From: an uncultured Gemmatimonadota bacterium
GTDB taxonomy: Bacteria > JAAXHH01
DNA length: 64,000 nt
Assembly (NCBI GenBank): GCA_951812955.1
Contig: OX638340.1
Span: 3,232,001 to 3,296,000 of the forward strand
Direction: 5' to 3'
Notes under the pieces: generated by a model
Told to the model about the DNA's origin: nothing
Databases searched by the model: none
The model's input: only the letters and a program-made list of their open reading frames with translations
Program-made: the position numbers and the translations under genes
In this document: positions 1 to 64,000 of the stretch, piece after piece
Position numbering within the stretch: the stretch's first letter is position 1
Layout: every line of letters begins with the position of its first letter

Positions 1-153
1 AGACGATCGAGGACCTTCGCGTGAGACTGATGGACTGGCGTATGTCCAACGAGGACGAGAGCCGGGTCAGTTGGACTTACGAACGCCGCCCCGGATTCGG
101 GCGCAATCCCTTCGTGGCGTGACCGATCTTCCCCACGAAGTACCGGAGCCGAG

Positions 154-1002
154 ATGAGCCGGCTGTTCTTCCTGGCAAGGAGATTCGTCGCGGGGGAATC
201 CCTCGAGGCCGCTGTAGACGTCGTCCGGTCGTTGAACGACGCGGGACTCGACGTGACGTTGAACATGCTCGGCGAAGGCACCCTGGAAAGGGAAAAGGCG
301 GAAGACGCAGTCAGGCAGTATCTCGTGATGCTGGATCTGATCCGGGAGGGTGCGCTCCAGGCCAATATCTCCGTCAAACTCACCCATCTGGGACTGGACA
401 TCGACGAAGCGTACTGCACGGATAACCTGAGCCGCATCCTGGAGGCCGCGAAGGAGCGGGACATCTTCATCCGGCTGGATATGGAAGGTTCGCCCCATAC
501 GCAGCGGACCCTCGACATCTTCTACACCCTGTACGACCGCTACAGGAATGCCGGCGTGGTGATCCAGGCCATGCTGCTGCGCAGTCCCCACGACATCTTC
601 GTGCTCAACAAAATCGGCGCCCGCGTGAGGCTGTGCAAGGGATCCTACCGTGAATCCTCCGAACTGGCCCTGCAGCGCATGCCCAACATCCGCGGCGCCT
701 TTCTGTCCATTGCGGAACAACTGCTCAAGGACGGCCGTTTCCCCGCCTTCGCGACCCATGACGACTATCTGATCGAAGGCGTGACCCGGAACGCCGAGCG
801 GCTGGAGGTCCCTCGGGACCAGTTCGAGTTTCAGATGCTGTACGGCCTGCGTCCCGGATTCCAGAAGGAGATGCGCGCAAGGGGCTTTCGCATGCGGATC
901 TACGTGCCCTTCGGAACGGAGTGGATGCCCTACTTCTATCGTAGGCTCAGGGAACGCAAGGAGAACGTGTGGTTCGTCCTCCGGAACCTGGTCAGACGCT
1001 GA
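154..1002 (+). CDS. FAD-dependent proline dehydrogenase (monofunctional PutA-like)
   Basis: 282-aa ORF with ATG start preceded by GGAG. The translation resembles the proline dehydrogenase TIM-barrel family (LGEGT...ISVKLT...YVPFGTEWMPYFYRRL C-terminus). Confidence 0.75.
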   Translation: MSRLFFLARRFVAGESLEAAVDVVRSLNDAGLDVTLNMLGEGTLEREKAEDAVRQYLVMLDLIREGALQANISVKLTHLGLDIDEAYCTDNLSRILEAAKERDIFIRLDMEGSPHTQRTLDIFYTLYDRYRNAGVVIQAMLLRSPHDIFVLNKIGARVRLCKGSYRESSELALQRMPNIRGAFLSIAEQLLKDGRFPAFATHDDYLIEGVTRNAERLEVPRDQFEFQMLYGLRPGFQKEMRARGFRMRIYVPFGTEWMPYFYRRLRERKENVWFVLRNLVRR

Positions 1003-1110
1003 GCTCGACGCCAGCCTGTATACGCCCGGACTCCTAATCTTTAATATGTAACATACATCTCCCTTGTGAAGTCGTAAGTAATAACCGTGATGACCGCATA
1101 CGCAATGTTC

Positions 1111-1138
1111 CACGGTAATCAACGCGCGGTAATCAACG
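1111..1138. repeat. 14-bp direct repeat x2 (c[ag]cggtaatcaacg) in promoter region of the following gene
   Basis: Two adjacent copies read directly, 35 bp upstream of the 1173 start codon. Confidence 0.5.
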
Positions 1139-1172
1139 AAAAAAATCGGTTTGCCTGCATGGGAGGTGTCGA

Positions 1173-2042
1173 ATGTTTACGCTCGCGTATAGGGTTTTTA
1201 CCATTGCCACGGTTCTCACGTTGCTGCCCGGCGGCTTGACGGGTTCTACCGGAGATGCGTTCGCAGAGGTCAGACATTATTCCAAATCGGTCGCATTCGA
1301 GCCGGGCGGCCACCTAGATGTCAAGACTCGACAGGGCAGTATTGACCTTACGACATGGGACCGTAACGAGGTGGAAATCGTTGCCCGAATCGAGTCACCT
1401 TTCGACATCGACGCCGACTACGCGAGAAAGATCGTATCGGCGCTGCAAATCGAAGTGGAGAGATCCGGGGGATCGTTGCGGATCCGGTCCGACTACGACG
1501 ATATTCCTGTTTACAAACGATGGTTTTTCAGTATGCGGCAACACCCCCTCGTCCATTACGAAATCCGAATGCCGAGGCGTACCCATCTTACATTGGAGGT
1601 CCGTCATACGGATACGACGATCCAGGGTGTGGAAGGCGCGATTCGTGTCAATGCGCATTACAGCACAGTAACGGGTGTGGGCTGGACGGGTCTCGTGCGC
1701 CTCGACATGGATCATGGTAAGCTCAGGCTGGAAAAACTTGAAGGCTCTGTCGAACTGGATGCGAAACATGCGGACGTGCGCATGGAAGCGATCCGGCTCA
1801 ACGGTGATACGCGAATACACGCGCATCGCGGTGAAACGGAATTGTACCTGCCGCGCCATCAGGGGCTCGATCTCTACTCCGATATCAGCCACGAAAGCGA
1901 ACTAGACTCCGATTTCAAGATTTCGTCAGGGGATTTCGAGCGCGGCGAAGGAATCATATCCGGCACGATAAACGGGGGCGGCTCTTTGCTCGAACTCCGC
2001 GGCGACCACACAAGATTCCGGTTGAGAACAAGCGGGTTGTAA
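1173..2042 (+). CDS. secreted hypothetical protein, DUF4097-like (putative adhesin beta-strand repeat) domain
   Basis: ATG preceded by GGGAGG; N-terminal hydrophobic signal peptide; repetitive beta-strand-like segments. The family assignment is tentative. Confidence 0.4.
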   Translation: MFTLAYRVFTIATVLTLLPGGLTGSTGDAFAEVRHYSKSVAFEPGGHLDVKTRQGSIDLTTWDRNEVEIVARIESPFDIDADYARKIVSALQIEVERSGGSLRIRSDYDDIPVYKRWFFSMRQHPLVHYEIRMPRRTHLTLEVRHTDTTIQGVEGAIRVNAHYSTVTGVGWTGLVRLDMDHGKLRLEKLEGSVELDAKHADVRMEAIRLNGDTRIHAHRGETELYLPRHQGLDLYSDISHESELDSDFKISSGDFERGEGIISGTINGGGSLLELRGDHTRFRLRTSGL

Positions 2043-2358
2043 TCCCGTTACACGCTTATCCCGATACAACCTGGCTCGTGCGGTCTACCCGACTCGCCCT
2101 GAAGTTCATCCATACCCATACTCGCCGGATCAGTACCGCGAACCTTACCGAATCGGCCGCACGCCACTACGGTACCCCGACCAAGCGTATTGTACGTGCC
2201 CGCCGTCATGCGGCGTACCGCAATCTCTGCGCCTCTTTCCGCCGTATAATCATTGACAACGTCAAGCCTGTGACATCATAATCTGGAAACCATTCGCGGC
2301 AGCATCATATTTCGTGGGTTCAGGACTACTGAAATACCCCGGGAGGGGAGGTTCGTTC

Positions 2359-2553
2359 GTGACGGACTTGACTTTTCCGTTGTGCCAGAAATGTAATGTG
2401 GGCGTGTTGATTCCGCTCTCCGACTACGGCCGTGACGGCGCGACGATCGAGTACAAGGCCTGGGCATGCACTAATCCCGATTGCGGATTCAACATCCGCA
2501 TCGACAACGGCGATATCAGTTACGGAAGACCCATGGCGCAGTCTCACAAGTGA
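2359..2553 (+). CDS. small zinc-ribbon protein (CxxC...CxxxxC), hypothetical
   Basis: GTG start with strong GGGAGGGGAGG Shine-Dalgarno 7 nt upstream; two Cys pairs (CQKC, CTNPDC). The ORF-track start at 2314 has no RBS. Confidence 0.4.
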   Translation: MTDLTFPLCQKCNVGVLIPLSDYGRDGATIEYKAWACTNPDCGFNIRIDNGDISYGRPMAQSHK

Positions 2554-2568
2554 GCCGAATGAGGCGCG

Positions 2569-3678
2569 ATGCTCATCCTCGGAATCGATACTTCCTGTGA
2601 CGAAACCGCGGCCGCCGTCGTGCGCGATGAAACGACCGTCCTTTCCAACGTAATCTCATCGCAGGGCATACATAATGAATACGGGGGCGTCGTTCCGGAA
2701 CTGGCCTCCCGGGCCCACCTGTCCCTTCTCCTGCCTGCAATCGAATCGGCCCTGCATCAGGCTTCCTGCGAACCGGACGGCCTGGATGCCGTCGCCGTGA
2801 CCTATGGGCCGGGCCTCGCGGGCTGCCTTTTGATCGGGCTTACCACGGTCAAGTCCATCGCGCTGGCCATGGACAAGCCCCTGGTCGGCGTGAATCATAT
2901 CGAAGGCCACGTGTTCGCGGGGCGCCTGGCGGACGGGGAACTCGACCCTCCGTTCATCGCGCTAGTCGTATCCGGCGGACACACGCAACTGGTGCACGTC
3001 GAGCGGTGGGGCACGTACCATATCCTGGGCAATACCCGCGATGACGCGGCCGGCGAGGCCTTCGACAAGGTAGCCAGGCTGATGCGGGTAGGGTACCCTG
3101 GCGGTCCCGTCATCGATCGGCTGTCCCGCGACGGCGATCCCGGTTTCCTGGACTTTCCCCGGACCTACCTGGATCCGGAGGGATTCGAGTTCAGTTTCAG
3201 CGGCCTCAAGAACGCCATGCGCATGTATCTTTCCAAACGGTCGGAAGCGGAGATCGACCGCGACCTGGCCCATATCGCCGCGGCATTCCAGGAAGCCGTC
3301 GTAGACGTGCTGGTCGACAAGTCCATGGCCGCCGCCGCGTCCGTCGGGGTGGACGCTGTACTGATCACGGGCGGCGTGGCGTGCAACGGCCGTCTGCGCG
3401 AGCGGATGACCGAAAGGGGCGCCGAACTGGGGTTCAAGGTGGTCTATCCCCCACCCATTCTCTGCACGGACAACGGGGCCATGATCGCGGCGGCCGGGGC
3501 CTACCGGTTCCGCCAGGGGCAACGGGACGGGCTTTCGCTTTCCGTCCAGCCTCGCGCGCGCCTGTCCGCTTACAACGGAGTCGGGCTGAACGGGCAGGCC
3601 GGGCAGGCCGGGCAGGCCGGGCAGTCCGCGAGAGTCCGGTCCGGCGGTCAGTCCTCAAACCGAAGCAGTGGACCATGA
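2569..3678 (+). CDS. tsaD: tRNA N6-adenosine threonylcarbamoyltransferase TsaD (Kae1/Gcp family)
   Basis: MLILGIDTSCDETAAAVV... N-terminus and HxxH metal-binding region typical of TsaD. The C-terminal ~30 aa are a low-complexity extension (GQAGQAGQAGQ). Confidence 0.9.
   Translation: MLILGIDTSCDETAAAVVRDETTVLSNVISSQGIHNEYGGVVPELASRAHLSLLLPAIESALHQASCEPDGLDAVAVTYGPGLAGCLLIGLTTVKSIALAMDKPLVGVNHIEGHVFAGRLADGELDPPFIALVVSGGHTQLVHVERWGTYHILGNTRDDAAGEAFDKVARLMRVGYPGGPVIDRLSRDGDPGFLDFPRTYLDPEGFEFSFSGLKNAMRMYLSKRSEAEIDRDLAHIAAAFQEAVVDVLVDKSMAAAASVGVDAVLITGGVACNGRLRERMTERGAELGFKVVYPPPILCTDNGAMIAAAGAYRFRQGQRDGLSLSVQPRARLSAYNGVGLNGQAGQAGQAGQSARVRSGGQSSNRSSGP
3592..3627 (+). repeat. 9-bp tandem repeat x4 (gggcaggcc) inside tsaD 3' extension
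   Basis: Read directly; encodes (GQA)n. Confidence 0.7.
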
Positions 3679-4988
3679 ACCTCATTGCGTCCTATTTCAG
3701 GTTCGAAGAGCGCAATACGAACTGGCGGGCCGAAGTCACCGGCGGCCTGACCACCTTCATGACGATGGCCTACATCGTCGCCGTAAACCCCGGCATCCTG
3801 TCTGAAGCGATGGGCCAGTCGTTGTTCGGGGAACTATTGTTCGCCACGTGCGTGTCCGCCGCGTTCGGCACGTTGCTGATGGCGCTGCTTGCGAACTATC
3901 CCTTTGCCCTGGCGCCCGGCATGGGACTCAACGCATTCTTCACCTACACCATCGTGTTGGGCATGGGCGTGGACTGGCGTATCGCCCTCGCCGTGGTACT
4001 CGCATCGGGTATTCTGTTTCTTCTGCTCACGTTTCTCCGGGTGCGGGAAGCGATAATCACAGCGGTTCCGGAACCGCTGAAGCGTGCGACCGCGGCCGGC
4101 ATCGGACTGTTCATCGCGTTCATCGGGCTCAAGAACGCCGGCGTCATCGTGGACGATCCGGCCACGCTGGTCAGCCTGGGCGACGTAAGGTCCTGGCCGG
4201 TTGGTCTGACCCTCGCGGGCATGTTGGCCATGGGCGTAATGCTGGCACGGGGAATGCGTGGTTCGATCCTGCTGGGTGTGGCCGGGGTCGCATTCCTGGC
4301 CATGGTATTCGGCGTGACGCCGTGGCCGGCGGGCGTAGCGAGCATGCCCACCTGGCCGTCGACCCTGTTCGGCGAGGCGGTCGTCAACCTGCCACTTGTC
4401 CTGGACTCGGCGATGCTGCACCTCGTGTTCGCCTTCCTGTTCGTGGACCTGTTCGATACCATGGGGACACTGGTCGGACTCTCGGAACGATCGGGTTTCC
4501 TGGACCGGCAGGGCCGGCTTCCCCGGGCTAACCGCGCGCTGCTCGCAGACTCCGTCGGTACGGTTTTCGGCAGTGTGATGGGCTCAGCGACCGTGACCAC
4601 ATACATAGAGAGCGCCACCGGCATTTCTTCCGGGGCGCGGACTGGATTCGCCAGCCTGGTGGTCGCCTTGCTGTTCCTCGGCACGTTGTTCCTGACCCCA
4701 CTGGTCGAATCGATACCAGTATTCGCCACCGCGCCCGCGCTGATTGTCACGGGTGTATTGATGATGGCTTCGGCGGCGCGGGTGAACTGGAGCGACGCGT
4801 CGGAAGCGGTACCCGTTTTTCTTACGTTGATTTCGATTCCGTTGACGTTTAGTATTGCCGACGGCCTGGCCGTCGGTTTCGTCGCCTATCCGGTCATCAA
4901 AAGACTGAGCGGCAGGGGCGGGGAAGTACATCCGCTCGTCGACGTCCTGGCGCTTGTCTTTATCGCACGATACGTTTTCATGACGTGA
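3675..4988 (+). CDS. NCS2-family purine permease (AzgA/GhxP-like adenine/guanine/hypoxanthine transporter)
   Basis: ATG at 3675 overlaps the tsaD stop (ATGA). MNLIASYF...GGLTTFMTMAYIVAVNP is the AzgA-family N-terminal signature, with multiple TM segments. The ORF-track 5' extension from 3381 overlaps tsaD and is rejected. Confidence 0.8.
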   Translation: MNLIASYFRFEERNTNWRAEVTGGLTTFMTMAYIVAVNPGILSEAMGQSLFGELLFATCVSAAFGTLLMALLANYPFALAPGMGLNAFFTYTIVLGMGVDWRIALAVVLASGILFLLLTFLRVREAIITAVPEPLKRATAAGIGLFIAFIGLKNAGVIVDDPATLVSLGDVRSWPVGLTLAGMLAMGVMLARGMRGSILLGVAGVAFLAMVFGVTPWPAGVASMPTWPSTLFGEAVVNLPLVLDSAMLHLVFAFLFVDLFDTMGTLVGLSERSGFLDRQGRLPRANRALLADSVGTVFGSVMGSATVTTYIESATGISSGARTGFASLVVALLFLGTLFLTPLVESIPVFATAPALIVTGVLMMASAARVNWSDASEAVPVFLTLISIPLTFSIADGLAVGFVAYPVIKRLSGRGGEVHPLVDVLALVFIARYVFMT

Positions 4989-5055
4989 TGTCTCGTTAAA
5001 GGGCCTGTACCCGTGCCCTCCAATCATCACCTGATTTCGTAGGGAGGTTTTCATT

Positions 5056-7890
5056 ATGCGCACTACGAGCGTGATATTGCTCTTGCTGTTCAGTGTATGG
5101 CCGGCGGCTGCCCAGGAGACCGGCAGCCTGGCCGGCAGGATCGCAGCCGATGACGGAATGGCGTTGTTCGGCGCCAATATCGTGATCGGGGGTGACGCGA
5201 TCGATGAATTGCGCGGAACGACGAGCGACGGCGAGGGGGCCTTTCGCGTCGACGGCCTGCCGCCTGGCGTATATGACGTGACGGCCTCCTTTCTTGGCTA
5301 TGAATCGGTCACCATGGCCGCCGTGGCGGTCCTGGGTGGCGAAACCACGCGGCTTGACATCGGCCTTGTGGCTACGACGCTGATCGGGCAGCAGGTCGTG
5401 GTTTCCGCGTCGCGTAAACAGGAGAAGCTGCTCGACGCGCCGGCTTCCGTATCCGTAGTCGAGCTGGACGAGATCATGAACCGGCCGTCGTTGTCGGTAA
5501 CCGACTATATCAAGGACCTGGGTGGCGTGGACCAGGCCAAGGTCGGCGTTTCCCAGAGCTCCACTGTGATCCGGGGATTCAACCGCACGTTTACCGGGTC
5601 CCTCCTGCAGATGGTGGACAACCGGATCGCGCGGATCGCCTCGCTCCGGCTCAACATGGGCAGTTCCATCCCCATCACTAGCGAGGACATCCAGCGCATC
5701 GAGGTCGTCCGCGGACCGGGTTCCGCCCTTTACGGTCCCAACAGCGCCAACGGGGTCATGCACATCGTGACCCGATCGCCCATCGGTTCGGAAGGCAACT
5801 CGTTGGCCGTGTACGGCGGGGAGCGCAGTCTGCGCAAGGCGACCTTCCGGCACGCCAGCAGTGTCGACGAAAAGATAGGGTTCAAGGTTTCGGGCGAGTA
5901 TTCGAAGGCCCGGGAATGGGAATACAATGACCCCGCGGAGGTCAGTCCCCGGGACTACGACAACGAACGCCTGCTCGGGGAGATACGAATCGACCTTCGT
6001 CCCACGGACGACCTGTCCATCATCGGCTCGGCGGGGTATTCCCGGATCAAAGCCATCCAGATGACCGGGCAGGGCGCGGCGCAGGCCGTCGACTGGTCCA
6101 CCCGGTTCTTCCAGGCGCGAACGCAGTACAAGGGCTGGTTCGCCCAGATCTTTCTCAACATGAACGACGCGGGCGAGACCAAGCTTCTCCGGACCAACCA
6201 GCCGATCGTGGATACCTCGAGATTGACCGTGGTGCAGCTTCAGCATAACTTCGGGCTGGGCGACCGGCAGCAGTTCACCTATGGCGCGGACATGTTGCTG
6301 ACCCGGCCCAACACTGGAAACACGACCCACGGTCAATACGAAGACCGCGACAATCTGGACGAGTATGGCCTTTACATTCAAAGCGAAACGAACCTGAACG
6401 ACCAGGTCAGCCTGATGCTGGCCGGCCGGCTGGACGAGCACAGCAAGAACGAAAACCCGGTGTTCTCACCCCGCGCGGCCCTGGTCTACAAACCTTCGAC
6501 GGAGAGCACGCTTCGGCTTACCTACAACCGGGCGTTCGGCACACCCAGTTCGGTGCATTACTTTCTCGATCTGATAGCGAGTTCCGACCCATACGGCCTG
6601 GGCATGAATTTCGGCGCCCTGGGTCTGGGATCGGACCGCACCATCGATTTGCGCACGCAGGGCGTCAACTCGCAGTTCACGTTTCGTCGGGGCGACAACG
6701 GCCTGCCCATGTACCGTTCGCCCTTCGCTCCCGTGGCGGGGCTGCCCGTGGACACCTATCTCCCCATGAACGATCCGGCCAGCACCAATCTCCTCTGGGG
6801 CGTGGCGCGCGGCGCAGTGCTTGCGCAGCTAACGCCGCAGCTCCAGGCGCTGGCGGTCCCCCTCATCACGCAGTATTTGATTTCGCTTGGGATTCCGGCT
6901 CAGAACGCGGGGCAATTGGCATCCCAGCAGGCGACGCAACTGGCCGCCGCGTTCCCGGGCGTCATCCCGTCCGCGCTTCCTGGGCTCACGAATTCACTGG
7001 GCATACTGGACACAGGTACAGGTACCTTCAATCCGGTCGATCCCGCATCGGTAAGGAACATCGACCCGATAAGACCGTCCATTACCGAGACGTTTGAAGT
7101 GGGATACAAAGGCGTCATCGACAACAAGCTGGTACTGACCGCGGATTTCTACCGGAACAAGATACACGATTTCATCAGCTCGATTCATATCGTGACGCCC
7201 AATGTCTTCCTCGATCCCGGACCGCTGAGCACGGCCCTGGGAGCGGGAATCGCGCAGCATCTGGCCGCGCCCGAGAACGCGCAATTGGCTGGTGCGCTCA
7301 ACGCGCTCGATGACCCGGCCGCGGGCGTAGGCGGCAACGGCAATGGAACGCCGGTGGACGAACTGACCGGTATATTCGTGAGTACTGCGGCCTCGATACC
7401 GTTTGGCACGGCGACCCCGGAAGAGGCTTCGGACCCCAACGCCGTGATGCTGACTTACCGCAACTTCGGAGAAGTTACGTACTACGGCACGGACATCGGG
7501 TTCTCCTATTATCCCAGCGACGTGTGGAACCTGTCGGGCAGTTATTCCTATATCAACACGAACCTGTTCGAGAACGTGGACGGCATCGACGATATACCAT
7601 TGAACGCGCCGCGTCACAAGCTATCCATGGCGATTGGGTTCAAGCCGTCGGGCACGCCGCTCACCCTCGGCGCCCGCGTGCGGTACCGCGGGCAATTCGA
7701 GATGGCCGATGGCGTGTATGTGGGGGACGTCGAGTCTCATTCCGTCGTAGACTTGAACGCCTCCTATGCGTTTTCGAATCTCACCCTGAGCGTAGAGGCC
7801 GGGAATCTGTTCAATAGCGAGTACCAGGCGTTTGTCGGAGCGCCAATGATCGGGCGCATGGTCATGGCGGGTCTTGCGGTGCGTTTCTGA
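5056..7890 (+). CDS. TonB-dependent outer-membrane receptor (CarboxypepD_reg-like N-domain + plug + beta-barrel)
   Basis: Signal peptide ending AAAQE; an N-terminal domain like GSLAGRI...DGLPPGVYDV; a C-terminal aromatic residue (…AVRF); 944 aa; GGGAGG RBS. Confidence 0.85.
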   Translation: MRTTSVILLLLFSVWPAAAQETGSLAGRIAADDGMALFGANIVIGGDAIDELRGTTSDGEGAFRVDGLPPGVYDVTASFLGYESVTMAAVAVLGGETTRLDIGLVATTLIGQQVVVSASRKQEKLLDAPASVSVVELDEIMNRPSLSVTDYIKDLGGVDQAKVGVSQSSTVIRGFNRTFTGSLLQMVDNRIARIASLRLNMGSSIPITSEDIQRIEVVRGPGSALYGPNSANGVMHIVTRSPIGSEGNSLAVYGGERSLRKATFRHASSVDEKIGFKVSGEYSKAREWEYNDPAEVSPRDYDNERLLGEIRIDLRPTDDLSIIGSAGYSRIKAIQMTGQGAAQAVDWSTRFFQARTQYKGWFAQIFLNMNDAGETKLLRTNQPIVDTSRLTVVQLQHNFGLGDRQQFTYGADMLLTRPNTGNTTHGQYEDRDNLDEYGLYIQSETNLNDQVSLMLAGRLDEHSKNENPVFSPRAALVYKPSTESTLRLTYNRAFGTPSSVHYFLDLIASSDPYGLGMNFGALGLGSDRTIDLRTQGVNSQFTFRRGDNGLPMYRSPFAPVAGLPVDTYLPMNDPASTNLLWGVARGAVLAQLTPQLQALAVPLITQYLISLGIPAQNAGQLASQQATQLAAAFPGVIPSALPGLTNSLGILDTGTGTFNPVDPASVRNIDPIRPSITETFEVGYKGVIDNKLVLTADFYRNKIHDFISSIHIVTPNVFLDPGPLSTALGAGIAQHLAAPENAQLAGALNALDDPAAGVGGNGNGTPVDELTGIFVSTAASIPFGTATPEEASDPNAVMLTYRNFGEVTYYGTDIGFSYYPSDVWNLSGSYSYINTNLFENVDGIDDIPLNAPRHKLSMAIGFKPSGTPLTLGARVRYRGQFEMADGVYVGDVESHSVVDLNASYAFSNLTLSVEAGNLFNSEYQAFVGAPMIGRMVMAGLAVRF

Positions 7891-7972
7891 TACGAAACCG
7901 GCGATAATTCGCTTGACAAATCCGCATATGTTCATATTCTATAAGTAATTATGCAGTGTGAACATCTTATCC

Positions 7973-8010
7973 GCGCCGACGCGAAATAACAACCGAAACC
8001 GCGTCGGCGC
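7973..8010. repeat. perfect 10-bp inverted repeat (gcgccgacgc/gcgtcggcgc) with 18-nt loop between the two receptor genes
   Basis: Read directly; no T-tract follows, so it is not a canonical intrinsic terminator. Confidence 0.5.
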
Positions 8011-8059
8011 CGGACCCTGGATTCCTAAAGACTCATACATGCAGGAAGGAACCGCTTAG

Positions 8060-10834
8060 ATGCGACTGGCAGGCATTTTGCTCGCCTTGATCATGACGGC
8101 GATCCCGGCGGCGGCACAGGAGACGGGCAGTCTGGGCGGCAGGATCGTATCGGACAGCGGAGAGTTTCTCTTCGGAGCCACCGTCGTGGTCAAAAGTCCC
8201 GCGATCGATGGGTTGCGGGGCTCGACGAGCGATGACAGGGGAATGTACCGCGTAGACGGACTTCCCGCCGGGGTGTACGAGGTCTCCGTTACTTTCCTGG
8301 GTTACGAGTCGTTTACCACGACCGGGGTCATGGTTCGCGGCGGTGCGCGCACGGCAAGGGATTTCGTGCTGGCCGCTTCGGTGCTCGTGGGCCAGGAGGT
8401 CGTGGTCTCGGCCTCCCGGAAGCGTGAAAAGGCCCTGGACGCTCCGGCGTCCGTCGAAGTGATCGAAATGCGGGACATCAAGGATTCCCAGGCGCTGGCC
8501 GTCAATGAACACATCAAGGACCTCAGCGGCGTCGATTACGCGAAGACGGGCGTCGTACAGGCCAGCACCGTGATCCGGGGATTCAACAAGGCGATATCGG
8601 GTCTCCTGCTTACCATGGTGGACAACCGGATCGCGCGGATCCCGTCGTTGCGTATCAACTCCTTTCAGGTCATTCCCATCACCAGCGAGGACATCGAACG
8701 CATCGAGATCGTCCGGGGCCCGGGTTCGGCGCTTTACGGTCCCAACAGCTCAAACGGCGTGATGCACATCATTTCGCGCTCCCCATTCGGGTCGGAGGGT
8801 AACTTCGTATCCCTTTCCGGGGGAGAACGCAGCCTGCGCAAGGCCTCCTTCCGCCATGCCAGCAGCGTCAATGACAAGATCGGACTCAAGATCTCCGGCA
8901 AGTACCTGAAGGCCCGGGACTGGGAATTCCACGATCCGGAGGAAATCGTGCCGCGGGATTTCGGTATCCAAGGCCAGTACGGAGAGATCAGGCTCGACTT
9001 GCGGCCTACGGAAGAACTGACGTTCATCACATCGGCCGGGTACTCCAAAAGCAGCAGCATCCAGATGACGGGACAGGGTTCGGCACAGGGCAAAGACTGG
9101 CTGTATACACATCTCCAGGGCCGCATGCAGTACAAGGGCTGGTTCGGCCAGTTCTTCTACAACAAGAGCGATGCGGGAGAAACCAGGCTGCTTCGCACCG
9201 ATGAAAGCATCGTGGACAAGTCGTCGCTGACGGTCATGCAGTTGCAGCACACCAGGGACATCGGCCAGCGCCAGCAGTTCGTCTACGGGGTGGACCTGCT
9301 GCTCACCCGTCCCCGGACCGAGGGGACCATTCACGGCGACAACGAGGACGATGACGAGACCAATGAATTCGGGGTTTACCTGCAGAGCGAGACCAGGTTT
9401 ACCGACCAGGTGAGCCTGATGCTGGCCGGCCGCCTGGACGAGCACAACAGGCTCGATAACGTTGTATTCTCGCCCAGGGCGGCGCTGGTACTCAAGCCCA
9501 ATCCGGAAAGCACCTTCAGATTCACCTATAACCGGGCGTTCAACACGCCGACGGTGACGTCGTTCTCGCTGGACTTGAAGGCGGTCAACGATGCCTTTGG
9601 TTTCGGCGCGCTTTTCGGCGACCAGGGCCTGGGTCCCGACAACACCATCGACATCCGGTCCTACGGCGCGGCCAACGCCTTCACATTCCGCCGGGACGAA
9701 GCCGGCCTCCCCATGTACCGGTCTCCTTTCGCCACGGTTTCCGGGCTATCGAGGGATACCTTCCTGCGTCTCGATGATCCGGTCGCGACCAACATGCTGT
9801 GGGGTGCGGCAAGGGAACTGTTCGTCACTGAGATGGTCAAGCAACTGGGTGAGGACAGCGGGGGCATCGTAACGCCGGAACTGGCCGCGGAGTTCACCAA
9901 CGTGATCCCTGTGCAGCTCTCGGGACTGAGGAACAGCCTTGGGCTGCTCAGTCCTGAAACGGAAGCCTTTATTCCTCTGGACGCATCATCCGTCCAGGAC
10001 TTAGACAAGATACGCCCGACCATCACGCAGACCTTTGAGGTCGGATACAAGGGCGTGATCAAGAACAAACTGGTTCTGGCAGCCGATTTCTACCGCACGC
10101 AGATGACCGACTATACCCTGCCTCTATGGATTTTCACGCCTTCCGTGTTTCTCGACGCCGAGTCTGTCCGAACCGCACTGAGACAGGGTATCGACGACTA
10201 TCTGGCCGCCCCCGAGAACGCGCTGCTTGCCAGTCTGATCGTTCTGCTCGACCAACCGGGTCTCGGCGGCAACGGGAACGGCGACCACGGGGATGAAATC
10301 AACGGATACATCGATCAGATCGCGGACGGCGCCGCGATGATCCCCTTCGGAACCATCACGCCGGAGCAGGTCTCCGATCCCACGGCGGTGGCGTTGACTT
10401 ACCGGAATTTCGGCGACGTCACGGTCTACGGCGCCGACATGGGGTTTTCCTATTTCCCCAACAGGTCCTGGAACATCACGGGCAGCTACTCCTTCATCAA
10501 CCAGAACCTGTTCGAGAACGTGGAAAGCCTCGGCGACGTTCCCCTCAACGCGCCGAAGCACAAGTTCAGCGGAGGCGTTACGTTCCGGCCGGCCAAATGG
10601 CCCCTGACTCTGGGTGGCAAGCTCAGTTACCGGGGCCCCTTCCCCATGCTGGACGGCGTGTACGGAGGGCCGATCGACTCCTATACGCTATTCGATGTAA
10701 ACGCCGCGTACGAGTTCGCGCCCCTTACCATCAGCGTGGAAGCCAGCAACCTTTTAAACAACCAATACCGTTCCTTCATCGGCGCGCCTGAAATCGGCCG
10801 GTTGCTTTCCGCCGGCGTGGCCGTACGTTTCTGA
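8060..10834 (+). CDS. TonB-dependent outer-membrane receptor, tandem paralog of 5056..7890
   Basis: 924 aa with the same domain order and many identical blocks (e.g. VVVSASRK.EK.LDAPASV, IRGFN, GPGSALYGPNS), ending ...AVRF. Confidence 0.85.
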   Translation: MRLAGILLALIMTAIPAAAQETGSLGGRIVSDSGEFLFGATVVVKSPAIDGLRGSTSDDRGMYRVDGLPAGVYEVSVTFLGYESFTTTGVMVRGGARTARDFVLAASVLVGQEVVVSASRKREKALDAPASVEVIEMRDIKDSQALAVNEHIKDLSGVDYAKTGVVQASTVIRGFNKAISGLLLTMVDNRIARIPSLRINSFQVIPITSEDIERIEIVRGPGSALYGPNSSNGVMHIISRSPFGSEGNFVSLSGGERSLRKASFRHASSVNDKIGLKISGKYLKARDWEFHDPEEIVPRDFGIQGQYGEIRLDLRPTEELTFITSAGYSKSSSIQMTGQGSAQGKDWLYTHLQGRMQYKGWFGQFFYNKSDAGETRLLRTDESIVDKSSLTVMQLQHTRDIGQRQQFVYGVDLLLTRPRTEGTIHGDNEDDDETNEFGVYLQSETRFTDQVSLMLAGRLDEHNRLDNVVFSPRAALVLKPNPESTFRFTYNRAFNTPTVTSFSLDLKAVNDAFGFGALFGDQGLGPDNTIDIRSYGAANAFTFRRDEAGLPMYRSPFATVSGLSRDTFLRLDDPVATNMLWGAARELFVTEMVKQLGEDSGGIVTPELAAEFTNVIPVQLSGLRNSLGLLSPETEAFIPLDASSVQDLDKIRPTITQTFEVGYKGVIKNKLVLAADFYRTQMTDYTLPLWIFTPSVFLDAESVRTALRQGIDDYLAAPENALLASLIVLLDQPGLGGNGNGDHGDEINGYIDQIADGAAMIPFGTITPEQVSDPTAVALTYRNFGDVTVYGADMGFSYFPNRSWNITGSYSFINQNLFENVESLGDVPLNAPKHKFSGGVTFRPAKWPLTLGGKLSYRGPFPMLDGVYGGPIDSYTLFDVNAAYEFAPLTISVEASNLLNNQYRSFIGAPEIGRLLSAGVAVRF

Positions 10835-10977
10835 AAGATCCCCACCGAGCGGGTTGTTAACCTTTTGAACACGGACAGCCGTTTATGACGGCGGACGCTT
10901 CCGGCGCCCGCTCTTTGCCTTTCCGCGCGGCGCGGGTACCTGCCTCGTCCATAAAATCGAAACTTTGTCCGGGGGTT

Positions 10978-11021
10978 TTTCGTGCAATCGAGTATGGACT
11001 TTCGTGCAATCGAGTATGGGC
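10978..11021. repeat. 22-bp direct repeat x2 (tttcgtgcaatcgagtatgg[ag]c) upstream of promoter
   Basis: Two perfect-adjacent copies read directly, 60 bp upstream of the -35 box; a candidate regulator binding site. Confidence 0.5.
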
Positions 11022-11080
11022 TTGTTCCGGGCGGGCATGTTCCGGTGCGCCGAACGGTTCCCTGAAGGTCCAATATTGGC

Positions 11081-11109
11081 TTGACACCAAGTGCGGCTTC
11101 CCGTAAGAT
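11081..11109 (+). promoter_or_regulatory. sigma70-like promoter TTGACA-N17-TAAGAT
   Basis: Consensus -35 and a good -10 with 17-bp spacing, 25 bp upstream of the AAGGAG RBS and the ATG at 11135. Confidence 0.5.
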
Positions 11110-11134
11110 GTGTCCATCTTCAAGGAGACTGAAA

Positions 11135-14100
11135 ATGCCACATAGGTTGCGGTTTATTCTGGCGTTCCTGTGCCTGCTGGCCATGCCTGCGGCAGCGTTC
11201 GCCCAGGGGGATTACTTCGGGCGGAACAAGGTCCAATACCGCGACTTCAAGTGGGAAATCATCTCCACGCCCCACTTCGAAATCTACTTCTACCAGGGAG
11301 AGGAAGAGGCGGCCTACGATGCCGCCCGGATGGCGGAACGGTCCTATAACCGTCTGAGCCGCATACTGCAGCACAGGTTTAGCGACAAGATCCCAATCAT
11401 CCTGTACGCCTCCCATACCGATTTCCAGCAGACCAACGTCCTGCCGGGCTTCATCAGCGAGGGCACCGGCGGCGTGACGGAATTCAACAAGAACCGCATA
11501 CTGCTGCCCTTCACGGGATCGTACGCGGAACTGGAGCACGTACTCACCCACGAACTCGTTCACGCCTTCCAGGGTGACGCGATCTACGGCGCCGGTCCCG
11601 GCGTCTCCATCCTGAATCCCATGGCCTTCATCGCCCCGCTGTGGTTCATGGAGGGCATGGCGGAGTACCTGTCCCTTGGCCGAATCGACGCCTATACCCA
11701 CATGTGGCTGCGCGACGCGGCGCTGCAGGGATACCTCCCAGCGTCCATCCCCGCCATGGACTACAGTTTCGGCGTCTACCGGTTCGGCCAGGCGCTCTTC
11801 GCCTACATCGGCGAACGGTACGGAGATCGCAAGATCGGCGAGATTCTCCGCAAGACCGGCCGCCTGCGAAACGTGAACGAAGCCTTCCGTTCGTCCATCG
11901 GTAAGGATATCGAGAAGCTTTCCGACGAATGGAACGAGCACGTGCGCCAGACCTACCTGCCACAGATCAAGGATTACGAAAAGCCGCAGGCCTTTGCCCG
12001 GCAACTGACCGACGTCAGGGAATCCCGGGCGGGTATACATCTCGCCCCGGCGATTTCGCCGCGTGGAGACAAGCTGGTTTTCATCTCAAATAAAAGCCTG
12101 TACAACGATATCTACCTGGCCTCCGCCATCAACGGCGAGGTGATCTCCAAGCTGGTCGAGGGCGAACGCTCGGCCGATTTCGAGTCCCTCCGGTTTTTCT
12201 CCACGTCCATTTCCTGGTCGCCCGATGAGCAGTACATCGCCTTTCCGGCCAAGGTGGGGGCGCGGGACGCCTTGTATGTCATGGACGTGAGGAAGAGGAA
12301 GGTCGTCCGGCGCATCAAGGTCGATCTCGACGGCGCCACGTCGCCGAGTTGGTCGCCCGACGGCAGCCAGCTGGTCTTCGTCGGCCTGCAGGGCGGACAG
12401 TCGGACCTGTACGTGATAGACGCCACGGGAGGGAACCTGCGCGCCCTGACCCAGGACCGGTACACCGATCGTGATCCCGTGTGGTCGCCCGACGGCAGCC
12501 AGATCGCTTTTTCCACGGACCGGGGCGACGTGACCAATTTCCGGACGCTCACTTTCGGTTATCAGCAATTGGCGGTATACGACCTGGCCACGGGGGAAGT
12601 CGATAAGATCCCCGACCAGATCGGAAAAAGCATCTCGCCTCAATGGTCCGCCGATGGCGAGAAGATCGCCTTCATATCGGACCGCACCGGTATTTCCAAT
12701 ATTTTTATTCGGGACATGAAATCAGGCGAGACCTACCAGATTACCAACATCCTCACCGGGGTGACCAACGTTACGGCCGCGGGTCCCGCCATAAGCTGGG
12801 CGCAGAAGGCTGACCGGCTGGTTTTTTCTTCCCTGTCCTGGGGCGGATTCGACCTGTTCTCCATCAGCGATCCGGTGTCGCTGATGAAAGAGCCCTACGA
12901 TCACGCAAAATCGGCGACGCCAGGCGCCTCTCCCGATGCAGCGCAACTGGCCCCTCCGCTCAGGACCGAACCTTCGGAAGAAACCGCCGACGGCGAGGAC
13001 GGCGATGGTACATCGCTGGACCCGGAAGTGGCAATCGACGGTATCGAGTCCGCGTCACCGGACTCAGACGCCGACTCCGACACGAGTCAGTCGATTTCAG
13101 CGCAGGACGACGAGAAGGTCACCGAGGAGAAGGTTACCGAGGAGAAGGATACCGAGGAGAAGGTCACCGAGGGGAAGGTTACCACGATCCAGACCGTACT
13201 TACGGAATCTCCCGATACGACGTCCACCACGAATGAAACCACACCGCGGGAGGAGCCGGAGGAGACAGGAAGTTCCGATCTTCTGCAGCAGCCGGAGTTT
13301 CCTTTCGGTCCCGTCACCAGAGGAATCGGGCCGGGTGGCGAATTGCCGGATACTACCGCATGGATCGACGGCACCTTCACGAAGAAGAAATACTCCCCCG
13401 ACTTCGGCCTCGACTATATCGGCGGGAATGCGGGTTACGCCACGAACGTCGGTCTGGTGGGAAGTTCCCTTCTTTCCTTCAGCGATATCCTGAATAACCA
13501 CAAGATTCTGGTGGGAGCCAACGTATTCGGTTCCCTGACGGACGCGAACCTGCTGCTTCAGTACACCAACCTGACTCGGCGCGTCAACTGGAGCGTGGCG
13601 GCTTTTCAGTACAGCTATGATCTGTTCTACAACTACCAGAGCCCCATCCTTACCCAGGTTACGACCCAGATCAATCGCGGCGTGCATCTCTTCGTAAGCC
13701 GGCCTTTCAGCAAGTTCAGCCGCTTGGAACTGGGTATTCAGGGGGTGCACAGGTCCCGTGAGCTGGTGGATGTGAGTTTCAATTACTTCGGCATCCGCCG
13801 GAACCGGCGCGGGAGCCTGGGCAGCGTGAATTTCGTGCAGCCCACCGCCGCCCTGGTCACCGATCACACGCTCTATGGCGTTACCGGACCGATCGCCGGC
13901 GCCCGGGGCCGCATCGAAATAACCCCGACTTTCGGCGAACTCCAGTACACGCGCGCCTTCATCGATTACCGAACGTACATCAACGTAATGCAGCGGTACG
14001 CCTTTGCCTTTCGCCTGTTCGGACTGGCCAGCGAGGGGCGCGACCAGGAACTCTTTCCCTTTGGCGGGCCCTATGATTTTCGTGGCGCCAACTACTGGTC

Positions 14101-14602
14101 CGTCTGGGGGAGCAAGGTCGCGATGGTCAACGCGGAGTTCCGTTTTCCTTTAGTCGATGTGCTGGCCATGGGGTGGCCGCTGCCGCTGGTCTTCCAACAG
14201 ATCCGGGGCTCGTTGTTCATCGACGCAGGCAGTGCTTGGGACCAGAACACAAGCGCCGTGCAGGCCAATCAGTATGCGGGCTATCCCAATGTGGGAGACT
14301 TCGTCGACGGGTCGCTGATGCGGGACAACGGGCTGGGGCCCGGCATGATGGAAGAACTGTCGGGCAGTCCGGTCGCCGTGGCCTACGGCATCGGTGCGCG
14401 GGCGCGTGTGGGTTTCCTGATACTGAAGTTTGATATAGCCCGTCAGTTCGACCTCGGTAAACGGCCCTCCTGGTACAACAACGAGAACCTTCCCACTGTG
14501 CCCAGGGGACTGGAGTCCGAGTTTCCAGGCACGCGTTCGTACCGTCTGAGGAATGCGCTGAACGATACCCAGTTCTTCTTCACGATCGGCGCCGATTTCT
14601 AG
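11135..14602 (+). CDS. multidomain outer-membrane protein: N-terminal HExxH metallopeptidase-like domain + TolB/PD40-like beta-propeller repeats + acidic repeat linker + C-terminal Omp85/surface-antigen-like beta-barrel
   Basis: Signal peptide MPHRLRFILAFLCLLAMPAAAFAQ. HELVHAFQ...MEGMAEY (HExxH+E). Repeated SPxxDGxxLxF propeller motifs (SPRGDKLVFIS, SWSPDGSQLVF, VWSPDGSQIAF, QWSADGEKIAF). EEKVTEEK repeats. The C-terminus ...FFFTIGADF is typical of outer-membrane barrels. The ORF-track start at 11081 is the TTG inside the -35 box and is rejected. Confidence 0.7.
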   Translation: MPHRLRFILAFLCLLAMPAAAFAQGDYFGRNKVQYRDFKWEIISTPHFEIYFYQGEEEAAYDAARMAERSYNRLSRILQHRFSDKIPIILYASHTDFQQTNVLPGFISEGTGGVTEFNKNRILLPFTGSYAELEHVLTHELVHAFQGDAIYGAGPGVSILNPMAFIAPLWFMEGMAEYLSLGRIDAYTHMWLRDAALQGYLPASIPAMDYSFGVYRFGQALFAYIGERYGDRKIGEILRKTGRLRNVNEAFRSSIGKDIEKLSDEWNEHVRQTYLPQIKDYEKPQAFARQLTDVRESRAGIHLAPAISPRGDKLVFISNKSLYNDIYLASAINGEVISKLVEGERSADFESLRFFSTSISWSPDEQYIAFPAKVGARDALYVMDVRKRKVVRRIKVDLDGATSPSWSPDGSQLVFVGLQGGQSDLYVIDATGGNLRALTQDRYTDRDPVWSPDGSQIAFSTDRGDVTNFRTLTFGYQQLAVYDLATGEVDKIPDQIGKSISPQWSADGEKIAFISDRTGISNIFIRDMKSGETYQITNILTGVTNVTAAGPAISWAQKADRLVFSSLSWGGFDLFSISDPVSLMKEPYDHAKSATPGASPDAAQLAPPLRTEPSEETADGEDGDGTSLDPEVAIDGIESASPDSDADSDTSQSISAQDDEKVTEEKVTEEKDTEEKVTEGKVTTIQTVLTESPDTTSTTNETTPREEPEETGSSDLLQQPEFPFGPVTRGIGPGGELPDTTAWIDGTFTKKKYSPDFGLDYIGGNAGYATNVGLVGSSLLSFSDILNNHKILVGANVFGSLTDANLLLQYTNLTRRVNWSVAAFQYSYDLFYNYQSPILTQVTTQINRGVHLFVSRPFSKFSRLELGIQGVHRSRELVDVSFNYFGIRRNRRGSLGSVNFVQPTAALVTDHTLYGVTGPIAGARGRIEITPTFGELQYTRAFIDYRTYINVMQRYAFAFRLFGLASEGRDQELFPFGGPYDFRGANYWSVWGSKVAMVNAEFRFPLVDVLAMGWPLPLVFQQIRGSLFIDAGSAWDQNTSAVQANQYAGYPNVGDFVDGSLMRDNGLGPGMMEELSGSPVAVAYGIGARARVGFLILKFDIARQFDLGKRPSWYNNENLPTVPRGLESEFPGTRSYRLRNALNDTQFFFTIGADF
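13112..13186 (+). repeat. 15-bp tandem repeat x5 (gagaaggtcaccgag) in-frame, encoding (EKVTE)n linker
   Basis: Read directly inside the 11135..14602 CDS. Confidence 0.7.
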
Positions 14603-14684
14603 GAAACTCCTCCAGCATCGGCCGCGGTCGGTCCATCCTTCGTTGAATCACCATTGCCCGAACGCGGAGATACGGCAGGTATAC

Positions 14685-15617
14685 ATGCATACGTCAGAAG
14701 AGATCAGAGCCTTAAGGGAGCAGCACTATAACGCCACACTTACCGAAATCCATGAACTGAATCCCGAACTCTGGATCATCCGGGTGAAACCGGACGAAGA
14801 TCTCCCGCCGTACCAACCCGGGCAGTACACCACCCTCGGTCTGGGTGACTGGGAACCCACCAACGATCCGGCCCATAACGAGGACGTAAACGAGAAACTC
14901 AAGAACAAACTCGTCCGCCGTGCCTACTCCATGTCCTTTCCCATGTATGAGGACGATCCCGGTCAATTGCTGGATCCGGCGGACATGGATTACTACGAGT
15001 TCTACATTACGCTCGTGGCCCGCGACGGCGAAGAAGGCCAGGATCCTTCTCTCACGCCCAGGCTGTGGATGCTGAAGGAGGGCGACCGGCTCTGGATGGG
15101 GCCGAAGGTGACCGGCCATTACACCCTGGAATACATAGCTCCGGACGACCAGGTCATTTTTGCGGCGACGGGCACCGGCGAGGCGCCCCACAACTGCATG
15201 ATCGCCGATCTGATGCGTAACGGCCACAAACCCGACATCATATCTTTGGTCTGCGTGCGATACGCCCGGGACCTGGGATACCAGGCCACCAACGAGCGGC
15301 TTGAGCGCCTGCATCCGAATTATTATTACATCACGCTCACTACCCGGGAAGCGCAGAACCTCAACCGCAAGGTGTATATACAAGACCTGGTAAGGACCGG
15401 GGAACTGGAGGAGCAGACCGGTATCGTCCTGGATCCGGAAAGGACCCACGTGTACATCTGTGGAAACCCGGACATGATCGGCGTGCCCAAATACACCAGG
15501 GAAGGCGACAAGTCCTATCCCTCGCCAACCGGCCTGGTCGAGCTGCTCGAATCGCGTGGATTCAAGGCGGATCATCGCAGGGACAAGGGCAACATACACT
15601 TCGAGGAATACTGGTAA
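14685..15617 (+). CDS. ferredoxin-NADP(+) reductase-type FAD/NAD(P)-binding oxidoreductase
   Basis: RAYS FAD-binding-type motif (LVRRAYSMSF) and a C-terminal NAD(P)-binding fold. ATG at 14685 is chosen because the ORF-track start at 14643 is a TTG. Confidence 0.6.
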   Translation: MHTSEEIRALREQHYNATLTEIHELNPELWIIRVKPDEDLPPYQPGQYTTLGLGDWEPTNDPAHNEDVNEKLKNKLVRRAYSMSFPMYEDDPGQLLDPADMDYYEFYITLVARDGEEGQDPSLTPRLWMLKEGDRLWMGPKVTGHYTLEYIAPDDQVIFAATGTGEAPHNCMIADLMRNGHKPDIISLVCVRYARDLGYQATNERLERLHPNYYYITLTTREAQNLNRKVYIQDLVRTGELEEQTGIVLDPERTHVYICGNPDMIGVPKYTREGDKSYPSPTGLVELLESRGFKADHRRDKGNIHFEEYW

Positions 15618-15652
15618 TCCATGGCCCGACCGGTCGGCGGAGGGATGCGCAG

Positions 15653-16684
15653 ATGACCCGCCTGCCGGTCCTGCCGATCGCTCCGTTCGCCCGAGCCGGT
15701 CCGCGCATTCCGTACAACGAAGAGGCCGCCATGCGGAAACAGACGCCGGACTCGGATGGAAGCCCCGGGGTATCCGGCAGCACCGTCCCTGCCTGCAACG
15801 ACCTGGAAGTGCTGGTGAAGGCACGGGCATGCGTTCTGCCGCACCGGGGTGCCGCCGGGATCAACATCGATCCGGCGCCGGATGCCAACGGCCGTCCCGC
15901 GACTTTCTGCAGGAGTTTTACGGGAATCATCGAGTCCTTCGGCGGGCGCGTGGAGTCGCTCAAGCAGGGCGACCGTGTCGTTGCCTGCCATACCGAAGGC
16001 GGCCTGTCGGAATACCATAGCGTACCCGCGTACCACATCGTAAAATTGCCGAACGGCATCAGTTTTGAAGAAGGCGCCATCTCTACCCTCATGCCGACGG
16101 TACTGAACGGCGTGGAACGCGCGCAGGTGAAAGGCAGATCGGTTTTCGTCAGCGGTGCGGGAACCACCGGGTTGCTGAGCACCCAGGTCGCGCGCCTATC
16201 GGGCGCCACGACCGTAATCGTGTCGGATCTGCACGCGACGCGCCTGCAGCGGGCGCGGAGTGCCGGGGCGGACACCGTGATCAATGCCTCGACGGAAGAT
16301 GTCCACCGGCGTGTCATGGAGAGGACCGGGGGCCAGGGCGTGGACGTATGCCTTGAATGCGCTGGCAACGAGGCTTCTTTCAGCCAGTGCGCGGCGATGC
16401 TGCGGCCGATCGGAAAACTCGTCGTCCTCAAAACCGTTACACACCCGATGTCCATCGATTTGGGGGATTGGTCGGAACGATCGCTCCAACTGATCATGGG
16501 CCGCGAGCAACCGCATGAAACGCCTTACCTGGTGGAGAAGGGATTGAGGCTGGCCGGCATCGAAGCCGTCAGGCTGCGTCCCCTTCTGACCCATGTGTTC
16601 CCCGTGCATCGCATTGCCGAAGCTGTCGAACTGATCGACGGCCATCCTAACCTGGCCGTTGAAGTCGCGCTGATATGGACGTAG
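15653..16684 (+). CDS. medium-chain dehydrogenase/reductase (alcohol/sorbitol dehydrogenase-like) oxidoreductase
   Basis: EVLVKARACVL...GDRVV GroES-like part and a GAGTTG Rossmann motif; canonical Zn ligands are partly substituted, so the substrate is unknown. Confidence 0.55.
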   Translation: MTRLPVLPIAPFARAGPRIPYNEEAAMRKQTPDSDGSPGVSGSTVPACNDLEVLVKARACVLPHRGAAGINIDPAPDANGRPATFCRSFTGIIESFGGRVESLKQGDRVVACHTEGGLSEYHSVPAYHIVKLPNGISFEEGAISTLMPTVLNGVERAQVKGRSVFVSGAGTTGLLSTQVARLSGATTVIVSDLHATRLQRARSAGADTVINASTEDVHRRVMERTGGQGVDVCLECAGNEASFSQCAAMLRPIGKLVVLKTVTHPMSIDLGDWSERSLQLIMGREQPHETPYLVEKGLRLAGIEAVRLRPLLTHVFPVHRIAEAVELIDGHPNLAVEVALIWT

Positions 16685-16795
16685 GGATCGGCCGGATACA
16701 GTGTCCTATAATGCTTGACACCCACGCCGGCGTGTTCATACTTTCAAGCCGCCGGGGAAGGGACACGAGTTCTTTCGAAAGGATATGAACGCGCT

Positions 16796-17494
16796 TTGTC
16801 ATCCGAAGTCAGTATCCTGAATCTGATTCTGGATTCGGGCACCGTCGCAAAGGTCGTCATTGTCGTCCTTCTGATCTTCTCCATCGTTTCATGGGCGATC
16901 ATGGCGGAGCGCTGGCGGTACTTTCGACGGGCCCAGGCGCAGTCTCGGCAGTTCCTCGCTTTCTTCAAGTCGCAGCGCAATTACAATCAGGTCTATACCG
17001 CCGCTTCAAAGTGGCCCTGCAGTCCCGCCGCCGTAGTGTTCCGGGCGGTGTACGAGAAGCATGCGTCGGCCTTTTCTCCCCAGGATGGAGAAGCTGACCG
17101 GTCCAGGGAGATCGACCAGGACCTGCTGGAATCCGTCTATCGCGACCTGCGTCTGGCCGCCCACCGGGAACTGGCCCGGTTCGAGAATAGACTGCCCGTA
17201 CTGGCCACTGCGGGAAGCGTGTGCCCGTTTCTCGGCCTGTTCGGAACGGTGTGGGGCGTCATGACCGCTTTTCTGGACATCAGTACCAAGGGCTCCACCA
17301 ACATCGTCGTCGTGGCGCCCGGTATCGCGGAGGCCTTGATCACGACGATCGCCGGCCTTGCCGTGGCCATTCCGGCCATGGTGGCGTACAACTACTTCGT
17401 GCAGCGATCGAGAGATCTGGGCCTGGAGCTAGAGGACCTGGCCACCGCGGTCTTGAACATCCTCCAGTTGCGGGGACGCCATGAACTCGTTTGA
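16796..17494 (+). CDS. tolQ: TolQ/ExbB-family proton-channel protein
   Basis: MotA/TolQ/ExbB core (ILNLILDSG, TM helices, ...VAPGIAEALITTIAGLAVAIPA). The start is uncertain: a TTG at 16796 with AAAGGA upstream is chosen, while the ORF-track TTG at 16715 lies in a promoter-like TATAATGCTTGACA string. Confidence 0.75.
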   Translation: MSSEVSILNLILDSGTVAKVVIVVLLIFSIVSWAIMAERWRYFRRAQAQSRQFLAFFKSQRNYNQVYTAASKWPCSPAAVVFRAVYEKHASAFSPQDGEADRSREIDQDLLESVYRDLRLAAHRELARFENRLPVLATAGSVCPFLGLFGTVWGVMTAFLDISTKGSTNIVVVAPGIAEALITTIAGLAVAIPAMVAYNYFVQRSRDLGLELEDLATAVLNILQLRGRHELV

Positions 17495-17903
17495 TTTCAA
17501 TAGCGCGGGTTCGCCCCGCGCCCTGTCTGAAATCAACGTGACGGCGCTGGTCGACGTGATGACCGTGCTACTGATCATCTTCATGATCACAACGCCGATG
17601 ATCCAGAGCGGCGTCCAGGTGGACCTGCCCAAGGCGACCGCGGCCGCGCCGGATCTGGCCGAAGGACTGGTTATCACGGTGACGAGCGAGGGTTCGCTGT
17701 ACCTGGAAGACCGGGAGCTTTCGATCAGTCAGTTCGACGGGGTGTTCCAGGCGATATTCGAGGAGCAGCAGGATAAACCGGTGTTTATCCGCGGAGACGA
17801 ACGGGTGCCCTACGGCACCGTTATTGCCGTGCTGGATAAACTCAAGGAGCACGGTGTCACCCAGATAGGACTGGCGACCAGTCTGAGACCGTCACGACAA
17901 TGA
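17481..17903 (+). CDS. tolR: TolR/ExbD biopolymer transport protein
   Basis: INVTALVDVMTVLLIIFMITTP motif; overlaps the tolQ end. Confidence 0.85.
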   Translation: MNSFDFNSAGSPRALSEINVTALVDVMTVLLIIFMITTPMIQSGVQVDLPKATAAAPDLAEGLVITVTSEGSLYLEDRELSISQFDGVFQAIFEEQQDKPVFIRGDERVPYGTVIAVLDKLKEHGVTQIGLATSLRPSRQ

Positions 17904-18523
17904 CACGCATGATCTGGGCTTCAGGCATCCTGCATATCGCGGCCATCGCCGGGCTCATCGGATGGAACACCTGGTGGCCCTCAACGGCGTCTTCCCGGGA
18001 TCAGCAGGTCTTCCGGGTCGACCTGGTAACGCTGGGCGAAACGCCATCGATTCGGCGTCCACCTCTGGTCGACGAGGACTACGAAGTCGTCTCGCGGAAG
18101 GAGGCCGCCGCACCGCAGGAGGAGGCGGCGCTGGCGCTCGAACGGACACCGCGCCTGGTGCCCGAACAACCGGATCCCGGTCCGGAAACGCCCCGGTCTT
18201 TCGAGACGGATTCCCCGGAAATCCGCCTGGACGAGCGGGACTTCGAGTTTCCATACTACCTCGGCATGATGCAGAGAAAGATACGGCAGCATTTCACGGT
18301 GCCCAGGATGCTGGGCGTTACGCACCTCGAGACGGTCATTTATTTCCGCGTGGTACGGTCGGGCCGGATTACCGGCGCCGTCGTTACGCACTCGTCTTCC
18401 AACCCGGTCTTCGACCTTGCGGCGCAGCGGGCGTTGAATGCGGCCGACCCGCTGCCGCCGCTGCCTGAAGGTTACCAGAAATCCTATCTGGGCGTGCATT
18501 TCGCCTTTCAATACGCGTTATGA
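17900..18523 (+). CDS. TolA/TonB-family energy-transducer (TonB C-terminal-like domain)
   Basis: ATGA overlap with tolR; N-terminal TM segment; Pro/Glu-rich spacer; C-terminal domain similar to TonB-C (…YPYYLGMMQRKI…VHFAFQY). It occupies the tolA position. Confidence 0.6.
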   Translation: MTRMIWASGILHIAAIAGLIGWNTWWPSTASSRDQQVFRVDLVTLGETPSIRRPPLVDEDYEVVSRKEAAAPQEEAALALERTPRLVPEQPDPGPETPRSFETDSPEIRLDERDFEFPYYLGMMQRKIRQHFTVPRMLGVTHLETVIYFRVVRSGRITGAVVTHSSSNPVFDLAAQRALNAADPLPPLPEGYQKSYLGVHFAFQYAL

Positions 18524-18557
18524 AGCAGGCGCGACCGTCTGAAATCTCCCAGCAGCC

Positions 18558-20045
18558 ATGATCGAATTCCTGTACAGTAAATCCGCGAAGAAAAGACCAT
18601 ACCGCCGGCCGGGTTGGGTCTGGCCGTTGCGGTTACTCCTTGCGGCGATCGTCCTGCCCTCCCTCGGCGAAAAGACCGTGTCGGGCCAGGACGAGGTCAA
18701 TCTCAGCGTACAGGCCCGCGTCTCCCCCCGCATACCGATCGCTTTCAAGCCCTTCTCGCCCGCGGATGGAACGGAGTTACACGCCGCCCTGCGGGACACC
18801 ATCAACCAGGTGCTCATGCGGGACCTCGCGTATTCCGGCGTGTTCGCCGTGCGGGACCTTTCCATCCCGGCCCGGGTCGGAGACGGCGGCGGCTCGCAGG
18901 TGCTGACGGACGTTTCCGGCGACACGACCTATGTGTTCCTGGATGCCGCCGGCGAGGTGGATCTCGAGTTGCTTCGCAAGCTGTCGGTGCAGGTCATGGT
19001 GTCGGGATCGTACGAAGTCTCGGGGTCCCAGGTGGAAATCGCGTTGCGGCTGGTCGACGTGGGTACCCGGCGAACGATCGTGGAGAAGGGGTACGCCGCC
19101 TTCGATCTGACCCTGAGGCGGATCGTACATCTCATGGCGGACGACATCGTATTCCAGTTGACCGGGGACCGGGGCATCGCGCAGACCCGCATCGTATTCG
19201 TCTCCCAGCGCAGCGGCGCGCCGGAACTGTACATATCGGACTACGACGGTTTCAATGTCCGCCAGTTGACCCGTGACCGATCCCGGAAATACTCGCCGAA
19301 CTGGTCGCCGGATGGCACCCGGATCGCCTACACGTCCTACAGGGACGGCCCCCACGAACTGTATTACCTCGACCTGCGGAGCGGTGAAACCAGCAAGGTT
19401 TCTTTCGATGGCAAAACGGTGTTGTCGCCACGCTGGTCGCCGGACGGACGGCACCTGATCCTGGGCTTGATCTCGGAGGGGCTTTCAAAGCTCTACATCA
19501 GCACGCTGAACGGAAACAGGCTGATCCCGCTGGCGACCGGTTACGGGATCAACGTTTCGCCGTCCTGGTCACCGCGGGGGGACCAGGTGGCATATATGTC
19601 GGACCGATTGACACAGAAGCACCTTTTCGTTATCAATATAGACGGTTCGAACGACCATCGGATCACCTTTGAAGGGGGTTACAACGGATCGCCCGCATGG
19701 TCGCCCCGGGGCGACCGCATCGCCTTCGTGGGCGGCGACCTGGTGCCAAGACGGCAGGGAGGCTCCGAACGGGTCTTCAACATCTACACCTGCGACGTCA
19801 ACGGCAGCAACATCGTGAAACTCACGGGTGTCCGCGGGCAGGAAGGCGACAACGTGAACCCGACCTGGTCCCCGGATGGCCTGCAGATCCTTTTCAGTTC
19901 CGACCGGACCCGCAGGAACGAGTACCACGTCTACCGCATGTATTGGAACGGGGGGGACGTCCACCCTGTCGTCACCGAGGGCAACAACCGTCAACCCAGT
20001 TGGGGACCGAGACCCGACGGCATCGTAACGGTCCTGGACGAATGA
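18558..20045 (+). CDS. tolB: Tol-Pal system beta-propeller protein TolB
   Basis: Signal peptide, N-terminal TolB domain and PD40 repeats (NWSPDGTRIAYTS, SPRWSPDGRHL, SPSWSPRGDQVAYMS, AWSPRGDRIAFV, NPTWSPDGLQILF). Confidence 0.85.
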   Translation: MIEFLYSKSAKKRPYRRPGWVWPLRLLLAAIVLPSLGEKTVSGQDEVNLSVQARVSPRIPIAFKPFSPADGTELHAALRDTINQVLMRDLAYSGVFAVRDLSIPARVGDGGGSQVLTDVSGDTTYVFLDAAGEVDLELLRKLSVQVMVSGSYEVSGSQVEIALRLVDVGTRRTIVEKGYAAFDLTLRRIVHLMADDIVFQLTGDRGIAQTRIVFVSQRSGAPELYISDYDGFNVRQLTRDRSRKYSPNWSPDGTRIAYTSYRDGPHELYYLDLRSGETSKVSFDGKTVLSPRWSPDGRHLILGLISEGLSKLYISTLNGNRLIPLATGYGINVSPSWSPRGDQVAYMSDRLTQKHLFVINIDGSNDHRITFEGGYNGSPAWSPRGDRIAFVGGDLVPRRQGGSERVFNIYTCDVNGSNIVKLTGVRGQEGDNVNPTWSPDGLQILFSSDRTRRNEYHVYRMYWNGGDVHPVVTEGNNRQPSWGPRPDGIVTVLDE

Positions 20046-20055
20046 AAGAGACAAG

Positions 20056-20862
20056 ATGAGCGTAAGGTCTTCAATGAACCGGGCCCGATGCATCCTGTCA
20101 GCCCTTTGCACCCTGGTTATTGCAGGCGCGTGCGGCGTGCAGTCCGACCTGACCAACCTGAAGAACGACACCACGCATTTGCGGGCCCAGATGCAGGTCA
20201 TGCGCGAGGAGGTCGCCCTCCAGGAGGACATCGACTCGCTGAAGGTCCACATCGGACGCCTTGAAACCCTGATGCGGGAACAGATGAACGAGATGTGGGA
20301 AATGCGGGCGGACCTGGGACAGCGGGTCAGCGGCCTGGAAAGCCAGTTGCAGATCCTCGCTACGCGTATATCGGAAAGCGACCGTCAGTTCTCGGCCCTG
20401 GTTCGCAGTCTGGAGAGGCTTCAGGCCCAGTGGAGCGCCACCGAACGGCCGGATACTACTTCCACGGAGCAGCCCCGATCCGTCGACCCCGGCGAACTGT
20501 ACGACCTCGCCTTGAGAGACTACCAGCAGGGCAGTTATGACGTGGCGGTCCGGCAGTTTTCCCAGTACATGGAGTATTTTCCGAACTCGGACCTGGCGGA
20601 CGACGCGCAGTACTATATCGGCGATTGCTATTATACGCAGAGTCTGTATACCCAGGCGCTAGACGCCTACGAGCAGTTGTTGAGCGCCTATCCGGACGGA
20701 AACAAGGTCCCTGCCACGCTGCTGAAGATTGCCTTCATCAAAGTCGCCAGGAAAGAACTGCCCGCGGCGAGGTCCTACCTGGAACGCGTCGTCGGTGAAT
20801 TTCCCGGTACCGAGGAGGCCCAGCTCGCAAGAATGAGACTGGATCTGATGTCGGACGAATAA
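20056..20862 (+). CDS. cpoB: Tol-Pal associated coiled-coil/TPR protein YbgF (CpoB)
   Basis: Signal peptide, N-terminal coiled coil and C-terminal TPR repeats (YDLALRDYQQGSYDVAVRQFSQY...YYIGDCYY). Confidence 0.75.
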   Translation: MSVRSSMNRARCILSALCTLVIAGACGVQSDLTNLKNDTTHLRAQMQVMREEVALQEDIDSLKVHIGRLETLMREQMNEMWEMRADLGQRVSGLESQLQILATRISESDRQFSALVRSLERLQAQWSATERPDTTSTEQPRSVDPGELYDLALRDYQQGSYDVAVRQFSQYMEYFPNSDLADDAQYYIGDCYYTQSLYTQALDAYEQLLSAYPDGNKVPATLLKIAFIKVARKELPAARSYLERVVGEFPGTEEAQLARMRLDLMSDE

Positions 20863-21074
20863 TTTGCTTTACTTTGGCAACCGAATCCGAGATTATGTTG
20901 TGGAAGTGAGGCAGGTTCAATCATACGTGATTTTGGTGAAATGGTAGCATCATGCCTGGTCTTTTACTGCGCTGCTGGATTGCCGCAATGGTTGAAACGG
21001 ATGTTAAGCGATGAACGGCAAGATTAACCCGAATTGCGCTGTATGGGTAACCTAACCATGGGAAGGAGTTCTAC

Positions 21075-21728
21075 ATGAAACGATGGAGCAACACGGCTTC
21101 GATGCTGGCGCTCTGTGTTCTGGTCGCCGCACCCGTGTGGATGGGTGCGTGCTGCGCCGTATCCCGGGGACCTTCCGCGGAGGAACTGGCCGCCATGGAA
21201 GCCGAGCGGCAGCGGGCCGTAGAGGATTCCCTCAGGGCGGTGCGCGCTGAAGAAGAAGCCCGGCTCGCGGCTGAAGAAGAGGCCCGGCGGATGGCAGAAG
21301 AGGAAGCTCGGCTCGCCGCGGAGGAAGAAGCCCGGCTCGCTGCCGAAGAGGAAGCCCGGCTCGCTGCCGAGGCGGCAGCCCTGCACGCAGAGAGGATGTC
21401 TCTGTCGACCATCTACTTCAATTACGACCGTTCCAATGTCCGGGAAGACCAGCGACCGGCTCTGGATGAGAACGCCCAAAAGTTGCGGGAGTACCAGCCC
21501 GAAGACATGGTGGTTGTCGAGGGCCACGCTGATGAGCGGGGTACGATCGAATACAACCTGGCGCTGGGCGAACGGCGCGCCCAGGCGGTCAAGACCTATC
21601 TCGTGGATGCGGGCGTGGCGGACAGCCGCATCGAAACCGTCAGTTTCGGTGAAGAGAAACCGGCGGTCATGGGCAGCGACGAAAGCGCCTGGTCGCAGAA
21701 CCGCCGAGTGGAGCTTATGCGGAAGTAA
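21075..21728 (+). CDS. pal: peptidoglycan-associated lipoprotein Pal (OmpA-C domain)
   Basis: GGAAGGAG RBS; lipoprotein signal (...WMGAC); OmpA-like C-terminal domain (IYFNYDRSNV...LEGHADERGTIEYNLALGERRAQAVKTYL...NRRVEL). Confidence 0.85.
   Translation: MKRWSNTASMLALCVLVAAPVWMGACCAVSRGPSAEELAAMEAERQRAVEDSLRAVRAEEEARLAAEEEARRMAEEEARLAAEEEARLAAEEEARLAAEAAALHAERMSLSTIYFNYDRSNVREDQRPALDENAQKLREYQPEDMVVVEGHADERGTIEYNLALGERRAQAVKTYLVDAGVADSRIETVSFGEEKPAVMGSDESAWSQNRRVELMRK
21249..21368 (+). repeat. 24-bp tandem repeat x5 in-frame inside pal (encodes EEEARLAA repeats)
   Basis: Read directly. Confidence 0.7.
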
Positions 21729-21760
21729 GCCGAAAGCACCACGGGTAACGTGTCGTACAG

Positions 21761-21790
21761 GGGCGGCCATGCACTGGCCGCCCTTTTTTT
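21761..21790. terminator. bidirectional rho-independent terminator (9-bp GC stem, T7 tract)
   Basis: gggcggcca-tgcac-tggccgccc followed by ttttttt. It sits between convergent pal (+) and amidohydrolase (-). Confidence 0.7.
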
Positions 21791-22682
21791 ATGCTTCCGG
21801 CAGGAACGCCTTCCAGTTTTCATAGATCATGTTGTGTATGGCCTCTTCCGGAAAAACGGGCAGGGATGTATTTTGCGTCAGGTCGTTCACCTTCCACTGT
21901 CCCGCTATGACCTGTGCCGGCGTTGCCGAGGGAAAATCGGAACCGAAGATCAACTTGTGCTCCACCCCATACTCCAGGGCGGACATGAATGCCATGTAAT
22001 GGCGCAGCGGACGGTAGTGCAGCGCCGATATGTCCGCGTAGAGGTTCGGATGCTTTCGGATCAGGACCACGCATTCGTCCTCCCACGGATGTCCCATGTG
22101 GGCAATCATCATCCGCAGGTCCGGGCACGCCACCGCGATGTCCTCGAGCTGAATAGGATTGGCCCACTTGAGGGGACCCGGCCGCACGAAGGACGTGCCC
22201 TGGTGCCAGATGACGGGGATATCCAGCGCTTCCGCTTTCCTGAACAGGGGCAGGTAAGCCGGGTCCTGGGGGTCGAAGTGCTGGTAGATCGGCGCGACCT
22301 TCAATCCACGCAGTCCGAGTTCGTTTACGTTGTATTCGAGCTGTTCGACGGCGTCCTCGTCATTGGGATCGACGGAACACCAGCCGATGAAACGGTCCGC
22401 GTTCTCCGCCACGAATCCCGCGACGAGTTCCTGGGGCACGTTCACCCCGCAATAAGGCGCCTTCAACCCGAACACCACAACCCTGTCGCAGTCCTCCGTC
22501 GCCTTAAGCAGCGTTTCGGGCGTGGAGTCGAAGGCGTTCTTGTACCGGTCTTCGTGACCCGCGTAGTAAACGTCGTCGGACAGGCGCATCTTGGCCTTCT
22601 TCGCCGCATAGGCGAATTCCACGAATTCATCGGACATGTGATCCGGGTACCACATCAGGTTGGTGTGGATGTCGACTAGCAT
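21789..22682 (-). CDS. amidohydrolase-2 family metal-dependent TIM-barrel hydrolase/decarboxylase-like protein
   Basis: MLVDIHTNLMWYPDH start (ATG at 22682, 1 nt after the upstream stop); conserved His/Asp pattern of amidohydrolase_2. The ORF-track 5' extension to 22820 overlaps the upstream gene and is rejected. Confidence 0.7.
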   Translation of the reverse strand: MLVDIHTNLMWYPDHMSDEFVEFAYAAKKAKMRLSDDVYYAGHEDRYKNAFDSTPETLLKATEDCDRVVVFGLKAPYCGVNVPQELVAGFVAENADRFIGWCSVDPNDEDAVEQLEYNVNELGLRGLKVAPIYQHFDPQDPAYLPLFRKAEALDIPVIWHQGTSFVRPGPLKWANPIQLEDIAVACPDLRMMIAHMGHPWEDECVVLIRKHPNLYADISALHYRPLRHYMAFMSALEYGVEHKLIFGSDFPSATPAQVIAGQWKVNDLTQNTSLPVFPEEAIHNMIYENWKAFLPEA

Positions 22683-24544
22683 GTCTCTTCTCCCCCGGGG
22701 TTCGTGTGGTCGTTTCCACGGCCTAAGCTCGCGCGGATCATGTCCGCGGCTTCTTCCAGATTGAAACAGCCGGGATCGACGGGAATCCCTGCCGCGTGGA
22801 CGGCGGTCATCAGATTGCATAGACCCGGCAGCCCGGGCCGCTCCGGCCTCTCGGGCCTCCCGGACCGCTCCGCCCGCCCCTGCGCGGACGCATCGACCGC
22901 GGCCTCCCGGGCGAACAGACGCTCCGGCGTGGTGTCCGCCGCAATGCCGCCGTTCTCCATGACCAGGACCCGGTCCGCCAGGCGGGAGACCAGGTCCATG
23001 TCATGGGTGATCAGGAAAAGAGTCGCCCCCCCATCCTTGCAGGCTTTGAAAATCGCCTCGACCTGTCGTACGCTTTGCGGATCGAGACCGGACGTGGGCT
23101 CGTCGAGGGCGAGGACGGATGGTTCCATGACCAGTATTCCGGCGATCGCGGCCCTGCGTTTTTCTCCGCCGCTTAGCGACAGGGGATGCCGATGCGAGAA
23201 CTGTGCGGGATCGAGGCGGACCCGTTCCAGCGCCCGGTTCACCAGGCTCTCGATTTTCGAATCTTCCGTGCCTGTTTGCCTGGGACCGAAGGCCACGTCG
23301 TCGAAAACGGTTTCCTCGAACAACTGGGCTTCCGGGAACTGGAAGACCAGCCCCACCTTCTGACGCAGCTTCCGCAGGTCGGTTTCCTTGGAGGTTACGT
23401 CCCCACCATCGACCCGAACCGTGCCCGAATCCGCTTTTAGCAGGCGGTTCATGTGCTGGATCATCGTGGACTTACCGGAACCGTTCGGTCCGGTCAGTGC
23501 GACGCAATCCCCGGGGTACACCCGCGTGGTCACACCGCGCAACGCCGAGATCGCCAGGGAAGTTCCGGGGGAATAGGTATGGCACACCCGGTCGAATTCG
23601 ATGATGGGCGGCGTGGCCGGAATCGCCCCCGCCGGCGGATCGACCGGTTTCTCAATAACCTCCGAACTTGCATCGGACGATGGCATGGTCCCCGGCATTA
23701 GGGACGGAGGCCTGGGCATCCTGCCAGAAAGCCACTGCACAAGGGAATCGGGATGGACGGTACCGGCCGGTACCGGAAGCCCGCGTGCGCGCAAGGCGTC
23801 CGACAGCCGCTCGGACAGCGGTGCCTCGAGTCCGTGTGCCGCGAGCCGTTCCGTATCCCGGAATACTTCCTCCGGCGTTCCCTCCGCTGCGACGGCCCCA
23901 TCCACCACCATCGCGATGCGGTCCATCCGGACGGCTTCCTCGGGAGACTGCGTGATGAAGACCACGCTGAGCCGGTATTCATCCACGATAGACAGGAGCA
24001 GGCCGAGGATGTCCTGCCGGTCGCCGGGGTCCAGTGACGAGGTGGGCTCGTCGCAAATGAGGTACCGGGGACGCATAGAGACCACGGAAGCGATAGCCAC
24101 GCGTTGTTTTTCGCCGCCGGACAGCCTGTGGGGCGGATAATGGCGGTACTTTTCCAGGTGGAACCGGTCGAGCGCCCACGCGACCCGCCGGTGGATCTCC
24201 CTCGATGGCAGGCCGAGGTTTTCGAGCCCGAAAGCCACCTCACGCTCGACCGTGGTCGAGACCAGCTGGTTGTCCGGGTTCTGGAAGATCATCCCGGTTC
24301 GCTGGTGGACCTGCCACGTGTTCGACGGTTCGGCCGTATCCAGGCCATCCACCAGGACCCGGCCGGACTGGGGTACGATCAACCCGTTTAAACAGCGGGC
24401 GAGGGTGCTCTTTCCCGAGCCGTTGGGGCCGATCACGGCCACGCTTTCGGATTCGCCGATTTCCAAAGACAGGCCTCGCAGCGTGGGGACCGCGTTTCCC
24501 GGCTGGACCCGGTAACTGAACGTTACGTCTTTGGCGATGATCAA
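22676..24544 (-). CDS. fused duplicated ECF-transporter ATPase (EcfA-EcfA' / CbiO-like), with ~60-aa C-terminal tail
   Basis: Two ABC ATPase cassettes: Walker A GPNGSGKST twice, LSGGEKQR / LSGGEKRR signatures, and Walker B DEPTS twice. TTG start overlaps the larC stop. Confidence 0.85.
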   Translation of the reverse strand: MIIAKDVTFSYRVQPGNAVPTLRGLSLEIGESESVAVIGPNGSGKSTLARCLNGLIVPQSGRVLVDGLDTAEPSNTWQVHQRTGMIFQNPDNQLVSTTVEREVAFGLENLGLPSREIHRRVAWALDRFHLEKYRHYPPHRLSGGEKQRVAIASVVSMRPRYLICDEPTSSLDPGDRQDILGLLLSIVDEYRLSVVFITQSPEEAVRMDRIAMVVDGAVAAEGTPEEVFRDTERLAAHGLEAPLSERLSDALRARGLPVPAGTVHPDSLVQWLSGRMPRPPSLMPGTMPSSDASSEVIEKPVDPPAGAIPATPPIIEFDRVCHTYSPGTSLAISALRGVTTRVYPGDCVALTGPNGSGKSTMIQHMNRLLKADSGTVRVDGGDVTSKETDLRKLRQKVGLVFQFPEAQLFEETVFDDVAFGPRQTGTEDSKIESLVNRALERVRLDPAQFSHRHPLSLSGGEKRRAAIAGILVMEPSVLALDEPTSGLDPQSVRQVEAIFKACKDGGATLFLITHDMDLVSRLADRVLVMENGGIAADTTPERLFAREAAVDASAQGRAERSGRPERPERPGLPGLCNLMTAVHAAGIPVDPGCFNLEEAADMIRASLGRGNDHTNPGGEETC

Positions 24545-25704
24545 GGCAGTTGATCCAGCGCCACGCGGCCGGCGGCTTCCCGGACGGCCGCATACACGTC
24601 GGCGAGCGGAACGCCGCTGCTGAGCGCAGCCTGGCGGCAGTCTTCGTATTCGGGGGTATATCGCCGGGAATCCCCGTGTTCCACGACCTTGATCCGGATC
24701 GCGCCGTAGGGGGTTTCAACGGTGGTTTCGCTACGGGGCAGCACGCTGCGTGAGACGGGGTAAGTTCTGAGGCCTATGGTCGTCGTTTCTCGGAAGATCA
24801 GCCCGGACAACCGCCCGGTCAATGCGGCCGGCGCAAGCACAGTGAGCAGTACGCCCGGCCGGTTTTTCTTCATGATCACCGGTGTAAGGAAGGCGTCCAG
24901 CGCGCCGGCTTCGAGCAGCAGGTCCACGACGTGGCCGTAGAACTGCGGATTCATGTCGTCGATCTGCGTTTCCAGGATCTGCACGGAACCTCCGCCGGCC
25001 ACTTCTCCAGCCACTTCGCCGGCCTCGCCCGTACACAGCCTGGCGACGTGCCCATCTCCCCGGTCATTGTCGTCCCCCCCGTAGCCCATGTTCCGCAGCG
25101 TGAAACCGGTTCTGATCATCGGTCCCGCCGACAAGGCGGTTAAAAAGGCGCATCCCGGCAGGTCGATGGGGGCGTGGTCGACGGGTTGTATTGCGGCGCC
25201 TCTCATCAGGGCGGCCTGGAGTGGCGGCGTGGATTCGATACCCGCGGCGAAGGGCAGTGCTACGTGGTGGAGGGATTCGATCCCGAGCAGGTGGAGGGCG
25301 TTGCAGAGGAGCAGAATGCGCAGGGCCGTGTGACGTCCGCCCAGCGCTTCCACGGTCGGCGCCTGGTCCTCCGTCCCCCGCAGTCCGTTTACGTTCTTTT
25401 CCAGGTGGTCGATCACCCTCGTGATGAGTACGGCGGCCGGTGAGTCCGCTCCGCCTCCCGGTATGGCACGGCAGGTCTCTGGCACGGACGCCTCGGCACA
25501 CGACAGCGAGGTGTACGTCACCCGGTACCCGGCGACAAGCCCCTCAGTAACGTTGATCCCGCAATCCACGCCATGATGGCTCTTCATGGCTGATTCAAGC
25601 GCGATCGGGTCCACTCCCGCGTCGATCATCGCGGCGAGCAGCATGTCCGCGGTAAGGCCGGACAACTGGTCGAAGTATCCTGCCAAAGCCATTGGACCCG
25701 CCAT
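24541..25704 (-). CDS. larC: LarC-family nickel insertion protein (DUF111; nickel-pincer nucleotide cofactor maturation)
   Basis: N-terminus (MA)LAGYFDQLSGLTADMLLAAMIDAGV is typical of LarC/DUF111, and the C-terminal LarC2-like region is present. The start may be the ATG at 25692. Confidence 0.75.
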   Translation of the reverse strand: MAGPMALAGYFDQLSGLTADMLLAAMIDAGVDPIALESAMKSHHGVDCGINVTEGLVAGYRVTYTSLSCAEASVPETCRAIPGGGADSPAAVLITRVIDHLEKNVNGLRGTEDQAPTVEALGGRHTALRILLLCNALHLLGIESLHHVALPFAAGIESTPPLQAALMRGAAIQPVDHAPIDLPGCAFLTALSAGPMIRTGFTLRNMGYGGDDNDRGDGHVARLCTGEAGEVAGEVAGGGSVQILETQIDDMNPQFYGHVVDLLLEAGALDAFLTPVIMKKNRPGVLLTVLAPAALTGRLSGLIFRETTTIGLRTYPVSRSVLPRSETTVETPYGAIRIKVVEHGDSRRYTPEYEDCRQAALSSGVPLADVYAAVREAAGRVALDQLP

Positions 25705-25706
25705 CC

Positions 25707-26459
25707 CTATTCGTGTTTCCGGTTGATGAGGCCGGCCGCGTAACCGGCGTTGAACCCGCCGTCGATATTCACCACCGTAACGCCCGAAGCGCAGCTGTTC
25801 AGCATGGCCAGGAGCGCTGCCAGCCCATTGAAACTGGCGCCATACCCGACGCTGGTCGGTACGGCTATCACCGGTCTGGAGACCATTCCGCCGACCACGC
25901 TGGGCAGGGCGCCCTCCATACCCGCCGCGACGACGAGCACCGATGCGTTCATGATGGCCTCATGGTGGGAAAGGAGCCGGTGGATGCCGGCCACGCCGAC
26001 GTCGTAGAGACACTCGACCCGATTGCCCAGTACCCGGGCCGTAACCGCGGCTTCTTCGGCCACCGGGATATCGCTCGTGCCCGCCGAGACGACCAGCACC
26101 TCCCCGATGCCCAGGTCCCGCCAGGAGTCCTGGACCACGATCGTCCGGGCCGCCTCGTGGTACTCCGCGCCGGGACACCGCGCCGCCACGGCGTCGTACA
26201 TGGCCGGAGTCGCCCGGGTGGCGAGCAGGTCGCTCCCAGACGCGACAATGCGTTCCGCGATACCGGCCACCTGGCCGTCGGTCTTCCCCGTGCAGAAGAT
26301 CACCTCGGGAAACCCGCACCGCATCGCCCTGTGGTGGTCCACCCGCGCGTAACCGAGATCCTCGAAGGGCAAGGACCGCAGCCTGCTCGACGCCTCGTCA
26401 ACCGACAGATCGCCGGCGCGGACCTGTTGGAGCAACTGCCTGATCTGCGATTCGTTCAT
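25707..26459 (-). CDS. larB: LarB (PurE-like pyridinium-3,5-biscarboxylic acid mononucleotide synthase, NPN cofactor biosynthesis)
   Basis: PurE-like C-terminal half (AGMEGALPSVVGGMVSRPVIAVPTSVGYGASFNGLAALLAMLNSC) plus the characteristic ~90-aa N-terminal extension. Confidence 0.8.
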   Translation of the reverse strand: MNESQIRQLLQQVRAGDLSVDEASSRLRSLPFEDLGYARVDHHRAMRCGFPEVIFCTGKTDGQVAGIAERIVASGSDLLATRATPAMYDAVAARCPGAEYHEAARTIVVQDSWRDLGIGEVLVVSAGTSDIPVAEEAAVTARVLGNRVECLYDVGVAGIHRLLSHHEAIMNASVLVVAAGMEGALPSVVGGMVSRPVIAVPTSVGYGASFNGLAALLAMLNSCASGVTVVNIDGGFNAGYAAGLINRKHE

Positions 26460-26526
26460 GAGTGGCTACAAGGTCTTCGGGGGCTGATTCGCTTACGGAG
26501 TTCCGCTGTGACACTCCATCTGGTCA

Positions 26527-26626
26527 TACGGTGACGCCCCTGACGGATTATATGGTGAAGGCCCTACCTGGTTGTGGTTGTACGGTGGCGCCCTTGCCTG
26601 GGTTGTGCGGTGACGCCATTGCCCCG
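26527..26626. repeat. three direct repeats of ~21 bp (t[ag]cggtg[ag]cgcc..tg.c.gg), two in tandem, in the larB upstream region
   Basis: Read directly between the larB start (26459) and the dipeptidase stop (26645); a candidate operator. Confidence 0.4.
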
Positions 26627-26644
26627 GGCCGGCGCCTGCCGCGT

Positions 26645-27928
26645 CTATTCCTCAATCGTAGTTTCTCCGTCCAGCACTTCGATGCGCGCGCCAGAGGCAT
26701 GGCGCGCCTGCTGCAGTCTTGCCGCCACTGCCTCCGCTTCACGCATCACGCGCAGCACGTTGCGCCCGAGGATCTTCAGGACATCCTCGTCCGAATAACC
26801 CCGCCGGATCAGTTCGGCCGTCAGCATGGGATAGGTGGACACATCCTCCAGTCCCACCGGGACCGTGGAAATGCCGTCGTAATCGCCGCCGATGCCGATG
26901 TAATCGATGCCGGCTACCTGCCGGATGTGATCGATATGGTCGGCCACCTGTGCCAGGGTGGCAGGCGGCGTGGGATTGGCCTCGTTCCAGGTGGCCATGC
27001 CTTCCGCCACCGATTCATCCGTACTGCCCGGCATCGCCGCGAGCCGCTCCCGCTCTTCGTTGCGCTTCACGCCGTGAAGGCGGGTTTCTTCCGAGATATA
27101 AGCAGGTACGAAGGTGACCATGACCACGCCGTTGTTATCGACCAGGCGCTCCAGGACGTCGTCGGGGACGTTGCGCACGTGGTTGCACATGGCCAGGGAC
27201 GAGGAATGGCTGAAGATGACGGGGGCCTCCGAAACGTCCAGGGCGTCCCGCATGGTCGCCGGGGAGACGTGGGACAGGTCCACCAACATGCCCAGGCGGT
27301 TCATCTCCCGGACCACCTCTTTTCCGAATTCCGTCAGGCCGTCGACCGCGACGGTGTCTGTAGCCGAATCGGCCCAGGGCACGTTGCGGCTGTGGGTCAG
27401 CGTCATGTATCCGACGCCCAGCCGGTGGAACATGCGGAGCGCGCCGAGGGAGGAGTCAATGGAATGTCCTCCTTCAATGCCCAACATGGACGCGATCCTG
27501 CCTGCCGCGAAGGCCGCTTCCACTTCGTCCGCCGTAGCGGCCAGTTGGAATGTGTCCGGATACCGGGCGGCCATCTGGTACACGATATCGATTTCCTCCA
27601 TGGTCGCGCGCACGGCTTCTTTTCCCTGCATGGAAGCGGGTACGTAAACCGACCAGAACTGGGCGCCGAGCATGCCCTCGCGCAGGCGGGGAATGTCGGT
27701 ATGCAGGTCCGGCTGCGATTCGGCGATGTCAATCGACCAGACGTCCCGGTTCGCCTTCCTGCGAATCTGCCAGGGAAGGTCGTTGTGCCCGTCGATCAGC
27801 GGGACTTTCGCGTGCAGTGCCCTGGCGCGTTCGACGGGATCTTCGGGCATGGGCTCTTCGGCCGGCGCACAGGCGGATGTCAGCGCGACGAGACATAGGC
27901 CAGTCAGCAACAGGATGAGTGAATGCAT
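26645..27928 (-). CDS. membrane dipeptidase (peptidase family M19, renal dipeptidase-like), lipoprotein
   Basis: ATG at 27928 with GGAGG RBS; signal/lipobox MHSLILLLTGLCLVALTSAC; IDGHNDLPW motif. Confidence 0.85.
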   Translation of the reverse strand: MHSLILLLTGLCLVALTSACAPAEEPMPEDPVERARALHAKVPLIDGHNDLPWQIRRKANRDVWSIDIAESQPDLHTDIPRLREGMLGAQFWSVYVPASMQGKEAVRATMEEIDIVYQMAARYPDTFQLAATADEVEAAFAAGRIASMLGIEGGHSIDSSLGALRMFHRLGVGYMTLTHSRNVPWADSATDTVAVDGLTEFGKEVVREMNRLGMLVDLSHVSPATMRDALDVSEAPVIFSHSSSLAMCNHVRNVPDDVLERLVDNNGVVMVTFVPAYISEETRLHGVKRNEERERLAAMPGSTDESVAEGMATWNEANPTPPATLAQVADHIDHIRQVAGIDYIGIGGDYDGISTVPVGLEDVSTYPMLTAELIRRGYSDEDVLKILGRNVLRVMREAEAVAARLQQARHASGARIEVLDGETTIEE

Positions 27929-28262
27929 GATTCCTCCGGGGTGAATCCAGTATATTGTAGGTCCAACTGTGTCAGGCCGAGGATTGGATATACGCACGGA
28001 AGGCTAAGAAAGCTGTATGCGCGTACCCATTCCTCGTGTAGTCAGTCTCCACTAAAATTAACGATATTCAGGTCAGGGCAAGGGATATTTGGGTGATTGC
28101 GCCGCTAGAACTCACCCATCCGGACGGTTCGTTGCACCCCATGGTACCTGGCATGATAGCGCTTTGAACCGCTGTCGAAATCTCATGTTGCCATTCCCAT
28201 GATACCGGGTTACTTTTCACTGGTCCAAGTGACCCGATACCCCCCCATTCCAAGGAGTCCGC

Positions 28263-29273
28263 ATGGCTCGATTTACCATTCTCGCGCCCGGCAATCCCGA
28301 TAATCCCGGTCCCAATCAGTATATCAGGGACGAACTGGAAACGATTGGCGCCGAGCTCAGGATACGTCCCTTCAGCACACTAGAGGAAATGCTGGAAGAG
28401 GCCCGGGACGTGGACGGCTTTACCCAGGGCGGCCTGACCTATAATCGGGAAACCGTGGAGCAACTGCCCGACCGCATACGCGTTGTGGGCGCGGGCGGGA
28501 TCGGCGTGGACTTCATCGACGTGGAAGCGGCCACGGAACGGGGGATCATCGTATACAACATCCAGGGCGTTTTCGAACGGGAGGTCGCCCAGCACGCCAT
28601 GATGCTGCTGCTTGCGTGCGCCCGCCGGCTGATGCCCATCAACCGGTCCATGATCGAAGGCACCCCCGTCAGCCGCGGCACCATTCAACCTGTATACGAG
28701 CAGACCCTCGGCCTCGTGTCCTTCGGGAATATCGGCCGGGCCATGGCGAAGATCGCCACCGGTTTCGATCTGCGTATCATTGCCTGCGATCCCTTCGTCA
28801 GCCAGGCCGCCGCCGATCCCTGGGGCGTGACGATGGTGGACCAGGAAACGCTGTTCAAGGAATCCGACTTCGTTTCGTGCCATGTACCCCTGACGCCCAG
28901 TACCCACCACATCATCGGGGAGCGGGATTTCCGGAACATGAAACCCTCCGCCTACTTCATCAACACGGGACGCGGCAAGGTCGTGGACGAAAAGGCGCTC
29001 ATCGAGGCGTTGCAGGAAGGGCGGCTCGCCGGCGCAGGGCTGGACGTGCAGGAGCAGGAGCCCCCGGCTCCGGACAACCCGCTGCGCAAGATGGATAACG
29101 TGGTCCTCACACCCCATTACGCTTCCGCGTCGGTTCGGGGTGGGATCGAGCGCGCAAGAAAAGCAGGCCAGCAACTGGTCACCATTCTCAGTGGCCGCTG
29201 GCCCGACGACGGCCTCGTAAATCCCGCCGTAAAGAAACTCGCCGCCGAAAAATGGGGCATGCCCGCAGAGTGA
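28263..29273 (+). CDS. D-isomer-specific 2-hydroxyacid dehydrogenase (NAD-binding)
   Basis: GxGxxG-type NAD site (FGNIGRAMAK) and the catalytic R/E/H arrangement of the family (…TGRG…, …TPHYAS…). Confidence 0.85.
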   Translation: MARFTILAPGNPDNPGPNQYIRDELETIGAELRIRPFSTLEEMLEEARDVDGFTQGGLTYNRETVEQLPDRIRVVGAGGIGVDFIDVEAATERGIIVYNIQGVFEREVAQHAMMLLLACARRLMPINRSMIEGTPVSRGTIQPVYEQTLGLVSFGNIGRAMAKIATGFDLRIIACDPFVSQAAADPWGVTMVDQETLFKESDFVSCHVPLTPSTHHIIGERDFRNMKPSAYFINTGRGKVVDEKALIEALQEGRLAGAGLDVQEQEPPAPDNPLRKMDNVVLTPHYASASVRGGIERARKAGQQLVTILSGRWPDDGLVNPAVKKLAAEKWGMPAE

Positions 29274-29303
29274 CCGGGTGACCGGCGAAGGCACGGATCC
29301 TCC

Positions 29304-30008
29304 ATGTTCTACGATACCGTGATTTTTGATGCGGCGGGTACCCTCGTCGGCCGGGATTCTCCGGATTTCTTCGAGGAGTTCTTCGTTGTCGCGGCCGGGG
29401 AGCTCGGGACCGAGGTGACACTGAACCAGGTGAAGGCCGCGCTTTCGAAATCCATGGAGGAACCGCGGTTCCGGCTTCGCGAAGGACGCATGAGCACGCC
29501 GGAGCAGACGCGCCGGTACTTTCTGGATCTCTACGCCCACGTGTTGAACGGAGCGGGCGTTGAGGGTGACCTGGCGCAGGGGTTACAGGCGTACTACGAC
29601 CGGTTCCAGGACGGCAGGTACCTGGACGTGTACAGCGACGTCCGGCCCACGCTGGAAGCGCTGAAGACCGGTGGCATGCGCCTCGGGGTGCTGTCGAACT
29701 GGTCGGAACACCTCGCGCTGGTCCTGGAGCGGCTCGACCTGGACCGGTACTTCTCCTTCCTCGTCGTTTCCGCCGAAGTCGGATGTGAAAAGCCCGACGA
29801 GGAGATCTTCCGCCTGGCCCTGGATCGTGCGGAAACCCCGATCGACCGCATCCTGTACATCGGAGACTACCCGGAGGAGGACATCCTGCCCGCCGAGCGT
29901 ATCGGGCTGGATGCCCTCCTCATCGATCGGTACGACAAGTACGGGCGATATCGCCTGCCCACCATCAACACATTGACGGATGTCCCCGGACTGATTGGCC
30001 TCTCATGA
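29304..30008 (+). CDS. HAD-superfamily hydrolase
   Basis: Motif I VIFDAAGTL; motif III/IV …YIGDYPEEDI…. Confidence 0.7.
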   Translation: MFYDTVIFDAAGTLVGRDSPDFFEEFFVVAAGELGTEVTLNQVKAALSKSMEEPRFRLREGRMSTPEQTRRYFLDLYAHVLNGAGVEGDLAQGLQAYYDRFQDGRYLDVYSDVRPTLEALKTGGMRLGVLSNWSEHLALVLERLDLDRYFSFLVVSAEVGCEKPDEEIFRLALDRAETPIDRILYIGDYPEEDILPAERIGLDALLIDRYDKYGRYRLPTINTLTDVPGLIGLS

Positions 30009-30019
30009 GGGAAGCGTCC

Positions 30020-30135
30020 TGAACGAGTGCGTCAAGAACGAAGGTGTGTCATGAACGAAGGCGAACCATGAACGAAGACGTGGCATGAACGAGTGCAAAC
30101 CATGAACGTAGGCGAACCATGAACATAGGCGAACC
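30020..30135. repeat. 17-bp tandem repeat x ~7 (catgaacgaaggcgaac) ending with the unit that contains the ATG of the next gene
   Basis: Each unit carries ATG; the last unit (catgacagagaaaccg) is the true 5' end of the 30136 CDS. Read directly. Confidence 0.8.
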
Positions 30136-31377
30136 ATGACAGAGAAACCGATCCGCGTAGGCGTAGTGGGCGTGGGCCGCGGGAAGAGTTTCGCGCAGAC
30201 CGCGTCCGGCGCCGTGGGCATGCAGCTCGTCGCGCTGTGCGACACCTGGGAGGAGCGGTTGCAGCAGTTGGCCGGGGAACTCTCCGTCGCCGCGTACACC
30301 GATTACGACGCATTCCTCACCCACGACATGGACGCCGTCGTCCTGGCCAACTACTTCCACCAACACGCGCCGTTCGCCATCAAGGCTCTGCGGGCGGGGC
30401 GGCACGTCATGAGCGAGACGGCCTCCAACGCCACCCTGGCCGAGGGGGTGGCCCTGTGCCGGACCGTTGAGGAGACCGGCCGGATCTACATGTTGGCCGA
30501 GAACTATCCGTACACGGTCTTCAATCAGGAGATGCACCGGTTGTACGGCGAGGGGGAGATCGGCGAGGTAACCTATGCCGAGGGGGAGTACAACCACCCC
30601 ATGGCCCGGGACGACAGCCTCCGCCTGTCACCGGGATTCGACCACTGGCGGGCGTGGATTCCCTCCACCTATTACTGCACCCACGCCCTGGCTCCGCTGG
30701 TATACATCACCAATACGCGGCCGGTTGGCGTGAACGCCCTTGCCATCGCGCGGCCCGAGCGCACCCTCACGCTCAGGAGAGGAGACCCGGGGTCTGTCAT
30801 CCTCTGCCGCATGGACAATGGCGCGGTGTTTCGGATCTTCGGACTCAGTATGCCGGGCCACAGCAACTGGTACCGCGTGCACGGCGAACGGGGCGCCATG
30901 GAGATCACGCGGGGACCGGGATACTTCGGACCGGGAGAGGTGCGGGTGTGGCATGAGCCGTGGCACCTGGAACCCGGCCAGGAAGCGGAACGGGTATACC
31001 GGCCGGACTGGCCCGAACACGGCGATCTCGCCCGCGAGGCTGGGCACGGGGGTGGCGACTTCTGGACCAGTTTCCATTTTGCCCGGGCCATCCGTTCGGG
31101 CGAACAGCCCTTCCTGGACGTCTACCGCGGCGTAGCCATGTCGTCGGTGGGCATCCTGGCCTGGAAAAGCGCGCTGGAAGACGGGCGCCCCTTCGAAGTG
31201 CCCGATTTCAGGGACGAGGACGACCGTAAATCCTGGGAGAACGACCACTGGTCGCCCTGGCCCGGACATGCCGGACCGGGACAGCCGCCTCCCAGCATAC
31301 TCGGCCGTCGCGACCCGGCTCCGGAACATATCCCATACGCCCGTCGCATATGGAAGGACATGGGTTACGAGGGGTAA
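30136..31377 (+). CDS. Gfo/Idh/MocA-family NAD(P)-dependent oxidoreductase
   Basis: N-terminal Rossmann IRVGVVGVGRG; C-terminal Gfo/Idh/MocA alpha/beta domain. Confidence 0.85.
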   Translation: MTEKPIRVGVVGVGRGKSFAQTASGAVGMQLVALCDTWEERLQQLAGELSVAAYTDYDAFLTHDMDAVVLANYFHQHAPFAIKALRAGRHVMSETASNATLAEGVALCRTVEETGRIYMLAENYPYTVFNQEMHRLYGEGEIGEVTYAEGEYNHPMARDDSLRLSPGFDHWRAWIPSTYYCTHALAPLVYITNTRPVGVNALAIARPERTLTLRRGDPGSVILCRMDNGAVFRIFGLSMPGHSNWYRVHGERGAMEITRGPGYFGPGEVRVWHEPWHLEPGQEAERVYRPDWPEHGDLAREAGHGGGDFWTSFHFARAIRSGEQPFLDVYRGVAMSSVGILAWKSALEDGRPFEVPDFRDEDDRKSWENDHWSPWPGHAGPGQPPPSILGRRDPAPEHIPYARRIWKDMGYEG

Positions 31378-31384
31378 AAAAGGC

Positions 31385-31413
31385 TTGCCTTTGGAAGTCC
31401 CGTTCCGTATTTT
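31385..31413 (+). promoter_or_regulatory. candidate promoter for tRNA-Glu (TTGCCT-N17-TATTTT)
   Basis: -35/-10-like hexamers with 17-bp spacing, 23 bp upstream of the tRNA 5' end. Confidence 0.4.
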
Positions 31414-31435
31414 AGGACGGCTTTTGAGGGTCCGC

Positions 31436-31510
31436 GACCCCATCGTCTAGCCTGGCCAAGGACACCGCCCTTTCACGGCGGCAACACGGGTTCAAATCCC
31501 GTTGGGGTCA
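31436..31510 (+). tRNA. tRNA-Glu (anticodon TTC)
   Basis: 7-bp acceptor stem GACCCCA/TGGGGTC; anticodon loop CTTTCAC; T-loop GGTTCAAATCC; near-identical to E. coli tRNA-Glu outside the D-loop; CCA not encoded. Confidence 0.9.
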
Positions 31511-31532
31511 TATGGAATAACCGGAAATGGCA

Positions 31533-31566
31533 AAGGGGATTGCGTGTGTGCGCAATCCCCTTTTTG
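31533..31566. terminator. bidirectional rho-independent terminator (aaaggggattgcg-tgtgtg-cgcaatcccctttttg)
   Basis: 12-bp stem plus T-tract; A-tract on the other side. It separates tRNA-Glu (+) and the convergent SBP gene (-). Confidence 0.65.
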
Positions 31567-31608
31567 CTTTCATGCCGTCCGGTTTGCTTTCTGTGCCGTC
31601 CGGGGGCG

Positions 31609-32898
31609 TCAGTGGACGAAAGGAACGACCCGGATGACTTCGATCGTACCTGCGGGAGTGAATTGCCAGACCGCCACGAATCCCGTGGCGAGGTCGCCGT
31701 TCTCGTCCCAGTCCAAAGGCATGGCCGCGCCTTCGTAGTTGATCAGGCCGCCGTCGGCCAAGATGCGTAACCCGTTCGCGATGCTGCTCGCCTCGGCAAT
31801 CACGAGTTCACCGGGCGGTCTGCCGATCGTTCGCAGCCGGTCCCGGATGGCCGCTCCCTCCAGGCTGCCCGCTGCCTGGGCCGCGAGGGCCAGGGCCACG
31901 GTGGCATCATAAGTCTGTTTCACATAGGGAAACGGGGGAGGGTTGCCATAGGCGCTTTTGTACCCGTTCTCCCAGGCCAGCGCCGATGGCGTGTCCTGCG
32001 CGGAGCCGGGAGAAGTACCGATCATGCCTGCGAGGTGTTCCGGACCGATTGAACGGAGCAGGTCCAGACTGCGGCCGGTGGGACCGAAGACAAACACTTT
32101 GTAGAGGCCGTGGTCCAGCGCTTCGCGCACGATGGTTTCCTGCTGTGGTTGAAAAGCGAGGACGACGAGCGCCTGCGTGTCTTCAAGGACGCCTTTGCTT
32201 TCTTTCAGTTCTTCTACCAGGGTAGTCTTTTCGGGATCCGCCGCGACCCTGATGAGCTTCCCCTCCCACGCGTTCTCGAAAGCGTCCGCGATGCCCCGGC
32301 CCCACACGTCGTCGCGGTAGATCATGCCCACGTTGCCGAATCCCAGTTCCAGCGTGATCTTCGCGAGGACCGGCCCCTGATCGTGGTCGGACAGGGTCGT
32401 GCGAAAGAGGAAATCGTTATCCATGGCGGTCGTGAGCATGGGAGACGAAGAAGCCGGAGAGATCATGGGAATGCCGGCATCCGCGACCACGTCTTCCACG
32501 ACCGCAAGCGTCGAAGAACTCGCCCAGGCGCCCACGATCGCGTGGACACCTTCATCTTCTACAAGGTCCATCGCCTCGGATACCGCGGTATCCTTGTCCA
32601 GCTCCGTATCGGCGACCAGACCCTCGACCGGTTCTCCGAGCACACCCGTCTCGTTGATATGCGAGATCGCCATTTCGAATCCCCGTCGCATGAGTATGCC
32701 GTGTTCCGAGCCACCCTCCGACAGGTCTATGAGCAGCCCGATCTTAAGCGCAGGCCGTTCGACCGGCTCCGGCGGTTCCGGAGGTTCAGGCGATACCGGA
32801 TCCTCTTTGCCGCACGCCAACGCCAGGGTCATCATCAGGACGATCGGCAGCCAGGATCCACGGGTAAAGATCGATCCTCGCATTCCACGCATTTTCAT
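31609..32898 (-). CDS. periplasmic substrate-binding lipoprotein (type-I PBP, Liv/branched-chain amino acid-binding-like), orphan
   Basis: Lipobox LALAC; PEPPEPPEP linker; PBP type-I fold motifs. No permease or ATPase gene is adjacent. Confidence 0.7.
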   Translation of the reverse strand: MKMRGMRGSIFTRGSWLPIVLMMTLALACGKEDPVSPEPPEPPEPVERPALKIGLLIDLSEGGSEHGILMRRGFEMAISHINETGVLGEPVEGLVADTELDKDTAVSEAMDLVEDEGVHAIVGAWASSSTLAVVEDVVADAGIPMISPASSSPMLTTAMDNDFLFRTTLSDHDQGPVLAKITLELGFGNVGMIYRDDVWGRGIADAFENAWEGKLIRVAADPEKTTLVEELKESKGVLEDTQALVVLAFQPQQETIVREALDHGLYKVFVFGPTGRSLDLLRSIGPEHLAGMIGTSPGSAQDTPSALAWENGYKSAYGNPPPFPYVKQTYDATVALALAAQAAGSLEGAAIRDRLRTIGRPPGELVIAEASSIANGLRILADGGLINYEGAAMPLDWDENGDLATGFVAVWQFTPAGTIEVIRVVPFVH

Positions 32899-33095
32899 GC
32901 CTCCTGCGCATCACAGCGCTTTCCTTCGGGTAGTTCCGGTTGCGGGTTACGAATCCGTACCAGAGTAGATATACTGCGTACCGTTTTCCCTGTCATCCCT
33001 TTTCTTATCTGTCGCGCCGACAACAACTTGAGTTGGCATTGGCCACAGGCTGAATTGCCTTGCCGCTTCCCTACCGGCGGCATACATTCAACCCC

Positions 33096-34481
33096 ATGCC
33101 CGACCATACCGCCGATTCCTCGAAACCGGCCGATAAAGAGGTCCCGCCTTCCCAGATCCTCCGTCACGTCTGGGCCATCGCCTGGCCCGTCGTGGTCGCA
33201 TCGCTGATCGACGCCACCGAAGGACTCGTAGACATCTACTTCGTGGGATTCCTGGGTCCCGCGGCGATCTCCGCCATCGGCATGAGCCGGCAGATCGTAT
33301 TCATCGTCATGGTCATGGCCATTTCGATCACCGGGGGAACGAGGACGCTGGTAGCCCAGTACTACGGGGCGGGCAGGCACGGCGACGTGAGCCGGACCGG
33401 CCAGCAGGCGATCCTGATGGGTATATACCTGGCCCTGGGTCTCGCGGCCGTCAGCATCGTGCTCACCCGGCCCGCGCTGGTCCTCCTCGGCGCTCCGGAA
33501 GAGGTGCTTGCCCACGGCATCCTTTTCCTGAGACTCTATTTCGCCGGCATGATCTTCATGATCCTCAACTACGTGATGAGCGCCATCTTCGGAGGCGTCG
33601 GCGACACCCGCACCCCGCTGAAGATCTCCGTCATCGTCATAATCGTCAAATGCGCGACGTCCTACGCGCTTATCTTCGGAACCTGGGGAATGCCCGCAAT
33701 GGGCGTGGCCGGCGCGGCCGTGGGCATGATCATCTCCCGGCTGGCGGGATGCGTCATCGGGATGGCGATCCTGATCCGGGGCCGCGGACAGGTACGTCTC
33801 TCGAGAAAATGGCGCTTGAAACCGGACTGGAGCATCATGTCCCGCATGCTCGACATCGGTCTTCCATCGGGCGCGTCGGGGTTCTTCAGAAACGGTGCCC
33901 GTGTGCTCCTGTACCGGGTGATATCGGGGGTGAACCGGCCCACCGCGGCCATCGCGGCCCTGACTATGGGTTTTCAGATCCGCCTGTTCGCGATCATGCC
34001 CGCCCTGGCCTTCTCTGTCGCGGCGACCTCCCTGGTCGGACAGAGGCTCGGCGGACGCCAGATCCGGTCGGCCGAGCAATACGGCGGGCAGACGATCCTG
34101 CTTTGCATGGTCATGATCGGGGCCGGTTCGGCCTTGATCTGGATATTCGCCCATGCGATCGCAGCCGTATTCACGACGGACGAGATGGTCCTAGGCATCA
34201 GCTCCGACATGCTGCGTTTCTTCGCCATCGCCCAGGTATTCTCCGCTCTGTCCATCGTGGCCAGCGGCGTGCTGGCCGGCGGCGGCGAGACCCGGCCGTC
34301 CCTGTACTACACGCTGTTCTCGCAGTGGGGCATCATGCTCGTGTTTTCCTACGTCCTCGCTTTTCCCCTCGGGCTGGACGTGACGGGCATATGGATCGCC
34401 TGGCTCGCCGCGGCCGTTTTGCAGGGCCTGCTTACGCTCAAGCGCTTTTTCAAGGGAACCTGGAAAAGGGCGGTAGTCTGA
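33096..34481 (+). CDS. MATE-family multidrug/sodium antiporter efflux transporter
   Basis: 12-TM protein with a duplicated MATE pattern; the ATG at 33096 is chosen (track start is 33060). Confidence 0.8.
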   Translation: MPDHTADSSKPADKEVPPSQILRHVWAIAWPVVVASLIDATEGLVDIYFVGFLGPAAISAIGMSRQIVFIVMVMAISITGGTRTLVAQYYGAGRHGDVSRTGQQAILMGIYLALGLAAVSIVLTRPALVLLGAPEEVLAHGILFLRLYFAGMIFMILNYVMSAIFGGVGDTRTPLKISVIVIIVKCATSYALIFGTWGMPAMGVAGAAVGMIISRLAGCVIGMAILIRGRGQVRLSRKWRLKPDWSIMSRMLDIGLPSGASGFFRNGARVLLYRVISGVNRPTAAIAALTMGFQIRLFAIMPALAFSVAATSLVGQRLGGRQIRSAEQYGGQTILLCMVMIGAGSALIWIFAHAIAAVFTTDEMVLGISSDMLRFFAIAQVFSALSIVASGVLAGGGETRPSLYYTLFSQWGIMLVFSYVLAFPLGLDVTGIWIAWLAAAVLQGLLTLKRFFKGTWKRAVV

Positions 34482-34508
34482 CGGTGAAACGGTGTTCGGG
34501 GGGAGAAC

Positions 34509-34527
34509 GTGGCGCCTGAGGTCAGGC
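34509..34527. terminator. GC hairpin (gcgcctga-ggt-caggcgc) between convergent MATE and rpe genes
   Basis: 8-bp perfect stem; no T-tract, so only a weak terminator candidate. Confidence 0.3.
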
Positions 34528-34528
34528 G

Positions 34529-35176
34529 CTACTCACGCAGCATCCGAATGCCATTTGCGATACCGTCCGGATGCTTGAATACGGCCGTGGCGGCCACCAG
34601 GATGTTTACGCCGGCCGACACGGCGTCGGGCGCGGTATCGGCGTTCACGCCGCCGTCCACCTCCAGGTCGCATTCGAGTCCCCGGTCCGTTATGGACCCT
34701 CGGACCTGCCGGATCTTCGGCAGTACGGAATCGATGAACCGTTGCCCCGAGAACCCCGGGTTGACGGACATGACAAGGACGAGGTCGAGTTCGTCGATAA
34801 TCTCGTCGAGGACGTGTGCCGGCGTGGCCGGATTCAGGGCGACCCCGGCCTGAATGCCCCGTTCCCTGACGGACTGCACCACCCTGTGTAGATGAGGCGT
34901 GTTCTCCTGGTGCACGATAATCACGTCCGCCCCGGCGTCCATGAATACTCCGACATACCGGTCCGGTTCCTCGATCATCAAGTGGGCCTCGAGCGGCAGG
35001 TCCGTGAGAGAGTCGATTGCCTCGACGATGAAGGGTCCCATGGAGATATTCGGCACGAACCGGCCATCCATGACGTCGATATGTATCCGGTCTGCGCCGG
35101 CGCGTTCCACCGCTCGGACCTCCTCGGCCAGCCGGGTGAAATCCGCCGACAGGATGGATGGCGAGATCTGGATCAC
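34529..35176 (-). CDS. rpe: ribulose-phosphate 3-epimerase
   Basis: GTG start (VIQISPSILSADF) with GGAGG RBS, overlapping the gnd stop (GTGA). The ORF-track 5' extension into gnd is rejected. Confidence 0.85.
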   Translation of the reverse strand: MIQISPSILSADFTRLAEEVRAVERAGADRIHIDVMDGRFVPNISMGPFIVEAIDSLTDLPLEAHLMIEEPDRYVGVFMDAGADVIIVHQENTPHLHRVVQSVRERGIQAGVALNPATPAHVLDEIIDELDLVLVMSVNPGFSGQRFIDSVLPKIRQVRGSITDRGLECDLEVDGGVNADTAPDAVSAGVNILVAATAVFKHPDGIANGIRMLRE

Positions 35177-36237
35177 GGTCCTCCCCCGTTCGGTTTCTGT
35201 TCCACGTGTCCTCCGAACTGGTGGCGCAGGGCCGAAAGCACCCGCGCCGCGTAGGAATCGTCCTGACGCGACTGGAACCTGGTGAACAGCGAGGCCGTGA
35301 GCACGTGGGCGGGCACGTCTTCCTCGATGGCCGTCTGCACGGTCCACCTGCCCTCCCCGGAGTCCTGCACGTATCCGGAATAGGCCGACAGGTCCCGATC
35401 CTCCCGCAGGGAAATCTCAAGAAGATCCAGCAGCCAGGAACTGACCACGCTCCCGTGCCGCCACACTTCGGCTATGTCATGCAGGTCCAGGTCGTACCGA
35501 TGGCGTGGGTCCACGCGGTCTGACCCGGATTCCCGGAGGATTTCAAGTCCTTCTGCAAAGGCCTGCATCATGCCGTATTCGATCCCGTTGTGGATCATCT
35601 TGACGAAGTGCCCCGCGCCTGCCGGTCCCACGTGTACATAGCCCTTCCGGGCGTTTGAGCCGTGAGCGTCCGCCGATCCCAGAGTGTCCGTCGAACCCGC
35701 AACGTCCGTCGGATCCGGAGCGTCCGTCGATCCCGACGCTTCGCGATTCTGCGCCTCGCCACCCTTCCCGGGACCGGGGGCCAGCGTCCGGAAAAGCGGG
35801 TCCAGGCGTTCGACGATCCCCGCGGGACCTCCGATGGTCATGCAATAGCCTCTCTCAAGGCCCCAGACGCCACCGCTGGTACCCACGTCGACGTAGTGCA
35901 GCTTGCGGGCGGACAGTTTCTCGGCGCGGGCGACGTCGTCCTTGAAATAGGTGTTTCCTCCGTCGATGACGGTATCGCCCGGAAACAGTGCTTCGGCCAG
36001 TTCGTCAATGGTCCGTTCAGTGACGTCGCCGGCCGGCACCATGACCCAGACCGCGCGGGGAGCGTGGAGACCGGCCACGAGATCGCACAGCGTGGATGCG
36101 CCGGTAGCGCCTTCTTGCTCCGCCCGGCCGATCGCTGAGCTGTCCCGGTCGTACGCGACGACTTCGTGGCCGCCGCGCAGCAACCGCCGCGTCATGTTGC
36201 CGCCCATCCGGCCGAGTCCGACCATGCCCAACTGCAT
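35173..36237 (-). CDS. gnd: 6-phosphogluconate dehydrogenase (decarboxylating), short Gnd-like form with a ~30-aa low-complexity insertion
   Basis: MQLGMVGLGRMGGNM Rossmann N-terminus; 6PGDH C-domain (GHFVKMIHNGIEYG). The insertion is encoded by 18-bp tandem repeats at 35664..35738. Confidence 0.8.
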   Translation of the reverse strand: MQLGMVGLGRMGGNMTRRLLRGGHEVVAYDRDSSAIGRAEQEGATGASTLCDLVAGLHAPRAVWVMVPAGDVTERTIDELAEALFPGDTVIDGGNTYFKDDVARAEKLSARKLHYVDVGTSGGVWGLERGYCMTIGGPAGIVERLDPLFRTLAPGPGKGGEAQNREASGSTDAPDPTDVAGSTDTLGSADAHGSNARKGYVHVGPAGAGHFVKMIHNGIEYGMMQAFAEGLEILRESGSDRVDPRHRYDLDLHDIAEVWRHGSVVSSWLLDLLEISLREDRDLSAYSGYVQDSGEGRWTVQTAIEEDVPAHVLTASLFTRFQSRQDDSYAARVLSALRHQFGGHVEQKPNGGGP

Positions 36238-36278
36238 GCGCGCCTCCCCTGGTCTCCGACGATAATTTCAGCAGGCGA

Positions 36279-37406
36279 TCAGGCCGGCTGCAGACGCTTT
36301 TGTTCTATGGCTTCCATCAGTTTCACGAAGGGGTCCACGAATTTCATCACCCCTTCTTCCACAAGCTGGTCGGATACCCGTTCCATCGAGATTCCGGCTT
36401 TCTCCACATTGGCCAGAACCGATCCGGCTTCGTCGATATTGGCTTCAAGGGTGTCGGACAGGCGCCCGTGATCGCGGAAAGCGCTCAGGGTTTCATCGGG
36501 CAGGGTATTGATGGTGTCTTTTCCGATCAATTCCTCGACGTACAGCACGTCCCGGTAGTCAGGGTTCTTGGTACTCGTGCTGGCCCACAGCAGCCGTTGC
36601 GGCCTGGCGCCTTTTTCGGCCAGCGCGTTCCAGCGCGGTGTCTCGTACAGCGCCTTGTACAGTTGGTAGGTCGTCTTGCCGTTGGCGATGGCTGTCTTGC
36701 CGATCAGGCCCCGGATCATGGCACGTACCTCCGGATCGTCGGCCTGCTCTTCCCGTTCCGCCAGCAATGCGTCGACGAGCGTATCGATCCGGCTGATGAA
36801 GAAACTGGCCACGCTCGCCGTGCCGCCGATCGCTCCCCCCGCGGCAAGGCGGTCCTCGAGCCCGCCGATGTAGGCTTCGGCCACGGTCTCGTACACGGCC
36901 CTGGAGAACAGCAGCGTTACGTTGATATTCAATCCCTCGCCGATCAACCGCCGAACGGCCGGTATGCCCGCCCGGGTCGCCGGTACCTTGATCATCACGT
37001 TCCTGCGGTCCACTTCCTCCCACAGCCGCCTGGCTTCCGCGACCGTTCCCGCAGTGTCATCAGCGAGTTCCGGCGATACCTCCAGACTCACGTAACCGTC
37101 GGCGCCTTCGGTGGCGTCATACACGGCGGAAAGCCGATCGGCGGCCTGCCGTATATCCGCAACCGCAAGTGCCTCGTAGATTTCCACGGCGTTGCGGCCC
37201 TGTGCCGCCAACAGCCCGATGTCGTCATCGTAATCCGTACTCCCCATGATGGCTTTCTCGAAAATGGCCGGATTCGAGGTCATGCCCTTCAGCCCGTCCT
37301 CATCGATCAGTCTGCTCAACCGGCCCGATGCGATCAGGTCGCGGCTGATGTTGTCCAGCCAGAAGCTCTGGCCGTGCCGTGCGAGTTGGACGAGAGGATT
37401 AGCCAT
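36279..37406 (-). CDS. tal: transaldolase (long form)
   Basis: SFWLDNISR...MTSNPAIFEKAI...NVTLLFS motifs. Confidence 0.9.
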   Translation of the reverse strand: MANPLVQLARHGQSFWLDNISRDLIASGRLSRLIDEDGLKGMTSNPAIFEKAIMGSTDYDDDIGLLAAQGRNAVEIYEALAVADIRQAADRLSAVYDATEGADGYVSLEVSPELADDTAGTVAEARRLWEEVDRRNVMIKVPATRAGIPAVRRLIGEGLNINVTLLFSRAVYETVAEAYIGGLEDRLAAGGAIGGTASVASFFISRIDTLVDALLAEREEQADDPEVRAMIRGLIGKTAIANGKTTYQLYKALYETPRWNALAEKGARPQRLLWASTSTKNPDYRDVLYVEELIGKDTINTLPDETLSAFRDHGRLSDTLEANIDEAGSVLANVEKAGISMERVSDQLVEEGVMKFVDPFVKLMEAIEQKRLQPA

Positions 37407-37508
37407 GGCGGATTCCTTTGTGCGCCGCGCAGCGGCGTGAACACGTGGTCCGTGCCGGCGCCAGGACGCCCGGTTCGGGCAGGCCGACGTACGGATCGTG
37501 CCGGTGGT

Positions 37509-38471
37509 TCAGGGTAACAGGACGATTTTCCCATATGCGCCCGGTTCCATCACGGCGACATGGGACTGCGCCGCTTCGGCCAGCGGCAACTCCTTGCCGA
37601 CCACCGGGTTGAGGGTTCCGTTTTCCAGTCCGGCGTACAACCCCGCGTGGATCGCGGCCAGGTCTTCCTCCGGGGCCAGCAGCAGGACCATGCCCAGGAT
37701 ACTGGCGTCGCGTGCCATGGCGTCCCGGGGGTTGATCTCGATCACGCCCCGGTTTCCGATGACGACGACTCTTCCGCCGAAGGCCAGCATGTTCAGGTCC
37801 CTGTCCAGATTGACGTTCGCCAACATTTCCATGATCACGTCGACGCCCCGGCCGCCGGTGAGATTCAAAATCTGATCCGTGTAGTCGGCTTCATGATGAT
37901 CGACCACGTGATGGGCGCCCTGTTCCGATACCAGGGCCGCGCCACGTTCGGAACCGGCCGTCCCGATGACCGTCATGCCGGCCGCCCGCGCGAGCTGTAC
38001 GGCCGCGATGCCGACTCCGCCACTGGCGCCGTGAACGAGTACGGTTTCTCCGGCCCGGCCCGACGCCCGCTGAAAAAGGCCGCGCCAGGCCGTCGCGTAG
38101 GGCACGTATACCCCCGCGCCTTGCGCGTAGGACACGTTCTCCGGCAGCGGATGGACCTGGTTCGCGGAACAAAGGGCCTGAGATGCGTAGGTACCGGTGA
38201 GCGTGCCGGCCAGGTACACCCGGTCGCCCACCGAGACGTGGGCGGTATCGTCACCGACCGCGGCCACGGTGCCGGCGCCGTCCATGCCCGGCGTGAACGG
38301 CAGGTCGGGTTTCATGGCGTAAGTGCCCGCGCGGATATAGGTGTCCACCGGATTCACGCCGGCGGCCTGCAGGTCCACCAGGATCTGCCCGTGGCCGGCC
38401 TGCAGGTCCGGGCAGGATTCGAGGTTCATAACGCCTGGTTCGCCGAACTCGTGAATTCGAATCGCTTCCAT
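37509..38471 (-). CDS. NADPH:quinone oxidoreductase (zeta-crystallin-like MDR)
   Basis: ATG at 38471 with GAGGAG RBS; MEAIRIHEFGEPGVM...; GASGGVG NADPH motif. Confidence 0.85.
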   Translation of the reverse strand: MEAIRIHEFGEPGVMNLESCPDLQAGHGQILVDLQAAGVNPVDTYIRAGTYAMKPDLPFTPGMDGAGTVAAVGDDTAHVSVGDRVYLAGTLTGTYASQALCSANQVHPLPENVSYAQGAGVYVPYATAWRGLFQRASGRAGETVLVHGASGGVGIAAVQLARAAGMTVIGTAGSERGAALVSEQGAHHVVDHHEADYTDQILNLTGGRGVDVIMEMLANVNLDRDLNMLAFGGRVVVIGNRGVIEINPRDAMARDASILGMVLLLAPEEDLAAIHAGLYAGLENGTLNPVVGKELPLAEAAQSHVAVMEPGAYGKIVLLP

Positions 38472-38493
38472 GTTACGTCTCCTCAATTCGGTG

Positions 38494-39807
38494 TCAGCCG
38501 CAGAGTGCTTCCATTACTTCGTAGAGCATCCTTGGGCCCCGTTCCATGTTCTCCACGGAGATGCGTTCGTCGTTGCCGTGGATACGTCGAAGTTCTTCGT
38601 CAACCAGCAGAAAAGGCATGAAGCCGTAGCAGTGTATACCCAGTTCGCGGAAGTAGTGGCTGTCCGTGAAACCCGAGAGAATGTTCGGTACGACCTCCGC
38701 GCGCTCATGGTGCCGGGATACGACGTCGCGCACCGCGTCGACCAGGTGCGAATCGAAGGGTGAGGACGTGTTCCCGAAGTTCAGTATGGTCTCCATTTCG
38801 ATCCCGTCGTCGCCGACCACGTTTTTCAAGTCCCGGACGAAGTCTCCGGGATCTTCACCCGGTAGCAGCCTGCAGTCCAGTTCGGCCGTCGCCGCCTGGG
38901 GTATGATATTGATTTTGTCGCTGCCCTGCAACATGGTTATCGAGATGGTATTGCGGAGAATCGCCGCGTAATGCTGGTTACGGAGCAGGTCCGACAGGAA
39001 CAGGCCGTCCCGGACGGACTCCCTTATATTCGAGAAGCGTTTGCGGTAACCGTCTTTCTGCAGGTGCGCGATGCCTTCGAAGTACCGCTCGGCCGCGTCC
39101 GTCACCTTGATCGGCGGCGTGTAGGCCATGATGGCATTCAGGGCGCGTATGAGCCGGTTAACGGCGGAATGGGGTTTCGGGCGGGAACCGTGGCCGGGTT
39201 CGCCGCGTGCGACCAGGCGGATCCAGAAAGGCGATTTCTCGGTGATGTCGATGGAATAGACGGCCCTGCCGTTTTCCAGTCGGCCCTTGCCGCTTTCGTT
39301 GATCAGAAACTCCGCGTCCGAGACGAGTTCCGGCCGGTTCCGGGTGATCCAGCGGGCGCCGGCCGCTCCGCCGGCCTCCTCGTCGGCGGTGACGAGAAAG
39401 ACGACGTCCCGTTTCAGGGGAAAATGGTTCCTGTGCAGCGCTAGAAACACCACCAGTTCGGCGATGCCCAGGTTCTTCATGTCCAGCGCGCCCCGTCCCC
39501 AGATGTATCCGTCCCGGACCAACCCGGCGAAGGGATCGACCGACCAATACGCGCGGTCGGCGGGAACCACGTCGCTGTGACTCAGCAACACGACGGCCCG
39601 TTTCGAATCGTCCCCTCTCAGCCTCGCGTAGAGGTTGGACCGGCCCGGAGCGGATTGGTGGACCTGGCAGTCGATGCCTTCTTCGGTAAGGACACGGTCC
39701 AGGAAGGCGGTCGCGCGGTCCTCGTTGCCTGGAGGATTCGTCGTGTCGATCCGCAGGTACTCGCTCAGCAGTTGTACGGCTTCCCGCCCCATCGCGTTCC
39801 AGTCCAA
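38494..39807 (-). CDS. M20-family metallopeptidase (ArgE/DapE/dipeptidase-like)
   Basis: HSDVVP...D motif, ...ADEEAGG..., and a C-terminal dimerisation domain. The start is either the TTG at 39807 or the ATG at 39792. Confidence 0.8.
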   Translation of the reverse strand: MDWNAMGREAVQLLSEYLRIDTTNPPGNEDRATAFLDRVLTEEGIDCQVHQSAPGRSNLYARLRGDDSKRAVVLLSHSDVVPADRAYWSVDPFAGLVRDGYIWGRGALDMKNLGIAELVVFLALHRNHFPLKRDVVFLVTADEEAGGAAGARWITRNRPELVSDAEFLINESGKGRLENGRAVYSIDITEKSPFWIRLVARGEPGHGSRPKPHSAVNRLIRALNAIMAYTPPIKVTDAAERYFEGIAHLQKDGYRKRFSNIRESVRDGLFLSDLLRNQHYAAILRNTISITMLQGSDKINIIPQAATAELDCRLLPGEDPGDFVRDLKNVVGDDGIEMETILNFGNTSSPFDSHLVDAVRDVVSRHHERAEVVPNILSGFTDSHYFRELGIHCYGFMPFLLVDEELRRIHGNDERISVENMERGPRMLYEVMEALCG

Positions 39808-39811
39808 AGTC

Positions 39812-40810
39812 CTAGCTGCTCCCTTCGGTTTGCACCGCCTGTTTGATCACGGCAATGGCGGCGAGATCGCCCACTTCGTCTCCCAGCCCGGCGGCTTCTA
39901 CGCGCACCGTGTCGTAAACCCGCTCCCAGGTTTCTCGCCGCAGGTAATCGCGAATGGGTTCCAGGAGCAGATCCCCGGCTTTGACCAGGATGGTGCCGAT
40001 TACGATGATTTCCGGGTTCAACACATTCACGATGTTGCCCAGTCCGGTGGCCATGTACCTTGCCGTCTCGTCCACGATTTGCCGCGCACAAGGGTCGTTC
40101 TTCCTGGCCGCGTCCATGACGGTTTCCGCCGTAATGCGGTCCGGGTCGCCGCCTGCGAATGCGATCAGGAGCGAGTCCGGCGCCGCTTGCGCCTTCTCCC
40201 GGGCCCGCCTGGCGATCGATGGTCCCGAACACAGGGACTCGAGGCAACCGCGCTTTCCGCAACCGCAGGCCGGTCCGTTCTCGACGATGGTCATGTGCCC
40301 CACTTCGCCGGCCGTGTCGTTCGGACCGCGGTAGAGCCTGCCGTCGAGTATGATGCCGCCGCCGATGCCGGTGCTCATGGTCATGTATACCATGTGGCGG
40401 AAGCCCCGGCCGGCCCCGAAGGACCACTCCGCGAGGGCGCACGCGTTGGCGTCGTTCTCGACGAATGCCGGCAGCGACAGCGCATCTTCGAGCCACGCTT
40501 TAAGCGGTACCTCGTCCCAGCCCGGTAGATTGGGCGGCGCGTAGACCACGCCGGTTTCCGTGTCCAGGGGGCCGCCGCAACTAACGCCGACACCGGCCAG
40601 GTCCGACGAGGAGAGGCAGGCGCGCGCCATGGCTTCGCGGGACATGTCCACCAGCGTCGCCACCACGGCTTCCGGTCCCCGATCGGCTTCCGTCGGCCGC
40701 CGGACTTTGTGCAGGATGTTCCCGTTCCGGTCGGCGATTACCACGGCCAGCTTGGTTCCGCCGACGTCGTGGCCCAGAAGGTAAGGGGCGTTCCGGTCTG
40801 GCTGGGACAT
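39812..40810 (-). CDS. ROK-family sugar kinase (glucokinase/N-acetylglucosamine kinase-like)
   Basis: HDVGGTKLAVV ATP motif; ROK zinc motif CGCGKRGCLE. Confidence 0.85.
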   Translation of the reverse strand: MSQPDRNAPYLLGHDVGGTKLAVVIADRNGNILHKVRRPTEADRGPEAVVATLVDMSREAMARACLSSSDLAGVGVSCGGPLDTETGVVYAPPNLPGWDEVPLKAWLEDALSLPAFVENDANACALAEWSFGAGRGFRHMVYMTMSTGIGGGIILDGRLYRGPNDTAGEVGHMTIVENGPACGCGKRGCLESLCSGPSIARRAREKAQAAPDSLLIAFAGGDPDRITAETVMDAARKNDPCARQIVDETARYMATGLGNIVNVLNPEIIVIGTILVKAGDLLLEPIRDYLRRETWERVYDTVRVEAAGLGDEVGDLAAIAVIKQAVQTEGSS

Positions 40811-40909
40811 GGTCGCGGGTCAGGGAATGGATCCGGCAGTTAAAAAACCGCCTTCCGGTTTTGCAGGAAAGCATGCAGTAATTATAGCGCGCGGGCGTCT
40901 TATGTCAAC

Positions 40910-40955
40910 TGCTTTCAATCGGTTGTCACGCGTGCTTTCAATCGGTTGTCACGCG
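40910..40955. repeat. 23-bp direct repeat x2 (tgctttcaatcggttgtcacgcg) in divergent intergenic region
   Basis: Two perfect adjacent copies between ROK (-) and the 41109 gene (+). Confidence 0.5.
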
Positions 40956-41108
40956 GTTCGGCGCAGTCAAAAACAGATTGACAGCAACGGTCCGAACCGG
41001 GCATTTTGCAGGAGTCTGCAGGCCGCTGACCAACACGTGCGGCCTCGACCTCGACGCACGGATCCGCGGCCGTTCGACGGTCCGCTCAGGAATGGGAGGA
41101 AGACGGTT

Positions 41109-41609
41109 ATGCTGTTTGATACCAAGATACTGTGGATGTGGCTGCACGTACTGGGCGTCGTACTCTGGGCGGGCGGTTTCTTCTACGTCCTCGTCGCGCT
41201 CACCCCGGCGCTCCGGTCGGGCAGGGCATCGGAGGAGCGCGTGGAGATCATGCGCAGGACCGGCGCCATATTCCGGCGCGTTTCCTGGACGGCGATCATC
41301 ATCCTGGTCGTGAGCGGTTCGTTCAGCCTGTACAACCGGATCATGGATGGGTTAGCCGCCCGGGCGATGTCGTCCCAGCCGGAGCTTTATCCGCTGCTTC
41401 CCCCGGGCTACGAAGCGCTGATGACCGTCAAGCTCCTGATCGTCATCGCGCTGATCGTGCACCACGCGGTCAGGCTGCTGGAACCCCGGGTCCTCGATGA
41501 CGGCAGTATCGGTTTCAAGTCCAGGGCGTCGGGTATCGTGGGCGCCGTGCTTTTCGCTGCGGCGGTGCTGTTAGGCCTGATCCTGCTGACCATGAACGTC
41601 TCTGTCTGA
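41109..41609 (+). CDS. hypothetical 4-5 TM membrane protein (possible cytochrome oxidase assembly/CopD-like)
   Basis: Hydrophobic helices with conserved His residues; the context is upstream of ctaB and DUF420. No family is recognised. Confidence 0.4.
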   Translation: MLFDTKILWMWLHVLGVVLWAGGFFYVLVALTPALRSGRASEERVEIMRRTGAIFRRVSWTAIIILVVSGSFSLYNRIMDGLAARAMSSQPELYPLLPPGYEALMTVKLLIVIALIVHHAVRLLEPRVLDDGSIGFKSRASGIVGAVLFAAAVLLGLILLTMNVSV

Positions 41610-41737
41610 ATCTGCGAACGAGAGCCCCGGGCATGCCGCGGGACGGAGAACGGGCCGGACGCCGCTTCCATCTTAAGGGCTTCGGCGCTGCAGTTCACCG
41701 TTGAAGCGGCCATCCATCAGGCCAGGGAGGCCTGTCC

Positions 41738-42583
41738 ATGAAGGACTTCATCGCCCTGACCAAGCCCGGCCTGGTCATCATGCTGGTTCTGACCACCTGC
41801 GTCGGGTTCTACCTGGGTTCCGACGGACCGGTGGACTGGCTGCTACTGCTGCATACGCTGGCCGGAACCGCCCTGGCGGCCGGGGGCACGCTCGCCCTGA
41901 ACCAGTTCATTGAAAGAGACCGGGATGCGCTGATGCGTCGAACCCGGTCGCGTCCGCTCCCCGCGGGGAAGTTGCGGCCCGCGCAGGCCCTCGGGTTCGG
42001 CGTGGCCATCACGGCCGCGGGCCTGCTGTACCTGGCGCTGGTGGTCAACCTGCTGAGCTGCTCGGTCACCGCGGCGATTACCGCCACCTACCTTTTTCTA
42101 TACACGCCGCTCAAACACCGCACGACGCTGTCGACCGTATTCGGCGCGGTCCCGGGCGCGTTACCCCCGGTAACGGGATGGGCTGCGGCCCGGAACGACC
42201 TGGGGCTGGAGGCCGGCGTCCTCTTCGCCATCCTCTTTCTCTGGCAGATGCCCCACGCCCTCGCGCTGGCCTGGCTCTTCCGCGAAGACTACGCCCGCGC
42301 AGGATTTCAACTGTTGCCCGCCGTCGATCCCGAAGGCAGGTTCACAAGCGTGCAGATCCTGATCAACTGCCTGGCACTGACCGCTTTCAGCCTGGTCCCG
42401 ACCATACTCGGCATCGCCGGTGTCCTTTATTTCTACGTCGCGCTCGCCGCCGGACTGGGACTGCTCGCTTTTGCCATCCACCTGACCGTGACCCGGACCC
42501 TGGCTTCGGCCCGGACCCTGTTCTTCGCGTCCCTGGTGTTCCTGCTCGTCCAGTTCTCGGTGATGGCCTATGACAAGGTGTGA
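41738..42583 (+). CDS. ctaB: protoheme IX farnesyltransferase (heme O synthase)
   Basis: UbiA-family motifs (…DRDALMRRTRSRPLPAG…, second Asp-rich motif); 9 TM. Confidence 0.9.
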   Translation: MKDFIALTKPGLVIMLVLTTCVGFYLGSDGPVDWLLLLHTLAGTALAAGGTLALNQFIERDRDALMRRTRSRPLPAGKLRPAQALGFGVAITAAGLLYLALVVNLLSCSVTAAITATYLFLYTPLKHRTTLSTVFGAVPGALPPVTGWAAARNDLGLEAGVLFAILFLWQMPHALALAWLFREDYARAGFQLLPAVDPEGRFTSVQILINCLALTAFSLVPTILGIAGVLYFYVALAAGLGLLAFAIHLTVTRTLASARTLFFASLVFLLVQFSVMAYDKV

Positions 42584-42586
42584 AGC

Positions 42587-43009
42587 ATGCTGGAAATCTC
42601 CGACCTCCCCCTGGTGAATGCCTGCCTGAACACAATCAGCGCATCTTTTCTGGTCGCGGGCTATATCAACATCAGGAAACGCAGAATTTCCGCACACAGA
42701 GCGTGCATGCTGGGCGCGGTCGCGGCATCGGTCCTGTTCCTCACGACCTATCTGATTTACCACTTCTATCACGGAAGCACGCCCTTCACCGGCGAAGGTT
42801 GGACGCGTTACGTGTATTTCACCATCCTGATCAGCCATACGATCCTGGCGACAGCCATCGTGCCCATGGTCGTGCTGACGCTGCGGCACGCGCTGACGGG
42901 TCGTTTCGAGCGTCACGCGCCACTGGCGAGGTGGACCCTGCCGATCTGGCTTTACGTGTCCGTCACCGGTGTGCTGGTCTACCTGATGCTGTACCACTGG
43001 CAGGGATAA
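42587..43009 (+). CDS. DUF420-family membrane protein (often linked to heme-copper oxidase operons)
   Basis: 4-TM 140-aa protein with the pattern LVAGYINIRKRR...H..Y.; it lies 3 bp after ctaB. Confidence 0.55.
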   Translation: MLEISDLPLVNACLNTISASFLVAGYINIRKRRISAHRACMLGAVAASVLFLTTYLIYHFYHGSTPFTGEGWTRYVYFTILISHTILATAIVPMVVLTLRHALTGRFERHAPLARWTLPIWLYVSVTGVLVYLMLYHWQG

Positions 43010-43023
43010 GCGGGATGGCCGCT

Positions 43024-43557
43024 ATGAACATTACAATCCGGAAGATGACGCTGGCCGCGTTGATGATCGCGCTCATGACGCTGGCGACGCTGATCATTCG
43101 GATCCCCAATCCGGCTACGCAGGGATACATCAATCTGGGCGACGCCATGCTCATGACCATCGCCCTCCTCTTCGGCTGGCGTATCGGCGGCCTCGCGGGC
43201 GGTGTCGGTTCCGCCCTGGCAGATGCGCTGGGCGGCTACTTCATCTGGGCGCCGTGGACGCTCGTCATCAAGGGGATCGAAGGGATTCTGGTCGGAGTGA
43301 TCGCGGCATGGGGCTTCCGTGAAGGGTCCGGTCCCCGCCGGATCGCGGCCTTCGCCGCAATGGTCTCGGGCGGCGCATGGATGGTATTCGGGTACTACAT
43401 GGCCGGATCGGTACTGTTCGGAGGCGTCGCCGCGCTGACGGAGATCCCGGGGAACCTGACGCAGGCCGGGGTGGCAGTGGTGGTGGCCCTTCCCCTGTCC
43501 GTCCTATTGAGAAACGCCTTGAAACGGAGCGATTATGGAACTCTCGCACCTCGATGA
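43024..43557 (+). CDS. ECF-transporter S (substrate-capture) component, substrate unknown
   Basis: ~177-aa 5-6 TM protein with an S-component-like core (…NLGDAMLMTIALLFGWRIGGLAGGVGSALADALGGY…). Its 3' end overlaps moaC by 23 nt. Confidence 0.55.
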   Translation: MNITIRKMTLAALMIALMTLATLIIRIPNPATQGYINLGDAMLMTIALLFGWRIGGLAGGVGSALADALGGYFIWAPWTLVIKGIEGILVGVIAAWGFREGSGPRRIAAFAAMVSGGAWMVFGYYMAGSVLFGGVAALTEIPGNLTQAGVAVVVALPLSVLLRNALKRSDYGTLAPR

Positions 43558-44026
43558 AAAAGGACGTGTCCGCATGGTGGACGTGACGGAGAAACCGGTA
43601 ACGGAAAGGCGTGCGGTGGCCTACGGGGAAATAAGGGCCGCAACCGACACCATCCGGAAGATCTCCGCCGACGAAATGGGCAAGGGCGACGTGCTGACCA
43701 CCGCGAAGATCGCGGGCATCTCGGCGGCCAAGCGTACGGGCGACCTCATTCCCATGTGCCATCCCATCCCGCTGGACCACGTGGAGATCGACATTTCTCT
43801 GGACGAGGATGCGGCCAGGATCGGCATCCTTGCCACGGCGTTGTCATCGGGGAAGACCGGGGTGGAAATGGAAGCCCTGACGGCCGTCTCCGTGGCCGCC
43901 CTGACCATCTACGACATGTGCAAGGCCGTGGACCGGACCATGGAGATCGCTTCCATCCTGCTGGTGGAAAAGGAAGGCGGCCGTTCCGGAAGGTTTATTC
44001 GGCCGGGGTGGGAGGGGCCGGGGTAG
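43535..44026 (+). CDS. moaC: cyclic pyranopterin monophosphate synthase MoaC
   Basis: LSHLDEKGRVRMVDV...IPMCHPIPL...EMEALTAVSVAALTIYDM. Confidence 0.9.
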   Translation: MELSHLDEKGRVRMVDVTEKPVTERRAVAYGEIRAATDTIRKISADEMGKGDVLTTAKIAGISAAKRTGDLIPMCHPIPLDHVEIDISLDEDAARIGILATALSSGKTGVEMEALTAVSVAALTIYDMCKAVDRTMEIASILLVEKEGGRSGRFIRPGWEGPG

Positions 44027-44429
44027 TTTTCCTTATAGTGTTTTGAGACTGGCCCAGAACTATATTCGTAGCGCAGTAGTTGACTGTCTTGTTTACATAA
44101 TGAGCAAGGCACATACATGCCAATTTCGTCCTGATTGCAATAAGGATATATGATCTAAAATGTTTTCAGATAGCCCGTTCTAGGAGGTTTTCTAAACTAC
44201 CATTATCGAATTCTTAAAGATGGTTTCGCTTCCAACAGTTCGTGAGCGTATCGGATTCCAGACCTTCGACTCTTCCAACCCCCTTTAAAATCAGTCATGT
44301 ACTTCAGTTTCAAGAATTCCACTCTTTCGCCATACACATTTGGTTTTTCATAATCCCTCCAAAACATCCAACTTTCCAATTCCGACACGTCTTGATCCAG
44401 AAGATGATTTCTGGAAATATAGAGTTTGC

Positions 44430-44819
44430 CTACACCATCTTGTATCGAGCAGGTCCTTTCTTCCGAGCGGGAGGCAGTTTGGTTACAAAGCCCTGTTTGA
44501 CCAACCAGTTCATTGAAGCATGAACCAAGCTTCTTGACGATCTTTTGGGGTCGGCTTTTGTTTCCAACAGTCCGTTGGTTCGTAACATATGGAGTTCCTT
44601 GCAGAGATCGTCGGTATCCAATACCGAGCCGGGATGGGCAATAAACATCCGGCGGATACACTCTGTTGGGGTTTCTCTTTCAAAAAGTGTATTATCTGTT
44701 TCTGTGGACCGTGTGGCTTCATACTCCTTGTTCAATTCAAGGACGCCATTTAAACGATCTATCTCTTTCTCGAGCTCGGAAACTCTCTGTTTTACCCACG
44801 ATAAAAATGATTCATTCAC
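44430..44819 (-). CDS. hypothetical protein (N-terminal coiled coil), island-borne
   Basis: 129-aa ORF with AAAGGTGA RBS 6 nt upstream of the ATG and AT-rich codon usage; it overlaps another -strand ORF (44203..44661) in a different frame. Confidence 0.3.
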   Translation of the reverse strand: MNESFLSWVKQRVSELEKEIDRLNGVLELNKEYEATRSTETDNTLFERETPTECIRRMFIAHPGSVLDTDDLCKELHMLRTNGLLETKADPKRSSRSLVHASMNWLVKQGFVTKLPPARKKGPARYKMV

Positions 44820-44841
44820 CTTTCACCCCCGTGGAAAAGGA

Positions 44842-44870
44842 TTGACATAGATGACCAAACAAGATATCAT
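44842..44870 (+). promoter_or_regulatory. near-consensus sigma70 promoter TTGACA-N17-TATCAT
   Basis: Read directly; it points rightwards into the tRNA-like fragment and is divergent from the 44819 gene. Confidence 0.45.
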
Positions 44871-44893
44871 AATAGGCAGTTGGGAGTGAAACG

Positions 44894-44925
44894 AGGAAGC
44901 CCCGCCGGGAGTCGAACCCGGACCT
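44894..44925 (-). other. tRNA-derived 3' fragment (T-arm CCGGG-TTCGACT-CCCGG + acceptor 3' strand), no matching 5' half
   Basis: The plus strand shows ...gagtcgaacccgg..., the reverse complement of a canonical T-loop. The upstream sequence cannot pair as an acceptor or anticodon stem, so this looks like a partial att-site-like tRNA copy rather than a gene. Confidence 0.35.
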
Positions 44926-44996
44926 CACCCTTCGTGTGCAGTGGCTCTTTCCTTTAAGCTACGAGGCCCCTCGCTCTCAAACCTTCCAGCTACATC

Positions 44997-45039
44997 GGGT
45001 TGCCCTAGATCCTCCCAGATCAACGTACAGGGGCAACCC
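44997..45039. repeat. 9-bp perfect inverted repeat (gggttgccc...gggcaaccc) with 25-nt loop
   Basis: Read directly. Confidence 0.5.
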
Positions 45040-45672
45040 GACCTTCTAATATACATAACGACCATAAGATTGTCTGTCAACAGTTATTTCGTCGAGACAG
45101 TATAGAATTGCCTGTCCACACTGTTTACAGTAGACAACAGGCGTAATATCACAATAGCAAAGAAAAAGCGCAAGCAAAACAGTCAAGAGTGTTCACTGGG
45201 CAGAATCGGGGCAGAATCGTGAAAGATATCTGCCCGCACCGGCTACACCGGAACAGGTGGGAGTGTATCGTCCAAGAATAGGGCTTTGGAATAATGTCGT
45301 GAGACATGAGGACAAGAAAAATGGGTAAGTCGGTTAACCTACGAACGCTTGAGATTGATTACCTTAAGGCGGTAAATGACCGGGATCTAGCCGATCAGCG
45401 TGTAAGGGACCTAAAGCGTATCGCCCTACACCCCGTTCGTTGGCGAATTCATTCACAGCGAAATTGATGGCGTGGAATGGGAAACGAACTGGCAGCTACG
45501 GACACCCCGCTTGGCGGTAACTCGGAGGTCTATGCACTATGGTAGAAAAGTTGCCCGAGCAGTCTACAGAGGTGCTCACCAACTCTACCAACTAAGTAAA
45601 ACGGGCTTGGGCTGGACATGATTAGGAAGGCACATATCTCCTAAAGAACAGATCGATAGGCGATGTTTTTTC

Positions 45673-45700
45673 TTGACGTACTTTTAATCTTGCCTATATT
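45673..45700 (+). promoter_or_regulatory. argR promoter candidate TTGACG-N16-TATATT
   Basis: Good -35/-10 hexamers, 60 bp upstream of the argR ATG. Confidence 0.45.
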
Positions 45701-45705
45701 GCGTC

Positions 45706-45756
45706 CGTGCATGAATGGAATAATAATTCCTAATTATGGATAAATATTCATCGAAC
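45706..45756 (+). promoter_or_regulatory. ARG-box-like operator(s) (TGAAT…ATTC palindromes) overlapping argR 5' UTR
   Basis: tATGGATaaatATTCAt (45735..45752) matches the 18-bp ARG box consensus TNTGAATWWWWATTCANW with one mismatch. An upstream tgcATGAATggaataATaATTCC half-site-rich stretch is also present. Confidence 0.45.
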
Positions 45757-45761
45757 CGAGC

Positions 45762-46238
45762 ATGAACGCCAAGCACCAGCGCCAGGGAACCATACGATCA
45801 CTTATCGAGCGGGGGCACTTCCACACGCACAAGGAGGTGATCGCAGCGTTGCGCACGGAAGGGATCGACATCAACCAGGGCACACTGTCCAAGGATTTCA
45901 AGGAACTGCATGTAATCAAGATCCGCCTCGCCGACGGTCAGTACAAGTACGTGCTGCCGCGCTATTACTCGGTAGAGACGCAGGACGAACTGGTCGAACG
46001 GGAGATCCGGGATTTCGTCGTCAGCGCGGACGACGCGATGAATCAGGTCGTCCTGCACACCTCCGCCGGTCACGCGTCGGGGGTGTGCGAGGCGATCGAC
46101 CGGGCGGAATGGCCCGAGATCATAGGCAGCGTCGCGGGTGAGAATACGATTCTCCTGGTCACCAAATCGACCGATCAGGCCGGGAAGACGCTTAAACGCA
46201 TCAAGAGTATCATGAAGGAAAAGAGGGAAGGCACATGA
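45762..46238 (+). CDS. argR: arginine repressor ArgR
   Basis: Winged-helix N-domain (RQGTIRSLIERGHFHTHKEVIAALRTEGIDINQGTLSKD) and arginine-binding C-domain. Confidence 0.9.
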   Translation: MNAKHQRQGTIRSLIERGHFHTHKEVIAALRTEGIDINQGTLSKDFKELHVIKIRLADGQYKYVLPRYYSVETQDELVEREIRDFVVSADDAMNQVVLHTSAGHASGVCEAIDRAEWPEIIGSVAGENTILLVTKSTDQAGKTLKRIKSIMKEKREGT

Positions 46239-47254
46239 TTAAACTGGGTATCATCGGCGCGACGGGATATACCGGAATGGAATTGTACCGGTTGGCGTCG
46301 CGTCATCCCGGCATCGAGGTCGTTTTCGCCACGTCGGAACAGTATACCGGGCAAAACCTCGGAGAGGTCTTTCCCCGGATCGATCCGGACCGGGACACTA
46401 CGCTGAGATCCCTGGATGAAATTGCCGCCGTACCCGCGGACGTGGTCTGTTTCTGCACGCCGGACGGGGTGGCCATGGACCGGGTCGGTGCCTTCCTGGA
46501 GCGAGGCGTGCGCGTCGTGGACGTCAGTTCCGATTTCCGGTTCGACGACCCCGATGTATACACGACCTGGTACAGCCGTCCGCACACGGCGCCGGAACTG
46601 CTCGATTCGGCGGTCTACGGGATTCCCGAATTGAACCGGGACCGCATACGGACAGCCGATCTCGTTGGCAATCCGGGCTGCTATCCCACGGGCGTGATCC
46701 TCGGACTGGCCCCGCTGCTCGAAGCGGACGCCATCGACGCCTGTCAGGTCATCGTGGACGCCAAGTCGGGCGTCAGCGGCGCCGGACGGGGCCTGAAGCT
46801 GCGCAATTTATACGTGGAAGTGAACGATAGCATCACGCCGTACAACATCGGCCACACCCACCGGCACGTAGGTGAAATCGAACAGGAATTGTCCAGGTTC
46901 TCCGACGAGCAGCCCTATGTCGTCTTTTCGCCCCACCTGACGCCCATGAGCCGGGGCATTCTGGCAACCACATACGTGCGGGTGAAGAACGGCGCGGCCA
47001 ACGGCGATCTGGCGGACCTGTACGAGCAGCGTTACAGAGGGGAACCCTTTATCAGGCTGTCCCGGTCCGGCTATCCCGAGACACGGTTCGTGACCTGGAC
47101 GAATTACTGCGATCTTCGGATCGACCGGGTGGACGGATCGGACCTGGCCATCGTCACTTCCGCCGTCGACAACCTGGTCAAAGGCGCGGCCGGCCAGGCG
47201 CTCCAGAACGTGAACGTCATGTTCGGCCGGGACGAGACGACCGGGCTGATCTAA
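46235..47254 (+). CDS. argC: N-acetyl-gamma-glutamyl-phosphate reductase
   Basis: IIGATGYTG Rossmann; catalytic GNPGCYPT motif. Confidence 0.9.
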   Translation: MIKLGIIGATGYTGMELYRLASRHPGIEVVFATSEQYTGQNLGEVFPRIDPDRDTTLRSLDEIAAVPADVVCFCTPDGVAMDRVGAFLERGVRVVDVSSDFRFDDPDVYTTWYSRPHTAPELLDSAVYGIPELNRDRIRTADLVGNPGCYPTGVILGLAPLLEADAIDACQVIVDAKSGVSGAGRGLKLRNLYVEVNDSITPYNIGHTHRHVGEIEQELSRFSDEQPYVVFSPHLTPMSRGILATTYVRVKNGAANGDLADLYEQRYRGEPFIRLSRSGYPETRFVTWTNYCDLRIDRVDGSDLAIVTSAVDNLVKGAAGQALQNVNVMFGRDETTGLI

Positions 47255-47300
47255 GGAACGACCGGGCTGATCCAGGAACGACGGGCTGATCTATGGAACG
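47234..47300. repeat. ~21-bp tandem repeat x3 (g[ag]aacgaccgggctgatct[ac][ag]) = triplicated 3' terminus of argC including stop codon
   Basis: Copy 1 is the end of argC (…ACGACCGGGCTGATCTAA); copies 2-3 follow immediately, trailed by degenerate copies. Confidence 0.8.
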
Positions 47301-47384
47301 TCGCGGCACGACGCGGTAGGACAAGAAGCGGCACGACTCGGTATGACATGAGCAAATGCAGCACTGCGATCGATTGGGATCATT

Positions 47385-48173
47385 ATGGAACGAAGCATTG
47401 TGGTTAAGCTGGGTGGCGCGACGATCGAACAGGCCGGCGTGATCGAAGAGTTGGCCGCCGACCTTCGGGGCATGCCGGACGTCTTCCCGATCATCGTCCA
47501 CGGCGGCGGCTCGGAGATCGGCCGGTACCTTGAACTACTGGGCAAGGAGTTCACCTTCGTGAAGGGACTGCGGGTGACGGACGGCGACATGGTCGAAATC
47601 GTGGAAATGGTCCTGTCCGGCAAGATCAACAAGGAACTGGTTTCGCGATTCCAGCACAACGGAGTGAACGCCCTCGGCGTTAGTGGCAAGGACATGGGCC
47701 TGCTGCGGGCGGAACGTTACCGGAAGGACGGTGTGGACATCGGTTTCGTAGGTGAGATCGTGGAGGTGAATACCGCCCTGTTCGAACTGTGCGCGTCGAA
47801 CCGCGTCACGCCGGTTGTCTCTCCCATTTCAGGGGGCACGAACGGGGAAACCTACAACGTCAACGCGGACCACGCCGCGCTGGATATCGCCCGGGCTGTC
47901 GCCTGCGAGGACGTCATCTTCATTTCGGACGTGGCCGGCATCTACCGTTCAGACGGCCGTGCGCTGAGGATGCTTACCCCGGAACTGGCCGACGCGCTGA
48001 TCGAAGCGGGCGAGATCACCGGAGGGATGATTCCCAAGGTCCACTCCGCGCTGGAATGCCTGTCGCACGGCGTCGGACGGGCCCGCATCATCGCTTGGCA
48101 CGGACCCGGGACGCTGCAGAAGGAACTGGCGTCGGCAGAGAGTGTTTTTGGTACGGTAGTTACGACTGGATAA
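47385..48173 (+). CDS. argB: acetylglutamate kinase
   Basis: VVKLGGA...HGGG... amino-acid kinase motifs. Confidence 0.9.
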   Translation: MERSIVVKLGGATIEQAGVIEELAADLRGMPDVFPIIVHGGGSEIGRYLELLGKEFTFVKGLRVTDGDMVEIVEMVLSGKINKELVSRFQHNGVNALGVSGKDMGLLRAERYRKDGVDIGFVGEIVEVNTALFELCASNRVTPVVSPISGGTNGETYNVNADHAALDIARAVACEDVIFISDVAGIYRSDGRALRMLTPELADALIEAGEITGGMIPKVHSALECLSHGVGRARIIAWHGPGTLQKELASAESVFGTVVTTG

Positions 48174-48191
48174 TCGGTAGTCGTTACTGGA
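48154..48191. repeat. 17-bp tandem repeat x2 (cggtagt[tc][ag][ct][gt]actgga) spanning argB stop codon
   Basis: The 3'-terminal 17 nt of argB are re-copied 4 nt after the TAA. Confidence 0.7.
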
Positions 48192-48226
48192 AGACGTGAA
48201 GTTACCACAGGAAGAAAGGATACAGC

Positions 48227-49420
48227 ATGACCACCGAAGAGATCATCGCCCTGGAGGAACAGTACATCGCGCCGACCTACGTGCGCCCGCCCGTCGTGTT
48301 CGACCGGGGCAGCGGCGTCTACGTCTACGATCTCGAGGGCCGGCGGTATCTCGATTTCCTCGGCGGTATCGCGGTGAATTCCCTGGGCCACGGGGTGCCC
48401 GAGGTCATCGGCGCCGTGGCCCAGCAGACCGCGAAACTGATGCACATTTCCAACCTGTACCACACCGAGCCCCACGTGAGACTCGCGAAGTTGCTCGTGG
48501 ATAATGCCTTCCCGGCCAGGGTGTTCTTCTGCAACAGCGGGTCGGAGTCTATCGAGGCGGCCCTGAAATTCACCCGCCGCTGGGCGTCCGAGGCGGGCGG
48601 GGAAGCGAAGCACGAGATCGTGACTTTCGAGAATGCCTTTCACGGCCGCACGTACGGCGCCGTCAGCGCCACGGCCCAGCCCAAGTACCACGAGGGCTTC
48701 AAGCCCATGGTACCCGGCATGGTATACCTCCCGCTCAACGAGATCGAACCCCTCGAGAAGGCGATTACGGAGGAGAAGACCGCGGCCGTCATGGTGGAAC
48801 CTGTCCAGGGCGAGGGAGGCGTCAATCCCGCGCACGTGGAATTCCTGCAGCATCTGCGCAAGTTGTGCGACGAACGCAAGGTCGCCCTGATTTTCGACGA
48901 AATACAGTGCGGGCTGTGCCGCACGGGCAAGCTCTTCGCCTACCAGCATCACGGGATCGAACCGGACGTCATGACCCTGGCCAAGCCGCTAGCCGGCGGT
49001 CTGCCCATCGGCGCGGTCATCATGAAGCCGCACATCGCCGAGGTCCTCAAGCCGGGCATGCACGGTTCCACGTTCGGTGCGAACCCGGTGGCCTGTCACG
49101 TAGCCCACGCCGTCGTCAGCAAGATGATCGAAGAGGGACTGGCCGACCGGGCCGTGGAAATGGGCGGGATGCTGACGGACGGTATAAGGGCGCTGGCCGA
49201 AACCCACGGCGACATCAAGGACGTCCGCGGCGCCGGGTTGCTGATCGGCGTGGAATTCGAGGGCAAGGTCGACGCCATCCTGGGCGCCTGCCGGGAGGCG
49301 GGCCTGATCATCGGGACGGCCGGCGAGAACGTGCTCCGCTGCGCGCCGCCTCTGGTCATTGAACAGCAGCACGTGGACGAAGCGCTGGGGATCATCGGCG
49401 GGGTACTGGACGCGCGGTGA
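48227..49420 (+). CDS. argD: acetylornithine aminotransferase (class III PLP aminotransferase)
   Basis: …FDEIQCGLCRTGKLFA… PLP-lysine region; GxSGSEAIE motif. Confidence 0.9.
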   Translation: MTTEEIIALEEQYIAPTYVRPPVVFDRGSGVYVYDLEGRRYLDFLGGIAVNSLGHGVPEVIGAVAQQTAKLMHISNLYHTEPHVRLAKLLVDNAFPARVFFCNSGSESIEAALKFTRRWASEAGGEAKHEIVTFENAFHGRTYGAVSATAQPKYHEGFKPMVPGMVYLPLNEIEPLEKAITEEKTAAVMVEPVQGEGGVNPAHVEFLQHLRKLCDERKVALIFDEIQCGLCRTGKLFAYQHHGIEPDVMTLAKPLAGGLPIGAVIMKPHIAEVLKPGMHGSTFGANPVACHVAHAVVSKMIEEGLADRAVEMGGMLTDGIRALAETHGDIKDVRGAGLLIGVEFEGKVDAILGACREAGLIIGTAGENVLRCAPPLVIEQQHVDEALGIIGGVLDAR

Positions 49421-49473
49421 GCCAGCCGCGGAGGGTTAGCGGTGCCGCGGTGAGTTGCCTTCGCCGCGGTGAG
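49411..49473. repeat. 11-bp repeat x3-4 (gccgcggtgag) = re-copied 3' terminus of argD including TGA
   Basis: cgcgcggtgag (gene end) is followed by ccgcggagg, gccgcggtgag and gccgcggtgag with short spacers. Confidence 0.7.
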
Positions 49474-49514
49474 TCACCTGCGAAGCGTAGAGCATCTAAT
49501 AGAATGGGAAAGTC

Positions 49515-50879
49515 ATGACCGACAGCCGGGACATAGCACTCAAGCAACTGATGGACGATTTCCATGCTTCGATCGACGTGGACCGCCGATTGTTTCGGGT
49601 GGACATCCGGGGCAGCATTGCCTATGCCCGGGGCCTGGTACGCATCGGTGTGCTCACCGGTGAGGAAGGCCGGACGATCGAAGATGCGCTGGCGGAGATC
49701 GAAGGTGAGATCGCGAGCGGCGCTTATGCGCTGACCCGCGATCTGGAAGACATCCACATGGCGGTGGAGAAACGCCTGATCGAGAAGGCGGGTCCGGTGG
49801 GAGGCAAGTTGCACACGGGCCGGAGCCGCAACGACCAGATCGCCACGGACGAGCGCCTCTATCTACGCGAGGTGGTGGACGACATCGCCGGGCGGATTAG
49901 AGGTTGCCAGGAAGCCCTGCTGGCGCTGGCCGAGCGCACGGTGGACGTCGTCTTCCCCGGGTACACCCACCTGCAGCAGGCGCAGCCGATCCGGTTCGCC
50001 CATTACGCGCTCTCCCTGTTTTTCGGACTTCAGCGCGACCGGGAGCGCCTGGCGGACTGCCGGAAACGGATCAACATCCTGCCCCTCGGCGCCGGAGCGA
50101 TGGCGGGCAGCGCCTTTCCCATCGACCGGGCGTTTCTGGCCGAAGAACTCGGTTTCGACGGGTTGTCGCCCAACAGCATCGACGCGGTGAGCGACAGGGA
50201 CTTCATCGCCGAATTCCTCGCCGTCTGCACGATGTTGATGATCCACATCAGCCGGGCGTGCGAGGATCTGGTCATCTGGTCATCCACGGAATTCGGATAC
50301 ATCACGCAGCATCCCCGGCTGGCGACGGGCAGCAGCATCATGCCGCAAAAGAAGAACCCGGACGCCGCCGAACTGCTCCGGGGCAAGGCCGGGCGCGTCG
50401 TGGGCGACCTGGTTTCCCTCGTCACCATGCTCAAGGGCCTGCCCCACGCGTACAACAAGGATATGCAGGAAGACAAGGAACCGCTCTTCGACGCCATCGA
50501 CACGGTGACCGTCGCGCTGACTGTCTACACTGCGATCTGGGAGACCTTGGAAGTCAGGGAGGCACGCGTAAACCGGAGCATGGACGACGCCATGCTGGCC
50601 ACGGACCTGGCGGACTTCCTGACGCGATGCGGCGTGCCCTTCCGCGAGGGGCACGGTACCGTGGCCGCGCTCGTGGACGAGGCCGCAAGCAGGGGTTGCA
50701 GCCTGCGGGATCTGCCGCTCGCTTTGTACCAGCAGTATTCGGAACACTTTGATGAAGCCGTGATCGGGCAGCTCAGGTTCGACGACAGCACCGACATGCG
50801 CGCCTTACCCGGCGGAACCGGAAGGAACTCCGTGCTGCGCCAGTTGGAACAAGCCCGCGATATCCTGGCGGGCGGATAA
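49515..50879 (+). CDS. argH: argininosuccinate lyase
   Basis: Fumarate-lyase signature region (GSSIMPQKKNPD). Confidence 0.9.
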   Translation: MTDSRDIALKQLMDDFHASIDVDRRLFRVDIRGSIAYARGLVRIGVLTGEEGRTIEDALAEIEGEIASGAYALTRDLEDIHMAVEKRLIEKAGPVGGKLHTGRSRNDQIATDERLYLREVVDDIAGRIRGCQEALLALAERTVDVVFPGYTHLQQAQPIRFAHYALSLFFGLQRDRERLADCRKRINILPLGAGAMAGSAFPIDRAFLAEELGFDGLSPNSIDAVSDRDFIAEFLAVCTMLMIHISRACEDLVIWSSTEFGYITQHPRLATGSSIMPQKKNPDAAELLRGKAGRVVGDLVSLVTMLKGLPHAYNKDMQEDKEPLFDAIDTVTVALTVYTAIWETLEVREARVNRSMDDAMLATDLADFLTRCGVPFREGHGTVAALVDEAASRGCSLRDLPLALYQQYSEHFDEAVIGQLRFDDSTDMRALPGGTGRNSVLRQLEQARDILAGG

Positions 50880-50901
50880 GCCCTGGAAGCAAAGGAGCGG
50901 G

Positions 50902-51495
50902 ATGGCCATGAATAAAAAAGACATGTCCGGGATGCCGGAGTCGAACGGTAGCGAAACAATCATCCGCCCGGCCGTGATCGGGGACGTTCCCGAAATCATG
51001 GAAATCCTCGAGCCCTACATCGAAGAGGATATCCTCCTGCCTGTGTCGGTCTACCGCCTCTTCGAGCACATCCGGTACTTCGTCGTCGGCGAACGCGATG
51101 GCCAGGTGATCGGATGCGGATCCCTCGTGATCATATGGCACGACCTGGCGGAGGTACGGTCGCTGGCCGTCCGGAGAGGCTGCCATGGCGGCGGCATCGG
51201 CGGGCGCATCGTCGATGAACTGATCGCCGAGGCGGAGGAGCTGGGTGTCGCCCGGGTCTTCGCCCTGACCTACGAGACCGGTTTTTTCGGCCGCCACGGG
51301 TTCGAGGTAGTCGACCGTGATACGCTCCCGCACAAGGTATGGAAGGACTGTACCAACTGCGCCCGTTTTACCCACTGCGACGAAATCGCCGTGGCCCGGA
51401 CGCTGATCCCCGAGGACCAGCGCGCGCCCGAACCGGCCTTGCCGGCCATGCAGCAGGATCCCACCCTGATCATGCCTTCGCCCGCCCCGCGGTAA
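50902..51495 (+). CDS. GNAT-family N-acetyltransferase (short-form N-acetylglutamate synthase candidate)
   Basis: GNAT acetyl-CoA motif RRGCHGGGIGGRIVDEL; located directly after argH. Confidence 0.55.
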   Translation: MAMNKKDMSGMPESNGSETIIRPAVIGDVPEIMEILEPYIEEDILLPVSVYRLFEHIRYFVVGERDGQVIGCGSLVIIWHDLAEVRSLAVRRGCHGGGIGGRIVDELIAEAEELGVARVFALTYETGFFGRHGFEVVDRDTLPHKVWKDCTNCARFTHCDEIAVARTLIPEDQRAPEPALPAMQQDPTLIMPSPAPR

Positions 51496-51498
51496 CCT

Positions 51499-52716
51499 GT
51501 GATTAAGCGCCAGAAAGTGAACGCGTCCGGACGGCTTCCCATGTCGAACCACGTGATCGAAGCGGCGGCACAGCTCAGGTGGTGGCTGCGGCTTCCCCCG
51601 ACCAACCTCATCGACCGGGGCGACCACGTCCGTTTCCGGTACGCCCTCTACCTGATGATCCACCAGGTCGCCACCGTGCTCTACGGCATAAACGGGCTGC
51701 CCGAAAGTATGTACTATCCCTCGCGGCTCGAGGGTGCACGAAACCGCCTGGACGGGTTGACCCGGGCGCCGGAACACGCGGGCTCAATCCTCTGGACACT
51801 GGCGACCGAACGCGATCCGGAGAAAGCGTGGGCGGCCGCGGCAGGACTGATGCGGGATACCCTGGCATTGCTGGAAGAATCAGCGGATGGGCGTGGTTCA
51901 ATGGGTTGGGAAGTCGAGGAAGGATCATTCAAGCCGGATCAGTCTCGGAATCCCGATGATCTATACGCACTGGCCGCCGAAATCGCTGAGCGGCTTCGCC
52001 TCCTCGAGAAAGCAAGCGCCGTGGCTCTGGGCGGATCCCTGGGGAGGGGTTACGCAGACCGCCAGTCGGATATCGATCTGCTCTTTTTCGGGCCGAGCAT
52101 TCCCCGTGAGGTCGATCGCCGCCGGCTGATCTCGGCCTGGCCGGACATTCAACATGGACCCCTGGTCGAACCGGCCTGCGACAGCGTGGTGCTCGATGGG
52201 GCGATGGTCCATATACGCTACTGGACCAGGCAGACCGTGGAAGACATGCTGGCGGCAATTCCCAGGCCACCGGTACAGCGGATCCTTGCAGAAGAGTTAC
52301 AGAAATGCCACGTCTTGATCGATCCGGACGGAAGGCTTCTCGCGTGGAAAGGCGTTTTGCATCACATTCCATCGGAATTGGTCACGGTTATTTACGAAGA
52401 AGCGCGGGGAAGGCTGCCCGCTTTTCGTAAGCAGTGGCAGAAGGCGCAGGAGTCCGATGACCGGATCCATCTCTACTGCCTGGCCAACCAGGCCGTGAAC
52501 GATTTCCTGATTGCGCTGTATATCCGGAATGGGCGGTTTCTGAGCACGCCCAGATGGATTCACCTTGATACGCACGCGTTCGATGTCGGTCTGCCGGAAC
52601 TGGAATGCAGATTGGCTTCGTTTGTGGACGGGATAGACGACCGGAAAGATACTGCGGCGAGATGGCGCGCGCTTGAGGTTTTGTGGGGGAAGTTGGCGAG
52701 TTTGCCGCCTTCATAG
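51499..52716 (+). CDS. nucleotidyltransferase-domain protein (Pol-beta-like NTase fold + helical C-domain)
   Basis: ALGGSLGRGYADRQSDIDLLFF is the minimal NTase GS…DxD motif. High-GC, host-like composition; this is the last host-composition gene before the AT-rich island. Confidence 0.5.
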   Translation: MIKRQKVNASGRLPMSNHVIEAAAQLRWWLRLPPTNLIDRGDHVRFRYALYLMIHQVATVLYGINGLPESMYYPSRLEGARNRLDGLTRAPEHAGSILWTLATERDPEKAWAAAAGLMRDTLALLEESADGRGSMGWEVEEGSFKPDQSRNPDDLYALAAEIAERLRLLEKASAVALGGSLGRGYADRQSDIDLLFFGPSIPREVDRRRLISAWPDIQHGPLVEPACDSVVLDGAMVHIRYWTRQTVEDMLAAIPRPPVQRILAEELQKCHVLIDPDGRLLAWKGVLHHIPSELVTVIYEEARGRLPAFRKQWQKAQESDDRIHLYCLANQAVNDFLIALYIRNGRFLSTPRWIHLDTHAFDVGLPELECRLASFVDGIDDRKDTAARWRALEVLWGKLASLPPS

Positions 52717-53471
52717 GCCTTATGGTCGTCCGTGGTTGAGATTCGAAATGCTCTGCGCACATCTCGGAAATTACATCGTCTACGCGAAGGCTGAGATACG
52801 GCTATCTAAGGCGAGTCTGCTTCTGGAACAAAATAGACTTCGAGATTCAGGTTGAGAAATCGACTAATACCAGTAAGCAAGTTCCATGTAGGTATCCGTT
52901 TGACGTGTTCGGCTCTTGCGTTTGATCCACGCGTATTGTGCATTGCTACAATCATCGATCATCGGATTGCCTCTTATCGGGGCTGGATCGAATCCACGAC
53001 ATCGATCGAAGGAGTGGATTTCATGGGATGGCTCTATGAAGCCAAAAAGAGACGGCACAGGGTAGAAGGACGTGCTGAGGGCCGGAGAGAGTGACCAGGC
53101 CTACAGGGAGTGGATCAACAGGGAACAAGAGGCTGGTATGCTTGGCACACCGAAGCAAAGTCCTCCGCCGTTTCTTGATGATAGAATCTGCGATCAGGCC
53201 AACGGCTCGGATCATTGACACGGCTGGTTTTTCGATAGTCTCGGAAATCCGGGTATTGGCCTTTGGGGGACAGGATGGTTTGGCCAGTCGGATCCCCAGG
53301 ATTATTAGTAACGAATTCGGCAATGAGTCGTTTCTACGTCTGGCTCTGAACTTGCCCTATCCGGCTCAGATGTGACTACCACGTATACTGTCCTCCCCTC
53401 ATGCGAAATCGCTCGACATCGACCCGAACCTCTTCCAGAGCCTTCGCGATTCCAACCTAAAGGATGGGGCG

Positions 53472-53627
53472 CTATAAGTATGATTTCCGTTCTATTTTGT
53501 CCAGATAGGTTTCGGTCAGCATCGACCCGTTGGTGACGATCGAGGTGGTCATCCCATATCCTTTCACCATTTCAATCAGATCCGCCAACTAGGGACAGAG
53601 CGTTTGTTCGCCACCTGCGAAACTCAT
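53472..53627 (-). pseudogene. radical-SAM enzyme fragment (MoaA/QueE-like GGE-motif region) with in-frame stop
   Basis: Minus-strand translation [45 protein letters not shown] resembles the radical-SAM FxGGEPLL…TNG region. There is no CxxxCxxC upstream, and stops flank the fragment. Confidence 0.35.
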
Positions 53628-53941
53628 TTCTTCGGTCCTTGCGTTCTGCAACGTTGCCATTAGTGGCGGCATTGTTGGCTATAGAATGGACATCTACGTA
53701 GTACGGGGTTACGGCAGTCGAGGGCACGGCTCCGTTCTTCGGTCGGAAGCAAACGAGGAACCATCTAGTCGCTATTAAGGCTGAGGTGGCATTTTCAATG
53801 GCGAGCCGACACGCGGACTGGATGAAACAGGGTCGGCGAGATTATGAATACTACATCCGTGCGGAAGCGAAATGCGCACTGGCGAACGCCGCGCAGGTCA
53901 TCGACTTCTGTGAAGGTATTCTGGCTGGACCGCTCTCGACT

Positions 53942-54257
53942 GATGGAGCGTCTCAATCGAGCGGTCCGAACGCTGGGTGACCGCCACCCCGAAATCGAAT
54001 CGATCTATCTGTCCGGCTCGTTGGCGCGGGGAGACGCTGTACCCGGCAGCGACAGCGACGCGGACCTGCTGATCTTGGTGAGTCATGCCACCGAGCCGTT
54101 TCGGGATCGACCGGTCTGTTACCACACGACGGGTATGGGCGTGGACGTCGACGTGGTGGTTTACACGCGAGAGGAACTGGACGCGCTGCTGGAGACGGAC
54201 AACGAATTCGCACGGCGGGCATTGCGTGAGGGTGTCCGGTTGTTTCCGGTTCGCTGA
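53942..54257 (+). CDS. minimal nucleotidyltransferase (MNT/antitoxin-like NTase)
   Basis: MERLNRAVRTL...IYLSGSLARGDAVPGSDSDADLLILV is the classic MNT GSxxRG…DxD motif. ATG at 53942. Confidence 0.55.
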
Positions 54258-54425
54258 AGCGACCGGATACCGTGGTCTTTCTGGCCATGGTGGCAGTAAA
54301 CGGTTCGATCTTTCGGAGTTTGGGCGTTACGCGCTTTCAATCGAGATGGCCTTCGATTACGTTATAGTCGACAAGCTGTCAGGCGTCCCCAAAGGGATAA
54401 TCGCCCTGGATCTTGGAGGCGTTCG

Positions 54426-54829
54426 ATGATTAAGAATGAAAGGCAGTATTTGATTACGAAGGCTCAGGCTGCACGGTTCGTCCGCACTCTTGAAAGCCTG
54501 GATGGCGATGACGGTGTACATGATGTCATTCATAAAGCGCAACGGGATGCCGTACGAAGCCAGATCTCGGATATGAAAGCAGAGATTTCTGAGTACGAAT
54601 CGTTGAAGGCAGGGAACTCAAACCAGATCAACTTAAAACAGTCAACGAATTACCGGTGCTGCTAATCAAAGCGAGGATCGCTCAAGGCTTAAGCCAGAAA
54701 GATCTGACCGATCGGCACGGCTTAAAGGAACAACAAATACAGCGATATGAAGCCACGGACTATGTCTCCGCCGACTACCGCGACTCAGGGAGGTCGTCGG
54801 GGCCTTGGGAATCGAAGGAAAAACAATGA
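54426..54829 (+). pseudogene. HigA-like antitoxin (N-terminal domain + XRE helix-turn-helix) disrupted by a frameshift near 54620
   Basis: Frame A gives MIKNERQYLITKAQAARFVRTLESL…AEISEYESLK and stops at 54665. Frame +2 continues with PDQLKTVNELPVLLIKARIAQGLSQKDLTDRHGLKEQQIQRYEA (an XRE HTH) to the TGA at 54829. Confidence 0.5.
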
Positions 54830-54982
54830 ATTAGAATGAAACAGTCTCCGCATCTTAGTGGCCACATCAATCAATTTAACATGTTTCAACCGGTATACAT
54901 TCACACAAATATGCAAGCCATGTATCCAATGAAACAGTAGAGCCGTGGCTACCACAGCGAGCAGCAACTAGATTTGTTTAGG

Positions 54983-57900
54983 TTAGGCCATTAGATGCTC
55001 CAAAAGATTGTGGCTAACAGACCTGACTGTTCCCGTAGAAAGATCTAAAGCAACCTCCGCCATACCCACACCTTCGGATTGGGCGTTTATCTCTGAGCGC
55101 ATCCAAGCTCTTAGCCGTTCCGGCTGTTCATAGGTATCCAAAAGAAAGGAAGGGTAATTCAATTTTTCGAAGCTTGTGGGTTGGGTTTCTAGTCGGTTGA
55201 AAGCAAGCTCACGTACTTTCTTGTCACGTGTGAAACGGGCAGCTACGGCGCGCAAGCACGAAGGCAAAAACTCCCAGATATCACCACGGAGGTTCGACAT
55301 TCTCGTCTCAACTCCGATTACGAATTCATTCGGAGATGCGATTGCGGCTAACAATTGTATCTGAGCCGGAAGCAGGAGTTTAGGTTTTTCAGCTTGAACA
55401 CGGGTTCTCAGTTCTTTCCATGCTTGCGAGTCTGGCCAGCCTGCACTAAGGGCGATAACAAGCGCATTCGAATTGTCATCTAGAGTTACACAAGACTTTA
55501 GAACTTCGTAAGTTTTGGTATCGTTGGAAAATTGTTCAGCGAGAATTTCTGCAGCTACTATGCCAGGAGCAGTTTCGATCCAACTGCCTACATGGTGATA
55601 TTGAACTAAGGGGAGGCAAAGCTCGCGTAGTTGTTTCGTATTTCGCAATTGACTAGAATAAAGTTGTAGCATTGGTGCAGTCGTCATACTCTGACTAGCT
55701 TGTTCAACAATCTCGTCTGCTTTATCAGAATCTGTGGCGTGGGCAGCCATTTCCGTTAGGAATTCATCCGACATCCATCCTATTTGTTCCCAAATACTAT
55801 CACCGAACGCCTGAGTTATCCTATTCCAATGGCTGACCAAGTGTTCGGCTAATCGTAGGTTAGTGCTATGGACTACGCCAAAGCCTCGGTCATTTGTCTC
55901 ACATTCTGACCACACAGTTTTTACGATGTCAAGTCGGTCAAGCTCAAGAAGTACGGAGAAGGCCGCTTGGCGCCGGTCCCCGTAATCCGGTCCTATAACA
56001 AGCAACCCCTTTGTCAGTTTTTCAAGAAGTTCAGATGAGAGTTCATCTCGTTGAATGACTGATGCTGCGAAGCCGATTGCAGCTGCCGTTTTAACATTTA
56101 CATCTATATCTTCATCATAATCTGACAGAAGTTTATATGCGAAATCATCGTCTGGACCTAAGCGTGCAAGTCGATCGACGACAGTCAAACGGAGTTGTAC
56201 GGGGAGTGGACTACTTAGTTTGAGCAGTTCACAACGTATCTCATCACAATTTAGGTAGGCATTTGCAACGGTATTCAAGTCCCCTGCACGATTCCGTAAC
56301 TGATGAAAAGACAAGTCACGTACCTTGGGATGATTAGGAAAGTGTTTAATCAAGTCACTTACGCCCCAGTATGGTACGCCTGATGGTACCTCCCCCGAGT
56401 ATTTCTCTATAGCTGCTGGCACTACTTCCTCGTCATGCTCCTTTACTCCAAGATTGACCAATCCTATCAAAGCACCTCGGGCTGTTGAACCCGATTCATT
56501 GTTAAGAATCTCTAGTAAACGCCGCCGACATAGTACTTTATCGAGAAGAATCTCTGGCAGAAGATGTGCGGCCTTTATCGCAACATCACTATCAGCAAGA
56601 TTTAACAAAGCAGTAGCAACTTCTTTATCCTCCATACCCCATCCTAGTAACAACCACCGAGCTTGGTCCTTTGATATAACACCAGTATCCTCGTCCGGTT
56701 TAAGCAAAATACCCTTTGCCTGTTCTGATCGAGAGATGAGGCAAAGTTCGAAATCCCAAAATAACCTTCCGTTTTCTTTTTTAATTTTCCGCTCTAGCCA
56801 GTCGTCAACGGCTAGTCCTAATATCTGATGACCAGCGAATGCCTCAACGAGCGGTCCCCAGTTACCGCCAAGGCCAATTAAATGGCTAGGATAGTCTTCA
56901 GTCCGAAACAAACCTGCAATGGCCTCAGCAACCTCATCATCTTGCGGAAAACCTTCCAGCAGAATGATTCCGACGGCTCCAGAATCAACTATTACTTTAT
57001 CACCATTTCGTTCGATACTCCGTATCGCACTGTTTTTGACTCCAATGTCACCTGGCCAACCCTTGAGAAGAGCCCGAATTCGGTCGTCTTTCCAGCACCA
57101 TGATGCAAAGTGAAAATCTCGTGCAAGTTCTACTAATGTCTCGTAGTCATCCACATCCTGTTCTTTGCGTTTCACTCGATGAATTAGTGCGACACTTTGT
57201 AATGCAACATCGGCAGATGACCGCGCGTGCTTCAAGATTTCAGGAAGCCGATGATTAGTTTCCCAACCAAGGCAAAGCGCATGCAAGGAGCAGGCAAGCA
57301 GTCGCGGTTCAGAAGGAATCAATAGTAAGTCAAACAGCCATTCTGCAACAGAAGGATCACCTCCGTAAGCTCTTGCGAGTGATTCTGCTGCTATTCGTTG
57401 ATTCCAAGCTTCTTCATCAATAAAGCCACGCATTAATATCGCTTGGCCCTCGCTAGAAATACCCCATTTCGAGGCGGACTCATACATTCCGTGACGATAT
57501 TGATGTCGCAAGGGAAACCAGCGTTGAATACGGGACTCTACATGTGATCGCAGTATCTCGGATTCAAGTCCATCAAGTGCAAACTCAATAAGTCGTTCTC
57601 GAGTACCCGTGCGAACTCCGGTTTCTACAATCTCAAACGTCTCTTCCGCCAGTTTTCTGGCGACACTTGGCGAACAATGGAGATCACCAAAGGCTACTTC
57701 GGCAAGAAAGCTTTGCCGAGATAACTCCATTTCAGCCGCTAGTGGCATACTTTCGATAATCGCGACGAATTCATCCACCTCACCATACCGCGAGTTAAGA
57801 TGGCACAGGCACAAAAACACATCGTGCCACTGAGGATTCTTAAATCGTTTCTTCAATGCTTCCTTTTGCTGTTCAAATGGGAGATTAGATAGGTGTTTTG

Positions 57901-59872
57901 CAGCGAGGAATTCTTGTAAAGAGCGATGTAGAAAGCCGATCTCTATTGGTGATTTCTCGATGAGAACCCCAACTGCCTCGGTACCAATAGTGAGTAATTC
58001 TTCTGCTATACTATGTGCACCTTCCGGTTTTTTATGTAGGTGAGTTGAACAAAATCCCTGAAGCACATCCTTAGCAATGACTCTATCTAGAGCATCGCTC
58101 CCCGCTGAATCGTGGGTTTCCCAAGCCAACCTAGCCAATGCCCGTTCACGTGTTTCCTGTTGCAAATGTGAGTTGGTCCCGCGTGCGTGAACTGACTTTT
58201 CACGTCGCTTGGGCTGTTCGTCTAGCAGCAGACGTGCTAGTTCCTCGTATGCTTTGAATCTGCTGCGGGGAAGGCTCACTTTCTGAATGGCAAGAGCAAT
58301 TAGGCCATTAAGTAGTAAAGGCACCTTTGCCAGGCGGGATATCCGTAAATCACGGTGAAGGTCTTGTATGAATTGGGTGGCTTCGGATTTCGCCCTTTTG
58401 TGTCGCATGGCGATAGAGTCGCTATCTTCGCCAGGTACAGCAAGTGTGTAGGACCGATGCATGAACCATCGTTCAGCCAAGATTCCTTGTTGTTCATCTG
58501 TCAACCCAGAAAGCTGGGCTACACGCCACCTACTGCTTAGTCCACCGATCCGCGTATAACCTAGAGGACGACTGCTGACGATTGCTGGTACATTCCGTTC
58601 TCCCACGAATTGTTCGAGCAAACCAAGCGCCGTCCGAGCATCCGTGCCGTTACTCCACTCATCAAGGCCATCTACAAATAGCATTAATCTCGAATCTTCC
58701 AAAGCCTGCTGAACCAATGTAATTAGAGCTGTCTCAGCGGAAACTTTTTGAAGCCAAGCAGTGAGAACATTTGCTAACGAACACCCTGTTTCAGATTCGC
58801 TGACAAGTCGCGTCCACATGGCAAACGGAACCCAAACAGGTAAATATTGTCCCCAACGAAGAGCACTTGCCTCATAGCGCGGATCGGTACTAAGTAGATC
58901 AAGTAATACACAACGAAGCAAGGTACTCTTGCCGATACCTGGGTCTCCAAGTACAACCGACTGATCGGAGTCTGCAAGCCAGTCAATCGCTGAGCGGCGA
59001 ACTAGCGAGGGTCGAGGCAAAACTTGCGGTCTGCGGGATTGAGTAGAGTCTTCGTTTCCATCGGTGCGGAGTCGTCCTTTATTTTGATCTTCTATCGATT
59101 GATTAGTTGTTTCAATGTGGGCAGCTTGTTGTTCTTCCAGAATATCGGGAGGCACAAATCGATCGGCTAAACTGAGGGGCTGAAAGTCAGGTTTTATGGA
59201 ACCTGTTACGGACGGGATACCGGGATCGGAAATCTCGAAATGGTGAGTATAGCAACGCCGAAGAAGCTGTCGCAGTTGTACGACCTGACCAGGTTTTAAT
59301 CGGCGACTCGACAGTTTGGCAGCAGCTTCTTCGCCACAGAATTCCTGCACCCACTCGCGTCCAAAGAAGTCGTCTACTAAATCTGGATGGTTTTTTAGAT
59401 GTTCAGAAATCTGCGTGACACCAAGTGGTAGGAATTGGATGTTGCGTTCACGGAGGCGATCGCCTTGTGATTCTAATTCTATTGCAAGCTTTTTTTCTTC
59501 GGTCTTCACCGAAACTGCTAGTACAAACTTATCGGTTTTAGGTGCCCATGAGCCTTTTAAAAAACCAGTAACCGCAATGTCGATGAGATCCGAGCTGAAT
59601 TCCTTGTATCTTTTGCACTGCCAAACAGTATATCTGGATGATTCCAATGTGCGTACGTAGATATCTATACCTTCTTGATCCTGACCTGGAATCCCATACT
59701 CTTGACATCTTTCCACTTTTCCACCGCGCTGTGCGAGGCGAGCACAAAGTCTTTGAAAGAAGTTCCACGGTAAGAGGTTTAGTGGGAGTTCCTGTAATCT
59801 AGTTCTAATGGGATGAGAGACAAATGATTCAGATGGTACCCACACACTTGTGTTTTTTTTTGATTCTTCCAT
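54983..59872 (-). CDS. NACHT-domain STAND NTPase (bacterial NLR-like) with N-terminal Mrr-like PD-(D/E)xK restriction-endonuclease domain and long C-terminal alpha-helical repeat region
   Basis: ATG at 59872 with AAGGAT RBS (track TTG at 59875). The N-terminal domain matches the Mrr_cat pattern (FFQRLCARLAQ…GQDQEGIDIYV…TVWQCKRY…LIDIAV). Walker A VVLGDPGIGKSTLL, Walker B LMLFVDGLDEW and the NACHT-specific AIVSSRP motif are present. ~1,100 aa of helical repeats follow. AT-rich composition. Confidence 0.8.
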   Translation of the reverse strand: MEESKKNTSVWVPSESFVSHPIRTRLQELPLNLLPWNFFQRLCARLAQRGGKVERCQEYGIPGQDQEGIDIYVRTLESSRYTVWQCKRYKEFSSDLIDIAVTGFLKGSWAPKTDKFVLAVSVKTEEKKLAIELESQGDRLRERNIQFLPLGVTQISEHLKNHPDLVDDFFGREWVQEFCGEEAAAKLSSRRLKPGQVVQLRQLLRRCYTHHFEISDPGIPSVTGSIKPDFQPLSLADRFVPPDILEEQQAAHIETTNQSIEDQNKGRLRTDGNEDSTQSRRPQVLPRPSLVRRSAIDWLADSDQSVVLGDPGIGKSTLLRCVLLDLLSTDPRYEASALRWGQYLPVWVPFAMWTRLVSESETGCSLANVLTAWLQKVSAETALITLVQQALEDSRLMLFVDGLDEWSNGTDARTALGLLEQFVGERNVPAIVSSRPLGYTRIGGLSSRWRVAQLSGLTDEQQGILAERWFMHRSYTLAVPGEDSDSIAMRHKRAKSEATQFIQDLHRDLRISRLAKVPLLLNGLIALAIQKVSLPRSRFKAYEELARLLLDEQPKRREKSVHARGTNSHLQQETRERALARLAWETHDSAGSDALDRVIAKDVLQGFCSTHLHKKPEGAHSIAEELLTIGTEAVGVLIEKSPIEIGFLHRSLQEFLAAKHLSNLPFEQQKEALKKRFKNPQWHDVFLCLCHLNSRYGEVDEFVAIIESMPLAAEMELSRQSFLAEVAFGDLHCSPSVARKLAEETFEIVETGVRTGTRERLIEFALDGLESEILRSHVESRIQRWFPLRHQYRHGMYESASKWGISSEGQAILMRGFIDEEAWNQRIAAESLARAYGGDPSVAEWLFDLLLIPSEPRLLACSLHALCLGWETNHRLPEILKHARSSADVALQSVALIHRVKRKEQDVDDYETLVELARDFHFASWCWKDDRIRALLKGWPGDIGVKNSAIRSIERNGDKVIVDSGAVGIILLEGFPQDDEVAEAIAGLFRTEDYPSHLIGLGGNWGPLVEAFAGHQILGLAVDDWLERKIKKENGRLFWDFELCLISRSEQAKGILLKPDEDTGVISKDQARWLLLGWGMEDKEVATALLNLADSDVAIKAAHLLPEILLDKVLCRRRLLEILNNESGSTARGALIGLVNLGVKEHDEEVVPAAIEKYSGEVPSGVPYWGVSDLIKHFPNHPKVRDLSFHQLRNRAGDLNTVANAYLNCDEIRCELLKLSSPLPVQLRLTVVDRLARLGPDDDFAYKLLSDYDEDIDVNVKTAAAIGFAASVIQRDELSSELLEKLTKGLLVIGPDYGDRRQAAFSVLLELDRLDIVKTVWSECETNDRGFGVVHSTNLRLAEHLVSHWNRITQAFGDSIWEQIGWMSDEFLTEMAAHATDSDKADEIVEQASQSMTTAPMLQLYSSQLRNTKQLRELCLPLVQYHHVGSWIETAPGIVAAEILAEQFSNDTKTYEVLKSCVTLDDNSNALVIALSAGWPDSQAWKELRTRVQAEKPKLLLPAQIQLLAAIASPNEFVIGVETRMSNLRGDIWEFLPSCLRAVAARFTRDKKVRELAFNRLETQPTSFEKLNYPSFLLDTYEQPERLRAWMRSEINAQSEGVGMAEVALDLSTGTVRSVSHNLLEHLMA

Positions 59873-60376
59873 CAATGTAAATCCTTAAACCGATCGTCGA
59901 TGATGTTACCTCGATTTCGTGGACGATTTACCATTTGGGATTCAGGCTGTTTGCTTGAAGCTCCTTTCGTAGGTTGATGGTGAGAGATATCCGGGGGAAG
60001 AGTGCTTTCTCCAAGTATTGTAGAAGTCCTCGATGTATTCGAACAGTGCGAGTCTAGCCTCGGTCCCTGATTCGCTAGACCGACCGTATGTTGCAAGTGG
60101 AGAAACCTGAGAAAGTTATAGGTAGGGTTGCAAATACTATAATAAACATAGGCAATCACTACGTGGATTCGCCATCTGCACACAACCAAGGCACGCGTTC
60201 GAACGGGTTTTGGTTTCCAGTGATTAAACGATTCTTATATCGTCCTCGATATTCGAATTTCCGCAACAATATCAATTCGATATACCACTGACTTAGGCGT
60301 AAAGAATCCAATAGTGCATCCATCGAAATGTGACCATGCCTACGTTCAGGGTGAACGATATCATTACGAATCTTTG

Positions 60377-61444
60377 TTATCGCGGTCGGACCGTCCGTCC
60401 ATCCCTTCTTTTAGCAATCGCTTCCAAGTGTTTGCAGTGTGACGGAATTTTTGCTTCGATTTCTAATTCTTCGAGTGTCTTTTTTAACGATTTACCGAAA
60501 GAATACACCGTTTCCTGATTGATAATGTAGGACAGAGATTCTAGGGCAGCCTGAGTAAGAACGATTCCCACGTGAATGGCGCTGCCAGCACTATTCACAT
60601 ACCAATCTATAGCCCGACGAATGGCATCTTTCCATTCTTCCTTGGTATACAATTCCCAGAACCCACGAAAAGATCCGGAAAGACTGCCTCCCCCGTCATG
60701 TTTCGCGAGCCACGTGTGCCTGCTTTCTTGCCAGTGAGTTACGTACTTCGTTCCCCATAGTATGGACTGCTCCCCTCCACTTACATCAATTCCTTTTACA
60801 GATGTAAGACCACACGCCGTGCCACGAGCGAATGAGAAAAAGGTCCCTAATCCGTCTATTAAGGGTAATACGTCACCCACGGTAAACACTTTGTTGTTCA
60901 GAGAGTAAATTGCTCCAGTGTGGGTTATGGCATATCCTCCACTTTGTTTTAGGATCTTCTGATTCTCAAAAAAATTGCGATTTTCTTTAATCTCAATCCG
61001 CCAATGATCGACTTCTAGGATTGCGAACCCAAGTCGTCGATATACTCCATCTATTTCTATGTGTTTATCTTGTGCACCATAAAACGTTATGAAATTGAGT
61101 ATACCGAATCGCACAGATTTAAGTCGGACATCGGACCGAGCTACTGTACAAGGACTCTGAACAGGGCCTAAGGAACCTTTGAATCCAATTACTGAATCCT
61201 TATTGAGACTACATGACTTCAGCTTTACTCGAATCCTTCCGCCGCTCTTCAAGGAAATAAAAAAAGGTTCATACATAAATCTCTGTCGCATAAACAATGG
61301 ATATTCATCGGAATCGATAGAAAACTGTAATCTGGGCGACAGTCGAAGAACCGCGCGAACCTTACAAGGCGTGGATAGACATTGGTCTTGTATGTGAGTG
61401 ATACTTGTATCGTCAAGAACAACTGGTTCATTCGGTTTGCACAT
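60377..61444 (-). CDS. hypothetical 355-aa protein, co-directional between the methyltransferase and NACHT genes (possible nuclease/effector)
   Basis: ATG at 61444, 44 bp downstream of the MTase stop. AT-rich; no recognisable family. A weak D…E-x-K-like pattern (IEIDGVY…LEVDHWRIEIKE) is present. Confidence 0.45.
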   Translation of the reverse strand: MCKPNEPVVLDDTSITHIQDQCLSTPCKVRAVLRLSPRLQFSIDSDEYPLFMRQRFMYEPFFISLKSGGRIRVKLKSCSLNKDSVIGFKGSLGPVQSPCTVARSDVRLKSVRFGILNFITFYGAQDKHIEIDGVYRRLGFAILEVDHWRIEIKENRNFFENQKILKQSGGYAITHTGAIYSLNNKVFTVGDVLPLIDGLGTFFSFARGTACGLTSVKGIDVSGGEQSILWGTKYVTHWQESRHTWLAKHDGGGSLSGSFRGFWELYTKEEWKDAIRRAIDWYVNSAGSAIHVGIVLTQAALESLSYIINQETVYSFGKSLKKTLEELEIEAKIPSHCKHLEAIAKRRDGRTVRPR

Positions 61445-61487
61445 AACCTACCGATTATCCTTCAATCACCGTGAAAAGATTCTTAAA

Positions 61488-63977
61488 CTACTCCATCGCC
61501 ATAATGATTCTCGCAATCCGCCTAGCGGTTTCCGTAAAGTACTTAATCTCTTGGGGATTGAGCGCACGCCCGATCACATTGAACTCGCGGTAGGATAGCC
61601 ATTTCTTAAGTACCTGATAGCCGCCAAGCTTGTAGTTCCAGATTTTGGTGGGTACGTTATGCCAGAAGGCGCGGTCGTTCAAATACACGTCCACAGTAGT
61701 TGCACCTAGTGCGGAAATCGCCGTACCTAGGACGGCGCGTTCGTCAGCCGTGTATTTGCGTTCGACGATGCGGCCTTTGCCCGGCATTACCGTGTCGCCC
61801 CGTCCGTAGTGACCCCACCTCGCAGTCACTGCGAAATCATCATCGGTCATATTGCTACCGTGGCTAGTTGTAGGCACGGCAAGCGAAGCGATCTCAGGTG
61901 GTATCGCACCCTGAGTAACGCCCGGTACCGGGGTGTCGGGATCAAATAGACAGGCTAGTTCACGACCCCGGTCGGCCGATTCAGCGAATAACTCAGCGGC
62001 ATTTTTGGTATCCCCATTGGGCCAGCCCGGTAGTGGTATACGCGGCCAGTCCATTGCAAGCGCCCCGGCATTAGCTTCACGATATGTCGGATTGTGGAGG
62101 ATGGTAAGGATGTTGTGGAATAAGTCCTCAGGACTCGCTCGTATACGATGGAGATAGCGTTTGCCAGCCTCAGATAAGTTTGGTAGGTAATGTAATACGT
62201 TGTCACCAGCCCCAAGGACGTCGTTGTTAAGATAGATGGGGAACCATATCGCAGTACGTTCGATTAAATGCATAGCACCAAAGTGTCGGGTAACAATGGT
62301 CTGTGCCTCCGTTACGTCCTTACGAAGATGCTGAGCTGCACACAGCCACAGGTTTTCCTCGAACACCTGTCGCTTGTAGTCGGCACGCTTGTCGTTAAGG
62401 AGTTTAGTCTCTGCTTCCCAGTAAAGCCATCGGATATCGAAGGGGCGGTACGCGAAGCGAATGAACCCGCCTTCGTTCGGTCCGCCGCGTGCGAGTAGTG
62501 TTTCGCGCACAGAGTGAGCGTCAAAATGCCTCGCGGTTTTCATGATAATAGGATATCGCTGGGCAATCTCGTTGTGGCTCAAATTCACGTCGAAATAATC
62601 GGAGACGCGGGCCATTAGTCGATCAAGGTCGATATCGACAAGAAACGAGTCCCGGTTGGTCTTTGCTCCAGGAAATGAGATCGGATAAATATCGGGTAAC
62701 GTAGGCCAGTTGAACCAGCCCTCACTCACCGCCGTACGCACGAACGGCAGGCCAAGCGGCAAAGATGGCTCGATGCGGTCATAAAGTACGTTTGGTTCCG
62801 CATGCGCCGTCGCCATCAGTTCCTTGCGCTTTGTACGTCCCCACAGATGGCGAAATCCGATCTCCACTGCGGGGGTATGATTGTACTTACGTACCAGAGT
62901 TGCAATGGCCGTACCCACCTGAATGCCAACCGGATTGTCCGGCGTCGAAAAGATACTTGGGTCTGGCGAGCCATCGGGAGCGACCTTTCCGGTCTTATAT
63001 TTGTCGCCATTTAAGCAGTCGATCCGAATCGAGTCGAAAACCTTGAGGAAGCGCTCCCTCATACCAGCGAACGACAGCCCGTCGAGCCAGGAATAATTGG
63101 AAATGAAACAGATTACCCCCTGACCGGTTCGCCCAGCAATCCGTCTTTCAGCCATACGGAAGAATCGGATGTATAGATCGATCAGTCCCTTGCTTTTTTC
63201 CATCCGTACTTTGCTTGTCTTACGATAGGCTTCGAAGAGTTCGCGTTCTTCATCAATCGTTACACCGGCAAAGGCATTATAGGGTGGATTACCCAAGATC
63301 ACCAAAACCGGAGTCTCCTGCTTCACTCTCTCGGCCCGGTCACGCTCTTCCTCCAATTCAGGGAACGGCAGCACATTCTTAGTTCGCGGCTCCCATCCAG
63401 TCAGAGCGTTTGTTAGGAAGACTTGGGCTCGTTCCATCCCGTCATCGGAAAACGTCGCATCAAGTGCCTGCATGGTCAACCCGATCTGAAGATGCGATAC
63501 GACAAAAGGCGCGGGCATGATCTCGAAGCCAAACACCCGTTCTAATGCCGCCTGCTTTACCTGCGAACCGACAAGCGCACCGACTCCTTTGTTTTCAAGA
63601 TTGGAAGCAATATTGCGTAACACTTCTGCCAGATAGGTTCCGGTACCGCAGCATGGGTCGAGCACATATACGTTTTCCGCAGCTAGTCCATCTGGAATCC
63701 CCAGATCGTCTTTGAGCGCTTTGTCCACTCGTGTAACCATATAGCGCACTACTTCGATTGGTGTGTACCATACGCCTAGTTGCTTACGCAACCCAGGGTC
63801 GAATGCCTGTAGAAAGGGCTCGTAGAAATAGGTTACCGCTTCGCCTTCATTGAATCGGGTGAAGAAGGTAGTGCGGTCCACACGGTTAAGAGCAGCGGAT
63901 GTCCAATCCAACACTTCCACTAGGCCTAGAGGCTCAAGGCGAGCAGGCTGTGAGAGTTGCTGGAACAGAGATTGCAT
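61488..63977 (-). CDS. gamma-class N6-adenine DNA methyltransferase, PglX/MmeI/Eco57I-like (no N-terminal nuclease domain)
   Basis: YFYEPFLQAFDPGLRKQLGVWYTP (motif X), VLDPCCGTGTYL (motif I, FxGxG) and ILGNPPYN (motif IV, NPPY) in gamma order, with a ~550-aa C-terminal target-recognition region. The start is 23 bp from the window end, so any upstream partner genes are not visible. Confidence 0.8.
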   Translation of the reverse strand: MQSLFQQLSQPARLEPLGLVEVLDWTSAALNRVDRTTFFTRFNEGEAVTYFYEPFLQAFDPGLRKQLGVWYTPIEVVRYMVTRVDKALKDDLGIPDGLAAENVYVLDPCCGTGTYLAEVLRNIASNLENKGVGALVGSQVKQAALERVFGFEIMPAPFVVSHLQIGLTMQALDATFSDDGMERAQVFLTNALTGWEPRTKNVLPFPELEEERDRAERVKQETPVLVILGNPPYNAFAGVTIDEERELFEAYRKTSKVRMEKSKGLIDLYIRFFRMAERRIAGRTGQGVICFISNYSWLDGLSFAGMRERFLKVFDSIRIDCLNGDKYKTGKVAPDGSPDPSIFSTPDNPVGIQVGTAIATLVRKYNHTPAVEIGFRHLWGRTKRKELMATAHAEPNVLYDRIEPSLPLGLPFVRTAVSEGWFNWPTLPDIYPISFPGAKTNRDSFLVDIDLDRLMARVSDYFDVNLSHNEIAQRYPIIMKTARHFDAHSVRETLLARGGPNEGGFIRFAYRPFDIRWLYWEAETKLLNDKRADYKRQVFEENLWLCAAQHLRKDVTEAQTIVTRHFGAMHLIERTAIWFPIYLNNDVLGAGDNVLHYLPNLSEAGKRYLHRIRASPEDLFHNILTILHNPTYREANAGALAMDWPRIPLPGWPNGDTKNAAELFAESADRGRELACLFDPDTPVPGVTQGAIPPEIASLAVPTTSHGSNMTDDDFAVTARWGHYGRGDTVMPGKGRIVERKYTADERAVLGTAISALGATTVDVYLNDRAFWHNVPTKIWNYKLGGYQVLKKWLSYREFNVIGRALNPQEIKYFTETARRIARIIMAME

Positions 63978-64000
63978 GATAGGAGCACGTAAATGCCACA

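What the first reader, a model, noticed from the sequence alone, without database searches (positions are those of the whole stretch)
47234..49473. Three consecutive arg genes each end in tandem re-copies of their own 3' terminus, stop codon included
The last ~20 nt of argC are triplicated, the last 17 nt of argB are duplicated, and the last 11 nt of argD recur three to four times, all as tandem copies. Each first copy is the genuine gene end, and later copies carry a stop or mutated stop and sit in the short intergenic spacers. This is neither a classical terminator nor REP-like. It suggests a recurrent local duplication process such as slippage or template switching at operon junctions. Alternatively the copies could be selected elements, for example translational coupling or ribosome-rescue spacers, or protein-binding direct repeats.
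Basis: seen in the sequence. Interest (0 to 1): 0.55.

Follow-up and report, generated by a model that had tools for sequence, protein, structure and literature searches.

The report
Operon junctions padded by boundary duplications
In this sponge-associated bacterium and its relatives, the short gaps between neighbouring genes have repeatedly grown by tandem copying of the gene boundary itself, stop codon included, which leaves decaying "fossil" gene ends between intact genes. This looks like an ordinary slippage process made unusually visible, not a new machine.

Summary
argC, argB and argD each end in a periodic array whose first unit is the true gene end. Each array beat all 2000 shuffles. 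argB has three 21-nt units, not two of 17 nt.

In 23 related sponge or coral Latescibacterota MAGs the gene order is conserved, but the spacers range from 1–16 nt to 107–217 nt. The long spacers are decaying tandem copies of the boundary, built independently in different lineages. Examples are a 40-nt argH end present four times, and an argC end present about eight times.

Units often span the whole junction. The last copy keeps the ancestral stop plus the ribosome-binding region next to the downstream start.

The same process occurs outside the arg operon, for example a 17-nt array of ATGA stop/start overlaps at 30005–30139 and the TolB–YfiO junction in relatives.

Between close strains, almost every indel lies in a tandem repeat. 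Indels in coding sequence are, with one split exception, multiples of 3; intergenic indels are of any length. The spacers show no RNA structure, no terminators, no dispersed repeat family and no excess of bridging ORFs.

Best reading: slipped-strand tandem duplication filtered by selection, near-neutral and VNTR-like. It is a new variant of a known kind, of moderate interest.

The parts
46235..47254 (+). argC coding sequence (N-acetyl-gamma-glutamyl-phosphate reductase). Its last 21 nt are unit 1 of the array.
   Evidence: TIGR01850 match, E 8.9e-119, covering residues 2-338 of 339. The C-terminus DETTGLI* is conserved in relatives.
47234..47303 (+). argC/argB junction array. Units are 47234-47254 (stop TAA), 47255-47275 (CAG), 47276-47294 (TAT) and a partial fourth unit. 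Each unit begins GGAACGA, which also matches the argB start ATGGAACGA.
   Evidence: TRF period 21 x 3.1 copies, 86% identity. Smith-Waterman z 6.1. Repeat families D1, D3 and D4. 0 of 2000 shuffles reach the periodicity.
47303..47351 (+). Second tandem repeat in the same spacer, 24-25 nt x 2 (GCGGCACGAC[G/T]CGGTA[G/T]GACA).
   Evidence: the repeat finder family D2, 88% identity. Lag 25, 0 of 2000 shuffles. Copy number differs in L001 and L002.
47385..48173 (+). argB coding sequence (acetylglutamate kinase).
   Evidence: TIGR00761 match, E 9.3e-62.
48153..48215 (+). argB/argD junction array, three 21-nt units: ACGGTAGTTACGACTGGATAA / TCGGTAGTCGTTACTGGAAGA / CGTGAAGTTACCACAGGAAGA.
   Evidence: Lag 21, 62% identity, 0 of 2000 shuffles. 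Repeat family D1, 48158-48170 against 48200-48212.
48195..48226 (+). Fossil of the ancestral argB end plus the argD ribosome-binding region: 'gttaccacaggaAGAaaggatacagc' directly before the argD ATG.
   Evidence: Compact relatives read 'accactggaTGAaaggat…ATG' with an 11-nt spacer. Expanded relatives keep this block next to argD, while argB now ends upstream in TAG or TAA.
48227..49420 (+). argD coding sequence (acetylornithine aminotransferase).
   Evidence: TIGR00707 match, E 3e-146, covering residues 14-393 of 397.
49411..49480 (+). argD/argH junction array. GCGCGGTGAG is the gene end (49411-49421). Copies lie at 49425-49435 (GCCGCGGAGGG), 49444-49454 and 49463-49473 (both GCCGCGGTGAG).
   Evidence: Three of the window's four exact CGCGGTGAG lie here. 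Lag 19, 0 of 2000 shuffles. Longer copies of the same gene end occur in the L006 and L016 spacers.
49515..50879 (+). argH coding sequence. Its junction with the N-acetyltransferase gene (50902..51495) is compact here (22 nt), but in relatives it is expanded by copies of the gene end.
   Evidence: TIGR00838 match. L003 has a 40-nt unit x 4, with the first re-copy 100% identical including the TGA. L001 has 87 nt more than the window at 96-98% protein identity across the arg genes.
30005..30139 (+). Array of 14- and 17-nt units copied from an ATGA stop/start overlap, between a HAD hydrolase gene (29304..30008) and an oxidoreductase gene (30136..31377). Each ATG opens a 6-codon mini-ORF that ends in the next ATGA.
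   Evidence: TRF periods 17 and 34. Lag 17, z 8.9. Extra units number 2, 5, about 7 and 8 or more in L083, L082, the window and L081. The mini-ORF relay is unbroken in L082 and L083 and broken at a CTGA in the window and L081.
26524..26623 (-). Intergenic 25-nt tandem array downstream of the M19 dipeptidase gene. It is not derived from a gene end.
   Evidence: TRF. Differs by +25 nt in L081 and L089 and by -92 nt in L090 relative to the window.
31563..31603 (-). 21-nt x 2 duplication in a 3' untranslated region, just upstream of a terminator-like hairpin.
   Evidence: TRF, 90% identity. Present as a single copy in L081 and L083.
10978..11023 (+). 22-nt x 2 duplication in a long intergenic region.
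   Evidence: TRF, 95% identity. The close strain L090 (97.5% nucleotide identity) has one copy.
13108..13183 (+). In-frame 15-nt x 5 coding tandem repeat in the Tricorn/PD40-like gene. It shows the same process under a reading-frame filter.
   Evidence: TRF. Differs by +15, -15 and -30 nt in strains L088, L089 and L090.

Best explanation
The arrays are products of ordinary slipped-strand (microhomology-mediated) tandem duplication, followed by further slippage. They act on formerly compact operon junctions in a clade of sponge- or coral-associated Latescibacterota.

Proposed sequence of events:
1. A duplication whose unit contains the stop codon, and often the whole junction up to the next gene's ribosome-binding site or start, leaves both genes intact. 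The first copy still ends the upstream protein correctly. The last copy still carries the native translation-initiation region of the downstream gene.
2. Such events are therefore nearly neutral. They persist, expand and contract like VNTRs, and decay by point mutation. The result is spacers made of fossil gene ends.
3. Duplications elsewhere are seen only where they are tolerated, meaning in-frame inside genes or at any length in other noncoding DNA.

What is shown:
- the periodicity of the arrays
- their derivation from gene ends
- a compact ancestral state
- many independent events
- copy-number variation between strains
- the frame filter
- the lack of structure or shared motif

What is inferred:
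- slippage as the molecular mechanism
- near-neutrality
- the reason this clade shows so much of it (a higher slippage rate, or weaker removal of noncoding DNA)
For: 1. Periodicity. All three arg arrays and the 17-nt array exceed 2000 of 2000 shuffles. CGCGGTGAG is clustered, with 3 of 4 exact copies together.

2. Orthologous junctions. Gene order argR-argC-argB-argD-argH-NAT is conserved in 23 relatives. Spacers vary over 1-172, 11-107, -11 to 217 and 9-165 nt. The long ones are decaying copies of the upstream gene end, including its stop.

3. Polarity. Outgroups and one subclade keep the compact state, and sister taxa differ strongly. At argB/argD the last copy is the ancestral 'ggaTGAaaggat' junction, while the gene now ends in TAG or TAA.

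4. Enrichment.
- Smith-Waterman score of the gene end against its own spacer is >=30 in 9/154 clade junctions. It is >=30 in 0/174 junctions of unrelated high-GC controls and 0/154 interior controls.
- Strong noncoding tandem repeats occur at 0.37-0.42 per kb in the clade and 0.07 per kb in controls. Coding tandem-repeat density is similar in both.

5. Generality.
- The ATGA array at 30005-30139 has about 2 to 8 extra units in four genomes.
- The TolB-YfiO junction is compact in three genomes but carries gene-end copies in L085 and L086.
- Non-boundary noncoding arrays also exist.

6. Indel spectrum between close genomes at 95-98.5% nucleotide identity.
- Nearly all indels of 4 nt or more lie in tandem-repeat loci. 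The one clear exception is an 11-nt intergenic indel with no similarity to its flanks. A 7+5-nt coding gap pair and two coding gaps near 24990-25010 are also not clearly tandem.
- In-CDS indel lengths are 6, 9, 12, 15, 24, 30 and 108 nt. The only non-multiples are that 7+5-nt pair, which sums to 12.
- Intergenic indel lengths are 5, 8, 11, 12, 16, 23, 25 and 76 nt.

7. No alternative function detected.
- RNA folding z-scores are 0.83, 0.12, -0.10 and 1.16.
- There are no terminators or promoters in the spacers.
- There are no Rfam hits.
- Units are unique to their locus.
Against: - Enrichment in the fetched loci is concentrated in the arg operon: 17 of 73 flagged junctions there, against 2 of 81 other junctions. 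These loci were chosen because of the arg finding, so genome-wide generality rests on only a few other junctions.
- Coding tandem-repeat density is not raised relative to controls, so a globally raised slippage rate is not demonstrated.
- The controls are a modest sample, about 310 kb, mostly Alphaproteobacteria.
- Both unit lengths of the ATGA array are 2 mod 3, and its ATGA cores are better kept than the rest of each unit. That hints at selection on at least that array.
- No mechanism for the clade specificity was identified.
Confidence: 0.7

Rival explanations
1. The expansions are selected. Lengthening the junction uncouples or tunes translation of neighbouring arg genes. It could also free the downstream ribosome-binding site from the coding constraint of the upstream gene, or build chains of ATGA-linked mini-ORFs that relay ribosomes, as MIRUs do.
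For: - The last copy next to the downstream start is strongly conserved, while the middle copies decay.
- The argB stop changes from TGA (6 of 6 compact species) to TAG or TAA in expanded species.
- The ATGA array has unit lengths 14 and 17, both 2 mod 3. This gives an unbroken mini-ORF relay in L082 and L083.
- Expansions are concentrated in one operon.
Against: - Bridging ORFs across arg spacers are not enriched (7 of 54 observed, 5.5 expected).
- Spacer lengths show no preference modulo 3.
- Sequences and copy numbers turn over between genomes whose arg proteins are 96-98% identical.
- Compact and expanded states coexist in sister taxa.
- There is no structure or shared motif.
- Conservation of the last copy is expected anyway, because it is the pre-existing initiation region.
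Confidence: 0.15
2. A lineage-specific, targeted mutational mechanism acts at gene boundaries. Examples would be breaks or polymerase stalling where translation or transcription ends, repaired with short duplications, or footprints of a mobile element that targets junctions.
For: - Strong tandem repeats are enriched only in noncoding or junction DNA relative to controls, not in coding DNA.
- Many independent hits fall on the same few junctions.
Against: - Tandem duplications of the same size class also occur away from boundaries, in promoter regions and 3' untranslated regions, and in-frame inside genes.
- Unit lengths of 14-56 nt are variable and too long for typical target-site duplications.
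- No mobile-element remnants or inverted repeats are present.
- The filter model explains the boundary bias without any targeting.
Confidence: 0.1
3. Chance similarity, or an assembly or sequencing artefact.
For: Taken alone, the argD repeat is short (11 nt), and its match to its own spacer is not significant (z 1.0).
Against: - Shuffle tests are significant for all arrays.
- Similar arrays appear in independent assemblies made with different technologies and from different samples, with biologically sensible variation.
Confidence: 0.02

Closest known systems
Bacterial minisatellites / VNTR loci produced by slipped-strand mispairing
   Same: Head-to-tail direct repeats of 10-60 nt. Copy number differs between close strains. 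Indels are confined to repeat loci. Repeats inside genes are in-frame only.
   Different: Here the founding unit is the gene boundary itself (C-terminal codons, stop codon, and often the next gene's initiation region). The arrays are therefore fossil gene ends, and they arise repeatedly at compact operon junctions across a clade.
MIRU (mycobacterial interspersed repetitive units) in operon spacers (PMC3184786, PMC12548453; Supply et al. 1997, cited from those reviews)
   Same: Tandem units in intercistronic regions of polycistronic operons. In MIRUs a unit-borne ORF overlaps the flanking genes with -4 nt coupling. The ATGA array at 30005-30139 has exactly this property.
   Different: MIRUs are one dispersed, probably mobile sequence family present at about 40-50 loci. 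Here every junction has its own unit, derived from local sequence. The arg arrays also lack enriched bridging ORFs.
Overlapping or tightly spaced co-directional genes with translational coupling (ATGA and TGA/Shine-Dalgarno overlaps; PMC10666635, PMC12548453, PMC2784483)
   Same: The inferred ancestral junctions are of this type: the ATGA overlap at argR/argC, 1-nt and 11-nt spacers, and a TGA embedded in GGATGAAAGGA.
   Different: Those papers, as far as I read them, concern how overlaps function. Here the overlaps are being undone by duplication of the overlap region.
Intergenic spacers in organelle genomes derived from tandem duplication of adjacent gene ends (tandem duplication followed by random loss; own knowledge, plus titles returned)
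   Same: Noncoding spacers that are recognisable decayed copies of the neighbouring gene sequence.
   Different: Organelle events are usually larger, involving whole genes or tRNAs, and belong to a different genetic system. Here the units are 14-56 nt, lie in bacterial operons and behave like VNTRs.
REP elements and intrinsic terminators in operon spacers
   Same: Their location between co-directional genes.
   Different: The arrays have no palindromic hairpin, no U-tract and no dispersed consensus.

Membership tests
Slippage-derived tandem repeat (VNTR / minisatellite) | Head-to-tail direct copies with significant periodicity | tested here: met
   TRF. Autocorrelation reached by 0 of 2000 shuffles for the argC, argB, argD and 17-nt arrays.
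Slippage-derived tandem repeat (VNTR / minisatellite) | Copy number varies between closely related genomes, with gains of whole units | tested here: met
   - Window against L001: +123 and +87 nt in two arg spacers and none in coding sequence.
- The 17-nt array has 2 to 8 or more extra units.
- The 25-nt and 15-nt arrays vary in strains at 97-98.5% nucleotide identity.
Slippage-derived tandem repeat (VNTR / minisatellite) | Direct demonstration of replication slippage as the mechanism | not testable with these tools
   The organism is uncultured. The mechanism is inferred from perfect adjacent copies (L003, L009, L082) and from an indel spectrum largely confined to repeats.
MIRU-like intercistronic repeat | One sequence family dispersed at many loci in the genome | tested here: not met
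   Each unit matches only its own locus in the 64-kb window at up to 3 mismatches.
MIRU-like intercistronic repeat | A unit-borne ORF whose start and stop overlap those of the flanking genes | tested here: inconclusive
   Met by the ATGA array. Not enriched in the arg spacers (7 observed against 5.5 expected). The single bridging ORF at 49417-49518 is compatible with chance.
REP / intrinsic terminator / structured intercistronic RNA | A stable hairpin, with a U-tract in the case of terminators | tested here: not met
   Folding z-scores of 0.83, 0.12, -0.10 and 1.16. No terminator-like sites in the spacers. No significant inverted repeats at argC. No Rfam family other than tRNA.
CRISPR-like array | Conserved repeats separated by unique spacers of similar length | tested here: not met
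   Units abut or are separated by a few bases, and they decay with distance.
Arginine biosynthesis operon (argR-argC-argB-argD-argH-NAT) | Gene products match the curated family models | tested here: met
   TIGR01529, TIGR01850, TIGR00761, TIGR00707, TIGR00838 and NF005840.

The most novel reading that the evidence does not exclude
Boundary duplication could be a lineage-specific force on genome architecture rather than noise. On this reading it systematically dissolves overlaps between coding sequence and ribosome-binding sites at operon junctions. The first copy keeps the C-terminus and the last copy keeps the initiation region, so the duplication resolves the conflict. Sometimes it builds ATGA-linked mini-ORF relays that preserve translational coupling. 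It would also account for a measurable share of genome-size differences among these symbionts. Supporting hint: summed arg-region spacers against chromosome size give rho 0.90 in 9 chromosome-scale MAGs (eight labelled chromosomes plus one 3.84-Mb contig), although these genomes are not phylogenetically independent.
Probability: 0.15. Interest if true: 0.7.

Novelty: new variant of a known kind. Interest (0 to 1): 0.45.

Why it matters
- It gives a clear natural record of how compact bacterial operon junctions turn into intergenic DNA. The new spacer is copied from the gene boundary. The ancestral stop and ribosome-binding region survive as a fossil beside the next gene.
- It explains odd pseudo-gene-end repeats that could confuse gene callers, stop-codon assignment and repeat annotators in these uncultured sponge symbionts.
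- It offers hypervariable markers for strain typing.
- It provides a test bed for two questions: how far translational coupling tolerates spacing, and what limits slippage or removal of noncoding DNA in symbiont genomes.

Tried and rejected
- **Exact-protein look-ups.** Look-ups of the window's ArgB, ArgD and ArgC found nothing on record.
- **15-mer end test.** A stop-inclusive 15-mer test flagged only argC in the window. It is too strict for decayed copies.
- **Overall tandem-repeat density.** At a low TRF score threshold, total tandem-repeat density does not separate the clade from controls. Only strong noncoding repeats do.
- **Structured RNA or terminator.** Rejected.
- **Dispersed repeat family (MIRU, REP, MITE).** Rejected.
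- **Backup in-frame stop codons.** Rejected. The in-frame second argC copy has CAG, and read-through would continue for more than 40 codons (sequence).
- **General mini-ORF relay across arg spacers.** Rejected.
- **Two weaker junction hits.** The Smith-Waterman hit at the 8060..10834 gene end (score 25) lies about 100 nt downstream and is not tandem. The 8-nt 'TGACCGGG' x 2 at 29270-29285 is not an insertion relative to L081. Neither was counted.
- **Literature.** Searches for a prior description of stop-inclusive junction duplications in bacteria returned mainly mitochondrial-genome papers and nothing specific.
- **Microhomology origin of the argC array.** A possible origin is the shared GA[G/A]ACGA in the argC end and the argB start. 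It was considered but cannot be established for old events.


Full report
**Observation**

The region 46.2-50.9 kb carries argR-argC-argB-argD-argH followed by an N-acetyltransferase gene. NCBIfam equivalog models confirm these assignments, and the models align to the C-termini.

- **argC (ends 47254).** Its last 21 nt (47234-47254) recur at 47255-47275 and 47276-47294, with a partial fourth unit. TRF reports period 21 x 3.1 copies at 86% identity. The stop position reads TAA, then CAG, then TAT. A second 25-nt x 2 repeat follows at 47303-47351.
- **argB (ends 48173).** The array is three 21-nt units (48153-48215), not a 17-nt duplication.
- **argD (ends 49420).** Three of the window's four exact CGCGGTGAG copies lie within 61 nt, and there is one degenerate copy.

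None of 2000 shuffles reaches the observed periodicity for any of these arrays.

**Organism and relatives**

A genome scan with ArgB returned 23 close relatives (71-98% identity). All are MAGs labelled Latescibacterota, 'Gemmatimonadetes' or 'bacterium'. Several bin names suggest sponge or coral hosts. Sponge-associated Latescibacterota are described in PMC12993501 and PMC7081726.

Gene order is fully conserved, but spacer lengths are not:

| Junction | Spacer range (nt) |
|---|---|
| argC-argB | 1-172 |
| argB-argD | 11-107 |
| argD-argH | -11 to 217 |
| argH-NAT | 9-165 |

The long spacers are visibly made of decaying tandem copies of the upstream gene end, including its stop:
- L003 has a 40-nt argH end four times. 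The first re-copy is identical, TGA included.
- L009 has 'cggggctgctcTGA' three times.
- L016 has about eight argC-end units, with a higher-order duplication among them.
- The L006 and L016 spacers contain 25-27-nt copies of the argD end.

The argR-argC and NAT-to-next-gene junctions behave the same way in some species. So does the end of a DUF420 gene.

A neighbour-joining tree places the compact state in the outgroups and in one subclade. It also shows large differences between sister taxa. The events are therefore derived and numerous, and there were probably also losses.

**Anatomy of a unit**

The unit is the junction, not just the 3' terminus.

At argB/argD the compact relatives read 'accactggaTGAaaggat…ATG'. 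Expanded species, including the window at 48195-48226, keep that block intact next to argD as the last copy. argB itself now ends upstream in the first copy, with TAG or TAA. The middle copies are hypervariable.

The first copy therefore preserves the protein end, and the last copy preserves the downstream initiation region. In the argC array each unit begins GGAACGA. This matches both argC's GAGACGA and the argB start ATGGAACGA. That is compatible with slippage between a short direct repeat flanking the old junction, but this is inference only.

**Beyond the arg operon**

- **The ATGA array.** At 30005-30139, units of 14 and 17 nt lie between a HAD hydrolase gene and an oxidoreductase gene. 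They are copies of an ATGA stop/start overlap. Three metagenome relatives carry 2, 5 and 8 or more extra units, against about 7 in the window. Runs of identical adjacent units indicate recent expansion. Each ATG opens a 6-codon ORF that ends in the next ATGA. This relay is unbroken in L082 and L083 and broken at a CTGA in the window and L081.
- **The TolB-YfiO junction.** Loci around ExbD from four further genomes show this junction compact (6-10 nt) in three genomes, counting the window. L086 carries a 34-nt gene-end copy (28/34 identical, stop included). L085 carries two 28-nt copies of the ancestral C-terminal end.
- **Non-boundary arrays.** Noncoding arrays that do not touch a gene boundary also occur.

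**Statistics**

- The Smith-Waterman score of each gene's last 40 nt against its own spacer is >=30 in 9/154 clade junctions. It is >=30 in 0/174 junctions of unrelated high-GC controls and 0/154 interior controls.
- Strong tandem repeats (TRF score >=60, period >=12) occur at 0.37-0.42 per kb of noncoding DNA in the window and clade. In controls the figure is 0.07 per kb. Coding densities are similar in both.
- At score >=50, 13 of 14 coding periods in the related loci are multiples of 3. Only 6 of 24 noncoding periods are.

Caveat: within the fetched arg loci the signal is concentrated in the arg and NAT junctions (17 of 73 flagged) rather than the other junctions (2 of 81). Those loci were chosen because of this finding.

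**Indel spectrum**

The window was compared with genomes at 95-98.5% nucleotide identity, and with L001, whose arg proteins are 96-98% identical.

- In the strain comparisons (L088-L090) nearly every indel of 4 nt or more lies in a tandem-repeat locus. Two coding gaps near 24990-25010 are less clearly tandem.
- Against L081, one 11-nt intergenic indel shows no similarity to its flanks. A 7+5-nt pair of coding gaps falls in a divergent stretch.
- In coding sequence the lengths are 6, 9, 12, 15, 24, 30 and 108 nt. The only non-multiples of 3 are the 7+5-nt pair, which sums to 12.
- In intergenic DNA the lengths are 5, 8, 11, 12, 16, 23, 25 and 76 nt.
- Against L001, no indel falls inside an arg-operon coding sequence. 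Within the arg region the indels lie in the junction spacers. The remaining differences between the two genomes lie in the low-GC flanking regions.

Tandem duplication and deletion is therefore the main indel mode, and it is filtered by reading frame.

**Tests of functional alternatives**

- The spacers do not fold better than shuffles (z 0.83, 0.12, -0.10, 1.16).
- They contain no terminator-like or promoter-like sites and no Rfam families.
- They are not copies of a dispersed element.
- An ORF bridges argD's stop (GTGA) and argH's start (ATGA) in the window. Such bridges are not enriched across 54 expanded spacers (7 observed, 5.5 expected).
- The copies do not provide in-frame backup stops.

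**Interpretation**

The most likely explanation (about 0.7) is slipped-strand tandem duplication acting generally, with selection letting through only harmless events. At compact junctions the harmless events are the ones that contain the stop codon or the whole junction. The arrays then behave as near-neutral VNTRs and decay.

Three points remain open:
- why this clade shows so much of it
- whether the arg operon is truly a hot spot
- whether the ATGA relay is maintained by selection

Summed spacer length tracks chromosome size in nine chromosome-scale MAGs (rho 0.90). These genomes are not independent, so this is only a lead.

**Comparison with known systems**

The arrays qualify as slippage-type minisatellites. 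They fail the defining feature of MIRUs, which is a dispersed family, although the ATGA array works like a MIRU with -4 coupling (PMC12548453, PMC3184786). They are not REPs, terminators or CRISPR-like arrays.

I found no prior description of stop-inclusive junction duplications as a recurrent source of operon spacers in bacteria. The searched library is incomplete.

**Verdict**

This is a real feature and a new variant of a known kind, of moderate interest.

Noticed in passing
window 44026-45760: Low-GC (about 0.47) segment lying between a conserved gene and argR. Most of it is absent from the close relative L001. It contains a tRNA-like gene at 44895-44968, for which ARAGORN reports an odd 4-base anticodon 'cacg'. 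It is probably an inserted foreign element or its remnant.
   Followed up: partly
window 52700-64000: Low-GC (0.46-0.55) region that looks like a defence island. It carries a 1630-aa NACHT NTPase (54983-59875, minus strand), a Type ISP restriction-modification enzyme (61488-63998, minus strand, running off the window) and nucleotidyltransferase-domain proteins (51499-52716 and 53844-54257). L001 diverges from the window from about 52975.
   Followed up: partly
window 49417-49518: A 33-codon ORF starts at a GTG overlapping the argD stop (GTGA) and ends at a TGA overlapping the argH start (ATGA). It is compatible with chance: 38% of shuffled spacers also give a bridge, and bridges are not enriched across relatives.
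   Followed up: yes
argB stop codon, window 48171-48173 and L001-L023: All six in-group species with a compact argB-argD junction use TGA, embedded in GGATGAAAGGA. Sixteen of the 17 in-group genomes with an expanded junction use TAG or TAA (L023 keeps TGA), and most of them keep the old TGA as a fossil in the last copy. The species are not phylogenetically independent.
   Followed up: partly
L001, L003, L006, L008, L010, L016, L017, L021, L022 (chromosome-scale MAGs): The summed length of six arg-region spacers (62-603 nt) correlates with chromosome size (3.70-3.97 Mb), Spearman rho 0.90. This suggests junction expansion may be genome-wide and may contribute to genome size. It is confounded by phylogeny.
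   Followed up: partly
window 40910-40955: A perfect 23-nt x 2 tandem duplication (TGCTTTCAATCGGTTGTCACGCG) lies in a divergent promoter region between 39812..40810 (minus strand) and the gene ending at 41609. It could be a very recent duplication or a duplicated operator. No relative covering this site was fetched.
   Followed up: no
L085 8813-9019; L087 414-666: Two further lineage-specific noncoding arrays. One is a 24-nt unit (atatcaagccgccgggacagggc) x 5 upstream of exbB in L085, which is single-copy in the other genomes. The other is a unit of about 10-11 nt (ggcctggactgg-like), repeated about 8 times, after a TonB-dependent receptor gene in L087.
   Followed up: no
window 13108-13183, 21249-21388, 35667-35735, 38343-38409: In-frame coding tandem repeats with periods 15, 24, 18/36 and 33. 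The 15-nt repeat in the Tricorn/PD40-like protein varies by one or two units between strains at 97-98.5% identity. The 35.6-kb repeat region differs by 108 nt from L081.
   Followed up: partly

What the first reader, a model, noticed from the sequence alone, without database searches (positions are those of the whole stretch)
52717..64000. AT-rich defence island begins exactly after the arg cluster and carries decaying TA-like genes
GC content drops abruptly after the NTase-domain gene at 51499..52716 and stays low to the end of the window. The first 2.3 kb of the island hold only gene remnants. These are a radical-SAM fragment with an internal stop (53472..53627), an intact MNT-type nucleotidyltransferase (53942..54257) and a frameshifted HigA-like HTH antitoxin (54426..54829). 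This pattern is typical of a hotspot that has been invaded and overwritten repeatedly. No integrase, tRNA or flanking direct repeat is visible at this boundary, so the insertion mechanism is unclear.
Basis: seen in the sequence. Interest (0 to 1): 0.5.

Follow-up and report, generated by a model that had tools for sequence, protein, structure and literature searches.

The report
Decaying defence island in chromosomal hotspot
A low-GC block of anti-phage genes, several of them broken, fills a variable slot between two conserved genes of a Gemmatimonadota chromosome; this is a real but ordinary defence-island hotspot whose most useful by-product is a recurring pairing of a type IIG restriction enzyme with an ApeA/YopA-like RNase gene.

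Summary
GC falls from 0.62 to 0.49 (GC3 from about 0.8 to 0.4) at the stop codon of the conserved NTase gene (52716) and stays low to the window end.

Near-identical relatives (arg proteins 96-100% identical) have only about 1 kb of toxin-antitoxin genes at this site, followed by a GFO_IDH_MocA gene. So this is a strain-variable hotspot.

Contents, from the left edge:
- unassigned DNA
- an internally deleted HEPN gene with an intact MNT gene
- a 5'-truncated DUF6932 gene with an XRE "HigA-like" gene carrying two 1-nt deletions
- an intact 1630-aa Mrr-NACHT STAND gene
- an IS3 transposase relic
- an ApeA/YopA-like HEPN gene inactivated by a 1-nt deletion
- a type IIG restriction-modification gene that runs off the window

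One qualification. The NACHT-ApeA-IIG core also sits at this same slot in other Gemmatimonadota (80% nt identity in one contig, about 60% aa in a more distant genome). It is therefore a long-lived, exchanged hotspot allele, not a fresh insertion. No integrase or att site is present, so exchange through flanking homology is the likeliest route.

This is a new member of a known kind and of modest interest. The type IIG plus ApeA-like pairing, seen in 6 of 6 contexts across two enzyme families, is the lead worth following.

The parts
51499..52716 (+). Left flank: conserved NTP_transf_2/DUF4037 gene (NT405). It is a lineage core gene that follows argR-C-B-D-H-GNAT in all relatives. The start used by public gene calls is probably 51541.
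   Evidence: Pfam. More than 100 homologues at 62-85% identity in Gemmatimonadota MAGs. Synteny. Only 83-85% aa identical to L082/L083, against 96-100% for the arg proteins.
52717..53375 (.). Unassigned low-GC DNA at the island edge. No recognisable gene, and no similarity to L082, L083 or L116.
   Evidence: Six-frame read. No Pfam or PADLOC hits for its ORFs. blastn.
53376..53672 (-). Prokaryotic viperin (pVip) pseudogene. An N-terminal piece (53589-53672 plus 53472-53588) is joined to the C-terminal tail (53376-53471). It has three in-frame stops, lacks the middle of the protein, and has no CxxxCxxC motif.
   Evidence: PADLOC pVip-kinase E=4.9e-18 and pVip E=3.5e-17, two stretches. Pfam Radical_SAM E=3e-5. 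Coordinates.
53798..53935 (+). HEPN (PF05168-type) relic with an internal deletion of about 85 codons. Only the first 15 and last 30 or so residues remain.
   Evidence: The L116 counterpart, with one stop masked and one frameshift repaired by hand, gives Pfam HEPN E=1.1e-25. The window version aligns to its two ends.
53943..54257 (+). Intact MNT-type nucleotidyltransferase. It is an orphan antitoxin-type gene, GC 0.62. The ORF could also start at 53844.
   Evidence: Pfam NTP_transf_2 E=1.4e-9 and Polbeta E=2.4e-7. 81% nt identity to the MNT of L116.
54370..54429 (+). 3' relic (last 19 codons or so) of a DUF6932 gene. Its stop overlaps the start of the HTH gene (ATGA).
   Evidence: The intact 146-aa orthologue in L082 gives Pfam DUF6932 E=3e-36. 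Alignment.
54426..54829 (+). XRE-family HTH ('HigA-like') pseudogene with two 1-nt deletions, at about 54615 and 54772.
   Evidence: Alignment to the intact 132-aa gene of L082. tblastn splits into two frames.
54983..59875 (-). Intact 1630-aa STAND NTPase: an N-terminal Mrr-like PD-(D/E)xK nuclease, a NACHT domain (Walker A at 58922-58948, Walker B at 58655-58681), and a long helical C-terminal region (HEAT repeats in homologues).
   Evidence: Pfam NACHT E=4.6e-10 and weak Mrr_cat E=0.005. 462 homologues, the listed top hits mostly full length, several carrying PF04471 or PF13646. Motifs.
59942..60097 (-). C-terminal relic of an IS3-family (rve) transposase, lying between the ApeA-like and NACHT genes.
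   Evidence: Pfam rve_2 E=1e-6. A degenerate copy sits at the same place in L116.
60159..61444 (-). ApeA/YopA-like HEPN gene, inactivated by one uncompensated 1-nt deletion at about 60409 (AAACAG to AAAAG). The 355-aa product stops before the invariant R-N-x3-H motif, which is encoded out of frame at 60351-60368.
61488..64000 (-). Type IIG restriction-modification enzyme (N6_Mtase plus Type_ISP_C). Methylase motifs I (63639-63659) and IV NPPY (63276-63293) are intact. The N-terminal 240 residues or so lie beyond the window.
   Evidence: PADLOC REase_MTase_IIG E=1e-82, matching profile positions 267 onward. Pfam. No stop up to the window edge. The full-length orthologue in L116 is 1068 aa.

Best explanation
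The region is the cargo of a chromosomal defence hotspot in a Gemmatimonadota genome. The slot lies between the conserved NTase gene that follows the arg cluster and, beyond the window, a GFO_IDH_MocA gene.

The slot holds layered modules acquired at different times:
- old small toxin-antitoxin-type modules (DUF6932+XRE, HEPN+MNT)
- a viperin gene
- a low-GC core made of a single-gene Mrr-NACHT sensor, an ApeA/YopA-like HEPN RNase, and a type IIG restriction-modification enzyme.

Shown: the composition shift, the gene identities, the inactivating lesions, absence of the island in near-identical relatives, and its presence at the same slot in other relatives.

Inferred:
1. Cargo is exchanged between strains by homologous recombination through the conserved flanks, with occasional IS activity, and not by an integrase.
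2. The self-toxic effectors (viperin, both HEPN RNases, DUF6932) were lost by mutation, while the autonomous NACHT and restriction-modification genes stayed under selection.
3. The island ends about 1.5 kb past the window, at roughly 65.5 kb.
For: Composition.

Relatives without the island. L082 is 98.8% nt identical over 40.8-44.0 kb and 94.8% over 45.65-52.69 kb, yet has a 1.06-kb slot holding DUF6932+XRE. L083-L086 have a 0.93-kb slot holding ParE+DUF6290. In both, GFO_IDH_MocA, Ldh_2 and GroES/EL follow.

Relatives with the island. L116 aligns to window 63998-54947 at 79.7% nt over 9.1 kb, and its end carries a GFO C-terminus 83% identical to that of L082. L117/L118 have core proteins 86-93% identical to the window and carry NT405 | NACHT (59%) - ApeA relic - type IIG (60%) - DUF6290 - lipoprotein | GFO. 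Their island GC is 0.43-0.48 in a host of 0.65.

Horizontal exchange. The window's NACHT is closer to a Poribacteria homologue (67%), which sits in a different islet, than to the same-slot copy in L117 (59%). NT405 next to the slot is 88-91% nt identical to L082, against 96-100% further away.

Lesions.

No tRNA, integrase or repeats at the edge. An IS3 relic is present.

The core arg ORFs have the same lengths as in relatives (GNAT differs only in the called start), so the frameshifts are not a general assembly artefact.
Against: The right boundary is not in the window, and the source contig could not be fetched. The island's length and right flank are therefore inferred from L116 and L117.

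Persistence of NACHT plus type IIG at one slot across genomes that differ by about 10% in core proteins also fits vertical inheritance with fast evolution and repeated deletion. The data do not separate this cleanly from recombinational exchange.

Single-base lesions in one assembly could be sequencing errors, and no reads were available.

No experiment shows that any gene here defends against phage.
Confidence: 0.8

Rival explanations
1. The island is ancestral to this Gemmatimonadota lineage and inherited vertically. Its low GC and high divergence reflect fast evolution of defence genes. Relatives without it (L082, L083) simply deleted it.
For: The same gene order, orientation and slot occur in the window, L116 and L117/L118. 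The shared IS3 relic and the ApeA remnants are best read as common descent of the block.
Against: GC3 of about 0.4 in a host of about 0.8 shows no amelioration despite divergence of around 40% at the protein level. The window's NACHT is closer to a Poribacteria copy (67%) than to L117's same-slot copy (59%). The flank gene NT405 is about five times more diverged than its neighbours in the closest relatives.
Confidence: 0.15
2. The region is a remnant of an integrative mobile element (prophage, ICE or transposon) whose integrase and att sites lie beyond the window or have decayed.
For: An IS3-family transposase relic lies inside the island. The composition is foreign. The right end is unseen.
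Against: No integrase, tRNA, phage or conjugation gene occurs in 11.3 kb. L117/L118 show both borders of the equivalent island, with only defence and TA genes between NT405 and GFO and no integrase. The IS3 relic is internal and is shared with L116, so it does not mark the border.
Confidence: 0.04
3. The apparent pseudogenes are assembly or sequencing errors and the modules are functional.
For: The ApeA-like gene and the XRE gene are each broken only by single-base deletions.
Against: The viperin, HEPN and DUF6932 genes have large deletions and multiple stops that base-calling errors cannot explain. L116 and L117 show independent decay of the same modules. All core ORFs in the window are intact and full length.
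Confidence: 0.05

Closest known systems
Defence islands and chromosomal integration hotspots between conserved core genes
   Same: Anti-phage genes cluster in a compositionally foreign block at a fixed slot between conserved genes. Cargo differs between close strains, with TA modules and IS debris intermixed.
   Different: No integrase, satellite or prophage backbone is present. The same NACHT plus type IIG core persists at the slot across fairly divergent genomes. The host is an uncultured Gemmatimonadota lineage.
ApeA (HEPN anticodon nuclease; Gao 2020; bioRxiv 10.64898/2026.01.26.701840) and SPbeta YopA
   Same: A beta-rich N-terminal region with ApeA_NTD1 hits, a C-terminal HEPN fold, and an invariant R-N-x3-H motif. 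It is 28% identical to SPbeta YopA.
   Different: It is a divergent branch: the PADLOC library gave no hit, only 4 of 12 members reach ApeA_NTD1, and there are no Foldseek PDB matches. The close subfamily is always paired with a type IIG enzyme, whereas ApeA is described as a single-gene system. The window copy is frameshifted.
PrrC-EcoprrI (HEPN anticodon nuclease embedded in a restriction-modification locus) and the R-M-linked HEPN clades of Anantharaman et al. 2013 (PMC3710099)
   Same: A HEPN RNase gene is tightly linked to a restriction-modification system. That paper already lists ApeA as 'embedded in R-M operons' in epsilonproteobacteria.
   Different: The partner here is a single-chain type IIG enzyme, of either the Type_ISP_C or the MmeI family, not type Ic HsdMSR. 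There is no ABC-ATPase domain. No interaction or masking has been shown.
Bacterial NACHT / Avs-type STAND anti-phage sensors (bNACHT; Nature 2026, PMC13581612)
   Same: A single large protein with nuclease effector, NACHT NTPase and a repeat sensor. It is found in defence contexts and moves as a single gene.
   Different: The PADLOC v2 library gave no hit. Its trigger and clade assignment are unknown. The Mrr effector is only weakly detected in this copy (E=0.005).
Prokaryotic viperins (pVip) and HEPN-MNT type VII TA modules
   Same: Sequence matches to pVip profiles. The HEPN (PF05168) plus MNT gene pair is also present in L116.
   Different: Both are wrecks here. The viperin lacks its Fe-S motif and middle part, and the HEPN lacks about 85 codons. 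Only the MNT is intact.

Membership tests
Genomic/defence island at a variable hotspot | Composition distinct from the host genome | tested here: met
   GC 0.49 against 0.62 and GC3 about 0.4 against about 0.8; p = 3e-7.
Genomic/defence island at a variable hotspot | Presence/absence polymorphism among close relatives, with conserved flanks | tested here: met
   L082 and L083-L086 (arg proteins 96-100% identical) lack it. NT405 and GFO flank the slot in L082, L083 and L117.
Genomic/defence island at a variable hotspot | Both borders defined in this genome | not testable with these tools
   The window ends inside the type IIG gene, and exact look-ups of the source contig failed. The right border is inferred from L116 and L117.
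Genomic/defence island at a variable hotspot | Enrichment of known defence genes | tested here: met
   pVip remnant, type IIG RM, NACHT STAND, ApeA-like HEPN and HEPN/MNT.
Integrase-mediated island (prophage/ICE/tRNA-linked) | Integrase or recombinase, plus att direct repeats or a tRNA at the border | tested here: not met
   No tRNA near the border. No repeats. No recombinase domain apart from an internal IS3 relic.
Prokaryotic viperin (pVip) | Sequence match to pVip profiles | tested here: met
   PADLOC E = 5e-18 to 9e-15 over two stretches.
Prokaryotic viperin (pVip) | Intact radical-SAM CxxxCxxC motif and an uninterrupted ORF | tested here: not met
   Three in-frame stops, the middle of the protein missing, and no Cys motif in any frame. 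It is a pseudogene.
HigBA toxin-antitoxin | XRE-HTH antitoxin paired with a HigB/RelE-fold toxin | tested here: not met
   The HTH_3 domain is present, but the upstream partner in the intact orthologous module is DUF6932, not HigB. Both genes are inactivated here.
ApeA / YopA HEPN family | ApeA N-terminal domain plus a C-terminal HEPN with the Rx4-6H motif | tested here: met
ApeA / YopA HEPN family | Intact catalytic domain in this window's copy | tested here: not met
   A 1-nt deletion at about 60409 puts the RNDIVH motif out of frame.
ApeA / YopA HEPN family | tRNA anticodon cleavage, oligomeric ring and small-molecule activation | not testable with these tools
   Biochemical properties known from bioRxiv 10.64898/2026.01.26.701840.
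Type IIG restriction-modification enzyme | Single chain with methyltransferase motifs and a target-recognition domain | tested here: met
   PADLOC REase_MTase_IIG E = 1e-82. N6_Mtase and Type_ISP_C hits. Motifs I and NPPY present.
Type IIG restriction-modification enzyme | N-terminal endonuclease domain present | not testable with these tools
   It lies beyond 64000. The orthologue in L116 has the full 1068 aa matching the profile from position 67.
NACHT-clade anti-phage STAND (bNACHT/Avs-like) | NACHT NTPase with Walker A and B motifs | tested here: met
   Pfam NACHT E = 4.6e-10. GDPGIGKST and LFVDGLDEW motifs.
NACHT-clade anti-phage STAND (bNACHT/Avs-like) | N-terminal effector domain | tested here: inconclusive
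   Mrr_cat E = 0.005, below Pfam's cutoff. Several full-length homologues carry PF04471 or PF13156. A D...QxK-like motif lies at 59606-59626.
NACHT-clade anti-phage STAND (bNACHT/Avs-like) | Assignment to a named, tested Avs/bNACHT clade; anti-phage activity | not tested
   The PADLOC v2 library gave no hit. No phylogeny was made.

The most novel reading that the evidence does not exclude
The ApeA/YopA-like HEPN RNase and single-chain type IIG restriction enzymes may form a previously undescribed two-gene defence unit. The HEPN gene sits directly downstream of the enzyme in all six close contexts examined. The enzyme partner has been swapped between two unrelated type IIG families (Type_ISP_C-type and MmeI-type). 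Canonical ApeA is switched on by 5'-phosphorylated deoxydinucleotides. The RNase might therefore act as a second line that reads out DNA breakdown started by restriction, or failure of restriction in the manner of PrrC. The window would then show such a unit caught after loss of its suicidal half.
Probability: 0.25. Interest if true: 0.6.

Novelty: new member of a known kind. Interest (0 to 1): 0.35.

Why it matters
The finding gives a cleanly delimited, integrase-free defence hotspot in an uncultured Gemmatimonadota lineage. Empty, TA-only and island-bearing alleles are all available for comparison. This helps in studying how defence cargo turns over by flank recombination, and how self-toxic effectors decay first.

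The transferable lead is the strict adjacency of an ApeA/YopA-like HEPN RNase to type IIG restriction enzymes of two families. This extends the restriction-linked HEPN idea (PrrC; Anantharaman 2013). Given the recent finding that ApeA senses deoxydinucleotides, it suggests a testable coupling between restriction and abortive infection.

For genome annotation, the 355-aa and 105-aa ORFs and the 'radical SAM' ORF in this region should be labelled pseudogenes or relics.

Tried and rejected
1. Fetching the source contig to see the right border. Exact-product look-ups for four window proteins found nothing.
2. A genome-contig scan with ArgH. Close relatives were found instead through NT405 homologues.
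3. Assigning 52717-53375, the ORFs at 52852-53094, 53021-53323 and 53091-53375, and the 64-aa ORF at 53786-53980 by Pfam or PADLOC. No hits. The last was resolved only by comparison with L116.
4. Searching for att-like direct or inverted repeats in 52-64 kb. Only one 16-nt chance pair turned up.
5. The 105-aa ORF at 59872-60189 was rejected as spurious. It overlaps the IS3 relic in another frame.
7. A prophage or plasmid origin for the ApeA-like gene. Only distant (24-32%) homologues occur on plasmids and in SPbeta.
8. Distant ApeA-like homologues (33% identity or less) do not keep the type IIG neighbour. Contexts include type III RM and SIR2 in one case each, and none in others. The pairing claim is therefore limited to the close subfamily.


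Full report
**1. Observation**

GC is 0.60-0.65 over most of the window. It falls to 0.44-0.55 from about 52.3 kb to the end.
- Fifty host 1-kb windows average 0.618 (sd 0.024).
- Eleven island windows average 0.486. Mann-Whitney p = 3e-7.
- Third-position GC is 0.78-0.87 in argR/C/B/D/H and the GNAT gene, and 0.70 in the 405-aa NTase gene (NT405).
- It is 0.39-0.40 in the NACHT and ApeA-like genes and 0.56 in the type IIG gene.

The one exception inside the island is the MNT gene (GC 0.62).

The arg cluster is real: ArgR, ArgC, ArgB, ArgD, ArgH and an ArgA-like GNAT. NT405 follows it (NTP_transf_2, weak DUF4037). No tRNA lies near the border, and no flanking repeat is present.

**2. What the first 2.3 kb contain**

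A six-frame read and profile searches give the following.

- **Viperin wreck.** The minus-strand "radical-SAM fragment" is a prokaryotic viperin. PADLOC gives pVip-kinase E = 4.9e-18 and pVip E = 3.5e-17, in two stretches that correspond to an N-terminal piece and the extreme C-terminus. It has three in-frame stops, the middle of the protein is missing, and no CxxxCxxC motif survives (53376-53672).
- **HEPN relic.** The 64-aa ORF just upstream of the MNT is an internally deleted HEPN gene. Its more complete counterpart in locus L116, with one stop masked and one frameshift repaired by hand, scores Pfam HEPN E = 1.1e-25. The window keeps only the two ends.
- **MNT.** The MNT ORF is intact.
- **DUF6932 relic and XRE pseudogene.** The next 60 bp are the 3' tail of a DUF6932 gene, and its stop overlaps the start of the "HigA-like" gene. 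The intact two-gene module (DUF6932, E = 3e-36, plus a 132-aa XRE protein) lies directly after NT405 in relative L082. Compared with it, the window's XRE gene has two uncompensated 1-nt deletions, at about 54615 and 54772.
- **Unassigned DNA.** Positions 52717-53375 could not be assigned to anything.

**3. The rest of the island**

All remaining genes are on the minus strand.

- **Mrr-NACHT protein.** The ORF at 54983-59875 encodes an intact 1630-aa protein with a NACHT domain (E = 4.6e-10), Walker A and B motifs, and a weak N-terminal Mrr_cat match. The C-terminal half has no Pfam hit here. Among its listed top homologues most are full length (about 1600-1720 aa), and several carry Mrr_cat and HEAT_2. 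They occur in Gemmatimonadota, Poribacteria, cyanobacteria and ANME-1. In a Poribacteria contig the gene stands alone next to GmrSD and VapBC, so it behaves as a single-gene module.
- **IS3 relic.** Between this gene and the next lies the C-terminal relic of an IS3-family transposase (rve_2 E = 1e-6; 59942-60097). The 105-aa ORF listed there is spurious.
- **ApeA/YopA-like gene.** The 355-aa ORF at 60377-61444 belongs to a family of 422-439-aa proteins annotated YopA_M/YopA_C, some with ApeA_NTD1.
  - The window copy is cut short by a single-base deletion at about 60409 (AAACAG to AAAAG).
  - The remaining 83 codons, including the family's invariant R-N-x3-H motif, continue in another frame to 60159.
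  - An AlphaFold model of the 63%-identical P0002 is confident (pLDDT 91.4).
  - SPbeta YopA is a 28% homologue.
- **Type IIG enzyme.** The ORF at 61488 up to the window edge is a type IIG restriction-modification enzyme with intact methylase motifs. About 240 N-terminal residues lie off the window.

**4. Comparison with relatives**

NT405 has more than 100 homologues at 62-85% identity in Gemmatimonadota assemblies.

*Relatives without the island.* L082 and L083-L086 share the window's order: UbiA, DUF420, ECF, MoaC, [slot 1], argRCBDH, GNAT, NT405, [slot 2], GFO_IDH_MocA, Ldh_2, GroES/EL.
- They are very close to the window. Proteins are 96-100% identical.
- Nucleotide identity is 98.8% upstream of slot 1 and 94.8% across the arg genes.
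- Slot 2 is only 1.06 kb in L082 (DUF6932+XRE) and 0.93 kb in L083 (ParE+DUF6290).
- Similarity to the window ends at the NT405 stop codon.

The island is therefore a strain-level presence/absence polymorphism at a hotspot whose cargo differs between genomes.

*Relatives with the island.*
- The 12.1-kb contig L116 aligns to window 63998-54947 at 79.7% nt over 9.1 kb, covering type IIG, an intact ApeA-like gene, the IS3 relic and NACHT. It then carries MNT, a HEPN pseudogene and a truncated XRE/DUF6932 piece. Its other end encodes a GFO_IDH_MocA C-terminus 83% identical to that of L082.
- L117/L118 are two NCBI Gemmatimonadota MAGs with core proteins 86-93% identical to the window and NT405 75% identical. 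They carry NT405 | NACHT (59%) - a 66-aa ApeA relic - type IIG (60%) - DUF6290 - lipoprotein | GFO. Island GC is 0.43-0.48 in a host of 0.65.

The NACHT plus type IIG core is therefore an old occupant of this slot in the lineage.

By analogy with L116, the window's island should end about 1.5 kb beyond 64000. This is an inference.

**5. How it most likely works**

*Turnover.* There is no integrase, tRNA or att site. L117 shows both borders with only defence and TA genes between them. Three observations favour exchange of slot alleles by homologous recombination through the conserved flanks:
- NT405, the flank gene, is disproportionately diverged between near-identical strains. Identity is 88-91% nt, against 96-100% further away, and the drop begins at about 51.6 kb.
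- The window's NACHT is closer to a Poribacteria copy (67%) than to the same-slot copy in L117 (59%).
- The island's GC shows no amelioration.

Vertical descent with repeated deletion is the main rival. I give it about 0.15.

*Function.* The intact genes are a restriction-modification enzyme and a STAND sensor-nuclease. Both are established kinds of anti-phage systems (PADLOC; PMC13581612). The broken genes are all self-toxic effectors or their partners: viperin, two HEPN RNases, DUF6932 and the XRE gene. The MNT antitoxin-type gene survives. I read this as mutational loss of costly suicidal modules. That reading is an inference.

The lesions are unlikely to be assembly artefacts. Several are large deletions, the core ORFs are intact, and L116 and L117 show independent decay. 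The three single-base deletions still need read support.

**6. By-product: a type IIG plus ApeA-like pairing**

In all six contexts of the close ApeA/YopA-like subfamily (44% identity or more), the gene sits directly downstream of a single-chain type IIG enzyme.
- The enzyme is Type_ISP_C-type in the window, L081 and L116.
- It is MmeI-type in L087, L113 and L114.

More distant homologues lie next to type III RM, SIR2 or unrelated genes. An E. coli plasmid homologue lies next to type I RM genes.

Anantharaman et al. 2013 (PMC3710099) already listed ApeA as embedded in R-M operons in epsilonproteobacteria and proposed a PrrC-like second-line role. A 2026 preprint shows that ApeA cleaves tRNA anticodon loops and is activated by 5'-phosphorylated deoxydinucleotides. 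A coupling between restriction and this RNase is therefore plausible, but it is untested. In this window the RNase half is dead.

**7. Verdict**

This is a new member of a known kind, a defence island at a recombinational hotspot, and its interest is modest.

Noticed in passing
window 44016-45652: A second variable slot lies between moaC and argR. It is 1.64 kb of GC 0.45 with no similarity to the close relatives, which carry a PIN/antitoxin pair there (L082, L083) or a GmrSD_C gene (L117). The ORFs at 44203-44661(-) and 44430-44819(-) have no Pfam hit.
   Followed up: partly
window 44895-44968 (-): A tRNA-like gene lies inside that low-GC slot. ARAGORN reports a 4-base 'cacg' anticodon, implying an oversized anticodon loop. 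Rfam tRNA scores 37.7 bits. It may be mobile-element cargo, a pseudo-tRNA or an att remnant.
   Followed up: no
window 51499-52716: The conserved NTase/DUF4037 gene next to the hotspot is only 83-85% aa identical to relatives whose arg proteins are 96-100% identical. Nucleotide identity steps down from 96-99% to 88-91% at about 51600. This could be a recombination tract or diversifying selection. Its function is unknown.
   Followed up: partly
L081 10001-11320; L113 8001-9269; L114 8001-9296; L087 7944-9272; L116 4247-5533: The ApeA/YopA-like HEPN gene is always immediately downstream of a type IIG enzyme, which is either Type_ISP_C-type or MmeI-type. In L081 a duplicated Type_ISP_C fragment follows it.
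   Followed up: partly
L117 16501-16695 and L116 10934-12036: The same modules have decayed independently in relatives. L117 keeps only a 66-aa N-terminal ApeA relic. L116 has a HEPN gene with a stop and a frameshift, and an XRE gene truncated after about 66 codons.
   Followed up: partly
L119 10001-17462: In a Poribacteria contig the 67%-identical NACHT gene sits with GmrSD and a MazE/PIN pair, inserted inside a MoxR-DUF58-BatA operon. This is another small defence islet and is evidence of cross-phylum transfer.
   Followed up: no
window 1001-2000 and 7001-8000: Milder GC dips (0.54 and 0.57) occur elsewhere in the window.
   Followed up: no

Follow-up and report, generated by a model that had tools for sequence, protein, structure and literature searches.

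The window analyzed here, a stretch of 64,000 nucleotides from an uncultured Gemmatimonadota bacterium, carries on its minus strand a complete gene (54983..59872) whose 1,629-aa product is, with a probability of roughly 70%, an anti-phage protein of the bNACHT/Avs type that acts alone as a single NLR-like polypeptide, akin to the NLR immune receptors of animals, and was gained by horizontal transfer within a defense island. This reading draws on analogy with characterized systems. Three domains are present, namely an N-terminal Mrr-like nuclease head, a central NACHT NTPase module and a C-terminal HEAT-repeat solenoid; the catalytic motifs are conserved, the architecture is fixed in hundreds of lineages, no partner gene is conserved and the genomic context is foreign and defense-rich. 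The tripartite arrangement of effector, NACHT module and sensor, for which the first-pass annotation had compared the protein with bNACHT/Avs receptors, was found, and this architecture together with the genomic context points to an anti-phage function.

The reading frame of the Mrr-NACHT-HEAT gene spans 54983..59875 on the minus strand, with a TTG one codon upstream of the ATG at 59872 and the stop codon at 54983-54985 (ORF list and translation). The ORF is real. Homologs begin at the same point (MEESKK.., MAESKK.. or MDEAKK..), and more than 100 of them gave alignments that cover the entire protein (100% of its length). All 1,629 codons are unbroken and every family-invariant residue is kept. 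A consensus scan identified a terminator-like hairpin 25 nt past the stop codon (54942..54958, minus strand), whose position suits a terminator and whose kind is no more frequent in the region than in the shuffled expectation. In the spacer upstream of the gene, no σ70-like promoter was detected by a scan that covers the σ70 consensus only and is silent on organisms with other promoter types.

More than 900 full-length homologs were found, a match far beyond chance. The family has a length of ~1,630-1,760 aa and a fixed architecture, and a profile search with the sensor retrieved at least 641 clusters (50% identity level) at E<=1e-30, in which nearly all sensors begin near residue 680. Members are distributed patchily over many bacterial phyla, archaea and plasmids, with named examples from Streptomyces, Nocardia, Mycobacteroides, Pseudomonas, Dickeya and an Enterobacter IncHI2 plasmid. 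A sizeable actinobacterial branch includes the Pseudonocardiaceae, and the sensor remains conserved across lineages as far apart as Latescibacterota, Streptomyces and the archaea ANME-1 and Methanothrix. Further family accessions are WP_015210458.1, WP_089725096.1, MDE0400586.1 and WUU58555.1. No family member was found in the phage genomes and viral contigs searched, and one family copy (L030) is disrupted by an insertion. Conservation was assessed in a set of 104 full-length sequences with identities down to ~31%, in which D70, Q85, K87, K315, D401, D404, E405, R435, P436 and H649 show no or almost no variation, suggesting that the catalytic sites are under purifying selection.

The N-terminal head (aa 30-125; 59498..59785, minus strand) is an Mrr-like PD-(D/E)xK domain with a predicted DNA-cutting activity. 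In the window protein alone, the matches to Mrr_cat (PF04471; E 0.0029, 18.2 bits against a gathering score of 21) and to Mrr_cat_2 (E 0.0066, 16.8 bits against 22) remain below threshold, so that family-level and structural evidence was needed, which then confirmed the Mrr domain. Mrr_cat is matched by 15 of 24 relatives (best E 1.9e-7) and Mrr_cat_2 by 12 of 24, and the N-terminal ORF of a split Deinococcus homolog is listed as “restriction endonuclease” in the NCBI annotation. Moreover, the head shares its αβββαβ core fold with solved restriction-endonuclease-like proteins. The first-pass annotation, which had proposed the Mrr-like domain from the motifs GIDIY (aa 68) and QCKRY (aa 85) and had made its call dependent on an N-terminal PD-(D/E)xK fold, is borne out in both respects.

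Within this fold, the triad D ... (D/E/Q)xK is present: D70 (59663-59665, minus strand) lies on strand β2 (69-75), while Q85 (59618-59620) and K87 (59612-59614), separated by a cysteine, lie on β3 (81-87). These candidate catalytic residues are conserved in 104/104 (D70 and Q85) and 103/104 sequences (K87). Position 40 on helix α1 (59753-59755, minus strand) is a glutamine in the window protein, as in 47/104 sequences including the window's clade, and a glutamate in 55/104. Metal binding by Mrr-type QxK active sites may involve an acidic side chain from α1, so that the nuclease chemistry of the window's clade, with Q40 instead of glutamate, could differ.

The head is followed by a conserved helical extension (aa 126-235; 59168..59497, minus strand) with the motif HPDLVDDFFGREWV..FCGEEAA. 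In the AF2 model, it consists of helices at 127-212 and a strand at 146-150, with model confidence already low at its end (aa 215-235). Its column entropy is low (1.66), S156, L159, F169, W174 and G180 are invariant, and its role may be to link the nuclease with the NTPase. A linker (aa 236-295; 58988..59167, minus strand) follows, which varies more than any other segment (entropy 2.50) and in which distant members are 21% identical to the window protein.

Judged by its profile matches and motifs, the central region (aa 296-680; 57833..58987, minus strand) is a bona fide NACHT NTPase of the STAND class. Pfam NACHT (PF05729) matches aa 304-472 with an E-value of 4.6e-10 (40 bits against a gathering score of 26.7), whereas other P-loop families score more weakly (AAA_16 1.7e-5 and NPHP3_N 8.9e-5, both below their own cutoffs, and nSTAND1 1e-3). 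NACHT was also matched by 24/24 family relatives, in all of which it fits the region better than AAA+ or other STAND families; a better fit to AAA+ or another P-loop family would have refuted the first-pass call, which thus passes this second check as well. The three signature motifs noticed at first pass are all in place: GDPGIGKST at 309, LMLFVDGLDE at 396 and SSRP at 433. They comprise the Walker A motif G309-S316 (K315 at 58928-58930, minus strand), the Walker B residues D401/D404/E405 (58658-58672) and the [ST]SRP motif (R435 at 58568-58570), in which G312, G314, K315, D401, G402, D404, E405, R435 and P436 are invariant in 104/104 sequences. Similarly, H649 (57926-57928, minus strand) in the conserved motif FLHRSLQEFLAA is invariant in 104/104 and, by its sequence position, shows the expected spacing after the nucleotide-binding domain. 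It may be the counterpart of NLRC4 H443, a histidine of the winged helix in contact with bound nucleotide.

The long C-terminal helical repeats reported at first pass correspond to a ~950-residue HEAT-type α-solenoid (aa 681-1629; 54986..57832, minus strand), the presumed sensor, as indicated by an AF2 model (pLDDT 88.1, pTM 0.88), Foldseek and profiles. The model contains ~57 helices, the last of which belongs to a conserved terminal element made up of a β-hairpin and a helix (aa 1607-1629). Foldseek retrieved transportin, CAND1, importin-β, SF3B1 and mTOR at probability 1.0; the best 50 hits are mostly classical HEAT proteins, with no solved Avs sensor among them. Pfam returned no hit in the C-terminus of the window protein, and HEAT_2 matches 13/24 relatives. 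The length of the sensor is unusually constant, whereas a fast arms race would predict otherwise.

The sensor diverges faster than the remainder of the protein, with entropies of 1.8-2.3 against 1.4-1.5 for effector and NTPase, and this difference constitutes a receptor-like conservation pattern. A Streptomyces member, for example, is 35% identical to the window protein in Mrr+NACHT and 20% in the sensor. A sensor swap in a Streptomyces plasmid homolog, considered because tblastn aligned only aa 8-703, was rejected, as the C-termini proved homologous by hhalign (E 2e-30).

The PADLOC and NCBIfam defense models do not recognize the protein. PADLOC models gave no hit to the window protein, and PADLOC Avs models gave only marginal hits on its relatives, to the Avs2 nuclease head. 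A PDB sequence search with the full-length protein and the N-terminal profile returned nothing significant. The sole curated antiphage family with an NCBIfam hit is Avs10, synonymous with Erebus/Hypnos and bNACHT64 (NCBIfam antiphage_EruA), which is also a NACHT-type STAND protein; the match reached 31.5 bits against a cutoff of 1000 and was confined to the NACHT core at aa 388-561, and by this score the window protein is not a member of Avs10/EruA. Avs4 (Mrr-like nuclease-STAND-TPR; PDB 8dgf) showed no sequence-level relationship to the window protein, whose NTPase is of the NACHT type and whose sensor is HEAT-like. For all Avs families tested, mutation or deletion of the effector abolished cell death on co-expression with the cognate phage protein (Lee et al., 2026; PMC13581612), a study that covers Avs7-24, with Avs11-24 as newly named families, and comprises 684 sensor clusters.

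Close parallels in organization are bNACHT25 and bNACHT32 from E. coli (NACHT clade 6; Kibby et al., 2023), likewise single polypeptides with an N-terminal PD-(D/E)xK/Mrr-like DNase, a NACHT module and a helical C-terminus. Both, with the layout REase+NACHT+helical domain, protect E. coli from phage in a manner that depends on the nuclease residue D48, and bNACHT25 senses infection via the host chaperone DnaJ (PMC12169576). In both bNACHT25 (D48) and the window protein (D70), the nuclease aspartate sits in a G-x-D-[FI] strand that is followed by an x-C-K strand. In contrast, bNACHT25 is 752 aa long and ends in a short NCH1 domain (575-747) instead of a 950-aa HEAT solenoid, and it belongs to clade 6 as opposed to the probable clade 2 of the window protein. 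Alignment of the family profile by hhalign with the first 400 aa of bNACHT25 or bNACHT27 covered the P-loop region only (probability 20% and 38%, respectively), and the window protein is not close to either of these validated proteins.

Entries described as “Mrr_cat+NACHT” or “REase+NACHT” are already listed in NACHT clade 2, including WP_125728006.1 from Kibdelosporangium, WP_157567192.1 from Hymenobacter, PKN68616.1, KAF0246040.1 and WP_044834066.1 (Kibby et al., Table S1). They share the domain order of the window protein, with Mrr at ~17-132 and NACHT at ~214/289-703/737 compared to 30-125 and 296-680, and their taxonomic spread is similarly broad. None of their accessions overlaps with the 13 homolog clusters for which accessions were retrieved, no accession link to a tested protein was found either, and Kibdelosporangium is absent from the best 120 hits. 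The match in architecture and coordinates makes membership of the window protein in clade 2 probable. The tested clade-2 proteins bNACHT20, 27, 30 and 37 bear other effectors, and the Mrr_cat+NACHT entries are catalogued only (Kibby et al.). The earlier label of an “uncharacterised variant” holds experimentally, as the literature searched yielded no data on any family member, but not for the architecture, which was already listed in clade 2.

The island around the gene is compositionally foreign. The Mrr-NACHT-HEAT gene has a GC content of 46.8%, in line with the ~47% given at first pass, whereas the background (positions 1-52700 of the window) has 61.2% and not the 65% claimed there. GC3 also agrees with the proposed AT-rich island, being 0.39 in this gene versus 0.83 and 0.87 in the adjoining host genes argH and argD. 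In the genomes of the close clade, the NACHT gene has 47-49% GC in each case, with flanks of 53-61%. Horizontal acquisition of the gene, within a defense island, forms part of the best explanation.

Upstream of the NACHT gene, the spacer contains the 3' remnant of an IS3-type transposase (59945..60115, minus strand), a Pfam rve_2 tail (E 1.3e-6, 28.9 bits against a gathering score of 22) whose frame-1 translation ends in ARLALFEYIEDFYNTWRKHSSPGYLSPSTYERSFKQTA followed by a stop. Next lies a frameshifted, ApeA-like gene of the YopA_M/YopA_C type (60163..61444, minus strand) in which a 1-nt deletion is located near 60411. As called, the ORF (60377-61444, 355 aa) lacks the last ~80 codons, which lie in another frame (60163-60410), and homologs of ~428 aa carry PF26308 and PF27216 and in some cases also PF18862. 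Splitting of the tblastn match between frames and the alignment with the related locus L083, in which the deletion is visible, document the frameshift; an N-terminal truncation was considered and proved wrong, since the frame is lost near codon 350 instead. The single-base deletion could be an assembly error.

The adjacent type IIG restriction-modification gene (61488..64000, minus strand) leaves the window end with ~280 N-terminal codons outside. It matches Pfam Type_ISP_C, N6_Mtase and Eco57I as well as PADLOC REase_MTase_IIG (E 1.3e-82), and its 1,122-aa ortholog in locus L006 aligns from aa 278, exactly at window position 63998. This ortholog matches the complete REase-MTase profile from position 3. 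An interpretation as a truncated, nuclease-less methyltransferase was consequently wrong, as the frame exits the window and the orthologs are complete type IIG enzymes. An MNT-type nucleotidyltransferase and a split HTH ORF are further contents of the window.

Across loci, ORFs of 70 aa or more were clustered all against all and revealed no conserved partner gene, as no neighbor family occurs in more than 5 of 83 loci. Small ORFs (30 aa or longer) located up to 1 kb from the NACHT gene likewise include none that is conserved. The NACHT gene is therefore regarded as stand-alone. The type IIG and YopA-like genes are separate defense genes linked with it only in the closest clade, and the two neighbors noted at first pass do not form a conserved system with it. 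Some other members lie in defense-related surroundings of their own: the copy on the Enterobacter hormaechei IncHI2 plasmid has CBASS and TIR genes a few kb away with IS elements between, and in L003/L004 a TIR-like effector is located directly upstream. The near-neighbor set across phyla includes hits to type IIG, DrmMI, HmaC, Cas1 and HerA, and recognizable defense genes occur, on a qualitative view of counts per family, near only a minority of these loci. Assignment to the MADS system was rejected, as the “mad8” hits of relatives cover the Walker A segment only (profile positions 10-57) and the “mad2” hit of a neighbor is a generic methyltransferase.

Three rival explanations were weighed against this background. 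It is quite unlikely that the NACHT protein is part of a multi-gene system with the type IIG enzyme and possibly the YopA-like gene, in which, for example, the methyltransferase would mark self DNA that the Mrr-type nuclease spares or targets. Mrr-family nucleases are classically modification-dependent, and a type IIG gene is found upstream on the same strand in the window, L083, L001/L002 and L006, in the last of which its stop codon overlaps the NACHT start. Divergence between loci is also similar (65-70% identity for the methyltransferase, 67-68% for the NACHT protein), and the window and L083 share a collinear block of 9.1 kb, with 79.7% nucleotide identity. However, the upstream genes are MoxR, DUF4159 and the TIR-like gene in L003/L004 and an ABC transporter in L005, and ~75 more distant loci have no conserved neighbor at all. 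Even where the linkage exists, the gene between type IIG and NACHT varies by locus (YopA-like, DUF4238 or none); in the window it is frameshifted while the NACHT gene is intact, and the type IIG enzyme, given the complete profile match of its ortholog, can work alone.

A non-immune role as a regulated nuclease or signaling scaffold of the STAND type, serving host DNA metabolism, a stress response or phage-unrelated cell death, is very unlikely. Defense and non-defense STAND clades are interspersed in the phylogeny, according to the same study (PMC13581612); protein length and sensor vary unusually little between phyla and domains, most loci lack obvious defense neighbors, and phage-borne copies were not found in the genomes and contigs searched. 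On the other hand, the combination of nuclease, STAND module and large repeat sensor is a hallmark of defense-associated clades, and the foreign composition, IS scars, plasmid carriage, patchy distribution and the copy broken by an insertion, as in dispensable accessory genes, all argue against such a role. In the island itself, the frameshifted YopA-like gene, the transposase remnant and the split HTH ORF, together with the outcome of the σ70 consensus scan and Q40, would suit an inactive or silent relic in a decaying island of this genome. This scenario is nevertheless highly improbable, since the frame of the gene is uninterrupted with every invariant residue retained, Q40 is shared by 47/104 sequences otherwise apparently under strong purifying selection, and the neighbor's deletion is possibly an assembly artifact.

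For the preferred reading of a stand-alone NLR-like receptor, trigger, oligomerization, nuclease activation and phage phenotype can be modeled on Avs3/4, Avs7 and bNACHT25. At rest, the protein would be an inactive monomer with bound nucleotide, held in this form by its HEAT solenoid and NACHT module. The 950-residue HEAT sensor would then be engaged by a trigger of phage origin or by a disturbance that infection causes in the host, whereupon the NACHT module would exchange or bind NTP and oligomerize. Oligomerization would unite the N-terminal Mrr-like PD-(D/E)xK domains into an active nuclease, which would degrade DNA and thereby halt phage replication; the infected cell would probably be sacrificed in the process (abortive infection). 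A more far-reaching proposal, which we consider unlikely, is that the Mrr-NACHT-HEAT family represents a distinct pattern-recognition receptor whose fixed-length sensor might detect something outside the known Avs repertoire of tailed-phage proteins, responding for example to a conserved disturbance of the host cell or to a component that bacterial and archaeal mobile elements share, and which in the window's clade may also be genetically coupled to the type IIG enzyme as a layered unit.

The concept of how NLR-like receptors work is unchanged by this finding. Since the defense models that were run do not recognize the family, inventories built on such models may undercount it. If active, the Mrr-NACHT-HEAT proteins would add a large family to the bacterial NLR-like receptors, present in bacteria and archaea and comprising at least 641 clusters at 50% identity, and the Enterobacter plasmid copy (WP_063863497.1) would offer a tractable entry for trigger screens as used for Avs7-21.

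The NACHT gene occupies an uninterrupted minus-strand ORF (54983–59875), in which an ATG at position 59872 yields a protein of 1,629 aa whose start aligns, with the same residues, to the start of its homologues. The first-pass annotation had proposed an NLR-like protein with a Mrr-like nuclease, a NACHT module and a helical-repeat sensor, and every motif that it cited is found in the translation: GIDIY at aa 68, QCKRY at aa 85, GDPGIGKST at aa 309, LMLFVDGLDE at aa 396 and SSRP at aa 433. All three parts of this nuclease-NACHT-repeat architecture find support, and the overall interpretation proved right.

On its own, the N-terminal domain scores below the Pfam thresholds for Mrr_cat (E = 0.0029; 18.2 bits against 21) and Mrr_cat_2 (E = 0.0066), and a profile of this domain found no match among PDB sequences. 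Despite these scores, its relatives match the same families, Mrr_cat in 15 of 24 (best E = 1.9e-7) and Mrr_cat_2 in 12 of 24, and in a Deinococcus plasmid copy the separately encoded N-terminal ORF is annotated by NCBI as a “restriction endonuclease.” An AlphaFold2 model of aa 1–235 (input alignment of 26 sequences; pLDDT 83) contains the elements α(36–49), β(53–59), β(69–75), β(81–87), α(94–106) and β(113–120), and this αβββαβ order is the core of PD-(D/E)xK enzymes. In the model, β2 carries D70 and β3 carries Q85-x-K87, residues conserved in 104/104 (D70), 104/104 (Q85) and 103/104 (K87) sequences, while position 40 in helix α1 is E in 55 and Q in 47 of the 104, the latter including the window protein. 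The question left by the sub-threshold score of the single sequence is thereby settled: family profiles and predicted structure identify the domain as a Mrr-like PD-(D/E)xK nuclease. The core is followed by a conserved helical extension (aa 126–235) with the motif HPDLVDDFFGREWV and then, leading into the NACHT module, by a stretch (aa 236–295) more variable than any other in the protein.

The central region matches Pfam NACHT at aa 304–472 (E = 4.6e-10; 40 bits against a gathering score of 26.7). It was a concern of the first-pass annotation that another P-loop family might fit better, but AAA_16, NPHP3_N, nSTAND1 and nSTAND3 each stay under their own thresholds and are outscored by NACHT, which is also matched in 24/24 diverse relatives. 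Among 104 full-length homologues, variation is absent or almost absent at the Walker A residues G309, G312, G314 and K315, at the Walker B residues D401, G402, D404 and E405, at R435 and P436 of the [ST]SRP motif and at the FLHRSLQEFLAA histidine, H649.

For the C-terminal part, a Pfam scan of aa 600–1629 of the window protein gave no match; HEAT_2 was matched in 13/24 relatives. The AlphaFold2 model of aa 680–1629 (pLDDT 88, pTM 0.88) is an α-solenoid of approximately 57 short helices with a conserved β-hairpin and helix at its end, in agreement with the long helical repeat previously proposed. Foldseek aligned it at probability 1.0 with transportin, CAND1, importin-β, SF3B1 and mTOR; the TM-scores are low, in keeping with flexible solenoids, and no solved Avs sensor was among the top 50 hits. 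Column entropy is higher in the sensor (1.8–2.3) than in the effector and NTPase (1.4–1.5), marking the sensor as the more variable part.

The family comprises more than 900 full-length matches, mostly of 1,600–1,690 aa, from Poribacteria, Gemmatimonadota, Thermoanaerobaculia, cyanobacteria, Thiosymbion and ANME-1 archaea. A search of one genome per species returned 146 stretches with a relative in many phyla, including Methanothrix and cultured Pseudomonas, Dickeya, Aeromonas, Bradyrhizobium and Xanthobacter. With a sensor-only profile, 641 representatives were found at E ≤ 1e-30 in a library clustered at 50% identity; since the sensor starts near residue 680 in nearly all of them, it is bound to one architecture. 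The family also takes in a large branch from actinobacteria (Streptomyces, Nocardia, Rhodococcus, Mycobacteroides) with proteins of about 1,730 aa; their identity to the window protein is 35% over Mrr and NACHT and only 20% over the C-terminus, where homology is nevertheless clear (hhalign E = 2e-30, 861 columns). Full-length copies are plasmid-borne in Deinococcus, Pantoea and Enterobacter hormaechei, whereas searches of 50,697 phage genomes and of IMG/VR contigs yielded no member. On the Deinococcus aetherius plasmid pDAETH-3 (locus L086, 5929–10796), a member consists of two ORFs 173 nt apart, a 229-aa “restriction endonuclease” and a 1,334-aa NACHT protein; either the effector is split by nature or the gene has been disrupted. 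In a Latescibacterota genome (locus L030, 11458–13783), a 2.3-kb insertion with two opposite-strand ORFs interrupts the family gene at about codon 470–477.

Among characterized systems, bNACHT25 and bNACHT32 share the same kind of architecture: these 752-aa REase-NACHT-NCH1 proteins, placed in clade 6, give E. coli a protection that depends on the nuclease residue D48 (PMC12169576). The window family is, however, not close to bNACHT25 or bNACHT27, as profile comparison aligns the P-loop region only. PADLOC v2 returned no match for the window protein, and its sole NCBIfam match, EruA (= Erebus, Avs10, bNACHT64), reaches 31.5 bits against a cutoff of 1000. Mrr_cat-NACHT and REase-NACHT proteins are listed within NACHT clade 2 (Kibby et al., Table S1). 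Because the domain coordinates of these entries are nearly identical to those of the window protein, the family, or its nearest kin, has very probably been catalogued there already. A recent survey defined 589 STAND clades and named Avs7–24 (Lee et al., 2026; PMC13581612).

The gene lies in an island of 48.7% GC that extends from approximately 52.7 kb to the window end; its left edge follows argR-argC-argB-argD-argH, a GNAT gene and a plus-strand gene at the GC transition (51499–52716) for a 405-aa nucleotidyltransferase with NTP_transf_2 and a weak DUF4037 match. The foreign, AT-rich composition claimed in the first-pass annotation holds for the NACHT gene (GC 46.8%, GC3 0.39), although the background is about 61% locally rather than 65% (61.2% for positions 1–52700; GC3 0.83 in adjacent argH and 0.87 in argD). 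Low GC (47–49%) is kept by the gene in every close-clade genome, with flanks at 53–61% (L001, L003, L005 and L006); it goes along with the gene, without drift toward host composition. Within the island lies a plus-strand MNT-type nucleotidyltransferase gene (53844–54257; NTP_transf_2, PADLOC PDC-S09) that is conserved in L083, the locus of the closest relative, where it too lies downstream of NACHT. It adjoins an HTH_3 gene (54426–54829, plus strand) that is broken into two overlapping ORFs of 79 and 57 aa and looks like a frameshifted antitoxin-like regulator. A second low-GC patch between moaC and argR (44000–45760; 45.9% GC) includes a 152-aa ORF without Pfam match and a minus-strand tRNA-like gene (44895–44968; 4-base anticodon cacg by ARAGORN, Rfam tRNA 37.7 bits); a small integrated element, or else a tRNA that has degenerated, could explain it. 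Elsewhere, the Enterobacter IncHI2 plasmid copy has CBASS and TIR genes a few kb away with IS elements between, and a qualitative scan, run without a control, of 115 near neighbours across phyla gave strong matches to type IIG, DrmMI, HmaC, Cas1, HerA and PDC candidates.

On its 5' side, the NACHT gene is accompanied by two minus-strand genes. The type IIG R-M gene (61488–64000) runs beyond the window end, with a frame open to 63998 and an internal ATG at 63977 in the ORF list; its complete orthologue in L006 (1,122 aa, 70% identical) matches the PADLOC profile from position 3. The YopA_M/YopA_C gene (60163–61444; orthologues of about 428 aa), distantly related to ApeA, lacks 1 nt that L083 has near 60411 (GCTAAA-AGAAGG against GCTAAACAGAAAGG), a deletion that leaves the last ~80 codons in another frame; identity to the orthologue is 93% over this C-terminal piece, versus 63% for the remainder, and the deletion, beside an A-run, could reflect a real pseudogene or an assembly error. 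The spacer before the NACHT start contains a minus-strand 3' remnant of an IS3-type transposase (rve_2 tail, 59945–60115; E = 1.3e-6). As this spacer is collinear in L083, the scar appears older than the split between the two loci; an overlapping 105-aa ORF (59872–60189) is probably no gene.

A coupling of the NACHT gene with the type IIG and YopA-like neighbours into one system could be read from the collinearity of the whole block with L083 (79.7% nucleotide identity over 9.1 kb; NACHT proteins 78% identical) and from the type IIG gene that also lies upstream of NACHT in L001/L002 and L006, in the last with a stop codon overlapping the NACHT start. Such a coupling is nonetheless improbable: the gene between type IIG and NACHT changes from locus to locus, and equally close loci have other neighbours, namely a TIR-like effector, MoxR and DUF4159, or an ABC transporter. 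ORF calling in 82 loci and the window with all-against-all clustering revealed no neighbour family in more than five loci and, within 1 kb, no conserved ORF of 30 aa or more. The NACHT gene thus stands alone, and its two neighbours are read as co-travelling defence-island genes rather than parts of an obligate system. Directly upstream of the NACHT gene in L001 (7665–7886) and L002 (5068–5289), a 73-aa ORF is 46% identical to residues 1009–1102, the C-terminal end, of the L006 type IIG protein, and farther upstream come a DUF4238 gene and another type IIG gene, this one split; the junction looks like the footprint of a cassette replacement. In the same position in L003 (9196–9942) and L004, a 248-aa protein (PADLOC TIR “Effector,” E = 1.1e-8; weak Pfam Nuc_deoxyrib_tr) may be another defence effector.

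With these domains, motifs and conservation pattern, independent of partners and in a foreign, defence-rich context, the protein is best read as a single-protein sensor-nuclease, at a probability of roughly 0.7. By analogy with Avs3/4, Avs7 and bNACHT25, a trigger would bind to the HEAT solenoid and induce NTP-dependent oligomerization of the NACHT module; the clustered Mrr-like domains would then cleave DNA and thereby abort infection. Missed by the defence-finder models run (PADLOC v2, NCBIfam) and seemingly untested, the family is very widespread.
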